Shown here one piece after another: positions 1-64,000 of a stretch of 64,000 bases of DNA. The position numbers were made by a program, and so were the translations under genes. The notes below the pieces were generated by a model. It worked only from the letters and a program-made list of their open reading frames with translations. It was not told where the DNA came from and made no database searches. Numbering within the stretch: the stretch's first letter is position 1; each line of letters begins with the position of its first letter. Source of the stretch: an uncultured Flavobacteriaceae bacterium. Its GTDB lineage: Bacteria; Bacteroidota; Bacteroidia; Flavobacteriales; Flavobacteriaceae. The DNA is taken from NCBI GenBank assembly GCA_947488435.1, contig CANKZG010000001.1, forward strand, positions 734,308 to 798,307. Direction: 5' to 3'.

Positions 1-889
1 GATGTTCTACTTGTAAACGGGTATTCATTTCTAAAAAATAAAAACTCTTATCGGCATCCAATAAAAACTCCACCGTACCTGCACCTACATAATCACAAGC
101 TTCAGCAACTTTAACCGCTGCATTTCCCATAGCTTCACGAAGTTCGGGGGTTAAAACCACAGAAGGCGCCTCTTCCACCACTTTTTGATGTCTTCGTTGT
201 ACACTACATTCTCTTTCAAAGAGGTGCACTATATTTCCATGCGTATCGGCTAAAACCTGAATTTCGATATGGCGCGGAGAGCCCACATATTTTTCAATAA
301 ATACAGCTCCATCTCCAAAAGCAGCTACCGCTTCACTTATGGCCCTCTCCATTTGTTCTGGGAGTTCTGTCAAGCTATTTACGACACGCATGCCTTTACC
401 ACCACCACCTGCCGCAGCTTTAATCAGAATAGGGAACCCTATTTCGGTAGCTATTTTTTCTGCTAAGGCAATATCGGTTATAGCTTCATCTATTCCTGGT
501 ACCATAGGAATATCATATACTTTTACAGCTTCTTTCGCAGCCAATTTATTTCCCATAACCTCAATAGCCTTGGGTTTGGGGCCTATAAAAGTAATGCCAT
601 TATCTTCTACCAATTTTGCGAATACAGCATTTTCACTTAAAAAACCATATCCAGGATGAATCGCATCGGCTTCTGTTTTTTTGCAAGCATCAATAATTTT
701 GTCCATCACTAGGTATGATTCTGAGGATGGTGCAGGTCCCAAGCAAACAGCCTCATCTGCAAATCGAACATGAGGTGCATTACGATCTACCTCCGAATAA
801 ACTGCCACCGTTTTTATGCCCATCTTTTGAGCGGTTCGCATAATACGAAGTGCTATTTCTCCTCGGTTTGCAATTAGAATTTTTTTCAT
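1..889 (-). CDS. accC: biotin carboxylase (acetyl-CoA carboxylase subunit), 5' part only; gene runs off window start
   Basis: Minus-strand translation from ATG at 889-887 reads MKKILIANRGEIALRIMRTAQKMGIKTVAVYSEVDRNAPHV..., a typical biotin carboxylase ATP-grasp N-terminus; immediately downstream of accB. Confidence 0.9.
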   Translation of the reverse strand, partial: MKKILIANRGEIALRIMRTAQKMGIKTVAVYSEVDRNAPHVRFADEAVCLGPAPSSESYLVMDKIIDACKKTEADAIHPGYGFLSENAVFAKLVEDNGITFIGPKPKAIEVMGNKLAAKEAVKVYDIPMVPGIDEAITDIALAEKIATEIGFPILIKAAAGGGGKGMRVVNSLTELPEQMERAISEAVAAFGDGAVFIEKYVGSPRHIEIQVLADTHGNIVHLFERECSVQRRHQKVVEEAPSVVLTPELREAMGNAAVKVAEACDYVGAGTVEFLLDADKSFYFLEMNTRLQVEH

Positions 890-909
890 GCTTTTATCTT
901 CTGCTCAAA

Positions 910-1389
910 TTATTCGATTATTATTAATAGCTGTCCTTTATCAACTGCATCATCTTTACTTACCTCAACGGATTTTACAGTGCCACTTCCGGGAGCCATG
1001 ATAATATTTTCCATTTTCATTGCCGAAAGCACCACCAATTGTGATCCTTCTTCAATAACATCACCGGCTTGCACCAAAACGTCAACAATCAAACCTGGCA
1101 TAGGAGCTTTAATATCGCTGATTTTCTGACTTTGCGCTTCTAATAGTCCCATTTTCTTTACCATTTGATCATAGGCATCGTGTATGGTTAGCGTATAATT
1201 TGTTCCATTTACACGAATTGTAAATTCTTTCTTAATCCAGTCTTTATTTACAATTACTACATCATAAGCGGTATGTCCATGAAGTACATGCAGGTTTCCT
1301 TTTGGGGTTTCTATTACATCTAAATTTTTTGCATCTGCTTCAGAAATCCCAATTTCAACCGTATCGATATTTACTTTGTATTCGCTCAT
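910..1389 (-). CDS. accB: biotin carboxyl carrier protein
   Basis: 159 aa, C-terminal biotinyl domain with the AMKM biotinylation motif; accB-accC order. Confidence 0.9.
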   Translation of the reverse strand: MSEYKVNIDTVEIGISEADAKNLDVIETPKGNLHVLHGHTAYDVVIVNKDWIKKEFTIRVNGTNYTLTIHDAYDQMVKKMGLLEAQSQKISDIKAPMPGLIVDVLVQAGDVIEEGSQLVVLSAMKMENIIMAPGSGTVKSVEVSKDDAVDKGQLLIIIE

Positions 1390-1585
1390 TGTCTTTTTTA
1401 CAATAGTTATGCTAGTTCATGATGCTATGAATCACATCACAGCCTAATATAATGCACTAATATACCTATAATTTTAGAGCTCTTGAAGTTCCCTTATCTC
1501 CTTAGACCAATTTTTTTTAACATGATATTTATCATGGTTATTAACGCAATACATTTCTAATTTTGATCATAAGATATAACTAATT

Positions 1586-2943
1586 ATGTGTCAGCTTACT
1601 CAAAAATATAACGTTCCAGGACCTCGATATACCAGCTATCCTACTGTGCCTTTCTGGGATGCTCCATCCTTTTCAGGAAAAAAATGGAAGGAAATAATAA
1701 CACAGCGTTTCCAAATTAAAAAAAAGGAAGGTATAAGTTTATATATACATCTCCCTTTTTGTGAAAGTATGTGTACTTTTTGTGGTTGTCATAAACGCAT
1801 CACAAAACGCCATGAGCTCGAAATCCCTTATATAAAAGCGTTATTGAAAGAACTGGGATTGTATGTCACCCTTTTTGGGGAAAAACCAAAACTAAAAGCA
1901 TTGCATCTTGGGGGGGAACACCTACTTTTTTTACTCCAGAAAACCTAGCCTTCCTAATGCAAGGCGTAGAGCGGTTGACACAAAAAACAGATAATTCACA
2001 ATTTAGTTTTGAAGGACATCCAAACAATACCACCAAAGTGCATTTGCAAACACTATATAGCTTTGGTTTTCGTAGCGTTTGTTTTGGGGTTCAGGATTAC
2101 AATATTCGCGTACAAAAGGCCATCCATAGAATACAACCTTTTGAAAACGTAAAAAATGTTACTGAATGGGCTCGTGAAATTGGATATACTTCGATAGGTC
2201 ATGACATTATTTATGGTCTCCCTTTCCAAAGCTTGTCGGATGTGAAAACTACTCTAGCAAAAACCACGATGCTGCAACCAGATCGTATAGCTTTTTATAG
2301 TTACGCTCATGTTCCGTGGCGAAAAGGAAACGGACAACGAGGATTTCAAGATTCGGATTTGCCAACAGCAGCCGCAAAAAAAATCCATTATGAAACCGGG
2401 AAAACGGTTTTAAAACAACAAGGATATCAAGATATAGGGATGGATCATTTTGCATACCCTACAGATTCCTTGGCACTTGCTGCAAAAAATGGAAGCCTTC
2501 ATCGGAATTTTATGGGCTATACCGCATCTAAAGCCGGGTTGTTGTTAGGTTTAGGGGTGTCCAGTATTAGCGATAGTTGGACAGGCTTTGCACAAAATGT
2601 AAAAAGCATAGAAGCCTATGAACACCTGATAACTCATAATATTATTCCTTTAGACCAAGGTCACATCTTAACAGAAAAGGATTTGTGCATACGAAAACAT
2701 ATTTTAAATCTTATGTGCAGTTTTCAAACTTCTTGGAACAATTTAGAGGATTATATACCAGAACTAGAATCGATTACAAAACGCCTAGAGGTTATGGAAA
2801 CCGATGGTTTGGTAAAAATTTCGTCTAAAAAACTTCTGGTAACTCCAAAAGGGAGGCCTTTTATACGCAATATCTGTATGGCCTTTGATCTGTATTTGCA
2901 TAAACAAAAAATGGAAACCCCCTTATTTTCAATGACCGTTTAA
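1586..2943 (+). pseudogene. hemN: oxygen-independent coproporphyrinogen III oxidase (radical SAM), interrupted by a -1 frameshift in a G7 homopolymer (or a sequencing error)
   Basis: ORFs 1586-1948 and 1957-2943 together give a full HemN (PGPRYTSYPT start, CxxxCxxC radical-SAM motif CESMCTFCGC). Adding one G to the run at 1910-1916 restores LHLGGGTPTFFTPENLAFLMQGVE in one frame. Confidence 0.6.
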
Positions 2944-2966
2944 ATGAATTTTTAATAGTATTTATT

Positions 2967-3788
2967 ATGAAAAAAATTATCGTCCCATTAGATTTTTCTG
3001 AACAAGCAGAACAAGCTTTGAGAGTTGCTGCTACTTTAGCCAAAGCGCATGGCGCGGAAATATTTGCTTTACACATGTTAGAATTATCCGCTGCTTTTCT
3101 TTCGTCAGCAGAAGGGTACAATGCAGAGCAAACAGTATTTTTGTTGAAAATGGGTGAAAAGAATTTTAAAAAATTCTTAGACAAACCCTATCTAAAAGAT
3201 ATTAAAGTAACCCCTATTATAAAACACTATAAAGTGTTTAGTGAGGTGAACACCATCGCCGAAAAACACGATGCAGACCTTATAATAATGGGTTCGCATG
3301 GTACCGATGGATTGCAAGAAGTTTTTATTGGTTCGAATACAGAAAAAGTAGTACGCCATTCCAAAATACCTGTTTTGGTAATTAAAGGAGCCATAGCGGA
3401 TTTTAAAATTGAGCGATTTGTTTTTGCTTGTGATTTTAAAGAAGCAAGTATTCCTGCATTGCAAAAGGCTATTAACTTTGTTAAACTGGTACAGGCAGAA
3501 TTGCACTTGGTATATATTAACACTCCTGGAGATGCATTTTTAAGTACGGAAGATGCCTATAGCAGAATAGCTAAGTTTTTGAACATCGCGCGATTAGGAC
3601 TTGAAATAGAAATTTATAATGACTATACCGTAGAAGAGGGTATTTTAAACTATAGTGAGACGCTGGCAGCTGATGTAATTGGCATTCCTACACATGGAAG
3701 AAAAGGTTTGGCACACTTTTTTAGAGGTAGTATTGGCGAAGATCTTGTAAATCATTCTCAAATTCCTGTTTTAACCTTTGCAATATAG
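2967..3788 (+). CDS. universal stress protein (tandem UspA domains)
   Basis: 273 aa, two Usp-like halves (MKKIIVPLDFSEQAEQAL..., GSHGTDGL). Confidence 0.75.
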   Translation: MKKIIVPLDFSEQAEQALRVAATLAKAHGAEIFALHMLELSAAFLSSAEGYNAEQTVFLLKMGEKNFKKFLDKPYLKDIKVTPIIKHYKVFSEVNTIAEKHDADLIIMGSHGTDGLQEVFIGSNTEKVVRHSKIPVLVIKGAIADFKIERFVFACDFKEASIPALQKAINFVKLVQAELHLVYINTPGDAFLSTEDAYSRIAKFLNIARLGLEIEIYNDYTVEEGILNYSETLAADVIGIPTHGRKGLAHFFRGSIGEDLVNHSQIPVLTFAI

Positions 3789-3819
3789 GGGTGGTTAATT
3801 ATTATCTATGATTAAATAG

Positions 3820-3848
3820 AAAAGGGAGTCGCAAGCGACTCCCTTTTG
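3820..3848. terminator. bidirectional rho-independent terminator between convergent usp and aqpZ
   Basis: Perfect inverted repeat AAAAGGGAGTCGC-aagc-GCGACTCCCTTTTGTTTTTT with A/T runs on both sides. Confidence 0.6.
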
Positions 3849-3856
3849 TTTTTTAA

Positions 3857-4543
3857 TTACGCTTCTTCAGGAGACATATATTTGTATACTACTCCAGCTA
3901 TTAGGGCTCCAATTATGGGAGCCACCCAAAACAACCATAGCTGACTAATTGCCCAATCTCCCGCAAACAACGCTTGGCTTGTGCTTCGGGCAGGGTTAAC
4001 CGAAGTATTTGTTACGGGGATACTAATAAGGTGAATTAAGGTAAGTCCCAAACCTATGGCTAGTCCAGCAAAACCCTTTGGGGCTTTGCTATGTGTGGCG
4101 CCTAAAATAATTATTAAAAACATAAAGGTAAGCACGATCTCAGTAACTAAAGCTGCTACCATACTATATCCTCCAGGGGAATGTTCTCCATAACCGTTCG
4201 CCGCAAATCCTCCCAATTCAAAACCAGGTTTTCCACTGGCAATAAGATATAAGATTCCCGCTCCGGCAATACCTCCCAATACTTGAGCTACAATGTAAGG
4301 AATAAGGTCTTTTTTGTCGAAACGACCTCCGATCCAAAGGCCAATGGATACAGCAGGGTTTAGGTGACATCCTGAAATATGACCAATAGCATAAGCCATG
4401 GTCACAACTGTTAAACCAAAGGCCAGTGCAACCCCTGCAAATCCAATTCCTAATTCGGGATAGCCAGCTGCTAAAACAGCGCTACCACAACCTCCAAGAA
4501 CCAACCAAAAGGTTCCGATAAATTCTGCGATTAATTTTTTCAT
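3857..4543 (-). CDS. aqpZ: aquaporin Z
   Basis: 228 aa, near-colinear with E. coli AqpZ; both NPA motifs (HLNPAVS, SVNPARS). Confidence 0.9.
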
Positions 4544-4706
4544 TTGTACAAATTTAATGTTAGTGTTTATTGCTGTTGTTGACGTAATTTAAATGGATTA
4601 CCTTCTGTTTTTCAGCAATCTAGTTAGCTTTAAATATAGGGAAATTCAAAGATTTGATTAAAGTTTCCTTCAGTATCCTTCTAAGCAGCGAATATTCTAA
4701 TAGTAA

Positions 4707-5417
4707 TTAAGGTTGATGACACTCTACTTCTGCAGTAACCAAATTCGTAGTTGTTAGTTTTGGGGAGACATAAGGAATACCTAACCCCATTCCCCTTAAA
4801 ATAAATAGCATTCCCACAAACAAAACAATGGCAGGGATAAATTTTCGTATTCCAATGTTGGTGGTTTTTTTTAAAGCTCCTCCAAGGTATACAACAGCGG
4901 ACATTAACGGTATTGTACCTAGTCCGAAAAATGCCATGTATCCAGCTCCTTGTATAGAGTTTCCAAAACCCATAGCTCCTATAAGAGCAATATATACTAG
5001 ACCACATGGTAAAAACCCATTTAAAAACCCTATCGTCAAAAAAGTGTCCGCAGTTTTCTTTTGTAGGGCGGCCCCTAGCATTGATTTAACTTTTACCAAG
5101 ACTTTATAACTCCATTTTGCGATGTTATGTTTTTGTAAAAACTGACTTGGAAGGAGGACCAATAAAATCATAACTACTCCAGCAAAAATTGACAGTTTTT
5201 GCTGCAACCCAAAAATATAGAGCCCTTTTCCTAACAAACCAAACATACCGCCTAATACGCTGTAGGAAAGTAATCGCCCCAAATGATACAGCACTAGTTG
5301 TCCTAACTTAGTGGCAGCGTGCTTATGATTTAAGGGAAGCATAAAGGCAATAGGACCACACATGCCTAAACAATGTAAGCTTCCAAAAAAACCGAGTAAA
5401 ATTGCTGCTCCCCACAT
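4707..5417 (-). CDS. TauE/SafE-family membrane protein (cco-cluster associated)
   Basis: 236 aa polytopic membrane protein with HCLGMCGP motif, last gene of the cco operon. Confidence 0.5.
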   Translation of the reverse strand: MWGAAILLGFFGSLHCLGMCGPIAFMLPLNHKHAATKLGQLVLYHLGRLLSYSVLGGMFGLLGKGLYIFGLQQKLSIFAGVVMILLVLLPSQFLQKHNIAKWSYKVLVKVKSMLGAALQKKTADTFLTIGFLNGFLPCGLVYIALIGAMGFGNSIQGAGYMAFFGLGTIPLMSAVVYLGGALKKTTNIGIRKFIPAIVLFVGMLFILRGMGLGIPYVSPKLTTTNLVTAEVECHQP

Positions 5418-5427
5418 AGCTATATGC

Positions 5428-5874
5428 CTAAAGAGTTATCTTTTCTTTGTGTAAAAATTGGGTTCCTTTGTACGTCCATTTTACCGTAATATCCCAACGT
5501 CCTGCAACTATTTGATCCGATGGGATATAGATACTTTTTTCTTTTAGTGCTATAGATATCTGAGTATCGAGTTTGCGATTGGAAGGTCGGTACAAAAAAA
5601 TGGTTCCTTCAATATTTTTTTCATCAAAATGCTCGGGAAAAAAGATAGTAAGTCCATTCTTTTCATTCACCACTTCCAGTATCGCGTTCATTTTCTGAGC
5701 GCTTTCTGCAGCATCCAATTCTTGTTGATAATTTAATTCTTGCTTATAATACTCCTTAGTCACCAAATCATGGTTTGCGCTATCGTCCATACTCATTCGT
5801 ATTACGAAGTATAAAATAAATACGATAAAACCTACAAATGCTAAAACTATGCCTACTCCCCAATTTATTTTCAT
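5428..5874 (-). CDS. FixH/CcoH family protein
   Basis: 148 aa, one N-terminal TM helix, located after ccoG. Confidence 0.65.
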   Translation of the reverse strand: MKINWGVGIVLAFVGFIVFILYFVIRMSMDDSANHDLVTKEYYKQELNYQQELDAAESAQKMNAILEVVNEKNGLTIFFPEHFDEKNIEGTIFLYRPSNRKLDTQISIALKEKSIYIPSDQIVAGRWDITVKWTYKGTQFLHKEKITL

Positions 5875-5915
5875 GTTTTCTTATTTCGATACGCGATTTC
5901 GAGTATACTTAAAAC

Positions 5916-7325
5916 CTAATTATAACTTCTTGGTGCCAAAAACTGTGCAGCCGTAGTTTCCAGCAAAACATCCTTACTAAACACTCCAATTTTTAAACTG
6001 TTTTTATCTCCACTTAAAGCCGTTTGCGGAATTTCTATAAAAAGCGTTCCTTCTGCCAAAGCCTCTCCCTTTATCTCAAAATTTTTCTGAGACACCATGG
6101 TTATGGTTCCATCATGCGATAGCAGTTTAAAACTAATGGCATCAATTCTTTTTGAAGTTTTATTTACCAACTTATACGTATATACGTTGCTAATTATATT
6201 ATCTGCTTTTCGCTCATATAATTGCCCAGGTAGCCTTAAAATATTTGCTTCCAATTCGTTTCGCAGAAATAACATCCCCACAAATATTCCGGTCAAAATA
6301 AGTAAAACGACGGTATAGCCTTTCATCCGAGCTGTAAATTTAAACTTAGATTTAGCTGTAATATTATCTTCACTTGCATAACGGATAAGGCCTTTTGGTT
6401 TTTCTATTTTCTCCATGATGGTATCACATTCATCAATGCAAGCAGTACAATTAACACATTCCAATTGGGTCCCGTTTCTAATATCTATTCCTGTAGGACA
6501 TACATGTACACATTGAAAACAATCGATACAATCTCCATGGCCCAGAGTGGTGCGATCTTCATTTTTTCGAAATTTTTTCCGTCCTTTCTCTCCTTCTCCT
6601 CGTTTATGATCGTAAGCAACTACAATTGATTTGTTGTCCAATAAAACGCCTTGTAACCGCCCATATGGACAAGCGATAATACACACTTGTTCTCGAAACC
6701 ATGCAAAAACGAAATAGAATATCCCTGTGAAAATAAGCAGTGGAATCATAGTGCTCACATGCTGCAGCGGTCCATCAATTATATAGCGTAGTAAACGATC
6801 ACTCCCGATTAGATAGGCTAAAAAAACATTGGCAATTACAAAAGAAATAATAAAAAACAGTGCCCATTTTAATGCTCTTTTTCGGATTTTATTCCCATTC
6901 CAAGGGGCTTTCGCTAATCGCATTTGTGCACCTCTATCTCCATCTATCCAGTACTCGATTCTTCGAAATACCATCTCCATAAAAATTGTTTGTGGACACA
7001 TCCAACCACAAAAAATACGGCCAAAAGCTACAGTGAATAATGCCACAAAAATGACTCCGGCAATCATAGAAATTACAAACAGATGAAAATCTTGTGGCCA
7101 AAAAGGAAAACCAAAAATCACAAATCGGCGTTCTAAAATATTAAATAGTAAGAACTGATGCCCGTTTAATTTTATAAAAGGAGCTGTAAAAAGAAAGAGC
7201 AATAATGCATAGCTTACATATTTTCGATAGTTATAGTACCGCCCACTAGGTTTTTTAGGGAAAACCCAAGCACGCTTTCCTTCCGAATCAATTGTTCCAA
7301 TAGCATCTCTAAAATTCTCGTCCAT
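5916..7325 (-). CDS. ccoG: cbb3 oxidase accessory protein CcoG (4Fe-4S ferredoxin-type)
   Basis: 469 aa; Cys clusters CGWMCPQ, CIDCFQCVHVCP, CVNCTACIDEC; TM helices. Confidence 0.85.
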   Translation of the reverse strand: MDENFRDAIGTIDSEGKRAWVFPKKPSGRYYNYRKYVSYALLLFLFTAPFIKLNGHQFLLFNILERRFVIFGFPFWPQDFHLFVISMIAGVIFVALFTVAFGRIFCGWMCPQTIFMEMVFRRIEYWIDGDRGAQMRLAKAPWNGNKIRKRALKWALFFIISFVIANVFLAYLIGSDRLLRYIIDGPLQHVSTMIPLLIFTGIFYFVFAWFREQVCIIACPYGRLQGVLLDNKSIVVAYDHKRGEGEKGRKKFRKNEDRTTLGHGDCIDCFQCVHVCPTGIDIRNGTQLECVNCTACIDECDTIMEKIEKPKGLIRYASEDNITAKSKFKFTARMKGYTVVLLILTGIFVGMLFLRNELEANILRLPGQLYERKADNIISNVYTYKLVNKTSKRIDAISFKLLSHDGTITMVSQKNFEIKGEALAEGTLFIEIPQTALSGDKNSLKIGVFSKDVLLETTAAQFLAPRSYN

Positions 7326-7385
7326 CCTGGATTTATTCGTATATGGAAATAATTGACTTAATCTCTAGACTCCTGTACGGTTCTA

Positions 7386-8285
7386 TCAATGTTTTCTTTT
7401 ATCTCTTTCCACTTCATCAACCCAAAGATCTCCTTCTGTAGGTTTCGGGTTAGCAGGTGTTGTCCCCTGAAGTGATAAAACATAACTGGAAACTTGAGCA
7501 ATCTGAGCAGGCTTCAAACTTTGTTTCCAAGCAATCATTCCCTTCCCATCTCTACCTCCTTCTGAAATTGTGGTGAACACATTTTTTATTCCACCTCCTA
7601 AAATCCAGTAGGCATCGGTTAAGTTTGGTCCTATTCCGCCACCGCCATCTGGTAAATGACAAACGGCACAATTGGAATTGAATATTTTTTTTCCCGCATT
7701 TAAATCTGCTGCTTCCTCCGAAACAGTAACACTATTTGCATCTACCAAATCTTTTGCATTTTTTCTATAAATTTCAATAGCTTGCCTTGCCTCGGCAACT
7801 TCCTGTTCATATTCATTAGCTTGGGTATAATCACCAATGACATGAAAACGTACCAGATATATTACACCAAAAATAATTGTGGCATAAAAAAGATATACCC
7901 ACCATGGAGGAAGTGTATTATCCAGCTCCTGAATACCATCGTAGTTATGATCCAGAACAATTTCGTTTTCTTCTGCTATAGGTCTATTCCCAAGAAGTTT
8001 CTTATAGCATCTTTTTCCCCATGTCCATTCCCACTTTTGTTTTTTAGTCAAGAGGTATCGTTCTTGCGCTTCAGCAGAAAGTGTTCGAAACATTACATTT
8101 TCAATGGCATGGACTACAAGTTCAATTGCAATAAGTAAAAGCAATACAAGTAGTAAAAAATATAGGGTAATAGGGTAGGCAACGACAGTTAATTGGTCAC
8201 CGGAATCTATAACCAGTTCCAACACTACAACAACGAATAAAAAAATTACGGGGACACGAATCCACCAAGGTGTTCTTAGGTTCAT
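7386..8285 (-). CDS. ccoP: cbb3-type cytochrome c oxidase subunit III (mono-haem c)
   Basis: 299 aa, TM N-terminus, single CxxCH (CAVCH); overlaps ccoQ by 4 nt. Confidence 0.8.
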   Translation of the reverse strand: MNLRTPWWIRVPVIFLFVVVVLELVIDSGDQLTVVAYPITLYFLLLVLLLLIAIELVVHAIENVMFRTLSAEAQERYLLTKKQKWEWTWGKRCYKKLLGNRPIAEENEIVLDHNYDGIQELDNTLPPWWVYLFYATIIFGVIYLVRFHVIGDYTQANEYEQEVAEARQAIEIYRKNAKDLVDANSVTVSEEAADLNAGKKIFNSNCAVCHLPDGGGGIGPNLTDAYWILGGGIKNVFTTISEGGRDGKGMIAWKQSLKPAQIAQVSSYVLSLQGTTPANPKPTEGDLWVDEVERDKRKH

Positions 8286-8473
8286 AGTATTGGATTTTGA
8301 TTGTCGTTCTTATCTAAAGGAAGTTCTCCCATTTCTTGAATATGATCTTTTGTTGCTGTAAATACCCACCAAAAAAGCAGCGCAAAAAACAGAAAGAAAA
8401 TAAGTAGGGATATCATCGGATATACTTGTATACCCTCGATACTTTCCATATGATTTTTTACAAATTTTAGCAT
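8282..8473 (-). CDS. CcoQ/FixQ-like small membrane protein
   Basis: 63 aa, single TM, between ccoNO and ccoP. Confidence 0.55.
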   Translation of the reverse strand: MLKFVKNHMESIEGIQVYPMISLLIFFLFFALLFWWVFTATKDHIQEMGELPLDKNDNQNPIL

Positions 8474-8476
8474 GAT

Positions 8477-10678
8477 CTATTTGTTTTGTGAGAGTGTTTC
8501 ATCGGTGTTCTTTATTTTTATATCTGTTCCCAAGCGTTGTAAATATGCTATTAGCGCGGTAATTTCTCTATCTCGCATGGCAACAAAGGGGCCACCATTT
8601 TCTTGGGCATTCTTTTTATCTGCTTCATAACTTTTTACAAACTCGGGGTCGGTATATAAATTTTGTTCAATTTCTAATGCTTGTTGCGCCATAGTTTCTT
8701 GAGCATTTGCAATATCCTCATCAGAATAAGGGACTCCAAGTTTCACCATCGCTCTCATTTTATCCTGCACACCACTTCGATCATGTTCCTTTCGCACCAA
8801 CCATTGGTATGCTGGCATAATTGATCCAGAAGAAGTACTTTGAGGATCGTACATATGATTCAAGTGCCAACTATCGGAATATTTTCCTCCGATACGAAGT
8901 AAATCCGGTCCAGTACGTTTGCTTCCCCATAAGAATGGGTGATCGTAAACAAATTCTCCTGCTTTGGCGTATTCTCCGTAGCGCTCCACTTCTGACCGAA
9001 ATGGTCGAATCATTTGAGAGTGGCAACCTACGCAACCTTCTCTGATATACAGATCTCTTCCCTCCAATTCTAAGGGAGTATATGGTTGTACACTCGTAAT
9101 GGTAGGGATATTCGATTTCACCAAAATCGTGGGTACAATTTGAATGATTCCGCCAATTAAGATGGCTACAGTCGCCAAAATAGTAAGTTGTATTGGCTTG
9201 CGTTCTAACCACGTATGAAAAGTTTCCCCAACAGTTCTGCGAGCAGACACTCGTGCCAGAGCGGGTGCTTCTGCCAGCTCATCCGTTACAGCACTTCCAG
9301 ACCTTATCGTTTTAACGACATTGTAAAGCATTACAAAAACACCTAAAATATAGAGGCTTCCTCCAATCGCCCTCATCCAATACATGGGGATAATTTGAGT
9401 AACGGTTTCTAAGAAATTTCCATATACTAAGGTGCCATCTGGATTAAATTCCTTCCACATGAGAGCCTGAATAAATCCGGCAACATACATGGGTAGTGCA
9501 TACAGTATTATTCCTAATGTTCCAATCCAAAAATGAAAATTAGCCAAACCTTTAGAGTATAATTTGGTTTTAAACATTTTGGGTATCATCCAGTACATTA
9601 CTCCAAAAGTTAAAAATCCATTCCAAGCAAGGGCTCCCACATGAACATGCGCTATAATCCAATCGCTAAAGTGTGCTATTGCATTTACGTTTTTTAGTGA
9701 TAGCAAGGGTCCTTCAAAAGTGGCCATGCCATACCCTGTAATAGCCACCACCATAAATTTTAGTGTTGCATCACTCCTGACCTTATCCCAGGCTCCTCGT
9801 AAAGTGAGAAGTCCATTAATCATTCCTCCCCAAGATGGGGCAATCAGCATAATGGAAAAAGCAACTCCTAAATTTTGAGCCCAATCGGGTAGGGAAGAAT
9901 ATAATAAATGGTGAGGCCCTGCCCAGATATATATGAAAATTAAAGACCAGAAATGAACAATAGAAAGGCGGTATGAATAAACAGGTCTATTGGCTGCTTT
10001 AGGAATATAATAATACATCAATCCTAAAAAAGGAGTCGTTAAAAAGAATGCTACCGCGTTATGCCCATACCACCATTGTACTAAAGCATCCTGTACTCCT
10101 GCATAAACAGAATAGCTCTTTAAAGCACTTACAGGAAGCTCTAAGCTATTAAAAATATGCAATACCGCTACGGTGACAAATGTTGCCAAATAAAACCAAA
10201 TTGCAACATACAAATGACGTTGTCTACGCTTTAATATGGTCCCTATAAGGTTCCATCCAAAAGCAACCCAAACCACAGCTATAGCCAAGTCTATTGGCCA
10301 TTCAAGTTCTGCGTATTCCTTAGAAGTGGTATAACCAAGCGGCAAGGTTATTGCAGCGGCAACGATAATCAACTGCCATCCCCAAAAATTAAAATTACTT
10401 AGGAAATCATTAAACATTCTTGCTTTCAGCAAACGCTGAGAAGAGTAATATACCCCAGCAAAAATCGCGTTTCCAACGAAGGCAAAAATTACCGCATTGG
10501 TATGTAAGGGTCTTAAGCGTCCAAAACTTAGCCAAGCTATGCCGTCCGTTATATTAGGGAAAAGGAACATAAAAGCCAATAGCAACCCTACAAGCATTCC
10601 AATAACTCCCCAAAATAGGGTTGCATAAAGAAATTTTTGTACAATTTTATTGTCGTAATGAAACTGTTGTATTTCCAT
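8477..10678 (-). CDS. ccoN: cbb3-type cytochrome c oxidase fused subunit I/II (CcoNO)
   Basis: 733 aa; haem-copper oxidase TM core followed by a mono-haem c domain (CVGCHSQMIRPF); fusion typical of Bacteroidetes. Confidence 0.9.
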   Translation of the reverse strand: MEIQQFHYDNKIVQKFLYATLFWGVIGMLVGLLLAFMFLFPNITDGIAWLSFGRLRPLHTNAVIFAFVGNAIFAGVYYSSQRLLKARMFNDFLSNFNFWGWQLIIVAAAITLPLGYTTSKEYAELEWPIDLAIAVVWVAFGWNLIGTILKRRQRHLYVAIWFYLATFVTVAVLHIFNSLELPVSALKSYSVYAGVQDALVQWWYGHNAVAFFLTTPFLGLMYYYIPKAANRPVYSYRLSIVHFWSLIFIYIWAGPHHLLYSSLPDWAQNLGVAFSIMLIAPSWGGMINGLLTLRGAWDKVRSDATLKFMVVAITGYGMATFEGPLLSLKNVNAIAHFSDWIIAHVHVGALAWNGFLTFGVMYWMIPKMFKTKLYSKGLANFHFWIGTLGIILYALPMYVAGFIQALMWKEFNPDGTLVYGNFLETVTQIIPMYWMRAIGGSLYILGVFVMLYNVVKTIRSGSAVTDELAEAPALARVSARRTVGETFHTWLERKPIQLTILATVAILIGGIIQIVPTILVKSNIPTITSVQPYTPLELEGRDLYIREGCVGCHSQMIRPFRSEVERYGEYAKAGEFVYDHPFLWGSKRTGPDLLRIGGKYSDSWHLNHMYDPQSTSSGSIMPAYQWLVRKEHDRSGVQDKMRAMVKLGVPYSDEDIANAQETMAQQALEIEQNLYTDPEFVKSYEADKKNAQENGGPFVAMRDREITALIAYLQRLGTDIKIKNTDETLSQNK

Positions 10679-10683
10679 ATGGA

Positions 10684-10893
10684 TTAGTTTTCACTGTTTT
10701 TTGGTGATTTTTTTACGGTAGTAATTTTATGCGTTTTTGAAGCCTGTTTTACAAGTTCATCTTCAAAAAGTATTCGAACTGAAGGGGTGTAGGTGTCATC
10801 ATATTGCCCTTTTTTTACAGCGGAAATAAAAGCTGCAAAAAAAATAATGGCTACGATAATACTAAGTGCTAATAACATATAAATTACATTCAT
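10684..10893 (-). CDS. ccoS: cbb3 oxidase maturation protein CcoS
   Basis: 69 aa, single TM, between ccoI and ccoNO. Confidence 0.7.
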   Translation of the reverse strand: MNVIYMLLALSIIVAIIFFAAFISAVKKGQYDDTYTPSVRILFEDELVKQASKTHKITTVKKSPKNSEN

Positions 10894-10953
10894 CTTATCC
10901 TGTATTTACACCGTAAAACTACTGTCTCTCTAAAAGTTAAAACATGATATAAA

Positions 10954-13338
10954 TCAGGTTTTTCGTTTTAATTTTTTTCCTAAAATAGTGGTGGCAAACG
11001 TTGTAAAAACAACTATGGTAATGGAGCTTATCGGCATAAGAACGGCAGCTATTACCGGGGCTAACTGTCCAGTAATCGCAAAATAAAGCCCAATAACATT
11101 ATAGCAAAGTGATACAAAAAAACTCCATTTGATAATTTGCATCGCTTCTTTTGCCATTCGGAAATAATCTGGGATTCGCAAAAATTGATCCGCATCAAGT
11201 ATCCCATCACACGCTGGAGAAAACACATTAATGTTTTCTGAGATAACAATTCCTATATCGCTCTGCGCCAGAGCTCCTGCATCGTTAAGACCATCACCTA
11301 TCATTACTACCTTTTTCCCTTTGTTTTGTAGGGTTTTTATAAAATTTAGTTTTTGTTCGGGCTTTTGATTAAAATGAAGTTTTGTCCCCCTCGGCAACAA
11401 CTTTTCTAAAGTAGTTTGCTCGCCGCTATTATCTCCAGATAGTACGGTAAGTGTTACTATATCACTTAGTTTTTTAAATACTTGAGAAACTCCCTTTCGG
11501 TATTCATTTTTAAATACAAAGCAGCCTTTATATTCTGAATCTGCACAGATATGAACACTAGTATCTTTAAAGCTGTTATTTATTGCTTTACCTATATAAT
11601 TTGCTGACCCAATCTTAATAGAATGTGACTCCCATTTTCCTTCAATTCCATAACCTATTTCTTCATAAAATTCATCTAGCGTTAAGATATCGTTTGATTT
11701 TAAGATATGGTACAACTGATGACTCAATGGGTGATTTGACGCTCGAAGCGTCTGCTTTAAAATTGCAGTCTCATCAGGGGTTAGTGGTATTCCTTCATAA
11801 CAAATTGTATTATTCTGCGTACTGGTTAGAGTTCCTGTTTTATCAAAAATAGCGGCATCTATTTGCGCCATGCGTTCTATAGTATTGGTGTCTTTTACAT
11901 AAAACTTATGATGACCAAAAATGCGCAGCATATTTCCTAATGTAAAGGGCGCTGCTAAGGCTATTGCACAGGGGCAAGCAATAATCAATACTGCAGTAAA
12001 TACATTCAAAACTTTACTTGGATCATACCACATCCAAAAAATAGAAGCTATAACTGCTATGCTTAAAACTATTAGTGTAAACCGTTTACTTATACTATCT
12101 GTAAGGGTTTGAAATTCAGAAATCTTGTTTTTTGAGAATGCAATATTACTCCACAATTGTGTTAGGTAACTTTGGGAAACAGATTTTAAAGCCTTCATCT
12201 CAAAAGCGCCACCTATTTGTTTTCCTCCTGCAAAGAGTAGGTCCCCTTTTTCTTTAATAACAGCATCTGATTCTCCTGAAACAAAACTATAATCTAGCTG
12301 CGCTCTTCCTTCAAGTAATAGGCCATCTACAGGAATCAACTCCATATTCCTAATCCACAAACGATCTCCTTTCTGAATGCGATATACCGCTATACTTTCC
12401 TCACTTCCATCAGAAAGAATTTTGGTGACCGCCATGGGGAAGTACGATTTGTAATCTCTTTCAAATGAAAGAAAGTTATAGGTCTGTTGTTGAAAAAACC
12501 TTCCTAACAGCAAGAAAAACACAAGTCCTGTAAGGCTATCAAAAAAGCCAGATCCAAGATCAAAAACAATATCTACTGTACTTCGTATAAAGAGCGTAAA
12601 GATCCCTAAAGCAATGGGAACATCAATAGTAAGTAGTTTTAGTCGTAATCCTTTGTATGCAGAAACGAAGTAGTCTCTTGCCGCATAAAACAATACCGGT
12701 AAAGAAAAAGCAAACATCAACCACCTGAACGTGCCTTTATATTGATCTAACCAAAATTCTTGTACTTCAAAATATTCCGGAAATGAAAGAAACATAACAT
12801 TGCCAAATGCAAAGCCCGCGATTCCTAATTGATAGATTAAACTTCGGTTTTTCTTGTCTTGTTTTTGATCATAATCTTCTAGACGTAAATTAGGTTCATA
12901 TCCAATTTTTGCTAAAAGTTCTACGAGATTTTTTAGTGAAAAATCTGTTTTTCGATAGCTTATTCGAACTTTCTTTTTAGGGAAGTTTACCTCTGACTTA
13001 GTGATTGCCGAATGAAGTTGCCCTAGATTTTCAAGAATCCAAATGCAGGAGCTACAATGAATATTTGGAATTCTAAGTTCTACAATTTGATAATTCCCTT
13101 CATTAAAAATCAAGAGCTTCGAAAGAATTTCTTGATTATCCAAAAAATCATAGCTATGGCTAGGCATTGACGGAGTACTTCCTGCTCCACTTTGCAGTTC
13201 GTAATAGTACGTTAAATTATTACTAGAAAAAATCTCATAAACTGTTTTGCATCCATTGCAACAAAAATTCTTTTCATTAAAAACTAATGACACAGTTTCG
13301 CACACATCTCCGCAATGGTAACAGTTTAAGGATTTCAT
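10954..13338 (-). CDS. ccoI: copper-translocating P-type ATPase (FixI/CcoI)
   Basis: 794 aa; N-terminal CxxC metal-binding (CYHCGDVC), CPC motif (ACPCAIA), DKTGTLT phosphorylation site, GDGLNDAGAL hinge. Confidence 0.85.
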   Translation of the reverse strand: MKSLNCYHCGDVCETVSLVFNEKNFCCNGCKTVYEIFSSNNLTYYYELQSGAGSTPSMPSHSYDFLDNQEILSKLLIFNEGNYQIVELRIPNIHCSSCIWILENLGQLHSAITKSEVNFPKKKVRISYRKTDFSLKNLVELLAKIGYEPNLRLEDYDQKQDKKNRSLIYQLGIAGFAFGNVMFLSFPEYFEVQEFWLDQYKGTFRWLMFAFSLPVLFYAARDYFVSAYKGLRLKLLTIDVPIALGIFTLFIRSTVDIVFDLGSGFFDSLTGLVFFLLLGRFFQQQTYNFLSFERDYKSYFPMAVTKILSDGSEESIAVYRIQKGDRLWIRNMELIPVDGLLLEGRAQLDYSFVSGESDAVIKEKGDLLFAGGKQIGGAFEMKALKSVSQSYLTQLWSNIAFSKNKISEFQTLTDSISKRFTLIVLSIAVIASIFWMWYDPSKVLNVFTAVLIIACPCAIALAAPFTLGNMLRIFGHHKFYVKDTNTIERMAQIDAAIFDKTGTLTSTQNNTICYEGIPLTPDETAILKQTLRASNHPLSHQLYHILKSNDILTLDEFYEEIGYGIEGKWESHSIKIGSANYIGKAINNSFKDTSVHICADSEYKGCFVFKNEYRKGVSQVFKKLSDIVTLTVLSGDNSGEQTTLEKLLPRGTKLHFNQKPEQKLNFIKTLQNKGKKVVMIGDGLNDAGALAQSDIGIVISENINVFSPACDGILDADQFLRIPDYFRMAKEAMQIIKWSFFVSLCYNVIGLYFAITGQLAPVIAAVLMPISSITIVVFTTFATTILGKKLKRKT

Positions 13339-13392
13339 TACAAAATGTTGATTATAAAGAACAAAGGTCTTTCAGAGCATTCTCTCTTTTTA

Positions 13393-13404
13393 TGATAATT
13401 ATCA
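13393..13404. promoter_or_regulatory. FNR/CRP-type half-site palindrome TGAT-aatt-ATCA in the divergent fnr/ccoI promoter region
   Basis: aTGATAATTATCAt, perfect dyad, 55 bp upstream of ccoI start and 56 bp upstream of the Crp/Fnr gene. Confidence 0.4.
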
Positions 13405-13459
13405 TGTTTTGGTTCTCAATTTCAACTTACCTTTGTAGCATCAGTTAAATTTTCTACAA

Positions 13460-14149
13460 ATGGAAAGCAGGTGTGAAAATTGTATCATAAGACAGTTTAA
13501 TTCGCTTAGAGCCATGAGCAAAGTGGAGTTAAAAAAGGTGTCAGATGCAAAAAGCACGCGCAGTATTAAAAAAGGAATGCCCATTTTTGAAGAAGGGGAA
13601 CGATTGGCGGGTGTTTTTTGCGTTCGCGAAGGGGTTTCAAAACTTTCCAAACTTAGCTCAAACGGCAAAGATCAAATTGTAAAACTTGCAAGTAAAGGAG
13701 AGGTAATTGGCCAACGCTCTGTTATTGCTGAGGAACCTGCAAATTTAAGTGCTATTGCAATCAACGACATGGATGTTTGTTTTATCCCGAAGGAAACAAT
13801 TATTGATAGCCTCAATAATAATCCAAATTTTGCAGTTGAGGTATTGCGTCATATGGCGCATGACTTGAAGGAAGCAGATGATGTAATTGTTAATATGTCG
13901 CAAAAAACTGTTCCTCAACGTGTTGCGGAAGCTTTGTTGTATTTGCATCAAAATTATGGAGAAGATAAAGATGGTTTTTTAGCTCTACAATTAAGTAGGG
14001 AAGACATTGGTAATGTTGTGGGCACAGCTACAGAGTCTGCGATTCGTATTCTTTCAGATTTTAAAAAGAAAGGATTAATAATTACTTCAGGCAAACGCAT
14101 TGGAATTAAAGAAGAAAAAAAACTTCAAAACCTTATTACCGGATTTTAA
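13460..14149 (+). CDS. Crp/Fnr family transcriptional regulator (candidate O2-sensing FNR-type)
   Basis: 229 aa; cNMP-binding fold plus C-terminal HTH; N-terminal Cys pair C5-x2-C8 and further Cys at about 54 and 117; divergent from the cco operon. Confidence 0.8.
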   Translation: MESRCENCIIRQFNSLRAMSKVELKKVSDAKSTRSIKKGMPIFEEGERLAGVFCVREGVSKLSKLSSNGKDQIVKLASKGEVIGQRSVIAEEPANLSAIAINDMDVCFIPKETIIDSLNNNPNFAVEVLRHMAHDLKEADDVIVNMSQKTVPQRVAEALLYLHQNYGEDKDGFLALQLSREDIGNVVGTATESAIRILSDFKKKGLIITSGKRIGIKEEKKLQNLITGF

Positions 14150-14462
14150 CCACGCCATTCTTAAATTTTCTAATTAATAAATTCGTAGAAATTACTTGCT
14201 TTTAGACGTTCAAATAAATTTTTGTTTACCTCCACTGGAATCGATAAATATGGGAATTTAATACAATATACTCCTCCTATTTTTCCCATAAATTCTAACT
14301 TAACAGTGTTTTTCTTTCTTACTGATGTTATTGTAGTCATAGCTGTAATCTTTGAAATTTTCAACTATAAAGATCCCTTAAACTTTAGAGAAGAAAGCTG
14401 ATATATATCATAGTTTACTATAGTCTGTGCTTTTAAATTAGATTGTTTTTGAATCTAAAAAA

Positions 14463-15254
14463 GTGAAAAAAGTATTATTGGCTACTGACTTTTCTGAAAA
14501 TTCGTGGAATTCCTGCGTTTATGCGCTCCATTTATTTAAAGACCTGAATTGTACATTTTTTCTTGTCCATACCTATACGCCACCTCTTGTTGGAGGCCGA
14601 GTAGTAGCACAAACAAATAATGGGCCATCGCATAAAAATATTGCCTATTACAGTGCGTCAAATAAGCTGGAAAACTTGATGCAAAGATTACAAAAAGAAC
14701 ATCCCAATACAAAGCATTTATTTAAAATAGTATGTTCTTTTTGTTTTCTTACTGATGAAATTCAGGATACAGTTTCTCAAAAACATATTGATTTTATTAT
14801 CGCCGGAATGAAGGGGGGTTCTCAGGCTTCCGAGATTCCTATTGGCAGCAATGCGCGACGAATAATTAATCTTCATATAAGTTGTCCAATCCTTCTGATC
14901 CCGTTAGCTTATCAGTATAAATCCATTAAAGCAATTGGTTTTTTCGTAAGTCTAAACCGAATCTATTCTACTAATGAACTGGCCGTTTTAAAAAGTTTTG
15001 CCCAAAACTTTAAAGGTAGTATTAAGATCACTTCTCTTACATTGGATTTTTCTTGTCTATCTGAAATCCAAGAATATCATCTAAGTGTACTTGAAAAGCA
15101 ATTGGGTAAAAGAACTATGGCCAAAAGTTTTAGTATACTGGCACTTCCCAAGGATCTGGATAACCTCTCAAAATTTTTATCAAAAAATTCAATGTATAAA
15201 AAAATGCCCTTTTTAATTATTCCTAAAGTGGAAAGGCATGAAGAAGTATATTAG
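14463..15254 (+). CDS. universal stress protein family (tandem Usp-like)
   Basis: 263 aa, N-terminus MKKVLLATDFSENS... resembles the Usp at 2967. Confidence 0.55.
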   Translation: MKKVLLATDFSENSWNSCVYALHLFKDLNCTFFLVHTYTPPLVGGRVVAQTNNGPSHKNIAYYSASNKLENLMQRLQKEHPNTKHLFKIVCSFCFLTDEIQDTVSQKHIDFIIAGMKGGSQASEIPIGSNARRIINLHISCPILLIPLAYQYKSIKAIGFFVSLNRIYSTNELAVLKSFAQNFKGSIKITSLTLDFSCLSEIQEYHLSVLEKQLGKRTMAKSFSILALPKDLDNLSKFLSKNSMYKKMPFLIIPKVERHEEVY

Positions 15255-15464
15255 TTAATCTTCTTTTTGAGTTGTTTTTCCTTTAGACTTTCGAATTACA
15301 AAAGAGCTCTTTAGAAATCGATACACTAAAGTAATAAGTACGGTCTGACCTACTAAGGTGCCTATGAATACCCATCCAAAGGCAACTTTAAAACTTGCTA
15401 ATATGGCAATCGTAAGTACTAGAATAGTAGCAAGATTAATCCAAAAAATCGAATGTAGTGTCAT
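15255..15464 (-). CDS. small membrane protein, hypothetical
   Basis: 69 aa, two hydrophobic helices; ORF only. Confidence 0.3.
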   Translation of the reverse strand: MTLHSIFWINLATILVLTIAILASFKVAFGWVFIGTLVGQTVLITLVYRFLKSSFVIRKSKGKTTQKED

Positions 15465-15643
15465 TTTCTATGCTGTCCTTATTATTTTGAACACAGCATG
15501 AAAGGGAAGTTCTAAAATCAGGGGGAAACTTTGTCTTTTCAAAGATATGACAAGGTTTGTAGTTTTGGTCGTAATTTAGATGAGTAACTTACAAAAACGT
15601 TTAATTTCCTTTGTTTTACCTTTTTCAAAAGTAAATATCCGAA

Positions 15644-16759
15644 TTATAGCCAGGTGCGTGTAAGAAAATTAATAAAATTTTGGTGCATAATAGCAGTGAT
15701 ATCATTCTCGGTATAACCTCTTGCCTGCAACATAGCAGGAATTTTTTGCAAATCTGCTATGGTGTCAAGATCCATCGGGCCTTGTTCAATTCCAAAACCT
15801 CCATCCAAATCTGTTCCAATACCTACATGTTTGGTATTTCCTGCTAGTTGACAAATGTGATCCATATTATCTAACATCTGCTCCAAGCTTACACCCATAG
15901 TTTTTGGTGTTGATGCTCCACGTACCCAATTTGGAACCATCATCCACGCATCCAAGGGCATACCTATAACCGCATCTCTTCGAATGAGCTCCTTTAATTG
16001 TTCATCTGAAAATTGTCGGTTATGATCCACTAAGCTTCGGCAATTATTATGACTAGCCCATACCGGGCCATTATATATCTTCATAGTTTCCCAAAAGCTT
16101 TGATCACATAAATGTGTGGCATCTAAAATTAGATTTAAGCTTTCTATTTTTTTAAGTAACTCTTTCCCTTTGAGCCCAATTCCTCCTATCGAATCTGTAC
16201 CATGTGCGTAGGTTCCAGGACCGTAGTGTGCAGGTCCTATCGCCCTTAATCCTGAATTATACGAAGCTTCTAAATATTCCATGCTGATAATAGAATCTGC
16301 TCCCTCCAAGCTTAGGATGTATCCTATAGGTTTATGTTCCTGATCTGTTTCCCATAAGGCAATTTGTGCTTGTAATTCTTCCACATTTGTGATTTGAGTC
16401 ATTTCTCCTGCAGTTTCCATGGCTTTGTACCAAGCTAATTGCCCTTGTGTTTGTGCCCAAGCTTGATAGGGTGAATGCCATCCAGGGAGTTCGCTTCCTT
16501 TTTTTACATAACGCGCTATTTGTGTGGCTACACATAGTCCTATGTTTCCCTTTCGCATAGCATCTAAAGAAACGGTATTCTTAGCTCTATCGGGTTTATC
16601 CGTCATGCCAATTTCACGAGCTCTAATTTCTTCTACAGGAAGTCGGAGATCTCTATTCCATTCTAAAGCATTCATAGAAAGGTCTAAGTGTGCATCAAAT
16701 ACAAACATTTTTTCGTGCTGTGTTAGGTTAGATTGATATTTTATAATTACGAGCAGCAA
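15644..16759 (-). CDS. membrane dipeptidase (peptidase M19 family)
   Basis: 371 aa, VFDAHLDLSMNALEW... and later HxH/D metal-ligand pattern of renal-dipeptidase family. Confidence 0.75.
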   Translation of the reverse strand: MLLVIIKYQSNLTQHEKMFVFDAHLDLSMNALEWNRDLRLPVEEIRAREIGMTDKPDRAKNTVSLDAMRKGNIGLCVATQIARYVKKGSELPGWHSPYQAWAQTQGQLAWYKAMETAGEMTQITNVEELQAQIALWETDQEHKPIGYILSLEGADSIISMEYLEASYNSGLRAIGPAHYGPGTYAHGTDSIGGIGLKGKELLKKIESLNLILDATHLCDQSFWETMKIYNGPVWASHNNCRSLVDHNRQFSDEQLKELIRRDAVIGMPLDAWMMVPNWVRGASTPKTMGVSLEQMLDNMDHICQLAGNTKHVGIGTDLDGGFGIEQGPMDLDTIADLQKIPAMLQARGYTENDITAIMHQNFINFLTRTWL

Positions 16760-17855
16760 CTTCCCAAGAATCGGTTATTTTTCCTTCTTTGGCTGTTAAA
16801 ACGTACTTATACTTAGCTACAGTAGGGCATATATGCATTGGAATCGCATAATAAACACTACCTAGGTTATGCTTTTCATTTGTTGAACATGTTACAACCA
16901 AATGTTCTTCACTTTGGCTTTGTTGTTCACTTTGTTCTAAGTTCAAAAATTGCACTCTAGGAAAGCTCATTTCAGAGGCTACAGCTTTGTGACCTAAATC
17001 AAAACATAAAACTCCTGAGGTAGGTTTACTTATAAGTCTTGTTATTAAAACGGCTGCAGGAAGCATGGGAGACTCTGGGAATGAACTTGCATAACCTGCA
17101 TCCCATAATAAGGTGGTTCCCGGACTTGCTTCTACATTTTTTCGTTTTGCATGAATTTCAAAACTAGGGGAACCTCCAGCAACAATAGTAGGTACAGCAT
17201 GTCCCGAGTTTTCCAGTTTATCCTTTAATTTCTCTACATTTTCAAACGCGGCATCACATCGAGTTTTACGAACCGTAAAATCAGAATCTCTAATATGACC
17301 GTCATACGCATGTAATCCTTCACAAGTCAAGTATTCAGAGTTGGAGATAGTAGTATATAAATTAAATGCTTCGGCTCCAGGTTTAATCCCCGTTCTATTC
17401 ATCCCGTTATTAATATCTACCCAAAGAGAAACCTTAGTTCGCTGTTGTTTTGCCTTAACTATTATTTGTTCCACAATGGTTAAATCATCTACAATCGCAG
17501 AAAATTTAGTGTTTGGATAATGCGTTCTTAACATCATAAAACGCGCGATATTTGCACCAGTGGGTTGTATTGCCAGAAGCACATCCTTGGCGTTACATTG
17601 GCCTAGTAATTCTGCTTCCGCAATAGTTGCGCATTTAAATTTATAAATACCATGGCGCATTTGCATCTGAATAATTTCGGCCATCTTATACGTTTTCACA
17701 TGCGGCCTTAAAAATGCAACATCGCCTGCGATCTTAATCATGTTTTGAATGTTCTTTTCAATCCGATCAGGATATACTATTAGCGCGGGTGAAACAATTT
17801 CTTGCGTATCTTCTATGGTATACCAACTGTTTGTTTCCATTTTAATACAGTTCAA
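16728..17855 (-). CDS. PLP-dependent D-serine dehydratase-like / D-threonine aldolase-type enzyme (alanine racemase N-domain fold)
   Basis: 375 aa, fold-type III PLP enzyme pattern (…LRPHVKTYKMAEI… lysine region); overlaps neighbours, operonic. Confidence 0.6.
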   Translation of the reverse strand: MNCIKMETNSWYTIEDTQEIVSPALIVYPDRIEKNIQNMIKIAGDVAFLRPHVKTYKMAEIIQMQMRHGIYKFKCATIAEAELLGQCNAKDVLLAIQPTGANIARFMMLRTHYPNTKFSAIVDDLTIVEQIIVKAKQQRTKVSLWVDINNGMNRTGIKPGAEAFNLYTTISNSEYLTCEGLHAYDGHIRDSDFTVRKTRCDAAFENVEKLKDKLENSGHAVPTIVAGGSPSFEIHAKRKNVEASPGTTLLWDAGYASSFPESPMLPAAVLITRLISKPTSGVLCFDLGHKAVASEMSFPRVQFLNLEQSEQQSQSEEHLVVTCSTNEKHNLGSVYYAIPMHICPTVAKYKYVLTAKEGKITDSWEVAARNYKISI

Positions 17856-18306
17856 ACATCGCTTCTACTTCAACAGGGATATTATCAGGAAGAATCATCC
17901 CCACTGCGCTCCGAACGCCTATACCATTTTCTTCGCCAAAAACAGCAGCCATAAGTTCGCTAAAGCCATTAATAACATAAGGTTGTTTTCCGAAATCAGG
18001 AGTTGAGTTTACCATTCCAAGTACTTTTACAACCCTTTTTATTTTATCAATGTCACCAAAATGAGTTTGAATTGTTGAAAGCATTGTAAGACCTACCTGA
18101 TGTGCAGCTTTCTTTGCTTCGTCTTTATCAATATCATCTCCAGCTCTACCTATCATAAGTGTTCCATCATTTTTTACTGGTCCTTGTCCGGATACGTAAA
18201 GGAATTTTCCAACAACCAAGATAGGTCTATAAACCCCCATTGGAGGTGGAGCAGGGGGAAATTCTAGTCCCATGGACTTAATCTTTTCCGAAGCTAATGT
18301 TTTCAT
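17842..18306 (-). CDS. ridA: RidA/YjgF family deaminase
   Basis: 154 aa, typical RidA length and C-terminal signature. Confidence 0.8.
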   Translation of the reverse strand: MKTLASEKIKSMGLEFPPAPPPMGVYRPILVVGKFLYVSGQGPVKNDGTLMIGRAGDDIDKDEAKKAAHQVGLTMLSTIQTHFGDIDKIKRVVKVLGMVNSTPDFGKQPYVINGFSELMAAVFGEENGIGVRSAVGMILPDNIPVEVEAMFELY

Positions 18307-18391
18307 AAATGTTTAATACTTTTTAGTTTGCTTTAGTGAAAGCTAAAAGTAATTAAATTGTATGGTTTTTCATTACAGCTTTGTGATAAAA

Positions 18392-18793
18392 CTATAGTCG
18401 TTCCCACATTTGATCCGCATTTAAACGAAAACTCCCGATATGATCAAAATTACATTCATCAGGGGCAATTACAGATAAAAAAGAATGCTTGTTTTTATCA
18501 CGATATAAGTGATAGTGCTCCCCAACCATTGGTTCAAAATTGAACTTAGCACTATAGACCAACTTATTATATTCAAATTGTTCCATCATAGCATCATATT
18601 CAGATTTTAACTCCTTATATTTTGCGCTGATTTGCTTATTAACTTTGTGAATATTTCTATTTTTCCAAGCCACCGTATCTGAAGAAGTGATAACGGGAGC
18701 ACCGGTATTTGTGGCATAAGGCTTTAAAGCTGCATCGTACTGTTGGTTTTTTTCATTAAAAACAACATTATCAGGCTTCTTTTTAAAACTCAT
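18392..18793 (-). CDS. hypothetical protein
   Basis: 133 aa ORF, no recognisable motif. Confidence 0.35.
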   Translation of the reverse strand: MSFKKKPDNVVFNEKNQQYDAALKPYATNTGAPVITSSDTVAWKNRNIHKVNKQISAKYKELKSEYDAMMEQFEYNKLVYSAKFNFEPMVGEHYHLYRDKNKHSFLSVIAPDECNFDHIGSFRLNADQMWERL

Positions 18794-18825
18794 TGATTCA
18801 ACCCTAGTACTTGAATTTATTCTAT

Positions 18826-19047
18826 TTAGATTGATGTATTCCCGTTTAAACGCTTTTCAATTTTACGTTTAATTACAGTTAAACGTTTCATCATATCCAT
18901 AAGTTCAGGGTCCTTATTTTCCTTATAAATTTCATTCAATTCCAATATAAGTGCTTTCACCTCTCTTGAAGATGAAACTCTATCGCTAGTCGTCATTCCA
19001 GACATTTTTCGCTTCTCAAACTCCAAAGCTCTATCCATTACATCCAT
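18826..19047 (-). CDS. hypothetical protein
   Basis: 73 aa charged helical ORF. Confidence 0.3.
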   Translation of the reverse strand: MDVMDRALEFEKRKMSGMTTSDRVSSSREVKALILELNEIYKENKDPELMDMMKRLTVIKRKIEKRLNGNTSI

Positions 19048-19422
19048 ATCAATACTATTTGTGCATAAAAATTTATCGCTATTTACAACTAAATATAGAA
19101 ATAATCACACTAGTTTCTCAATTTGTTTCACAACTTGTTCTGCTTCAAATATCTTGGTGTTACTTAATTTTCGATTTATGCTAGACAAATGATGCGCATC
19201 TTTCATTAGTTTTTCAAACTTTTTTTGAAGCACTTTTTTTTGAGAATTTTTTCTAAATAACTTAATCATAGGCTAAAAGAATTAGTTATTAATAACACTC
19301 CATAGATAATAAATACAATCTAGAGTGTTCGTTAAAAATACAAAATGTTTATTAATTTTAATTAAAAGTTAAACAAAATATATTAAAAAATAACTAACTC
19401 TTGTTATCCTACAATCTATACA

Positions 19423-20433
19423 TCAGAAATATAACTGTGCTGCCTTCGAAAATTTTGTTGCCATCCGTTTACGCAAACGTTCAGGCTGCAATACCTCCAT
19501 GGCCTCTCCAAAACCTAAAATCAGACGTTCCAATTCAAAATTCAATTTCACTTTTATATTAATTTCAACACTTCCATCTTCATTTTCTTTTTCAATAATC
19601 TGTGAATGATGTATAGGTTTAGTCACGACATAAGGAGCATTGTATTTGTCGATCCATAATTTAATATTGGAAGCCCGTTCCCCTTGGTTCACGGTAACAC
19701 CCACAACATCCTTGTAAAAGGTATCTGCATCAAATTCATAATTTGAATAAGAAATAGCGAAATCATAGTCAATCGAAATGATTCGGTCAAGGGCAAGATT
19801 AACTATGCCTTTGTTCTTATTTCCCATTCCTATTAGAAACCATCGGTTGTTAAACTCCTTCAATAAGCAGGGATGGAAAGTAATTACATTGGCAGTAGCA
19901 GCTTTAAAAGACTTGTACTCCACCTTTAAAACCACTTTTTTCTGAATGGCTTGATAGAGTTCGTCAAGCCAATGTAATCCTTTTAGATTCTCGTTCTTAT
20001 CTAGATGAATAATAGATGACTGATGCGTCTTCTCAGTATATACTTTATCTTCTAATCGTTGAATAATTCCACCCAATTCTGAAAACAAAGAAAAGTCTTT
20101 AAACTGCTTTAGCATTTCTACAGTTTCAGAAAGTACATTCATGTCGTTTTCAGTTATGGGGATATCCGTAATGGAATAATCCTCATCTTCGTATTTGTAA
20201 TACTTTCTATCATAAGCAACAATTGGAGCGTTGTAACCTAACTTATCACTTCGCATCAACTGAATATCGAGTTGCACCGTCCGTTTGCTCACATTCACTT
20301 CCCTACCTTCGTATTCATATAAGGCATCTGAACAGGCTTCAATTAAATCATCTAAAGTCCATTGACGGTAGTTGTTTTGAAGGCATTTGTCAATAGTTTT
20401 ATATCGGATTAGGGCGTTTTTGTTGAGGGCCAT
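19423..20433 (-). CDS. HTH + WYL-domain transcriptional regulator (recalled by resemblance)
   Basis: 336 aa; N-terminus MALNKNALIRYKTIDKCLQN...WTLDDLIEACSDAL...VSKRTVQLDIQLMRS matches my recollection of the winged-HTH N-terminus of Bacteroidetes WYL-domain proteins, followed by a ligand-binding-like middle region; co-operonic with the HD protein (1-nt overlap). Confidence 0.55.
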   Translation of the reverse strand: MALNKNALIRYKTIDKCLQNNYRQWTLDDLIEACSDALYEYEGREVNVSKRTVQLDIQLMRSDKLGYNAPIVAYDRKYYKYEDEDYSITDIPITENDMNVLSETVEMLKQFKDFSLFSELGGIIQRLEDKVYTEKTHQSSIIHLDKNENLKGLHWLDELYQAIQKKVVLKVEYKSFKAATANVITFHPCLLKEFNNRWFLIGMGNKNKGIVNLALDRIISIDYDFAISYSNYEFDADTFYKDVVGVTVNQGERASNIKLWIDKYNAPYVVTKPIHHSQIIEKENEDGSVEINIKVKLNFELERLILGFGEAMEVLQPERLRKRMATKFSKAAQLYF

Positions 20434-21047
20434 TATAATGTATTTAGTTCATTGTACAAATTTGCTCTTGCCTGTTTTTCAAAAGTGGATTGAAAACCCT
20501 TAGTTTGATAAATTGTGTTCTTGTCTAAAAAGTGATGAAGTACTTTCTTTCGTCCTTTACGATACATAATACCGGGAATTTTAGCATACTCTTTTCTAAT
20601 CTTCAGAGCATAATCTTGGTATACCTCTTCGGACTGTCCTAAAATTGCTAAATCAAAGTCTATTAACAATTTCTCATCATTCGATTTGCCATTATGGTGT
20701 TTCGTACAAAGAATAAGTGCTTCAATTCGTTGAATTCCATCTACATCAAATCCAATATCTTGTAATACCTGATTGGCTTTTATTGCACTTTTCTCCTCGT
20801 TATCCTTTTTCCAAATACTATAGACAAAATCATGATAGTAAATAGCTAAAAGCATCTCTTCAGTATTTTCGATATCATCTTTGAACTTATCGAAATAGCC
20901 ATAGAGTTCGGTAAGGTGATCTAGATTGTGGTATTTTCGAAACTTTTGTCCATAAGCGCCAGCTAGTTCATTCCATAAAGCGGCAACTTCATTTTCCGTT
21001 GGTACATATTTAGAGAAAATCTTGGCGTGTCTTTCTTTTAAGTCCAT
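20433..21047 (-). CDS. HD-domain metal-dependent phosphohydrolase (putative RNA-end-processing enzyme)
   Basis: 204 aa; H...LDH...YYHD motif pattern (YHNLDHLTELY, AIYYHDFVY) consistent with an HD fold. Confidence 0.45.
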   Translation of the reverse strand: MDLKERHAKIFSKYVPTENEVAALWNELAGAYGQKFRKYHNLDHLTELYGYFDKFKDDIENTEEMLLAIYYHDFVYSIWKKDNEEKSAIKANQVLQDIGFDVDGIQRIEALILCTKHHNGKSNDEKLLIDFDLAILGQSEEVYQDYALKIRKEYAKIPGIMYRKGRKKVLHHFLDKNTIYQTKGFQSTFEKQARANLYNELNTL

Positions 21048-21083
21048 AGTGTATTTGACTTAAAATTACAAGAACTCAACTAA

Positions 21084-21104
21084 CTACGCAAAATAATTGC
21101 GTAG
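21084..21104. promoter_or_regulatory. perfect 7-7 palindrome CTACGCA-aaataat-TGCGTAG in the divergent HD-WYL / NTase-rtcB promoter region (copy 1 of 3)
   Basis: Read directly from the sequence; arms are exact reverse complements; see copies at 22930 and 30414. Confidence 0.45.
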
Positions 21105-21136
21105 TACATCATCAAATTTGTATCATAATTTTAGAA

Positions 21137-21874
21137 ATGATGAAAAGTAAACTTAAAAATCTAGCAACCGACAAGAAAGTAGACATACTGTTTGCTTGTG
21201 AATCTGGAAGTAGGGCCTGGGACTTTGCTTCCCCAGATAGTGATTTTGATGTTAGATTCGTATATACACATCCAATAGACTGGTATTTGTCAATCTCGGA
21301 AAAACAAGATACCATCGATATAATGGATGGTGATTTTGATGCAGTCGGTTGGGAACTCAGAAAGAAGCTACGCTTACTTAAAAAGTCGAACGTACCTGCA
21401 TTGGAGCATTTATTTTCACCTATAATTTATATTGAAGAAAGTTCATCCATTAAGGAACTGCGAGCGATAGCGAAAGATTGCTTTTCTCCTGTAGCTTGTA
21501 TGTATCACTATTTAAGTATGAGCAAAAAATATGAAGAAAAACTGACTGGTGAAACTGTAAAACTAAAGAGTTTGTTTTATGCATTGCGAACAGCTTTGGC
21601 GGGCAAGTGGATACTTGAACACAATACGATGCCACCTGTTGTTTTTAGCAAGATGTTATCTCTTATAAAAAGGGATGAGGCTGACGAAATAAGACACTTG
21701 ATGACTATAAAATCGGAGAATAACGAAAGTTATTTACATTCCAGAAATGAGAAAGTCGTAAACCTTATAGCAAGTGTTTTAGTTGTTAATGAAAAGTTTG
21801 CAAAATCGCTTTCGGGTGGGAAACCTGATACTGATAGAATAGATAGTTTTTTATATAACACTTTGACCAAATGA
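21137..21874 (+). CDS. DNA-polymerase-beta-superfamily nucleotidyltransferase, most likely the RtcB-associated PF10127 (RlaP-like) family
   Basis: 245 aa; GSRAWDFASPDSDFDVRF = G[SG]-x9-13-DxD nucleotidyltransferase motif. Confidence 0.6.
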   Translation: MMKSKLKNLATDKKVDILFACESGSRAWDFASPDSDFDVRFVYTHPIDWYLSISEKQDTIDIMDGDFDAVGWELRKKLRLLKKSNVPALEHLFSPIIYIEESSSIKELRAIAKDCFSPVACMYHYLSMSKKYEEKLTGETVKLKSLFYALRTALAGKWILEHNTMPPVVFSKMLSLIKRDEADEIRHLMTIKSENNESYLHSRNEKVVNLIASVLVVNEKFAKSLSGGKPDTDRIDSFLYNTLTK

Positions 21875-22923
21875 AAACAATAGAAGAACTAAAAGCTTCA
21901 GGAAATATCATATTTGAATGTATTAGCGGTAGTAGAGCATACGGACTCGCTACCGCTTCTTCTGATACCGATATTCGTGGAGTTTTTGTACTGCCAAAAG
22001 AAAAGTATTATTCATTGGAATATGTAGGTCAAATAAATAATGTCACGAACGATATTGTTTATTATGAACTCAAAAAGTTCATAGAACTTCTTTCAAAAAA
22101 CAACCCTAACATTCTTGAATTGTTAAGTGTTCCTGAAGACTGCATACTCTCAAAGCATCCGCTATTCGATAAAGTCAAGTCTGAGTACTTTCTTTCAAGA
22201 TTGTGCAAAGACACCTTTGCGAATTACGCTTTTACCCAAATAAAAAAGGCAAGAGGATTGAAGAAAAAAATAGTTAATCCTGTTGAAAAAGAACGAAAAT
22301 ATGTTACTGACTTTTGTTTTGTTCGAAAAGAAAAGGGCGCTATGCCTTTGAATACTTTTTTAGAAAATGAAGGTTTCGAAGTGGACCATTGTGGATTGGC
22401 TAAAATAAGTCACATGAAAGATTGTTACAATCTCTTCTACAACCCTTCTATGAAGTATAGTGGCGTTGCAAGAGAAAATGCGAATGAAGTCTGCCTTAGT
22501 TCTATTCCAAAATCGGAAGTGCCAGCGGCTATTTTATATTTCAATCGAGATGGTTATTCATCCTATTGTAAAAAGTATAAAGAGTATTGGTCTTGGGTAG
22601 AAAAGAGAAATGATGAACGTTACAAGAGTAATATCTCACATAGCAAGAACTACGATGCTAAAAACATGATGCACACTTTTCGTCTTTTACATATGGCCAA
22701 AGAAATAGGGGCTGATAATAAAATTATGGTAAAAAGACCAGACCGAGATTTTCTGCTAGCTGTAAAAAATGCTGAATTCGAATATGAAGAGTTGGTAGAA
22801 AGAGCTGAAAAGTTAAAATCAGAATTGGAGGTTACATATGAAAAAGCTGATTTAATGGAACGCCCAGACTTGGATATAATAAATGAACTATTGGTTGAAA
22901 TAAGAGCTCAATTCTACGAATAA
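21871..22923 (+). CDS. second PF10127-like nucleotidyltransferase (paralog; ATGA overlap with upstream gene)
   Basis: 350 aa; ISGSRAYGLATASSDTDIRGVFVLP motif; extra C-terminal helical domain. Confidence 0.6.
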   Translation: MKTIEELKASGNIIFECISGSRAYGLATASSDTDIRGVFVLPKEKYYSLEYVGQINNVTNDIVYYELKKFIELLSKNNPNILELLSVPEDCILSKHPLFDKVKSEYFLSRLCKDTFANYAFTQIKKARGLKKKIVNPVEKERKYVTDFCFVRKEKGAMPLNTFLENEGFEVDHCGLAKISHMKDCYNLFYNPSMKYSGVARENANEVCLSSIPKSEVPAAILYFNRDGYSSYCKKYKEYWSWVEKRNDERYKSNISHSKNYDAKNMMHTFRLLHMAKEIGADNKIMVKRPDRDFLLAVKNAEFEYEELVERAEKLKSELEVTYEKADLMERPDLDIINELLVEIRAQFYE

Positions 22924-22929
22924 ATTTTA

Positions 22930-22950
22930 CTACGCAAAATAATTGCGCAC
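22930..22950. promoter_or_regulatory. palindrome copy 2 (CTACGCA-aaataat-TGCGCAC, slightly degenerate) between NTase-2 and rtcB
   Basis: 19/21 identical to the copy at 21084. Confidence 0.35.
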
Positions 22951-23040
22951 ATGAGTCGCAAGTTTGTACCGGAATCATAAAGAAGCCGGTTCGCCGACTT
23001 CATGTAGTGCCCCGTCGAACGTTGGAGTCGGTGGGGCTAA

Positions 23041-24908
<1,868 letters not shown>

Positions 24909-25058
24909 AATTATTCTCATATTTGCAACTGGATAAATAAATATAACAAGAGAAAATAGTAAAATATGCCAGATTATTTAAATCACATACCGGACGCTAA
25001 GAAGCTAGGATTGCATCGAATTGATGGGTAGACACTATTGAGAAAACGATACATTACT

Positions 25059-25088
25059 AGAGCGTCCAAGAAATTAGGCGCTTTTTTT
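25059..25088 (+). terminator. rho-independent terminator after the rtcB operon
   Basis: AGAGCGTCC-aagaaatta-GGCGCT followed by TTTTTTTT; homologous to the terminator at 28484. Confidence 0.5.
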
Positions 25089-25264
25089 TATATACATTTT
25101 TTAGAGAATTCTCAAAATTCTAAAAGAATGCTATTTGAAAGCTAAGCATTTGAAAAACAGCAAATTGATGAATTATGCTGCTATCTGTTAAACAACGGAC
25201 CAGGATACTTATGTTTTGATTTTATTATAACTAATTGATAATCAGTAATTTAAATTATATTTTC

Positions 25265-25295
25265 TTGTGTAATCCAAAAATCCGTTTTAGCTTTG
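25265..25295 (+). promoter_or_regulatory. Bacteroidetes sigmaA-type promoter (-33 TTG ... -7 TAgcTTTG), cassette A
   Basis: TTG at 25265-25267, 20-nt spacer, TAGCTTTG at 25288-25295; the whole block is duplicated at 28701-28731. Confidence 0.45.
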
Positions 25296-25299
25296 CATC

Positions 25300-25474
25300 G
25301 CAATACAGCAACAAAATTTATTAACTGAAGTATATATGACTTTTTCAAACACATATCAGAATACACTAAAAGCACCAGGTGCTTTATTAGTGTCGCTTCA
25401 GGACTTCTATAATACATAAAGCTACTATAGTTAATGATAGAAAGTCCGAAGCCCTAAAGTTTCGGACTTTTTTA
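25300..25474 (+). ncRNA. candidate leader / small RNA A (~170 nt) ending in a terminator-like hairpin upstream of rtcB2-prfH
   Basis: Promoter-to-hairpin unit; hairpin AGTCCGAA-gccctaaagt-TTCGGACT + TTTTT at 25443-25474; no ORF; 5' ~80 nt homologous to cassette B. Confidence 0.35.
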
Positions 25475-25576
25475 TGCTCTAATTTTTAGTGACACATCTT
25501 TCCGAAACATTTTATCAAATCAAGTATTGCTCTTCCATTTTTGGAACAGCCGTACTATTCCTTAAAATGAAATCTC

Positions 25577-26968
25577 ATGGGAAAGAAATTAAGCGGAAAG
25601 GACCTAATCAAATTGGGTTTTCCAAAGAACAATAGTATCAATATTACATTAGGTCAAATCAATAGATACCATAAGCGAAAAAATAAAGAGCAGGTATTGA
25701 TGGAAGCTAAAAAAGTATTGTTGCATCCTGAGGACTATCAAGGTGATGGGGTTTGGGGTAAGATAGCAGAAAGCTTGTTAGATCCAGTTGTGGTCAAAAA
25801 ACAAGTGCTGAATTCGGCAAGAGCACCTTTCCAAATCTATGGCGAGAACGAAATAGAGGAGCAAGCAAAATACCAATTGTATGATGCTTTAAAACTTCCG
25901 ATTTCTGTTGCTGGGGCTTTGATGCCCGATGCCCATAGTGGTTATGGCTTGCCTATCGGGGGTGTTTTGGCTACTAAGAATGCGGTGATTCCATATGGAG
26001 TTGGTGTTGATATCGGTTGTCGCATGTGTTTGACTATTTATCCGATTCCGGTTTCTTACCTCAAAGGAAAGAAACATCAATTGGCAAATATGCTCTCGGA
26101 GCATACCAAGTTCGGAATGCGGGAAACCCATAAGATAAAGCATGACCACGAAATCTTTGAGCGCGATGAATTTAAAAATATTCCGCTGATAAAAAGATTA
26201 AAGGATAAAGCGTACAAGCAATTGGGAACCTCAGGTGGTGGAAATCACTTTGTAGAATTCGGAAAGGTCACTATTACAGATGACGAGAACGAATGGGGGT
26301 TGAAATTGGGCGAATATCTAGGTGTGCTTTCCCATAGTGGTTCAAGAGGATTAGGTGCAAACATTGCAAAACATTACACCTATTTGGCAACAAAGCAATG
26401 TCCGTTACCCAAACATGTGCAGCATTTGGCATGGTTGGATTTGAATACCCATGACGGACAAGAATATTGGTTAGCTATGAATCTAGCAGGTGATTATGCA
26501 AAAGCATGTCACGATGATATTCACGCAAGACTAGCGAAACTTTTGGGTACAAAACCAGTAGTTAAAATAGATAACCATCACAATTTTGCTTGGAAACAAG
26601 AGGTAAATGGTGCCGAGTGTATTGTGCATAGAAAGGGAGCAACTCCCGCCGCTAAAGGCGAGTTGGGAATTATTCCTGGGTCAATGACAGCATCGGGTTA
26701 CATCGTAAAAGGTTTGGGCAATACAGAGAGTTTAAACTCTGCTTCCCATGGTGCTGGACGGCTTTTTTCAAGACGAAAGTGTAAAGAAACGTTTACACGA
26801 AGCGAAATTAAAAAGCAACTAGACTCAAATGAGGTAACACTAATTGGTGGAGGAATTGACGAAGCACCCATGGCCTACAAAAACATTGAAAAGGTCATGG
26901 CAAATCAACAAGAATTGGTTGAAGTACTCGGAACCTTTACACCCAAAATAGTACGAATGGATAAATAA
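25577..26968 (+). CDS. rtcB: RtcB-family RNA ligase (paralog 2, RtcB2-like, paired with prfH)
   Basis: 463 aa; DAHSGYGLPIGG, GGGNHFVEFG, SHSGSRGLG, NHHNFAW, SHGAGRLFS. Confidence 0.85.
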   Translation: MGKKLSGKDLIKLGFPKNNSINITLGQINRYHKRKNKEQVLMEAKKVLLHPEDYQGDGVWGKIAESLLDPVVVKKQVLNSARAPFQIYGENEIEEQAKYQLYDALKLPISVAGALMPDAHSGYGLPIGGVLATKNAVIPYGVGVDIGCRMCLTIYPIPVSYLKGKKHQLANMLSEHTKFGMRETHKIKHDHEIFERDEFKNIPLIKRLKDKAYKQLGTSGGGNHFVEFGKVTITDDENEWGLKLGEYLGVLSHSGSRGLGANIAKHYTYLATKQCPLPKHVQHLAWLDLNTHDGQEYWLAMNLAGDYAKACHDDIHARLAKLLGTKPVVKIDNHHNFAWKQEVNGAECIVHRKGATPAAKGELGIIPGSMTASGYIVKGLGNTESLNSASHGAGRLFSRRKCKETFTRSEIKKQLDSNEVTLIGGGIDEAPMAYKNIEKVMANQQELVEVLGTFTPKIVRMDK

Positions 26969-27060
26969 CAGATAGTAGTTAGCGACGGTATTTATAAAGC
27001 ATATTGAAAACCTAAGATTATTGGAATACCAACGCTAGCTACTTCTTTTAAAGAAATAAA

Positions 27061-27753
27061 ATGGAAAAGATAATTCAAATAACAACAGGTAGAGGCCCAG
27101 CGGAATGTAGCTGGGTCGTTGCCAAAGTACTCAAGCGATTTTTGGAAGAGACCAAATCGAGAGGATTTAAACATAGTATCCTCCATCGAGAAACAGGAAG
27201 CCAAAACGGGACAGTACAATCGGTGACTATCCGCTTGACAGGAAAAAATATGGAAGCATTTTTAGCAACTTGGTTGGGTACTATTCAGTGGATAGGCGTT
27301 TCAACATTTCGAAAATACCATAAACGAAAGAATTGGTTTATCGGGGCTTTCGAATTGAAACAAACGCAAACTACGAAAGTGGATGAGCGAGATATTTCGT
27401 TTCAAACCATGCGGAGCACCGGTCCTGGTGGCCAGAATATCAACAAGATTAATTCTGCTGTTCGGGCAATTCATACCCCCACAGGAGTACAAGTAGTTGC
27501 GATGGATAGTCGTTCTCAACATCAAAACAAAAAACTAGCAATAGCTCGGTTAAAAGAAAAAGTAAATGAAGCTAACCTAGAGCAGTTAAAGGGAAGCATG
27601 ACAGATCAATGGGAGAACCATTTGAATCTGCAACGAGGAAATCCGGTCCGAGTTTTTAAGGGTACAGATTTCAAACATCAAAAAGTGGATAAAAGTTATA
27701 AACCAAAACGGCAAAAGCTAAAAAACGATTTCAAACATCAAAAATGGGACTGA
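27061..27753 (+). CDS. prfH: peptide chain release factor H (RF-H)
   Basis: 230 aa class-I release-factor GGQ-domain protein (STGPGGQNINK) lacking a full codon-recognition domain; immediately downstream of an RtcB paralog as in the E. coli rtcB2-prfH pair. Confidence 0.75.
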   Translation: MEKIIQITTGRGPAECSWVVAKVLKRFLEETKSRGFKHSILHRETGSQNGTVQSVTIRLTGKNMEAFLATWLGTIQWIGVSTFRKYHKRKNWFIGAFELKQTQTTKVDERDISFQTMRSTGPGGQNINKINSAVRAIHTPTGVQVVAMDSRSQHQNKKLAIARLKEKVNEANLEQLKGSMTDQWENHLNLQRGNPVRVFKGTDFKHQKVDKSYKPKRQKLKNDFKHQKWD

Positions 27754-28298
27754 CAATAGCCGATACTTATTACTTAAAGGCACGAGCAGCAATGGGAGGT
27801 TTTTGCCCTGATTGGGACGAAGTTTGTGAATCACTGAACTACGCCCTGTCTTACGATGAAAATCATTGTGCCTCCCTTTGTCTTTTAGGTAAAGTTTATG
27901 CAGGAAATTTGAATCAGTATACTGAAGCTTTCGATTGCTTTGACAAAGTAATTGCAATTGACAGTTACTATATGGATGTCTATCCTGCCTACGCAAAATA
28001 TCTTATTTGGGCCGATGAAATTGAAAGAGCAACTAAACTAATTGCTTTTGCTCTTACCATAAAAGGGATATCAAAAGGAAGTTTATTTTGGCTTTCCGCG
28101 TATGCGTCTGAAACCAAGGAAGCTTATAAAGATGCTCTGAAACATCTTAACAAAGCTAAGAAGTATTCCTATAATGACGATTACTTTTCTTTCATTGAAG
28201 ATGAAGAAAATAGAATTAAAAAGAAATTGAAATTGGATAAATCCAAAGTAAAAAAGAAGAAATCTTCATCTAAAAAAAAGAAGAAAAAGAATAAATAG
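27744..28298 (+). CDS. TPR-like protein with C-terminal poly-lysine tail
   Basis: 184 aa; helical repeats; ends KKKLKLDKSKVKKKKSSSKKKKKKNK encoded by A-rich tracts; overlaps prfH stop by 10 nt. Confidence 0.5.
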   Translation: MGLTIADTYYLKARAAMGGFCPDWDEVCESLNYALSYDENHCASLCLLGKVYAGNLNQYTEAFDCFDKVIAIDSYYMDVYPAYAKYLIWADEIERATKLIAFALTIKGISKGSLFWLSAYASETKEAYKDALKHLNKAKKYSYNDDYFSFIEDEENRIKKKLKLDKSKVKKKKSSSKKKKKKNK

Positions 28299-28483
28299 TA
28301 GTAACACAACGTTTAAAAATAACATCTTTGTAAAACAAATGACACCGAGAAAGTTACATATCATCCAACAAATAGAGCTTTGGCTCTGCGATTTTCGCTC
28401 AGAATATAGTGAGCGAAACGGGCGCTATGTGACTTTATCCAACAGTTGATTCTATGTAAATCACTTATTAAACGATAAAATGA

Positions 28484-28514
28484 AAGCGTCCAATTACAAT
28501 TGGGCGCTTTTTTT
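28484..28514 (+). terminator. rho-independent terminator after the prfH operon
   Basis: AAGCGTCCAATT-ac-AATTGGGCGCTT followed by TTTTTTT. Confidence 0.55.
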
Positions 28515-28700
28515 GTGGAATTTTTTAAAGTAAAATGCGAAAAGTAGTAAACGAATAAAATAGCGTAGTTGAAACAGAAAACAATTGGTAGACAGACAGT
28601 TGTAATAAATGTTTAAAGTCCGCAATATGACGGACAGGGATTCTATTGTTCATATTTTAATTTAACTATCTGATTATCAATAAATTAAATTAATTTTTTC

Positions 28701-28731
28701 TTGTATAATTTAAAAATCGTTTTCATCTTTG
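28701..28731 (+). promoter_or_regulatory. Bacteroidetes-type promoter, cassette B (-33 TTG ... CATCTTTG)
   Basis: Same spacing (20 nt) and flanks as cassette A; sits upstream of the tRNA array. Confidence 0.4.
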
Positions 28732-28737
28732 CACCGT

Positions 28738-28948
28738 CATAAATTATAAACCCATTACCAATGGAATCTTTAAAAAGACATATACAATTATTGGAACTAC
28801 ATCTCTGTTCGCCGAAATGGTTTGAACGGTTTTATAGTGATCAACTGTCCATTTGTAAACAAAGGAGAAATACGTGTATCATGTGTTGACGTCATAGACA
28901 CCATTCACATATGTACAGAGCATCTCCGATAAAGAGGTGCTTTTTTTA
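28738..28948 (+). ncRNA. candidate leader / small RNA B (~200 nt) ending in a hairpin + T7 tract 22 nt before the first tRNA
   Basis: Hairpin GCATCTC-cgataaa-GAGGTGC + TTTTTTT at 28920-28948; 5' part homologous to leader A. Confidence 0.35.
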
Positions 28949-28969
28949 TGCGATTATTTTTTGAAAAAA

Positions 28970-29057
28970 GGAAGAGCAAGCCAAAGGGCGGTGGCCACAC
29001 TCTTGAAAAGTGTTCGGAGTAACCAGTCTCGTGTGGGTTCGACTCCCACCTCTTCCG
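28970..29057 (+). tRNA. tRNA-Ser(TGA), class II
   Basis: Hand-folded: acceptor GGAAGAG/CTCTTCC, anticodon arm ACACT-CTTGAAA-AGTGT, long variable arm, T-arm GTGGG-TTCGACT-CCCAC, G73; 88 nt. Confidence 0.8.
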
Positions 29058-29062
29058 CAACT

Positions 29063-29149
29063 GGAGGGTAGGCAAATACTGGTTTGTTGCGCTCGCCTGC
29101 TAAGCAAGTCTACCATAAGGTAGTGAAGGTTCAATTCCTTTGCCCTCCG
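29063..29149 (+). tRNA. tRNA-Ser(GCT), class II; the only array member with an encoded CCA
   Basis: Acceptor GGAGGGT/GCCCTCC (one G-U), loop CTGCTAA, variable-arm hairpin CTACC-ataa-GGTAG, G73 then CCA; one C-A mismatch in anticodon stem. Confidence 0.7.
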
Positions 29150-29156
29150 CCAAATT

Positions 29157-29229
29157 GACAAGGTGGCTGAATAGTTAAGGCAATGGTCTGCAAAATCATT
29201 TTTTATGAGTTCGAATCTCATCCTTGTCT
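29157..29229 (+). tRNA. tRNA-Cys(GCA)
   Basis: 73 nt; acceptor GACAAGG/CCTTGTC, loop CTGCAAA, T-arm ATGAG-TTCGAAT-CTCAT, U73 (Cys identity). Confidence 0.8.
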
Positions 29230-29240
29230 CTAAATATTAT

Positions 29241-29323
29241 GGAAGTATTGAGCAATTGGCTGGCTCGCTTGACTGTAAATCAGGTTCAGAAATGACATGT
29301 AGGTTCGAGTCCTGCTGCTTCCA
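29241..29323 (+). tRNA. tRNA-Tyr(GTA), class II
   Basis: Acceptor GGAAGTA/TGCTTCC, anticodon arm CTTGA-CTGTAAA-TCAGG, long variable arm, A73. Confidence 0.75.
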
Positions 29324-29327
29324 CAAC

Positions 29328-29398
29328 GCGTCTGTGGTGTAATGGTAGCATTTGGGTCTCCAAAACCTATGATTGAGGTTCGAATCCTTAAGGACGCG
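29328..29398 (+). tRNA. tRNA-Trp(CCA)
   Basis: Anticodon arm TGGGT-CTCCAAA-ACCTA as in E. coli tRNA-Trp, T-arm TGAGG-TTCGAAT-CCTTA, G73; one mismatch at the acceptor-stem base. Confidence 0.65.
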
Positions 29399-29401
29399 CA
29401 A

Positions 29402-29474
29402 AGTACCGTAGTTCAAAGGCTAGAGCGCCCGACTGTCTATCGGGAAGGTACGGGTTCGAGTCCCGTCGGTACTG
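29402..29474 (+). tRNA. tRNA-Asp(GTC) with unusual U37
   Basis: Acceptor AGTACCG/CGGTACT, anticodon arm CCCGA-CTGTCTA-TCGGG, T-arm ACGGG-TTCGAGT-CCCGT resembles E. coli tRNA-Asp; G73. Confidence 0.65.
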
Positions 29475-29479
29475 CGAAA

Positions 29480-29552
29480 CTGGGAAGATAACGGTGGTTA
29501 GTTTACCCGCTTTGGAAGCGGGAGGTCGCAAGTTCGAATCTTGCTTCCCAGA
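29480..29552 (+). tRNA. tRNA-Pro(TGG)
   Basis: Acceptor CTGGGAA/TTCCCAG, anticodon arm CCCGC-TTTGGAA-GCGGG, T-arm GCAAG-TTCGAAT-CTTGC, A73; only 5 nt after tRNA-Asp. Confidence 0.8.
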
Positions 29553-29614
29553 CGACTTAGTCAAATCAAGTTTACTTGAATTTGATTAGCAAGGAGTAGT
29601 TGTAAGAAAGACGA

Positions 29615-29636
29615 AGTCAATCTTGCTTCTCAGACT
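29615..29636 (+). pseudogene. 3' remnant of tRNA-Pro (T-loop 3' half + acceptor 3' strand), direct repeat of 29531-29552
   Basis: AGTCAATCTTGCTTCTCAGAC vs GTTCGAATCTTGCTTCCCAGAC (17/20). Confidence 0.5.
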
Positions 29637-29639
29637 TTT

Positions 29640-29712
29640 GCTCTGTTCGTATAATGGTTAAGTACGCCTGACTTTCTATCAGGAAATAGGGGTTCGATTC
29701 CCCTACAGAGTA
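29640..29712 (+). tRNA. tRNA-Glu(TTC) with unusual U37
   Basis: Acceptor GCTCTGT/ACAGAGT (G1-U72), D-stem CGTA/TACG, anticodon arm CCTGA-CTTTCTA-TCAGG, T-arm AGGGG-TTCGATT-CCCCT. Confidence 0.65.
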
Positions 29713-29717
29713 CAAAA

Positions 29718-29790
29718 TGAGGTATAACTCAGTTGGTAGAGTACCGTGCTTTTAACACGGGAGTCTTAGGTTCGAGTCCTAATGCCTCAA
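29718..29790 (+). tRNA. tRNA-Lys(TTT)
   Basis: U1-A72 acceptor TGAGGTA/TGCCTCA, D-arm ACTC-AGTTGGTA-GAGT, anticodon arm CCGTG-CTTTTAA-CACGG, A73. Confidence 0.75.
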
Positions 29791-29795
29791 CAATT

Positions 29796-29868
29796 GCAGG
29801 GATGGCGAAATGGCAAACGCAGCTGGTTTAGAACCAGTACTCTGAGAGTTCGAATCTCTCTCCCTGTA
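29796..29868 (+). tRNA. type-I tRNA with Leu anticodon TAG (Leu-like D-arm, variable arm only 5 nt)
   Basis: Acceptor GCAGGGA/TCCCTGT, D-arm GCG-AAATGGCAAA-CGC (Leu-like), anticodon arm GCTGG-TTTAGAA-CCAGT, variable ACTCT, T-arm GAGAG-TTCGAAT-CTCTC, A73. Confidence 0.5.
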
Positions 29869-29875
29869 CTATGAT

Positions 29876-29949
29876 GCCCCACTAGCCCAACCGGCAGAGG
29901 CAAAGGACTTAAAATCCTTAAAGTCCAAGTTCGAATCTTGGGTGGGGTA
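29876..29949 (+). tRNA. type-I tRNA with Leu anticodon TAA (variable arm 5 nt)
   Basis: Anticodon arm AAGGA-CTTAAAA-TCCTT nearly identical to E. coli tRNA-Leu(UAA) arm, but variable region only AAAGT; T-arm CCAAG-TTCGAAT-CTTGG, A73. Confidence 0.5.
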
Positions 29950-29954
29950 CAAAT

Positions 29955-30079
29955 AAGCTTATGGTGTAATGGATAGCACGCAGGATTTAACTCACGCTCT
30001 TTTTACTTGAAATAAGGAGTTCGTGAATGCAGAAAAGCATTTCTAACCCTGAGGTATGAGTTCAAATCTTGTTAGGCTT
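29955..30079 (+). ncRNA. tRNA-like element (125 nt): canonical acceptor/D-arm/T-arm with a ~60-nt insertion in the anticodon region
   Basis: 5' AAGCTTA-TG-GTG..CAC D-arm (11-mer TGGTGTAATGG shared with tRNA-Trp); 3' ATGAG-TTCAAAT-CTTGT T-arm + TAGGCTT acceptor strand pairing 7/7 (one G-U) with the 5' end; split CAGG/CCTG anticodon stem. Confidence 0.3.
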
Positions 30080-30085
30080 GCAAAT

Positions 30086-30157
30086 AGACCCGTGATGTAA
30101 CGGTTAGCATACAAGGTTTTGATCCTTGTTGTAAAGGTTCAAATCCTTTCGGGTCTT
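30086..30157 (+). tRNA. tRNA-Gln(TTG)
   Basis: Acceptor AGACCCG/CGGGTCT 7/7, D-stem ATGT/GCAT, anticodon arm CAAGG-TTTTGAT-CCTTG, T-arm AAAGG-TTCAAAT-CCTTT. Confidence 0.7.
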
Positions 30158-30162
30158 CAAAT

Positions 30163-30236
30163 GGTGTCTCTAGCTTATTTTGGTAAAGCGTCCCACTGTG
30201 AATGGGAAGAACAGGGTTCGAGTCCCCGAGTACACC
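30163..30236 (+). tRNA. tRNA-His(GTG) with encoded G-1 pairing C73
   Basis: Anticodon arm TCCCA-CTGTGAA-TGGGA, D-stem GCTT/AAGC, extra 5' G opposite C73 (His hallmark); two mismatches near the acceptor-stem base. Confidence 0.6.
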
Positions 30237-30242
30237 CAAAAG

Positions 30243-30315
30243 GGAACAGTAGCAAAGATGATCAATGCGGCGGATTGAAGATCCGACGATACAGGTTCGA
30301 GTCCTGTCTGTTCCA
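30243..30315 (+). tRNA. tRNA-Phe(GAA)
   Basis: Acceptor GGAACAG/CTGTTCC 7/7, anticodon arm GCGGA-TTGAAGA-TCCGA, T-arm ACAGG-TTCGAGT-CCTGT, A73. Confidence 0.7.
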
Positions 30316-30319
30316 CAAC

Positions 30320-30392
30320 AGGAGTATAGTTCAATTGGACAGAACGCTGGGCTACGAACCTAGAAATGCGAGTTCGAGTCTTGCTACTCCTA
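30320..30392 (+). tRNA. tRNA-Arg(ACG)
   Basis: Acceptor AGGAGTA/TACTCCT 7/7, D-stem GTTC/GAAC, anticodon arm CTGGG-CTACGAA-CCTAG, T-arm GCGAG-TTCGAGT-CTTGC, A73. Confidence 0.8.
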
Positions 30393-30413
30393 CTAAAACA
30401 AGAGAAATTTTAG

Positions 30414-30434
30414 CTACGCATAATCATTGCGTAA
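30414..30434. promoter_or_regulatory. palindrome copy 3 (CTACGCA-taatcat-TGCGTAA) inside the tRNA array
   Basis: 6-bp arms TACGCA/TGCGTA with 7-nt A/T spacer, same architecture as copies at 21084 and 22930. Confidence 0.35.
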
Positions 30435-30498
30435 TTATGGTTCAATTTTGCCTTGTAATAAAAGCAGTCCTTATAGGGAAAACGGGGCTGTAATAGTT

Positions 30499-30530
30499 CC
30501 CTGCAGCAAATTTAATGCTGCAGGGTTTTG
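30499..30530 (+). terminator. strong rho-independent terminator closing the first tRNA block
   Basis: 9-bp GC-rich stem CCCTGCAGC-aaatttaat-GCTGCAGGG followed by TTTTG. Confidence 0.7.
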
Positions 30531-30536
30531 ATAAAT

Positions 30537-30740
30537 ACCTCTTTAGCTCAAAGGGAAGAGCTGTGGTAAAGGATATTGATCGTAGCCACGGAGTGATTGG
30601 AAGACGTTGTTAGCGGCGTGCCTGCTAATGAATAGAATTTGCAGAAGCACCGAAATGAACAAGATTCAAAATAGGGAAGCGCATTTATAGCCAATCTGTT
30701 CGTTTCGACGAAAGTGCCAGTTCGAATCTGGCAAGAGGTA
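30537..30740 (+). ncRNA. tRNA-like element (204 nt): acceptor stem 7/7, D-arm and T-arm intact, anticodon arm replaced by ~130 nt of structured sequence
   Basis: 5' ACCTCTT-TA-GCTC-aaagggaa-GAGC; 3' GCCAG-TTCGAAT-CTGGC-AAGAGGT-A; interior has several hairpins incl. a UUCG tetraloop (TTCGT-ttcg-ACGAA) but no anticodon stem-loop. Confidence 0.3.
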
Positions 30741-30750
30741 CAAAGTTCAT

Positions 30751-30780
30751 TGAAAAAAAAATTCTGCCTAGGCAGAATTA
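30751..30780 (-). terminator. rho-independent terminator for minus-strand transcripts
   Basis: Plus strand reads AAAAAAAA-ATTCTGCC-tagg-GGCAGAAT, i.e. hairpin followed by U8 on the minus strand. Confidence 0.5.
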
Positions 30781-30920
30781 ACAATATCAAGCTGGTCTTG
30801 TTGGGTGTTTCTGTATAGCACTATTGTGTGAAGCGTTGCCATAGGGTATAATGTTTTCATGTACAACTTGACTTGATGGTTTCGATTGTTCGCCAAAAAA
30901 CGATCACCACTCTGTGAGTC

Positions 30921-31012
30921 ATGGGTTCGAATCCCATCAGTCCCAAATGGGACTGTAGTTCAGTTAGGTTAGAACAACAGACGGATGCGCAGGTTCGACT
31001 CCTGCCAGCGGC
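30921..31012 (+). pseudogene. tRNA debris: T-arm + 3' acceptor (ATGGG-TTCGAAT-CCCAT-CAGTCCC-A) immediately followed by its matching 5' acceptor + D-arm (GGGACTG-TA-GTTC...GAAC) and a second T-arm lacking an anticodon arm
   Basis: Hand-folded; looks like a permuted or tandem-decayed tRNA pair; no complete cloverleaf. Confidence 0.4.
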
Positions 31013-31023
31013 CACTTTTTTTA

Positions 31024-31067
31024 GGCCCTGTAGCTCAGTTGGCTAGAGCACTACACTCATAATGTAG
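31024..31067 (+). pseudogene. 5' two-thirds of a tRNA-Met/Ile2(CAT): acceptor 5' strand, D-arm, anticodon arm; T-arm and 3' end missing
   Basis: GGCCCTG-TA-GCTC-agttggcta-GAGC-A-CTACA-CTCATAA-TGTAG, then no TTCGA T-loop and no CAGGGCC partner. Confidence 0.45.
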
Positions 31068-31450
31068 GTTTCTAAAGCTGACCATCTTTTAAAACTGGTC
31101 TCCAAGCCCTGTTAGGCTTAAAATGACAAAAACCGTAGGTATAAGTCAGTTGGTTTTTCTTCGGATAAATCAACAGTCTTGAAACTACTTTGAAATAGTG
31201 AATTTTTGATGCGAAAGGCAATTTCTTTTTGAATATCCTTCCCTCGGAAAAACCAATAAAAAGTATTGGCAACGTCGACCGAAGCATACCAAAAAAACAA
31301 ATCGTAACGAGCTTCGAAAACCAATATTTCCGTAACGGATAGATGAGTTATAGTTGCGGTTTTTTAAAAGAGAAAAACAAATTAATACTAAATAAGAAAT
31401 CGTTTAACCCGTTCGTCCGTCACTAGACTGGCGGACACAAATTTTAAGTA

Positions 31451-32551
31451 ATGAAAAGAGTAAGAATCAATGCAGGAAGAGTAGGTTTGGTCTTCAAAAG
31501 AGGCGATTACCAAAGAGTAATTACCCAAGGTACACACTGGGTAAGCTTCAGAAATATGGTTAAGGTATATGACCTTACCAAGGCCTTTGTTGCCCCTATA
31601 GCATTAGAAATCTTGCTACAGGACCAGGGCTTGGAAGCTATGTTGCATATCATCGAAGTTAAGGATGCTGAATTGGCTCTAGTTTCTGAAAACGGAAACT
31701 TGAAACAAGTCCTTACTGCTGGTAAGTACGCTTTCTGGAAAGGTCTGATAAACTTCGAGTTCGTTATGGCGGACTTGAGTAAGATCTATATCACTGAAGC
31801 TATCAGCAAAGCAATGTTGAGCCATCCTCAGTTGCGAGCGTATGTTCGTACTTTGGAAGTTGCGGCTTACGAAAAGGCTGTCCTCTTGGTTGATGATGTT
31901 TATGTCAAAACGCTGGAAAGTGGTACCTACCATTTCTGGAAGAACGACATCTCTATCAAAATTGCCAGAGCGGACATGCGTCAATTGCAATTGGAGATTT
32001 CTGGTCAAGAATTGTTGACCAAAGACAAGGCTGCTATTCGTATCAATTTCTATACACAGTATAAAGTTATAGATATCGAGAAGGCTTTGCTAGGCAACAA
32101 AGACTATGAAAAGCAGTTGTATATCGCAATGCAATTAGTATTACGGACCTATATTGGCACCTATACCTTGGATGAGCTTCTAGAACGAAAAGAAAGCATC
32201 GCTGAAGCTGTGTTTGGGGATATCAAAACTGCCGCTACCCAATTGGGTGTTGCAATTTTGAGTTGTGGTATTCGTGATGTTATCCTGACCGGTGAAATGA
32301 AAGATATTATGAACCAGGTTTTGGTTGCTCAAAAGAGAGCTCAAGCGAATATCATTACCCGACGTGAAGAAACTGCGTCTACCAGAAGCTTGCTGAACAC
32401 CGCGAAGTTGATGGAAGACAACGAAATGCTCTACAAACTGAAGGAAATGGAATACGTTGAAAAGATCGCCGAAAAAATCGGTGAGATTACCGTCTCTGGC
32501 AATGGAGGTATGGTAAAACAATTGAAAGAGATTTTCTCAGTCAATAAGTAA
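31451..32551 (+). CDS. SPFH/band-7 (slipin-like) domain protein with extra N-terminal domain
   Basis: 366 aa; C-terminal half has SPFH-like pattern (…VLVAQKRAQANIITRREETAS…). Confidence 0.55.
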   Translation: MKRVRINAGRVGLVFKRGDYQRVITQGTHWVSFRNMVKVYDLTKAFVAPIALEILLQDQGLEAMLHIIEVKDAELALVSENGNLKQVLTAGKYAFWKGLINFEFVMADLSKIYITEAISKAMLSHPQLRAYVRTLEVAAYEKAVLLVDDVYVKTLESGTYHFWKNDISIKIARADMRQLQLEISGQELLTKDKAAIRINFYTQYKVIDIEKALLGNKDYEKQLYIAMQLVLRTYIGTYTLDELLERKESIAEAVFGDIKTAATQLGVAILSCGIRDVILTGEMKDIMNQVLVAQKRAQANIITRREETASTRSLLNTAKLMEDNEMLYKLKEMEYVEKIAEKIGEITVSGNGGMVKQLKEIFSVNK

Positions 32552-32599
32552 ATAGTCAAAATGCACTAACTAAAGTTAGTGCATTTTTTATATGATTAT

Positions 32600-33352
32600 T
32601 TATCGATGCATCCGATCAAGTATTTCCAGCACTTCTGCCTTTTTTCGCACCGAAACGGGAACATGTCCCCCATTTTTAAGCAATAAATAGCCTCCATCTG
32701 TTTTTACATAGGCACTAATGCATTGTAAATTAACTAAATGGCTTTGATGAATACGTAAAAACTCATATTCTTTTAATAACTCTGCGAAGTATTTTAATGT
32801 TTTTGTTACAAAGATTTTTTGTTTATCCTGTAAATGAAATATGGTGTTGTTGCTATCAGATTCACAACGCACAATATCATCCAAGTTTACAATAATGATC
32901 TTGTCCAGTGTATGTAAAGAAATTTTATCGGGCTTTTCTTCAGGTGTAGATAAGGTGTCTTTTAAGATAGCCAAACGTTCTTCCCCAGGTTGTAATTGTT
33001 CTTTAGCTCTGTCAATCGCTTGGGCTAATTCTTCATGAGTATACGGTTTTAAAACATAGTCGATAGCGGCAAATTTAAAGGCCCGAATTGCAAACTCATC
33101 ACTAGCTGTTACAAAAATAATCTTTGATTGTAAATTAGGAACAATCTCTAAAATATCGAAACTAGTTCCATCTCCCAGCATAATGTCTAAAAACAAAATG
33201 TCCGGTTGTTGTTTTCGAAGCAATTTTGAAGCTTCCACAACACTTTGTGCCGTTGCAACAACCTCAATATCAGGATGATTCTGGGCTAAATCGTTCTTCA
33301 AAAGCTGCAAAGCATCGGGAAGGTCTTCTACTAATATTGCTGTTAACTTCAT
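32600..33352 (-). CDS. LytTR-family two-component response regulator
   Basis: 250 aa; CheY-like receiver (DILFLDIMLGDGTSFD) + C-terminal LytTR DNA-binding domain. Confidence 0.85.
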   Translation of the reverse strand: MKLTAILVEDLPDALQLLKNDLAQNHPDIEVVATAQSVVEASKLLRKQQPDILFLDIMLGDGTSFDILEIVPNLQSKIIFVTASDEFAIRAFKFAAIDYVLKPYTHEELAQAIDRAKEQLQPGEERLAILKDTLSTPEEKPDKISLHTLDKIIIVNLDDIVRCESDSNNTIFHLQDKQKIFVTKTLKYFAELLKEYEFLRIHQSHLVNLQCISAYVKTDGGYLLLKNGGHVPVSVRKKAEVLEILDRMHR

Positions 33353-33356
33353 GCTA

Positions 33357-36300
33357 TTAATAATCTGTTTGTAATGGTATTTTAAAGGTAACTTTAGTAC
33401 CTGCTATTGAGCCGTTTTCAGTTGCAAGCTCTTCAATTACTATGGCGTTTTTACCAGATATAGATCGCAGCCGCTCTTGGGTAACTTCCAATGCCATAGA
33501 TTGATGATCCGTTTTCGGTTTCTCCTTTTGAGATTCAAAAATACCTACGCCATTATCGATTACTTCACAATGTAAAAACTTTTCAGTAGTTGAAAAAATA
33601 AGTTTTAAAACGCCTTCACGAGGCCCTTTCCCTATGCCATGCCGAATCGCATTTTCTACAAAAGGCTGAATAAGCATTGGGGGTATTAAAATTTCTTCGC
33701 TATCCATTGCAGTTTCTACTTGCATATCGTAAGTAAAGGGACGGGTGGCCATTAGTTGTTCTACTGCGATATAATGTTTTAACGTTTTGATTTCTTGATC
33801 TAAGGTAATGGTGTCTTTCCTCGAATTATAGAGGGTTTCTCGAAGTAGCGTCGCAAAACTATTAATTGTGCTGTTCATTTTTAATGGATTTCCAGAGCCC
33901 ATTGCTTTTATTCCGTTAAGCACATTAAAAATAAAGTGAGGATTCATTTGTAATCGGAGTGCTTTTTGTTCTAGAGCCAACAGGTGATTCTCTAACTGTA
34001 GTCGTTCTTGCGCACGTTTGTTCTTACGCTTTACCCGTCTAATGTAACGCCAAGTGAACAACAATAACATCAACCCAATAGCACCGAGGACCGAAGCCTG
34101 GAACCACGATTTTTCATACAATGGGGTTTCAATAAAAAAATTAAACTGAATACTATTACTTTCCTCCCATCTAAAATTTCTGGCTTGAGCTGTAAACGAA
34201 TGTGCGCCATAGGTTAGTCCTGCAAAATTTTGCTGATTAATTTCAGACCATGGACTCCACTCATTGTCATTCAATTTAAATCGATATTCAATATCCTTTG
34301 GATGATCCAAATCTATGGCACGGTATCGAAATGTGATCTGTGTTTGATTTGGTTTAAGTTGTAATATTTTTGAACTATTCGTCCACTTCTTTAAGTGCAA
34401 AGAGTCTACTGTTTTATAATCTACCTCAATCTGTTCAAAATACAGTTTGGGTTTTACTGTAGCTTTGACAGTTTCCGAAGCTTGATGTTGTGTGAGCCCA
34501 TAAATAGCTCCAAACCACAAGTTTCCATCAGCATCCATATCCACGGCATTAAGACAGGTTTCTATTCCCAAAAAACCATCATTTTCGCCAAAGTGAAAAA
34601 CGTCGATAATAGTGTTTTCTTGGCTTAAGATAATTTTATCCACGCCACGTTCCGTGCCTACCCAAAGATTCTCATCGGCGTCAAAAATAAGTTGGTAAAC
34701 ATTTTCAGAATAAGGCGATTTATTTCCGTTAAGTTTTCCAAAGCGTTTAAGATCATTTATCGGAGACCACCATATCCCGCTTCCCGAGGTGCCTAAGTAT
34801 AAATTCTCATGATGGAAAAGCAATGTTCCTATGGGGATTTCTTGATCCAACACCTTCCCTAAATCGGTAAGTTTATCGTTTTGAATATATCCCAAATGCC
34901 CTTTTTGAGTTGCATACCAAAGGCGTCCATAAGCGTCTGTTTTCATTTCCCGAATCAGAAGATCTTCCAAACCTTGTTTTTTGTCATAGGTTTTTAAAAC
35001 TTTCAGTGCGCCTTTTGAAGTGTCGTAGGTGAATTTTACAATTCCGCTTGCATAAGTTGCTGCCCACATCACAGAATCTATAGGGTGTATTTTACGAATC
35101 CAATTGGAAGGGAGACCTTTCGCTGTGTCAATAATGTGATCTATGGCTATTGTTTTTTGAATAGTATCTAAGGGAATTGCTTCTGGACTTTCATCCGAAA
35201 TTACAATACTATCGACGATTTTGGTTTCTCGATAAAGAATACCGCGACCATCTGTTCCAGCCCATATATCTCCCTTAGCATCATGTGTGATCGTTTTAAT
35301 TTTAACGCCTTCAAAATAATTATCAATTTCAACCGAATGCAAGCCCAGTGAATCTATTTTTAAAAGTCCTGCCTCAGAATTTGAAGTCCATATATCGGTT
35401 GCTGTAGCATGCACTGCATAGACTCGATCTCCTTTTAAACCAGTATCCTTATCGTAATGCTTAAAGTTGTTTTCGAAATATTTGTAGAACCCACCTCCAG
35501 ATGTGGCAATCCACACATTAGTTCTGGTGTCTGTAATAACCTTGCGAATGTGTTGTACTCCGAGTCCTGCAGAATTATCAAGTCGCTTCTTTTCTTCGTA
35601 GCTTTTAACATCTAGAATTACAATTCCATCATTATCTGTAGACACCCATAATTCGTCTTTAAGGATTGCTAAGTTATTTATTCGCAAGGGTTCCCGAAGT
35701 AAGAGTTCTTGGCGTCCCAATTTTTTATTGAGTACCCAGATTCCATCTGTAAAAGTTGCTGCCAAAAGATGATCCTTGTTAAGGGTAAGGGCCGTAAAAT
35801 TGCCAGCTCCAAGTTTATAAACCTCATCGACTTCCTGCGCCTCGACACTTGCACGCCAAAGTCCTGTATCGGTAGCAATCCAAATCCAATTATTCTCAAA
35901 AATAAGGGCATTAATACGACCATTATCAATTTCCTCATGAAGTAATATACGCCTTAAGTTCCCTGTTTTTTCAAACAAAAATATGCCTTGAGATGTTGCT
36001 AAATAGTATTTGGTGTTATTCTTATAGATTGCATTAATCTGAGGTCCTTGAAGGTTTGAGAAGCCATTTTTATGTTTAATAGACAAGCCTTTTTTTGTGC
36101 CTATAAAAAGACTATCGTTGCTAAAATGAAGTGCATGAATGTAATTTGATAGCAGTCCATTTCTTTCATTAAAAACTTCAAAATCAACCCCATCAAACCG
36201 TGTTATTCCTCCCCCTTGTGTCCCGAGCCATAAGTACCCTATTTCATCTTCAATAATATCATATACCTGAGATTGTGGTAAGCCATCGGTAAGCGTGTAA

Positions 36301-36401
36301 GCCCTTAATTGGTTGTTTTGTGCCTTTGTTATATTTGGAGAAACCCAGATCAGTATACCCAGGAATAAAAGAAGAATTCGATACACTTGCTGTTGTTTCA
36401 T
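33357..36401 (-). CDS. sensor histidine kinase with periplasmic two-component-regulator beta-propeller / Y_Y_Y domain
   Basis: 1014 aa; signal peptide, repeated propeller blades, one TM, then LytS-type His kinase + HATPase (…NPHFIFNVLN…). Confidence 0.8.
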   Translation of the reverse strand: MKQQQVYRILLLFLGILIWVSPNITKAQNNQLRAYTLTDGLPQSQVYDIIEDEIGYLWLGTQGGGITRFDGVDFEVFNERNGLLSNYIHALHFSNDSLFIGTKKGLSIKHKNGFSNLQGPQINAIYKNNTKYYLATSQGIFLFEKTGNLRRILLHEEIDNGRINALIFENNWIWIATDTGLWRASVEAQEVDEVYKLGAGNFTALTLNKDHLLAATFTDGIWVLNKKLGRQELLLREPLRINNLAILKDELWVSTDNDGIVILDVKSYEEKKRLDNSAGLGVQHIRKVITDTRTNVWIATSGGGFYKYFENNFKHYDKDTGLKGDRVYAVHATATDIWTSNSEAGLLKIDSLGLHSVEIDNYFEGVKIKTITHDAKGDIWAGTDGRGILYRETKIVDSIVISDESPEAIPLDTIQKTIAIDHIIDTAKGLPSNWIRKIHPIDSVMWAATYASGIVKFTYDTSKGALKVLKTYDKKQGLEDLLIREMKTDAYGRLWYATQKGHLGYIQNDKLTDLGKVLDQEIPIGTLLFHHENLYLGTSGSGIWWSPINDLKRFGKLNGNKSPYSENVYQLIFDADENLWVGTERGVDKIILSQENTIIDVFHFGENDGFLGIETCLNAVDMDADGNLWFGAIYGLTQHQASETVKATVKPKLYFEQIEVDYKTVDSLHLKKWTNSSKILQLKPNQTQITFRYRAIDLDHPKDIEYRFKLNDNEWSPWSEINQQNFAGLTYGAHSFTAQARNFRWEESNSIQFNFFIETPLYEKSWFQASVLGAIGLMLLLFTWRYIRRVKRKNKRAQERLQLENHLLALEQKALRLQMNPHFIFNVLNGIKAMGSGNPLKMNSTINSFATLLRETLYNSRKDTITLDQEIKTLKHYIAVEQLMATRPFTYDMQVETAMDSEEILIPPMLIQPFVENAIRHGIGKGPREGVLKLIFSTTEKFLHCEVIDNGVGIFESQKEKPKTDHQSMALEVTQERLRSISGKNAIVIEELATENGSIAGTKVTFKIPLQTDY

Positions 36402-36471
36402 TTAGACATTCGTTACAAAGATAGAAAACCCCTTGTTAAATAGGAGTTCCTGTATTGTAACGCAACACCTA

Positions 36472-37524
36472 TTATAATATTTGATACAGTTTTTTTGCCT
36501 CAATATTAGTTTCATGATATTCATTGGTGTCTAAGCTACTTAAGATAGGTTTCAGCACACAAAGCACCGTAGTCTTTCCTTCAACTGTCAGCTTGGTGCC
36601 GTTTACTTTACTTTTCCACCGGTATTTCTCTAATGGAATTCCAAATTGGAATAGGGTGGTAGCCATCTCATCATTAGATGCAATCCAATCTAAGAGCCCT
36701 TCTTTATTTGCAAATTTGGGAATTTCCGCCTTGGCATTAAACGAAAACTCCCATTGTACAGGCACATTAAACTTATAGGTATAGAGACTTCCTAAATGGT
36801 GTTCTTCTCGCGTTTTAAGAGCTCTAAACCAGTCAATTTTTTCATTAGGATAAGCTGCTTCAAAAGTTTTGGAAAGTTCAAATGGGCCAGGAGATTCTGC
36901 AGTAGGATAAAAGCCATAATATGGTTTTGCTAAATAGTGGGATGCATATTTTCCTCCAAAAACATTAAAGTAGCTAGAGGCATATACTTTTGGAGCTTTG
37001 TGATTAGTGAACACCGCTTTTAGTTCCTCTAGCAACCTAATATTGTCTCCTAAACCACAGGAATGAAAGATTATTTTTGTTTCGGACTCAATTCTTGTTT
37101 TAAGACTTGGAATTGCATTTGATACTCGGGAGCTAACTAACGATTCATACGTAATTCGCGCTCCATTCTTTGAAGTTCGTAATGCCATACCCTTCCATGG
37201 GTTACTGTGGCTAACGATATGTATTTCTCCAAGGCTTTGCCCCTTTTTATTGGTGTTAAGCCAATGTATCATTTCTTCAAGCGTATAGATATGATTTACT
37301 ACTTCAAATTGCTTTTCTCTGAAATACTTAGAGGCGTTTCCGTAGTATGTGTTTGTGCCTTGGTCGAATCCCGCAATAAAAACGATCGGGGAACTATATT
37401 GCGGGATTTCTTCCAATAAAACTTCGGTAAGTTCAACAATATCCTTTTGTTCAATAGTTTTAGTTTCTATACATCCCGTTAAAAACAACAGGCAAAAACA
37501 AAATAAGTATGCTATTGATTTCAT
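36472..37524 (-). CDS. hypothetical lipoprotein
   Basis: 350 aa, lipobox LFLTGC. Confidence 0.4.
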   Translation of the reverse strand: MKSIAYLFCFCLLFLTGCIETKTIEQKDIVELTEVLLEEIPQYSSPIVFIAGFDQGTNTYYGNASKYFREKQFEVVNHIYTLEEMIHWLNTNKKGQSLGEIHIVSHSNPWKGMALRTSKNGARITYESLVSSRVSNAIPSLKTRIESETKIIFHSCGLGDNIRLLEELKAVFTNHKAPKVYASSYFNVFGGKYASHYLAKPYYGFYPTAESPGPFELSKTFEAAYPNEKIDWFRALKTREEHHLGSLYTYKFNVPVQWEFSFNAKAEIPKFANKEGLLDWIASNDEMATTLFQFGIPLEKYRWKSKVNGTKLTVEGKTTVLCVLKPILSSLDTNEYHETNIEAKKLYQIL

Positions 37525-37538
37525 CTCTGGACGATCTT

Positions 37539-38105
37539 TTAATATTTTGTATATACAATATCTCTTGGGAAACTAAAATCATTATCATTCCAAACTATTT
37601 GTTGAATAGTTTCTATTTTCTTAATCTCCTTGGCGCTGGTATAAGCCACTTTCTTTTTTAAAACGGCACCTTCTATACCAAAAGTCTGATTTGGAAAAAT
37701 ATAAGATTGTAGGGTTGCTTCACTTCCGCAATACACATTCTCAACCTTAGGAAGTCCAATAAAGTCCCCATTATCTTTGGCCAAATAGTAATAGGTTTCT
37801 TCACTCGTGCAACATGCCGCATAGATAAGGTCTACTTTTATTACACGATTAACACCCTCTAGTTCTGGGTTATCTAAAACTGAGATTTCAATTTCTTCAA
37901 ATGTATCGTTAAAGGTTACTTCATAAGTGGCTATGGCACGGTCATCAGGAGTAGTAGTTACAAGTTGAAAAACATGAGGGGTATATTCACTTTCTTTTAC
38001 TTTATTTTTTTCTACGATTTGATAATCATTTGTTCTCACAAATTCCTGTGCCGGTAACCATTGAAAGCTAATAAGTATGACTAATGTTAGTGTTATTTTT
38101 TTCAT
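37539..38105 (-). CDS. hypothetical secreted protein
   Basis: 188 aa, N-terminal signal peptide. Confidence 0.35.
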   Translation of the reverse strand: MKKITLTLVILISFQWLPAQEFVRTNDYQIVEKNKVKESEYTPHVFQLVTTTPDDRAIATYEVTFNDTFEEIEISVLDNPELEGVNRVIKVDLIYAACCTSEETYYYLAKDNGDFIGLPKVENVYCGSEATLQSYIFPNQTFGIEGAVLKKKVAYTSAKEIKKIETIQQIVWNDNDFSFPRDIVYTKY

Positions 38106-38296
38106 TATAGTAAGTTTTAATGCTATTCCTGTTACAATTCAAAAATATGAGCTATAAACTAGGTTTTTAAGGGTATTTTAGAATTCGTAAGGTTTAATCT
38201 AGAATTCGTAATTATTAAAAAAGAAGGGAAGCTTCGCTTAAGCCTCCAAAACCTTAGCGGGTTTACTTCCCTTCCTATAAAGAGGTCTATTGATCG

Positions 38297-59706: not shown

Positions 59707-60584
59707 AATACTTTTCTTTTTTCAAAATCTGTAATAAAACGAATCAGTTGATACAATGCAGGAGAAACCCAATACCAAAAAAACAGAAATAGTCCTCCGT
59801 TGAATAGCATCCCAAAGAAAAGCCCTATACTAGATTCTGAGTACATACGTATATAAGCCGGAAGTAAGAAGAGCATTCCCAAGACAACAAAAAATAACAC
59901 CCTGTTTCTTGAGGAAGCGAATACTTTTGAGAGCCAGGAATACCGAATAGTTAACACCTCCGAATCTAATGCCGTTTTTACCCAAGGTCCGTGAAATTGC
60001 AACCAAGCCGCAATAAACAAACAAGCCGTAAAATGAAGTCGGGCAAGAAAAACAGCAAAAAAGTTATGAAAAACACGCCAGGCACTGGCAAAGGTTTGAA
60101 AAGGGTATGAAATGTACAAAATAGCCTCAAAAAAAAGAAACAACCCCAAACACATGAATTGCAGTTTCAACCGATCATGAGCTACATTATAACTGGAAAT
60201 AATGTTTAATTTGCTCAGGCAATACAATACGCCGTATACTCCAGCGAAATAGGACAAGGTATGCAGACCAAAGTATGAGAGTGGATACTTAATATTGGCA
60301 AATGGCGAAAGTATTTCTGAACCTGACCAATATACGTTGTTCACTAAAATATTGTATTCTACAATTGTTGAGGAAACGCTTAGGCAAAGTGCTGAAAAGA
60401 GGAACTTACTAAAGATAAAACACAAAATGCTAGTGCCAACACCAATACTAAGGACAACCAGGGTACCCCAGCCATCTTCCCGCATTACTTTTGTATTGAG
60501 CCAATTTTTCGGAGGAATATAAAATAGGGTGCATAAAATAAGTGCTACCACTACAAGTAAAATATATACTACGGCTGCAGGCAT
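59703..60584 (-). CDS. polytopic membrane protein, hypothetical
   Basis: 293 aa, ~8 TM helices, 4-nt overlap with PBP-like gene. Confidence 0.4.
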   Translation of the reverse strand: MPAAVVYILLVVVALILCTLFYIPPKNWLNTKVMREDGWGTLVVLSIGVGTSILCFIFSKFLFSALCLSVSSTIVEYNILVNNVYWSGSEILSPFANIKYPLSYFGLHTLSYFAGVYGVLYCLSKLNIISSYNVAHDRLKLQFMCLGLFLFFEAILYISYPFQTFASAWRVFHNFFAVFLARLHFTACLFIAAWLQFHGPWVKTALDSEVLTIRYSWLSKVFASSRNRVLFFVVLGMLFLLPAYIRMYSESSIGLFFGMLFNGGLFLFFWYWVSPALYQLIRFITDFEKRKVL

Positions 60585-60586
60585 AA

Positions 60587-61318
60587 TTATAGGGTTGACA
60601 TTCCATCTGCAAAGCTCACATTCAATCCTAAATTCTCTTCTAAGGCATATCGCCAGAAGGCACGTGCTTTATGCACTACACCGGAGTTTTTAGGCTCTGA
60701 AAGCACTACAAAAAGCACCTCTGTTTTTGAATTTGGATTAATTTTATCCGGTAAATAATAACCCATCATTTTTTGATAGACATGCTCCATCTGTTCCGGA
60801 GTAGCCGGTGCTTCCTTATAAAAATTAACCACAGGATTATTCTCTATAAGATCACTAACTACAACCACCGTTCCTTTCGATTTGTTAATGGCCTTCATAA
60901 GGGTAGGAAACAACGAAGTACGCTCCATATCTGAAATAGAGTCTAAACTGAGTAGGTTTTCTTCGTGTGCCTCATAAAAATCACGCCATCCCAAAATCAG
61001 GGTATTTTTTGCCTTACCCCAATCGGTTTGAGTTAGTTCCGTAGAAACGGGATTGTAGTGGCTGTATGTGGATATAATTCCAAAATCATAGTTTACAGAA
61101 AAACAACTGCCGTCGTCTTTAAGATCTAATTTGGAATTCAGTAATTCTTTAAAGTTTTCCTTTCGCAACTCGTACTGCGCTTTATCGATCAAAACCGAAT
61201 CTGTAGCATCCACAAGAATGGTTATATTTCTATTAGTTACCGTTTTGCATTCGGTATCACAACCAATGGCAAGCGTTAGTAATCCTATTAAAAATCCGCA
61301 AATGATTAATTTTTTCAT
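60587..61318 (-). CDS. hypothetical lipoprotein
   Basis: 243 aa, lipobox LAIGC. Confidence 0.4.
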   Translation of the reverse strand: MKKLIICGFLIGLLTLAIGCDTECKTVTNRNITILVDATDSVLIDKAQYELRKENFKELLNSKLDLKDDGSCFSVNYDFGIISTYSHYNPVSTELTQTDWGKAKNTLILGWRDFYEAHEENLLSLDSISDMERTSLFPTLMKAINKSKGTVVVVSDLIENNPVVNFYKEAPATPEQMEHVYQKMMGYYLPDKINPNSKTEVLFVVLSEPKNSGVVHKARAFWRYALEENLGLNVSFADGMSTL

Positions 61319-61383
61319 GAGTTACTATTTATTGTTTTTCACAGTATCCGCTAGCACTATCTCCTGCCGATACTATTCGTATA

Positions 61384-62592
61384 TTATAAATGTGCAAAAT
61401 CAAAACCTTTCCAAAATATAGGTGTTCCTTCGTTTCTATAGTTTTCGAAATGCTCTCGATATTTATCGATTTCTTCTTTTGAGCCAATTTCTAAATCATC
61501 GAGTTCCTTTTCACAATCGCCTATTTTGTTGGATATTTCCGTAGTTTTTCCTTCAAGGATTGCGACATCACCTAAGATTCTTTGAAATTCTTTTTTTCCA
61601 TCCGATTTAGAGGCTGCCAAGCGATCTTCTAATTTTCGTAATTTCATATAGGCCCCTTTCAATTCCGAAAATTTAAAATCCAAATCCAACTGTTGCGGAG
61701 ATTTCTCTAAAATTTGCTGCGGTTCAGCAGGTTTTTTCACCACTTTCTTTTTTCCTTTATACTGATACATGCTTTTAACGGCATTCGTTAAAAACAGGGC
61801 AAGCGTTACTAGTAATACTGCACCTAGAATCAGAAATCCATTACGGATAAAAAAGTCGGAAAAAGTTAGTGTTTCTTCCAATGCTTTTGAAGCAATAAAC
61901 CATTCCATGACGGTAAATGTCAAAATCGCATATACTCCAATAATTAGTAATGCGGGAAGCCAAACCCAACGCAAAGAAATTCGCTTAGAGGTTAAAAAAC
62001 TGGCTGCAAATACAATGGGAATAAAAAATACACTCCGCAAGATGATCATTGGTAAATCATGTGTTTCGGTAAGAATGTTATAAAACAACACACCTTCTCC
62101 CAAAATAAAAAGGACTTCCACAAAATACAACGCCCACAGGGGTACTCGTTTTTGTACTTTCTTTTCAGTTTTCTCGGAAGGGCTTAGGCTACGGGGCTCA
62201 AAATCTTCCATAGCCGTAATCTCATCCACTGGAATTTCACTACTTAAATGATCCCCATTTAACCTACAAATCCGGATGTGATTTTTAACCGCTTCCTTTT
62301 GTTTAGCAATGTCTTCTTTTAGTGCACTAATTTCTTCTTCGATATGTGCGCTGTACGACGTATTTCTATCTGCCACTTCTTTTGACAATTTTCCTTTAAT
62401 CACCTCCATTTTCCGACTGTGATCCGCCAATGCTGCCGATAATGCCCCCATTTTCTCATTGAGGTTATACTTTTTAGATTTGTACCCGTTTAGAATCTTT
62501 TTTTCATCCAAAATATAATCTCCTTCGGGAAGTATGCCAAGGTTCACAGCGCGATAGGCCATATTTTTTAATTGCTGATTTGAAAATATCAT
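61384..62592 (-). CDS. hypothetical membrane protein with coiled-coil segments
   Basis: 402 aa; central TM helices flanked by charged helical regions. Confidence 0.4.
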   Translation of the reverse strand: MIFSNQQLKNMAYRAVNLGILPEGDYILDEKKILNGYKSKKYNLNEKMGALSAALADHSRKMEVIKGKLSKEVADRNTSYSAHIEEEISALKEDIAKQKEAVKNHIRICRLNGDHLSSEIPVDEITAMEDFEPRSLSPSEKTEKKVQKRVPLWALYFVEVLFILGEGVLFYNILTETHDLPMIILRSVFFIPIVFAASFLTSKRISLRWVWLPALLIIGVYAILTFTVMEWFIASKALEETLTFSDFFIRNGFLILGAVLLVTLALFLTNAVKSMYQYKGKKKVVKKPAEPQQILEKSPQQLDLDFKFSELKGAYMKLRKLEDRLAASKSDGKKEFQRILGDVAILEGKTTEISNKIGDCEKELDDLEIGSKEEIDKYREHFENYRNEGTPIFWKGFDFAHL

Positions 62593-63158
62593 ACGTATTA
62601 ATTTTAGGCGTTTTCCAAATGAAGCATAAGGTATAATTCCGTTTCCAGGGAAATTTGATGCTCCTCGGTTTCGCTAGCATAGATTTCGGATGTTTGCTGG
62701 TTTTGAGGAGTTTCAATTTTCGAAAACACTGTATTCATTTTTTTTTGATCGTACACAATCATTGGTTTTCCCCATATTGATTGTCCTTTTTTAAAAAAGT
62801 TCTTTCCCAATTTCATTTTCGAATACTATTTGTGGTACAGTTTGTATTAGGTTTATCCGTGCCGATATATTTTCGGGACATTACTTTTTTATCTTTTTTT
62901 AAGAACTGGCTTTTTTAAGATCCGAAGTTGTGGGGATAATACTTGCTTATTTATGCACTTGAGATGTGCAATTTATGCAACACTAGTGCATTGAGGTCGT
63001 GCGATAAAGTAGGATGATTATATAATCACTTTTTAATCAGGGACAGCAATTGACATTACCGGAAAATTCATGCTGAAAACCCTTGAAAGAAATCTGACGG
63101 GGTAAAGAATATTATTTAATACAGGAAATAAATTTTCGTTTTAAACCTGCCCGCTATT

Positions 63159-63989
63159 TTATTCCTGAGATTGAAGCGCCTTATAAACGCCTTCAATATT
63201 CATTTCTCGCCAAGCATCATATTGTCCCATTGCCTTATAAGGTTTCAATAAAATGGTCTTTTTCATTTCTGCCAGAGAGCTTCCTTTTGCTTTGGCCTCT
63301 TTAACAGCTGCATAAAGTGTTTCAATATAATTTCGATGTTCTACAACATCTGCCATAGTGCCTATATCCCCATGTCCAGGAACAAAAATTTCGAAATCTA
63401 CGTTTTCTACTTTCTTAATAGATTTTATCCAATCTGGAAAATAGGAATTGTTTAAGGTTCTATAAGGAAGTCTTTTTGTGCTAATAAAATCCACAGCAAA
63501 AACGGTCTTTTCTTTAGGGAAATATATAGCAATACAATTGTCAGAGTGACTTCTTCCAGGATAAATCAGTTCTACCGATTTACCTCCTAGAATTATACTT
63601 TTTGTCGTTTCAAAGGTCTCGTCTGGAACTGGAGCCATTATTTTTTCTTCCAATATTGCTTTTTTGGTCAGCGAATGCCCTACGAATATTGCTTCATCAA
63701 ACACTTTTCCTCCACTGATATGGTCGTCATGGTGATGACTATAAATCACATATTTCACCGCCTTGTTAAAACGTTTTTTTATTTCATCTTTCAACCATTG
63801 TGCGGCGGCTTCATTAATTGGATCTGTAGCGATTACCCCTTCTTCAGTTACTAAAAACACCGAATAATGAGCATTGTTTTGAAAGCGGTAAAGGTCTCCC
63901 GTAATGTTGGTGATAGCTCTTGTAGGGGGTTGCGCAAAACTAATTTGATATACAAAGACGATACATAAAGTGAAGATTAGACGTTTCAT
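63159..63989 (-). CDS. secreted MBL-fold metallo-hydrolase (beta-lactamase-like)
   Basis: 276 aa; signal peptide; HxHxDH motif (HHHDDH). Confidence 0.75.
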   Translation of the reverse strand: MKRLIFTLCIVFVYQISFAQPPTRAITNITGDLYRFQNNAHYSVFLVTEEGVIATDPINEAAAQWLKDEIKKRFNKAVKYVIYSHHHDDHISGGKVFDEAIFVGHSLTKKAILEEKIMAPVPDETFETTKSIILGGKSVELIYPGRSHSDNCIAIYFPKEKTVFAVDFISTKRLPYRTLNNSYFPDWIKSIKKVENVDFEIFVPGHGDIGTMADVVEHRNYIETLYAAVKEAKAKGSSLAEMKKTILLKPYKAMGQYDAWREMNIEGVYKALQSQE

Positions 63990-64000
63990 AGTTCACAGAT

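Follow-up and report, generated by a model that had tools for sequence, protein, structure and literature searches.

Type I tRNA-Leu genes without the long variable arm in an accessory tRNA array beside an RNA-repair island of Flavobacteriaceae

An uncultured member of the Flavobacteriaceae carries, side by side within an accessory tRNA array, two type I tRNA-Leu genes with the anticodons UAG and UAA. Both genes are intact, conserved and under selection for the cloverleaf, and they keep all known bacterial LeuRS identity elements. We consider it reasonably probable that they are functional, LeuRS-charged spare decoders of UUR and CUN codons, supernumerary to the host set, which derive from a phage-related mobile array and would act as replacements under translation damage. 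The window analysed here is a stretch of 64,000 nucleotides of contig CANKZG010000001.1 (assembly GCA_947488435.1), and all coordinates refer to positions within it (Table 1).

Table 1. Features of the tRNA array and its surroundings in the window.
Feature	Position	Strand	Basis or remarks
Putative WYL/WCX-domain regulator, divergent from the repair operon	19423..20433	-	Pfam
Two RlaP nucleotidyltransferase genes	21137-21874, 21871-22923	+	Pfam PF10127, 236 and 100 bits
Divergent RtcB	23053-24441	+	Pfam RtcB, 127 bits
RtcB RNA ligase	25577-26968	+	Pfam RtcB, 282 bits
PrfH, release-factor homologue	27061-27753	+	NCBIfam equivalog TIGR03072 prfH, 229 bits (cutoff 167)
TPR-like protein	27744..28298	+	Weak TPR Pfam hits
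Conserved non-coding element upstream of the 5' hairpin	28761-28889		Conservation 96-98%, no synonymous-type substitution pattern
Terminator-like hairpin and T-run, 26 nt upstream of the first array tRNA	28917..28943	+	
Accessory tRNA array, 15 called genes and 1 interrupted	28970..30393	+	ARAGORN
Type I tRNA-Leu(UAG), 5-nt variable loop, G1.U72, A73, CCA not encoded	29796..29868	+	ARAGORN, Rfam
Type I tRNA-Leu(UAA), G1.U72, A73, D-arm GCCCAACCGGCAGAGGC, CCA not encoded	29876..29949	+	ARAGORN, Rfam
tRNA-Arg(UCU) with a 54-nt insertion at the anticodon stem-loop (5' side)	29953..30085	+	Alignment with the intact 73-nt Arg(tct) of L132 and L138
Terminator-like hairpin, ~100 nt downstream of the last array tRNA	30499..30525	+	
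tRNA-like/Y-RNA-like modules downstream of the array	30875..31110	+	All below Rfam thresholds; conserved in L134
SPFH/Band_7 protein downstream of the array	31451..32551	+	Pfam

Structure of the two tRNA-Leu genes

ARAGORN places a tRNA-Leu(tag) of 74 nt at 29796-29869 and a tRNA-Leu(taa) of 75 nt at 29876-29950, and both are full-model matches to the Rfam family RF00005, with 63.6 bits (E 5e-14) for the UAG gene and 58.0 bits (E 2e-12) for the UAA gene against a gathering score of 29. The original prediction, made from the letters alone, had described two type I tRNAs with these anticodons, A73 and 5-nt variable loops; ARAGORN and Rfam confirm this description, the coordinates being exact to the base, and the Leu-like character that it had noticed is borne out by a Leu-type D-arm and A73 in both genes. 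Divided into structural elements, the UAG gene reads GCAGGGA UG GCGAAAUGGCAAACGC A GCUGG UUUAGAA CCAGU ACUCU GAGAG UUCGAAU CUCUC UCCCUGU A, and the UAA gene reads GCCCCAC UA GCCCAACCGGCAGAGGC A AAGGA CUUAAAA UCCUU AAAGU CCAAG UUCGAAU CUUGG GUGGGGU A. Each has an acceptor stem of 7 bp with G1.U72 as its first pair, a D-arm with a 3-bp stem, a 13:22 mismatch and the loop AAYYGGYA-A typical of Leu, and an anticodon stem of 5 bp, closed by the loop UUUAGAA in the UAG gene and CUUAAAA in the UAA gene. The variable regions are ACUCU and AAAGU, respectively, and the T-arms are canonical (GUUCGAAUC). The bases A73, U8, A14, A15, G18G19 and U48 are common to both genes, as is G1.U72, and a pair A15:U48 is possible. 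The LeuRS identity and tertiary elements drawn from PMC9976931 and PMC6614811 (A73, U8:A14, A15:U48, G18G19 and a canonical T-loop) are all present in both.

Up to the discriminator the genes measure only 73 nt (UAG) and 74 nt (UAA), a length into which a long variable arm cannot fit, and the minimum free energy folds recover the acceptor, anticodon and T arms (z -2.5 for the UAG gene and -2.1 for the UAA gene). Refolding had been named as the check for an overlooked long arm, and neither ARAGORN, Rfam nor the folds reveal one. Among the 333 tRNAs from all fetched loci, the top matches of both genes are Leu genes. An origin of the UAG gene from another isotype was also considered, given a fair score against one tRNA-Trp of an array, which reflects the shared generic T-arm; a non-Leu origin was ruled out because the best matches, discriminator, D-arm and acceptor stem are all of the Leu type.

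The tRNA array and the RNA-repair island

The array occupies 1.42 kb, with all genes on the same strand and separated by spacers of mostly 2-10 nt, in the order Ser(UGA), Ser(GCU), Cys, Tyr, Trp, Asp, Pro, Glu, Lys, Leu(UAG), Leu(UAA), Arg(UCU), Gln, His, Phe and Arg(ACG). Its Ser and Tyr tRNAs retain their long arms in the ARAGORN calls. The Arg(UCU) gene is interrupted, was not called by ARAGORN between 29953 and 30085, and is probably inactivated. A Pro-like fragment was also seen in the array and is read as decay.

Upstream of the array the genes follow each other as the divergent WYL/WCX regulator, the two RlaP genes, the divergent RtcB, the second RtcB, PrfH and the TPR-like protein, the last being a conserved neighbour of PrfH (PMC6514570). 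RtcB2-PrfH is reported to mend ribosome damage of the colicin-E3 type, and RlaP is described as restoring damaged tRNA 3' ends. The Pfam search of the array's flanks found no phage structural or integrase genes near the array, which does not lie in a phage or prophage; the flanks encode a cbb3 oxidase, T9SS proteins, two-component regulators and repair enzymes.

A leader-peptide attenuator, sensing codons through an amino-acid set that would mirror the array, was considered for the 42-codon ORF of the upstream element (28761-28889). It was rejected as a coding leader: all ten codon differences among three orthologues are non-synonymous, with none at the third position, the variable site has Ala at or near it in one orthologue and Val and Gly in another, and the region folds no better than its shuffles (z -1.5). 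Downstream, the tRNA-like and Y-RNA-like modules (30875-31110) score 38 bits for YrlA (gathering score 69), 29 and 28 bits for tRNA and 17 bits for tmRNA.

Orthologous arrays in related Flavobacteriaceae

Judging from the names of the PrfH homologues, the window belongs to Maribacter, within the Flavobacteriaceae. The same island with the same array is found in Maribacter sp. 2307UL18-2 (locus L132) and in an Allomuricauda (L138). Leu(UAG) is identical in both, which makes a sequencing error in its anticodon loop, one of the objections foreseen in the original prediction, unlikely; the same holds for Leu(UAA), which differs from these copies at two D-loop bases only. PrfH is only ~84-91% identical across Maribacter and Allomuricauda, while the Leu genes are identical or near-identical. 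A related array in Kordia (L136) has a type I Leu(UAG) with two double compensatory changes in the anticodon stem.

Other relatives show the array in decay or without it. The array of Maribacter sp. 2-571 (L134) has lost its Lys, Leu, Leu and Arg genes and shows aberrant T-loops, and M. forsetii, Aquimarina and strain R38 (L133, L135 and L137) have the repair genes with no array. The WYL/WCX regulator holds the same position in L132, L133, L136 and L138, and the SPFH/Band_7 gene, the same neighbour in L132, L134 and L136, closes the island in all array-bearing relatives. Being present, decayed or absent beside retained repair genes, the array behaves as an accessory module. The signs of decay (the interrupted Arg(UCU), the Pro-like fragment and the loss of Leu genes in sp. 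2-571) indicate that the Leu genes are dispensable and could be drifting.

Type I tRNA-Leu in other bacteria

The original prediction held that bacterial tRNA-Leu is invariably class II, which is wrong. The tRNA-Leu(CAA) of Streptomyces coelicolor is type I. The only LeuRS of this species, ScoLeuRS, charges it with leucine by means of the leucine-specific domain (LSD), to which the ability was mapped; the tRNA could not be deleted and is essential (PMC6614811). According to the same study, human mitochondrial LeuRS also leucylates it, and E. coli LeuRS does not leucylate it in vitro. The short-variable-loop tRNA-Leu(UAG) reported from a tRNA gene cluster of Mycobacterium mucogenicum/phocaicum (Behra et al. 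2019, PMC6582537) is a further contradiction, as are the short genes found in our own scan, so that short-arm tRNA-Leu as such has precedents in print. In M. tuberculosis, long loops are given for tRNA-Leu-2, -3 and -5 only in the paper on MenT3, from which we infer that the remaining tRNA-Leu species have short loops.

The D-arm pattern of the UAA gene, GCCCAAYYGGYAGAGGC, was searched in one genome per bacterial species and found at 120 loci or more. Among the matches listed, at least 103 tRNAs carry it, and in the ARAGORN calls all of them are tRNA-Leu of 74-77 nt and none is long. Their anticodons are exclusively those of Leu (103/103), namely UAA in 66, CAA in 17, UAG in 9, CAG in 7 and GAG in 4. 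Most of these listed genes stand alone on the chromosomes of Actinomycetota (Nocardia, Mycobacterium, Gordonia, Corynebacterium, Amycolatopsis, Arthrobacter and others), and further ones come from Planctomycetota, Myxococcota, Poribacteria and Rokubacteria. At least seven sit in arrays of 8-20 tRNAs, one of which, from the cyanobacterium Microcoleus (L122), holds three type I Leu genes. The UAA gene of the window, carrying GCCCAAYYGGYAGAGGC, belongs with this all-short D-arm lineage, which is common to actinobacterial, array-borne and phage type I tRNA-Leu.

The UAG gene lacks the all-short pattern and has its own D-arm, GCGAAAUGGCAAACGC. When viral contigs were scanned for it, both forms appeared: the long tRNA-Leu had the anticodons UAA (26), UAG (8), CAA (6) and GAG (4), and the short ones UAG (17) and CAA (1), with lengths forming a continuum from 73 to 87 nt. 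One viral type II gene (L233) has the acceptor stem and D-arm of the UAG gene and 11 nt more of variable region, so the arm was shortened or lost independently in the UAG lineage, in agreement with the arm loss that had been proposed in the original prediction. By these sequence comparisons, the two window genes represent different lineages, the UAA gene an old all-short family and the UAG gene a phage family with long and short members, and short-arm tRNA-Leu arose at least twice.

Phage relatives

A search of other tRNA arrays and of phage genomes had been recommended, and short-arm tRNAs with Leu anticodons are present in both. The window genes are 78-85% identical to annotated phage tRNA-Leu genes, and the pair matches 44 records of the phage collection; a T5-like type I Leu(UAA) gene matches 193 phage records, and in 105 of these the match covers 80% or more of the gene. 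Eleven phage loci were inspected, and they contain tRNA-Leu genes of 74-78 nt, usually annotated as plain tRNA-Leu, in phages as diverse as Demerecviridae, Schitoviridae, Otagovirus, Stephanstirmvirinae, Crassvirales, Herelleviridae and large Vibrio phages. The crAss-like phage cr111_1 (Crassvirales, with no host named in the record) has two of them, of 75 and 78 nt. The likeness to phages extends to the Glu-Lys pair of the array, 75-78% identical to adjacent tRNA-Lys/tRNA-Glu genes of T4-like (~171-kb) Serratia and Erwinia phages. A BLAST search with the T5-like type I tRNA-Leu gave no match at E<=0.01 in 5,426 E. coli genomes; with 77 nt of query against 28 Gb of sequence, this outcome carries no information. 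Our literature search, of incomplete coverage, found no paper on short-arm tRNA-Leu in phages or on its link to defence.

Selection and LeuRS identity elements across the family

When 43 diverse genes for type I tRNA-Leu were aligned and the cloverleaf was imposed on them, 98.1% of cells were paired, with compensatory double changes at 19 of 20 pairs. The covariation score of these 43 genes is 0.918, compared to 0.209 when shuffled and 0.12-0.21 with slid partners, and none of 500 shuffles reaches the observed value. Among the unique type I sequences, A73, U8 and U48 (the last base of the variable loop) are each present in 111/111 and the variable loop has 5 nt in 104/111; throughout the type I Leu alignment, positions 14-15 are AA and positions 18-19 are GG. 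The determinants of E. coli LeuRS are A73, A14, A15:U48, G18G19 and the D/T-loop core and do not include the long arm, and arm-less minimal tRNA-Leu substrates stay active (PMC9976931).

The first pair deserves separate mention. G1.U72 was found in all 19 phage and Flavobacteriaceae type I copies examined. In the viral GCGAAAUGGCAAACGC set it occurs in 14/19 short genes vs 7/43 long ones (Fisher p 2e-5, with relatedness ignored), and in bacteria in 5/7 array copies vs 13/85 stand-alone genes. The same pair is found in E. coli tRNA-Leu(UAA), and it contacts the CP1 domain of LeuRS (PMC6614811).

Comparison with known systems

The type I tRNA-Leu(CAA) of S. coelicolor (PMC6614811) resembles the window genes in its Leu anticodon, 5-nt variable loop and canonical cloverleaf, and the D-arm of the UAA gene falls into one family with those of actinomycete type I CAA and UAA genes. 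However, in Streptomyces the gene stands alone and has an essential housekeeping function, whereas those of the window are accessory, array-borne, have UAA and UAG anticodons and belong to Bacteroidota; G1-C72 predominates in actinobacterial type I copies and G1.U72 is found in the window genes. The array-encoded short-loop tRNA-Leu(UAG) of M. mucogenicum/phocaicum (PMC6582537), which exists there beside a normal long-loop housekeeping isoacceptor, is, by its description, another case of what is seen in the UAG gene of the window, but it comes from another phylum, is mentioned in passing and has no reported link to RtcB-PrfH.

The closest sequence relatives are the tRNA-Leu genes of phages (Demerecviridae or T5-like, Schitoviridae or N4-like, Crassvirales, Herelleviridae and large Vibrio phages), with the same D-arm, G1.U72 together with A73 and an arrangement in tight tRNA clusters, although they reside in virus genomes and mostly encode the CCA, unlike the chromosomal window locus. 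As for the array, it is reminiscent of the L-arrays (the trn operon of Anabaena PCC 7120, PMC8421152, and those of Tran et al., PMC4758250), which are also dense, same-strand collections of diverged accessory tRNAs, patchy among relatives and with a neighbourhood rich in RNA-repair and translation genes including rtcB. Tran et al. define L-arrays by at least 20 tRNA genes at no fewer than 2 per kb (PMC4758250); the window array has such a density but a lower count (15 called and 1 interrupted). Regulation by direct repeats and TrcR, as in Anabaena, was not seen at the window array, which is flanked by terminator-like hairpins. Cyanobacterial arrays of this kind are silent, become induced under translational stress, share their regulation with rtcB and contribute to survival (PMC8421152). 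Neither PMC8421152 nor PMC4758250 mentions the variable-arm status of array Leu tRNAs.

Leu acceptors without a long arm are also known among animal mitochondrial tRNA-Leu(UUR/CUN), whose identity lies in A73, A14 and the D/T-loop tertiary core; they have degenerate D/T loops and a LeuRS of their own, unlike the fully canonical loops of the window tRNAs. The engineered E. coli minimal substrates (Larkin 2002, as cited in PMC9976931) equally lack the long arm and are artificial.

Function and alternative explanations

Among the functions originally put forward, that of a LeuRS substrate best fits the conserved identity elements, with little to favour a decoy or a re-assigned tRNA. As spare decoders, both type I tRNAs would be charged by the host LeuRS, the UAA anticodon reading UUA and UUG and the UAG anticodon CUA and possibly other CUN codons. 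These Leu copies would be supernumerary, carried by a horizontally mobile array of common ancestry with phage tRNA clusters. In Maribacter this array is attached to the RlaP-RtcB-PrfH RNA- and ribosome-repair island, and it most likely serves as a source of replacement tRNAs once translation is damaged or under stress. Leucylation by the Maribacter LeuRS is a prediction, and so are the expression and stress induction of the window array; the gene neighbourhood and the cyanobacterial L-arrays point to a putative backup role. Charging by a flavobacterial LeuRS is not guaranteed, in view of the failure of E. coli LeuRS on the S. coelicolor tRNA and of the dependence on the LSD. On the other hand, some hundred Klebsiella, Enterobacter, Cronobacter and Salmonella phages, together with a crAss-like phage, keep type I Leu genes, which is hard to explain if their hosts cannot use them.

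A variant of the spare tRNA, in which the genes are still charged and used in translation and the loss of the arm removes a class II handle for nucleases or toxins, seems to us unlikely. In its favour, human SLFN11 is reported to cleave type II tRNAs and bacterial Schlafen nucleases to act in phage defence, phage tRNAs are known from the literature to escape anticodon nucleases, short-arm tRNA-Leu is frequent in phages and mobile arrays with two or more origins, and the window array adjoins counter-ribotoxin repair genes. Yet no nuclease or toxin that needs the tRNA-Leu arm is known in Bacteroidota or in the phage hosts, the Ser and Tyr tRNAs of the same array have kept their long arms, the many stand-alone type I genes of Actinomycetota need no escape role, and genome economy or drift could equally explain the loss. 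In its most extended form, which we consider rather improbable, arm loss would be a recurrent, selected escape from arm-gripping enzymes (nucleotidyltransferases of the MenT type, Schlafen-type or other tRNases), G1.U72 would be a compensating change by which ordinary LeuRS can still charge the arm-less tRNA, and the array would provide toxin-proof spares together with RtcB, PrfH and RlaP. If instead the molecules did not translate at all and acted as uncharged, tRNA-shaped decoys or sponges that absorb tRNA nucleases or signal damage, the conservation, in over 100 sequences from many phyla, of A73, the possible A15:U48 pair, G18G19 and a flawless acceptor/T-arm helix would be superfluous for deceiving an anticodon nuclease, and a decoy for an enzyme recognising tRNA-Leu would be expected to retain the long arm; the homologous Streptomyces tRNA is, besides, an essential translating tRNA. 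We therefore find such a role quite improbable, even though the authors of the cyanobacterial L-array study suggested that the tRNAs act as sponges and observed that operonic tRNAs are cleaved (PMC8421152), the tRNA-like and Y-RNA-like modules lie just downstream of the array, the CCA is not encoded and E. coli LeuRS leaves one type I tRNA-Leu uncharged.

The decay around the genes raises the question of whether they are neutral remnants of a phage-derived array whose expression and use have ended. The interrupted Arg(UCU) next to them, the aberrant T-loops and missing Leu genes of L134, the absence of the array from several relatives and the terminator-like hairpin immediately upstream are what such relics might show. 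Against it, both Leu genes have flawless cloverleaves with high Rfam scores, they are the same or nearly so across Maribacter and Allomuricauda at the divergence noted above for PrfH (~84-91%), and the Kordia Leu(UAG) has changed by compensatory pairs and not by random hits, so that we judge this decidedly unlikely. Charging by another synthetase, for deliberate mistranslation or recoding, has hardly any likelihood. LeuRS ignores the anticodon, so anticodon and identity can uncouple, and the loss of the class II arm drops one barrier to class I-type synthetases; but all LeuRS determinants are kept and none of another system is seen (G3:U70, G73 and the long arm used by SerRS are all absent), the window genes have the anti-SerRS element C2:G71, and the GCCCAAYYGGYAGAGGC genes among the matches listed have nothing but Leu anticodons.

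Implications

The textbook generalisation that tRNA-Leu is class II had already been corrected twice in the literature, and the novelty of the window genes alone is small; they add a new phylum and a new context to the published short-arm tRNA-Leu. The scope is widened to Actinomycetota chromosomes, tRNA arrays of at least four phyla and about 200 phages of unrelated families, and to this are added the repeated origin, the association with G1.U72 and the coupling to an RNA-repair island. E. coli LeuRS does not charge the type I tRNA-Leu of S. coelicolor, yet enterobacterial phages carry such genes, which turns LeuRS recognition into a testable question, and a further one is why mobile elements prefer arm-less tRNA-Leu. 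In the Flavobacteriaceae, the array coupled to the RtcB-PrfH-RlaP island is a natural system in which the response to damaged translation could usefully be studied.

Interrupted and conserved elements in and around the array

Within the array, the tRNA-Arg(UCU) gene is interrupted by an insertion flanked by a short ATTT repeat, and its orthologues in Maribacter sp. 2307UL18-2 (L132) and Allomuricauda (L138) are uninterrupted, at 73 nt each. A group I intron was rejected, 54 nt being too short for one. The interrupted gene adjoins two RtcB ligase genes. The insertion is probably a disruption of the gene; alternatively, it may be removed by splicing. A further oddity is the gap between tRNA-Pro and tRNA-Glu, of equal size in the array of L132, which holds a fragment (gaagtcaatcttgcttctcaga) similar to the 3' portion (T-arm and acceptor end) of the tRNA-Pro just before it. 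The fragment looks like the leftover of a duplicated or lost tRNA.

Coordinates of features in and around the array and at the compared loci
Feature	Locus	Position	Setting
Intergenic element, 42-codon ORF	window	28761-28889	between PrfH/TPR operon and array
Intergenic element, 36-codon ORF	window	28339-28449	between PrfH/TPR operon and array
tRNA-Pro to tRNA-Glu gap	window	29554-29639	86 nt
Split tRNA-Arg(UCU) gene	window	29953-30085	54-nt insertion, 5' side of anticodon stem-loop
tRNA-Arg(UCU) orthologue	L132	12957-13029	
tRNA-Arg(UCU) orthologue	L138	20427-20499	
String of tRNA-like modules	window	30875-31110	beyond the array's terminator
Same modules	L134	14240-14520	
CCA-adding-enzyme-type gene	L133	6081-7469	between the two RtcB genes
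CCA-adding-enzyme-type gene	L138	6473-7852	between the two RtcB genes
Corresponding place	window	24396-25577	
tRNA-like genes with altered T-loop	L134	11900-12900	decayed orthologous array
Tandem type I tRNA-Leu genes	L016	3550-3912	
DpsA-like gene	L008	2040-2492	within tRNA cluster

The two intergenic elements upstream of the array are 96-98% conserved between Maribacter and Allomuricauda, exceeding the neighbouring proteins, with a terminator-like hairpin after each of them. An ORF is present in both; in the 42-codon one, the only ORF covered by this test, substitutions were not coding-like (0 synonymous, 10 non-synonymous). Both elements are candidates for regulatory RNAs or for promoter-leader regions belonging to the array.

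CCA is not encoded by the array tRNAs of the window. The repair operons of M. forsetii (L133) and Allomuricauda carry a CCA-adding-enzyme-type gene (PolyA_pol, PF01743), and the corresponding place in the window has only a gap and a 170-aa ORF of unknown family.

Downstream, the string of tRNA-like modules gave only sub-threshold Rfam matches, to YrlA (Y-RNA-like; 38 and 29 bits), to tRNA (29 and 28 bits), and for a tmRNA-like acceptor/T-arm. The string also holds the 5' part of a CAU-anticodon tRNA without a proper T-arm. These modules are kept in Maribacter sp. 2-571 (L134). They may be Y-RNA-type partners, since the corresponding island of the Aquimarina relative L135 contains a Ro60/TROVE gene.

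Comparison with other loci

In the array of L134 (GCA_050589625.1), at least seven tRNA-like genes have an altered T-loop, GGTTC-CCCGAAGYNTCGGGG-CC in place of GGTTCGAATCC, with a repeated small hairpin inserted at one identical structural position across successive genes. The hairpin-bearing genes of this stretch are no longer called by ARAGORN.

Type I tRNA-Leu-like 5' halves (acceptor stem and D-arm) were found at six loci (L017, L021, L024, L052, L090, and L124) from Streptomyces, Virgisporangium, Nonomuraea, Armatimonadota, and an uncultured Actinomycetota MAG, followed in all except L021 by a common non-tRNA sequence (...CTCAGACTCTTGCTCCAGACTCAGCAT...). These halves could represent interrupted genes or, alternatively, duplicated attachment sites of an integrating element. 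In a Planctomycetota MAG (L016), three type I tRNA-Leu genes (CAG, UAA, and GAG) lie in tandem, and an aberrant tRNA-Tyr-like call of 100 nt comes after them. The first pairs are unusual in the CAG gene (A1-U72) and the UAA gene (G1-C72, with A2-U71).

Finally, the tRNA cluster of the crAss-like phage cr111_1 (L008) includes a DpsA-like gene adjoining a type I tRNA-Leu gene. In cyanobacteria, dpsA belongs to the set of genes that share regulation with the L-array and rtcB (PMC8421152), a hint that phage tRNA clusters have a module in common with bacterial arrays.

Follow-up and report, generated by a model that had tools for sequence, protein, structure and literature searches.

The locus studied here lies in a 64,000-nucleotide window, the whole stretch of DNA that was analysed, from a contig of an uncultured Flavobacteriaceae bacterium. 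It comprises an RNA-repair cassette, a tRNA array and two unusual tRNA-like elements (elements 1 and 2), both found in the tRNA array region, 3' of genes coding for a WYL regulator, two RlaP, two RtcB, PrfH and a TPR protein. Pfam scans of the locus proteins returned two RtcB, two RlaP and one PrfH in addition to WYL and Band7, and the PrfH homologues indicate a Maribacter affinity of the window. The features are the following:

19423-28298, strand ".", RNA-repair cassette (Pfam and PHROG scans, the source of all gene assignments within it)
19423-20433, minus strand, WYL regulator
21137-21874 and 21871-22923, two RlaP genes
23053-24441, first RtcB gene
25577-26968, second RtcB gene (RtcB2)
27061-27753, PrfH gene, named from PrfH homologues
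27744-28298, gene of a TPR/Lys-rich protein
28630-28736, plus strand, promoter/operator-like element with a palindrome, ahead of the tRNA array
28970-30393, plus strand, tRNA array with 15 standard tRNAs, host of element 1 (ARAGORN, Rfam)
30499-30525, plus strand, terminator-like hairpin and T-run, 7 nt upstream of element 2 (hairpin scan)
30537-30740, plus strand, element 2, a 204-nt tRNA-like structured RNA, member of a conserved family (covariance model R1, 245 bits)
30760-30779, minus strand, terminator-like hairpin directly after element 2 (hairpin scan)
31451-32551, plus strand, Band7/SPFH gene after the ncRNA block, co-occurring with arrays and element 2

A 77%-identical copy of the array's promoter/operator-like element is located at 25195-25300, ahead of RtcB2. 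The array is tied to RtcB-PrfH physically and, through this element, apparently also in its regulation. Long tandem arrays of extra tRNA genes that are expressed under stress and contain odd or pseudo tRNAs have been described in cyanobacteria as L-arrays (PMC8421152); compared with such bacterial arrays, the present one is linked to RtcB-PrfH and accompanied by tRNA-like ncRNAs and loop-targeting insertions. Truncated and duplicated tRNA pieces, as well as several kinds of small insertion, were observed in the arrays. A phage origin of the locus was considered and rejected: the search of phage-record DNA gave generic tRNA matches only, and the flanking genes are chromosomal and of Bacteroidota type.

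A first-pass annotation of the bare sequence had reported two tRNA-like elements at these positions, with intact acceptor, D- and T-arms and large insertions replacing the anticodon arm. Both elements are real. In element 1, the acceptor pairs 7/7 (AAGCTTA/TAGGCTT, with one G-U), the D-arm is almost identical to that of the tRNA-Trp at 29328-29399, and a good T-arm and a split CAGG/CCTG stem are present, all as described. The annotation went astray in treating the two elements as one kind, since element 1 is an interrupted tRNA and element 2 belongs to an RNA family, and in taking the anticodon arm of element 1 as replaced, since this arm is intact and split inside its loop. Indeed, element 1 (29955-30080) consists of a tRNA-Arg(UCU) with a 54-bp insertion at 29988-30041, between nucleotides 33 and 34:

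29955-29987, plus strand, 5' exon: acceptor 5' strand, D-arm, anticodon stem 5' strand, U32 and U33
29988-30041, plus strand, 54-bp miniature mobile element, TAACTCACG-[variable hairpin]-GTTCGTGAATGC-AGAAAA-GCATT (nhmmer, E = 3.8e-11)
30042-30080, plus strand, 3' exon: anticodon UCU, A37, A38, anticodon stem 3' strand, variable loop, T-arm, acceptor 3' strand and G73

Since the ATT at the 3' end of the insertion recurs in the 5' flank, the insertion boundaries can be shifted by as much as 3 nt. As it stands, element 1 is called a tRNA (RF00005) neither by ARAGORN in standard mode nor by Rfam; ARAGORN in intron mode (-i) returns a tRNA-Arg(tct) of 73 nt with a 54-nt intervening sequence, and removal of 29988-30041 in silico yields a tRNA-Arg(tct) call, also of 73 nt. 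The exons are 100% identical to the uninterrupted tRNA-Arg(tct) of the close relative L001 (12974-13044), and the insertion site is empty in L001, L002, L004, L008, L010 and L012. Single-sequence folding yields z-scores of only -2.05 and -2.78, and it is the existence of an uninterrupted orthologous tRNA, not folding, that excludes a chance origin of element 1. Element 1 is thus shown to be the tRNA-Arg(UCU) gene of the array, into which a non-coding 54-bp mobile DNA element has recently inserted. The primary transcript of the gene would not be a usable tRNA unless the insert were removed.

The nhmmer search detected 18 copies of the 54-bp element in the 1.6 Mb examined, all 18 in array tRNAs. 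Sizes vary from 48 to 55 bp, and excision restores a tRNA call in 11 of the 15 full copies. Strand and loop are strictly coupled: sense-strand copies are found in anticodon loops and antisense copies in T-loops. In all array copies the insertion point has an identical register within a hairpin loop of 7 nt, N-T^T-C-N-A-(A/C), and every flank reads T^TC(N)A(A/C) or differs from it only slightly. As a linear sequence, the target motif is present at about 13,000 unused sites in the same 1.62 Mb. One further copy, in L098, interrupts the ORF of a DDE transposase, whose reading frame is restored across the junction when the element is excised. The insert pattern gave 23 matches in viral contigs, with a full copy in L098 only, and the element is absent from the plasmid collection searched. 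Several of the interrupted tRNAs retain intact exons across genera, which is unexpected if the genes are dead.

Filled and empty sites differ by exactly the element, with no target duplication. The element contains two hairpins and no terminal inverted repeats, and its terminal hairpin AATGC..GCATT shows the compensatory variants AATAC/GTATT and AATAT/ATATT. The absence of target site duplications and terminal inverted repeats, the hairpins at the ends and the short conserved flank at one end are those of IS200/IS605-type elements. The same likeness extends to IS200/IS605 PATEs, to REP elements mobilised by Y1/HUH transposases and to IStrons, with insertion beside a short specific sequence and, as presumed for the 54-bp element, a single-strand DNA biology. 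The differences are that the present element is only 48-55 bp long and that its target is a fixed position in a 7-nt hairpin loop; moreover, IStrons, which are hybrids of transposon and intron, carry a ribozyme, unlike the 54-bp element. Two points count against a mobile element: no cognate transposase was identified for it here, and 54 bp is below the size of known IS200/IS605 derivatives. A longer, autonomous version was not found in the 1.6 Mb searched. A guide-target covariation between the internal GTTCG and the flanks, compared by eye, was unconvincing. Altogether, we conclude that the 54-bp insert spreads at the DNA level, as a miniature mobile element with stem-loops for targets, and is not a classical intron. 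It may move as single-stranded DNA via a hairpin-recognising transposase, in the style of IS200/IS605 or REP-RAYT, and its restriction to arrays could also stem from something other than hairpin targeting.

The insert and its relatives could alternatively form a true bacterial tRNA intron, removed by an endonuclease or by self-cleavage, with subsequent ligation by the neighbouring RtcB as in archaea and eukaryotes. Such a reading would fit the promoter/operator-like element common to the array and the two-RtcB cassette, the canonical tRNAs obtained by precise removal, and the case of L037, in which both array tRNA-Arg genes carry the insert and the stems are perfect. In other systems, too, introns or nuclease cuts occur at positions 33/34 and in the T-loop, which also counts in favour of an intron. 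However, the T-loop copies are inverted, so that their RNA is the reverse complement, and one copy lies inside a protein-coding ORF; together these copies point to spread at the DNA level, for which no RNA function is needed. Inspection of the junctions and fold by eye revealed no bulge-helix-bulge (BHB) motif, no splicing-endonuclease domain (EndA) was found among the locus and cassette proteins scanned, and the host tRNAs of L033 and L013 contain stem mismatches. Rfam ribozyme models, including hammerhead, twister, pistol, hatchet, HDV and others, gave no match at E ≤ 10 over either element. We therefore regard an intron as unlikely.

Bacterial group I introns, such as that of tRNA-Leu(UAA), are likewise intervening sequences inside the anticodon loop of a tRNA gene. 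They are at least about 200 nt long, whereas the inserts here measure 54 nt and about 90 nt and have no Rfam group I match (E ≤ 10, 28500-34500), in line with the first-pass annotation, which had judged them too short; in addition, T-loops contain the 54-bp element in inverted orientation. Archaeal BHB introns, including the transposed non-canonical ones of Thermoproteales, resemble the present inserts in being short, related to one another and found at several tRNA positions (anticodon loop and T-loop), and RtcB is the joining enzyme in archaea that have them. Here, the host is a bacterium, no BHB is apparent by eye, the scanned locus proteins include no splicing endonuclease and the orientation flips between sites.

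Bacterial tRNAs are stated to lack introns, and RtcB has therefore been assigned to repair only (PMC12776372). It seems quite unlikely that a protein-dependent bacterial splicing process removes the 54-nt elements, and perhaps the conserved domain of element 2 as well, from the RNA, with the cassette RtcB ligases rejoining the tRNA halves. If this were the case, a stress-induced tRNA array would become functional only once the repair system is switched on, bacterial RtcB would have a physiological splicing substrate, and the way in which a DNA parasite persists in essential-type genes would be apparent. The presence of interrupted tRNA genes beside two RtcB genes makes RtcB splicing in bacteria a testable question.

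Element 2 is of a different nature. Its acceptor ACCTCTT/AAGAGGT (7 bp), GCTC/GAGC D-arm, GCCAG-TTCGAAT-CTGGC T-arm and A73 are all present as the first-pass annotation listed them, and no 7-nt anticodon loop is found. Its parts, all on the plus strand, are:

30537-30561, acceptor 5' strand (30537-30543), U8, A9 and D-arm (30546-30561) with GG in the D-loop
30563-30589, hairpin P3, GTGG/CCAC with a 19-nt loop starting UAAAGGA
30595-30696, long-range helix P4 (30595-30600 with 30691-30696) around the conserved internal domain
30607-30631, 30640-30649 and 30656-30668, internal domain: a hairpin, UGC-AGAA-GCA and a second hairpin
30699-30740, variable-arm hairpin (30699-30712), T-arm (30716-30732), acceptor 3' strand (30733-30739) and A73 (30740)

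The P3 loop has the family consensus (U/A)AAAAG and ranges from 12 to 21 nt across the family. The internal domain, of about 90 nt, is single-copy and covarying and contains near-invariant stretches, with the invariant blocks TTTGCAGAAGCACCGAA and TAGGGAAGCGCATTTA; 33 columns of the apparent invariance of element 2 are imposed by the metagenome search pattern. The UUCG hairpin noticed earlier exists in the window, although its loop is not conserved in relatives. The check for a repeated insert that the first-pass annotation proposed is positive for the element 1 insert, with its 18 copies, and negative for the single-copy interior of element 2.

The family of element 2 was assembled from 49 copies, 15 genomic and 35 metagenomic with one overlap excluded, which correspond to 44 distinct sequences from marine and soil samples. 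In the alignment, 97.6% of paired cells are standard pairs compared with about 40% in slid controls, and compensatory changes occur in 34 of the 50 pairs; none of 500 shuffles reaches the observed values. These changes affect all six modelled acceptor pairs, four of the six P4 pairs and eight of the ten P5 pairs, and the D-stem pair 12-23 switches between UA and AU in 19 sequences. The tRNA-like body is borne out by helices 1, 2 and 10, which are 97.7-100% paired with compensatory changes, and by the invariant GG and TTCGA. A conserved anticodon or 7-nt anticodon loop has no support from covariation, and the molecule does not conform to a tRNA (RF00005). The strong covariation, not folding, excludes a chance origin. 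No Rfam family covers either element at gathering thresholds or at E ≤ 10, and scans of three relatives gave tRNAs only. Thus, element 2 is shown to be a member of a previously undescribed family of structured RNAs of about 200 nt, in which a true tRNA body, its variable hairpin being of class-II type, has an extra hairpin and a conserved domain of about 90 nt in place of a decoding anticodon loop.

These data also bear on another reading, in which the array is rearranging and the two elements are tRNA pseudogenes in decay or products of chance complementarity. The arrays do hold truncated or duplicated tRNA pieces and small insertions, but element 2 is conserved and covarying over 44 distinct marine and soil sequences, and the exons of element 1 are identical to those of an intact orthologue. 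This idea is scarcely credible: it is already contradicted for element 2, and in the case of element 1 it partly coincides with our preferred explanation, in which an insertion has inactivated the gene. Among the possibilities raised by the first-pass annotation, a tRNA gene disrupted by a small element proved correct for element 1, with its uninterrupted orthologue and repeated insert, and a new class of tRNA-derived ncRNA suits element 2, so that its interpretation is upheld in part, with one of its options right for each element.

Element 2 might still be a tRNA gene of class II (Leu-like), with P4 as the anticodon stem and the domain of about 90 nt as an intron of a new type at position 33/34. 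The succession of P4, variable-arm hairpin and T-arm in class-II geometry, the A73, the sequence UA(G/U/C)AG in the 5 nt before the P4 3' strand and the nearby RtcB are consistent with this. Yet family members differ in the presumptive anticodon (UAG, UAU, UAC), positions 32/33 are A and A/U instead of Y-U, the extra hairpin P3 separates the D-arm from P4, and the "intron" is more conserved than the "exons". The domain is also far below group I size and has no Rfam intron or ribozyme match, and no empty-site version of element 2 was found in the 1.6 Mb searched. ARAGORN -i produces a dozen different identities across the family, and its model of element 2 was rejected as forced, with only three true "anticodon stem" pairs and inconsistent identities. 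A class-II tRNA is thus a decidedly doubtful description of element 2.

A tRNA-like body with a large internal domain, the linkage to the rescue factor PrfH and a conserved in-frame UAG after hairpin P5 could instead suggest a miniature tmRNA-like ribosome-rescue RNA working with PrfH. As in tmRNA, the anticodon arm of a tRNA-like acceptor/T-arm body gives way to a large structured insertion, and there is a link to ribosome rescue. In contrast to tmRNA, element 2 is much smaller (about 200 nt), has a full D-stem and no supported tag ORF, and its pair 3-70 is C-G, not G3-U70. Neither ARAGORN (-m) nor Rfam returns a tmRNA for it, and the first-pass view that neither element is a tmRNA was right. 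The candidate coding or tag frame was discarded, since it is broken by a stop in L021 and the substitutions show no third-position bias. Furthermore, element 2 is also found in RtcB and RlaP loci with no PrfH in view. A role of this kind is highly improbable.

The neighbours of element 2 are almost always RtcB, RlaP, WYL, Band7 or TPR genes or tRNA arrays, and the repair-gene neighbourhood is maintained in loci that have no tRNA array. It is co-oriented with the WYL-regulated RlaP/RtcB(/PrfH)/Band7 cassette and its tRNA array. In L024, L120, L136, L127, L135 and L147 it either opens the operon or is flanked directly by the WYL or RtcB gene on one side and by RlaP on the other, as expected of a cis-acting leader or processing signal, either tRNA-like punctuation or a sensor of the WYL regulator, that controls downstream genes. 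A cis role is conceivable because of this head-of-operon position in some loci. However, in the window and in most array loci element 2 comes after the tRNAs, far from start codons; its downstream neighbours vary, and its tRNA-like ends predict excision from the transcript. We consider a leader very unlikely.

We assign a probability of roughly 0.6 to the reading in which the two elements differ in nature, element 1 being an interrupted tRNA-Arg(UCU) and element 2 a member of a repair-linked tRNA-like RNA family, with the mobility and roles proposed here included. Element 2 would be cut from its transcript by RNase P and RNase Z and then act in trans as a tRNA mimic, its invariant domain possibly binding a cassette protein or an attacking tRNA/rRNA nuclease. 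By analogy, its function may be that of a tRNA-mimic cofactor or decoy, or of a damage sentinel, in keeping with what has been put forward for the YrlA of rsr-rtcBA operons. A mimicry of rRNA was rejected, since BLAST and nhmmer comparisons with E. coli 16S, 23S and 5S gave chance-level 10-mers, for example AGAAGCACCG (16S 496-505), and no profile match. The invariant blocks have no base-pairing targets elsewhere in the window. The 11 matches of an element 2 17-mer in viral contigs were set aside as chance, none having a covariance-model match.

YrlA, a bacterial Y RNA (Rfam RF02553), contains a tRNA-like module, belongs to an RtcB operon and has been proposed to be a tRNA mimic or nuclease competitor (PMC4201824, PMC7790460); the precedent and the decoy idea are taken from the latter work (PMC7790460). 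The YrlA of rsr-yrlBA-rtcBA operons and element 2 are both non-coding, comprise a tRNA-like module and are encoded beside RtcB repair genes. The acceptor-like stem of YrlA is closed and its 5' and 3' ends form the Ro60-binding helix, whereas the ends of element 2 are open, as in a tRNA, and its internal domain is unlike that of YrlA. Element 2 does not qualify as a YrlA or Y RNA, with no YrlA match at E ≤ 10 and neither a TROVE-domain protein nor an Rsr gene among the neighbour proteins scanned at the locus. Literature searches on PrfH/RtcB in combination with tRNA arrays, WYL or tRNA-like RNAs, and on MITEs in tRNA loops, turned up neither element.

Which substrates and partners bacterial RtcB, RlaP and PrfH have in nature is a matter of continuing study, and element 2, as a strongly covarying and widespread tRNA-like RNA of the repair cassette, is a candidate cofactor, decoy or sensor. 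The combination of arrays and RtcB-PrfH under a common operator-like element suggests a combined "repair plus replace" response to toxins that cut tRNA or rRNA. The 54-bp element is unusually small and apparently recognises a position within the loop of a hairpin, which makes it relevant to transposon biology.

The flanks of element 2 conform to the earlier description of bracketing terminators, as the scan recovered both the plus-strand hairpin (30499-30525) and the minus-strand one (30779-30760). The upstream hairpin sits in a stretch of about 60 nt that is missing from the closest relatives. The neighbouring RNA at 30850-31020 displays a YrlA-like permuted fold.

The window derives from the chromosome of a Maribacter-like flavobacterium, and its PrfH is 83-92% identical to named Maribacter proteins. 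Elements 1 and 2, two tRNA-like sequences on the plus strand, lie next to a repair cassette.

Features of the locus (window coordinates)
19423-28298: repair cassette, with a WYL-domain regulator in divergent orientation and, upstream of the tRNA array on the same strand, two RlaP nucleotidyltransferases, RtcB, a second RtcB, PrfH and a TPR/Lys-rich protein
25195-25300: second copy of the palindrome-bearing element, ahead of RtcB2
28630-28736: palindrome-bearing element of about 107 nt, ahead of the array
28970-30393: array with 15 ordinary tRNAs (ARAGORN)
29955-30080, plus strand: element 1, inside the array
30537-30740, plus strand: element 2, 204 nt
31451-32551: Band7/SPFH gene, 3' of the RNA block

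The published role of RtcB2-PrfH is the rescue and religation of ribosomes cut by colicin-E3, and that of RlaP is the mending of trimmed tRNA halves; this work mentions neither tRNA arrays nor RNAs like elements 1 and 2. Among 80 related loci retrieved via PrfH alignment (labelled L001 and so on), RtcB-RtcB-PrfH-TPR forms a universal core, to which arrays, Band7 and element 2 are added as an accessory module; arrays lie downstream of PrfH in about 25 of the 80. The entire spacer 28299-28969 is 94-97% conserved in close relatives. Both copies of the 107-nt element (77% identity) carry the palindrome CTGATTATCAAT / ATTGATAATCAG and a Bacteroidetes-type -7 box, and their location ahead of both the array and RtcB2 suggests common control, the element probably being a shared operator/promoter.

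The first-pass annotation had described tRNA arms in both elements, and terminators bracketing element 2. Inspection of the sequence bore out the positions and the arms, and a scan confirmed terminator-like hairpins (plus strand, with a T-run, at 30499-30525; minus strand at 30779-30760). A standard ARAGORN run skipped both elements, and an Rfam scan assigned neither to a family, at curated thresholds or at E <= 10. Single-sequence folding was only mildly better than shuffles (z = -2.05 for element 1 and -2.78 for element 2), so the case for both rests on relatives. Checks for phage origin, rRNA mimicry, a tag ORF, base-pairing targets and plasmid matches gave nothing, and no literature precedent for either element was found.

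In six related loci (L001, L002, L004, L008, L010 and L012) the ends of element 1 abut to form an ordinary tRNA-Arg(tct), with exons 100% identical between L001 and the window. The window therefore has a 54-bp insertion (29988-30041, boundary ambiguity up to 3 nt) between U33 and U34, in agreement with ARAGORN in intron mode. A profile built on 13 copies and searched against the window and the 80 loci (1.62 Mb) found 18 copies, every one inside arrays. Copies in tRNA sense occupy exclusively anticodon loops (Arg-UCU, Arg-UCG, Gly-UCC, Gln-UUG), and those in opposite sense exclusively T-loops (Cys, Ser; degenerate copies in Phe- and Leu-like genes). On the element's own strand, the insertion point is invariably 2^3 in a stem-closed loop of 7 nt, N-T^T-C-N-A-(A/C); strand and loop are coupled because the antisense T-loop (A-T-T-C-G-A-A) fits this register, whereas the sense T-loop does not. 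The linear motif alone occurs about 13,000 times in the 1.62 Mb, with none of these occurrences used. Element 1 is an ordinary tRNA struck by a miniature element that is unclassified and whose structure-specific target is unusual.

In-silico excision regained an ARAGORN tRNA in 11 of 15 full copies. A further copy lies within a DDE transposase ORF on a viral/prophage-type contig (L098), where taking out 53 nt regains the frame across the junction. The presence/absence polymorphism, the varied host sites, the use of both orientations and the lack of target duplication and terminal inverted repeats together show the insertion to be a DNA-level mobile element. Its hairpin ends and loop target suggest that it would move as single-stranded DNA, by IS200/IS605- or REP-type transposition; no transposase for it was identified here. 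Repair of the interrupted array tRNAs at the RNA level, with bacterial RtcB splicing them, seems unlikely: the exons are intact in several genera and RtcB genes are neighbours, but the element is also present as inverted copies, one copy sits in an ORF, and the host tRNAs in L033 and L013 have stem mismatches. The RlaP paper describes introns as absent from bacterial tRNAs.

Several other interruptions were observed. Two tRNAs, in L011 (~14700-14730) and L056 (~15900-15930), combine the 54-bp element in their anticodon loop with a T-loop that is broken up; the sequence that breaks it up is similar to the element in inverted orientation, so that each gene may have been struck twice. An 82-nt insertion 3' of tRNA-Pro (29554-29639), absent from L012 and L001, is of another kind; it has a hairpin and terminates in 17 nt repeated from the 3' end of tRNA-Pro. 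The tRNA-Leu(UAA) of L001 (12851-12967) has an unrelated 48-nt insertion between D-arm and anticodon stem. In the window, tRNA-Leu(UAG) (29796-29869) and tRNA-Leu(UAA) (29876-29950) are just 74-75 nt long, and hence have no long variable arm, although a leucine tRNA of bacteria would be expected to carry one.

The comparison with relatives shows element 2 to be a structured RNA with the shape of a tRNA, conserved and genetically linked to the repair cassette. Full-length relatives (77-96% identity) were found in Maribacter, Tamlana, Aquimarina, Tenacibaculum, Flavivirga and Winogradskyella loci, and a covariance model found 15 copies in 81 sources. Moreover, a metagenome scan with two invariant blocks as query gave 35 further loci from marine and soil samples, all 35 being full-length matches (130-247 bits). 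RNAalifold on 12 sequences predicted 50 pairs, 19 of them with compensatory changes. Across 44 distinct family sequences, 97.6% of cells pair, versus about 40% with slid partners, and 34 of the 50 pairs have changes on both sides, values reached by none of 500 shuffles.

Fold of element 2
acceptor stem of 7 bp
D-arm with D-loop GG
30563-30589: hairpin P3, with a loop of 12-21 nt starting (U/A)AAAAG
30595-30600 with 30691-30696: long-range helix P4, enclosing a domain of about 90 nt
inside P4: the ~90-nt domain, with three hairpins and near-invariant joining strands
3' part: variable-arm hairpin, then T-arm with UUCGA, then A73

The family has no conserved anticodon, and forced ARAGORN intron models gave a dozen identities within it; a Leu-like class-II tRNA with a new intron is a less well supported reading, as is a mini-tmRNA. 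Element 2 did not pass the defining tests for a tRNA, tmRNA, YrlA, group I intron or known ribozyme. Element 2 always has the orientation of the cassette and adjoins tRNA arrays, Band7, the WYL regulator, RlaP, RtcB or the TPR gene. It heads an array-less RtcB-...-RtcB-PrfH-TPR operon in L024 and lies directly between RtcB or WYL and RlaP in L120, L137 and L136; a cis leader is likewise less well supported than an RNA acting in trans. In this favoured reading element 2 would be released from its transcript by tRNA-processing enzymes and act as a tRNA mimic, its invariant domain binding a cassette protein or an attacking nuclease. This would parallel the role proposed for YrlA in rsr-rtcBA operons (PMC7790460), to which element 2 is alike in concept.

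In L126, L119, L138 and L116 the P3 loop of element 2 holds an insertion of a second family, 30-60 nt long (GGRC...GCCAGRTG...), and in L011 (15700-15880) a sequence of this type cuts element 2 off past its first 32 nt. At 30460-30536, element 2 is separated from a promoter-like CAATTTTG box by about 60 nt, which include the terminator-like hairpin and are absent from L012, L008, L005 and L002; different CCCTGC-type hairpins take this place in L051, L021 and L033.

Downstream, 30850-31020 is a structured RNA, also conserved, whose tRNA-like fold is circularly permuted. In order, it comprises a T-arm, an acceptor-like stem of 7 bp with a closing loop of 4-24 nt, a D-arm and a second T-arm. Compensatory changes occur in 16 of 34 pairs, and a long-range ACAGA/TCTGT helix covaries as judged by eye. 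Its Rfam YrlA match is sub-threshold (38 bits versus a cut-off of 69), and no Ro60/Rsr gene was seen near it. L012 (10916-11861), L002 and L011 have a block of about 950 nt between element 2 and this RNA, with no ORF above 84 aa and only a weak tRNA fragment in Rfam. In the adjoining 31021-31450, a 5' part resembling tRNA(CAU) (28 bits with the Rfam tRNA model) precedes about 350 non-coding nt. This stretch extends to the Band7 start codon, shows 87-92% conservation in six or more relatives, and may represent a further ncRNA or a long leader. Further along, 42662-53134 (plus strand) is a single ORF of 3490 aa.
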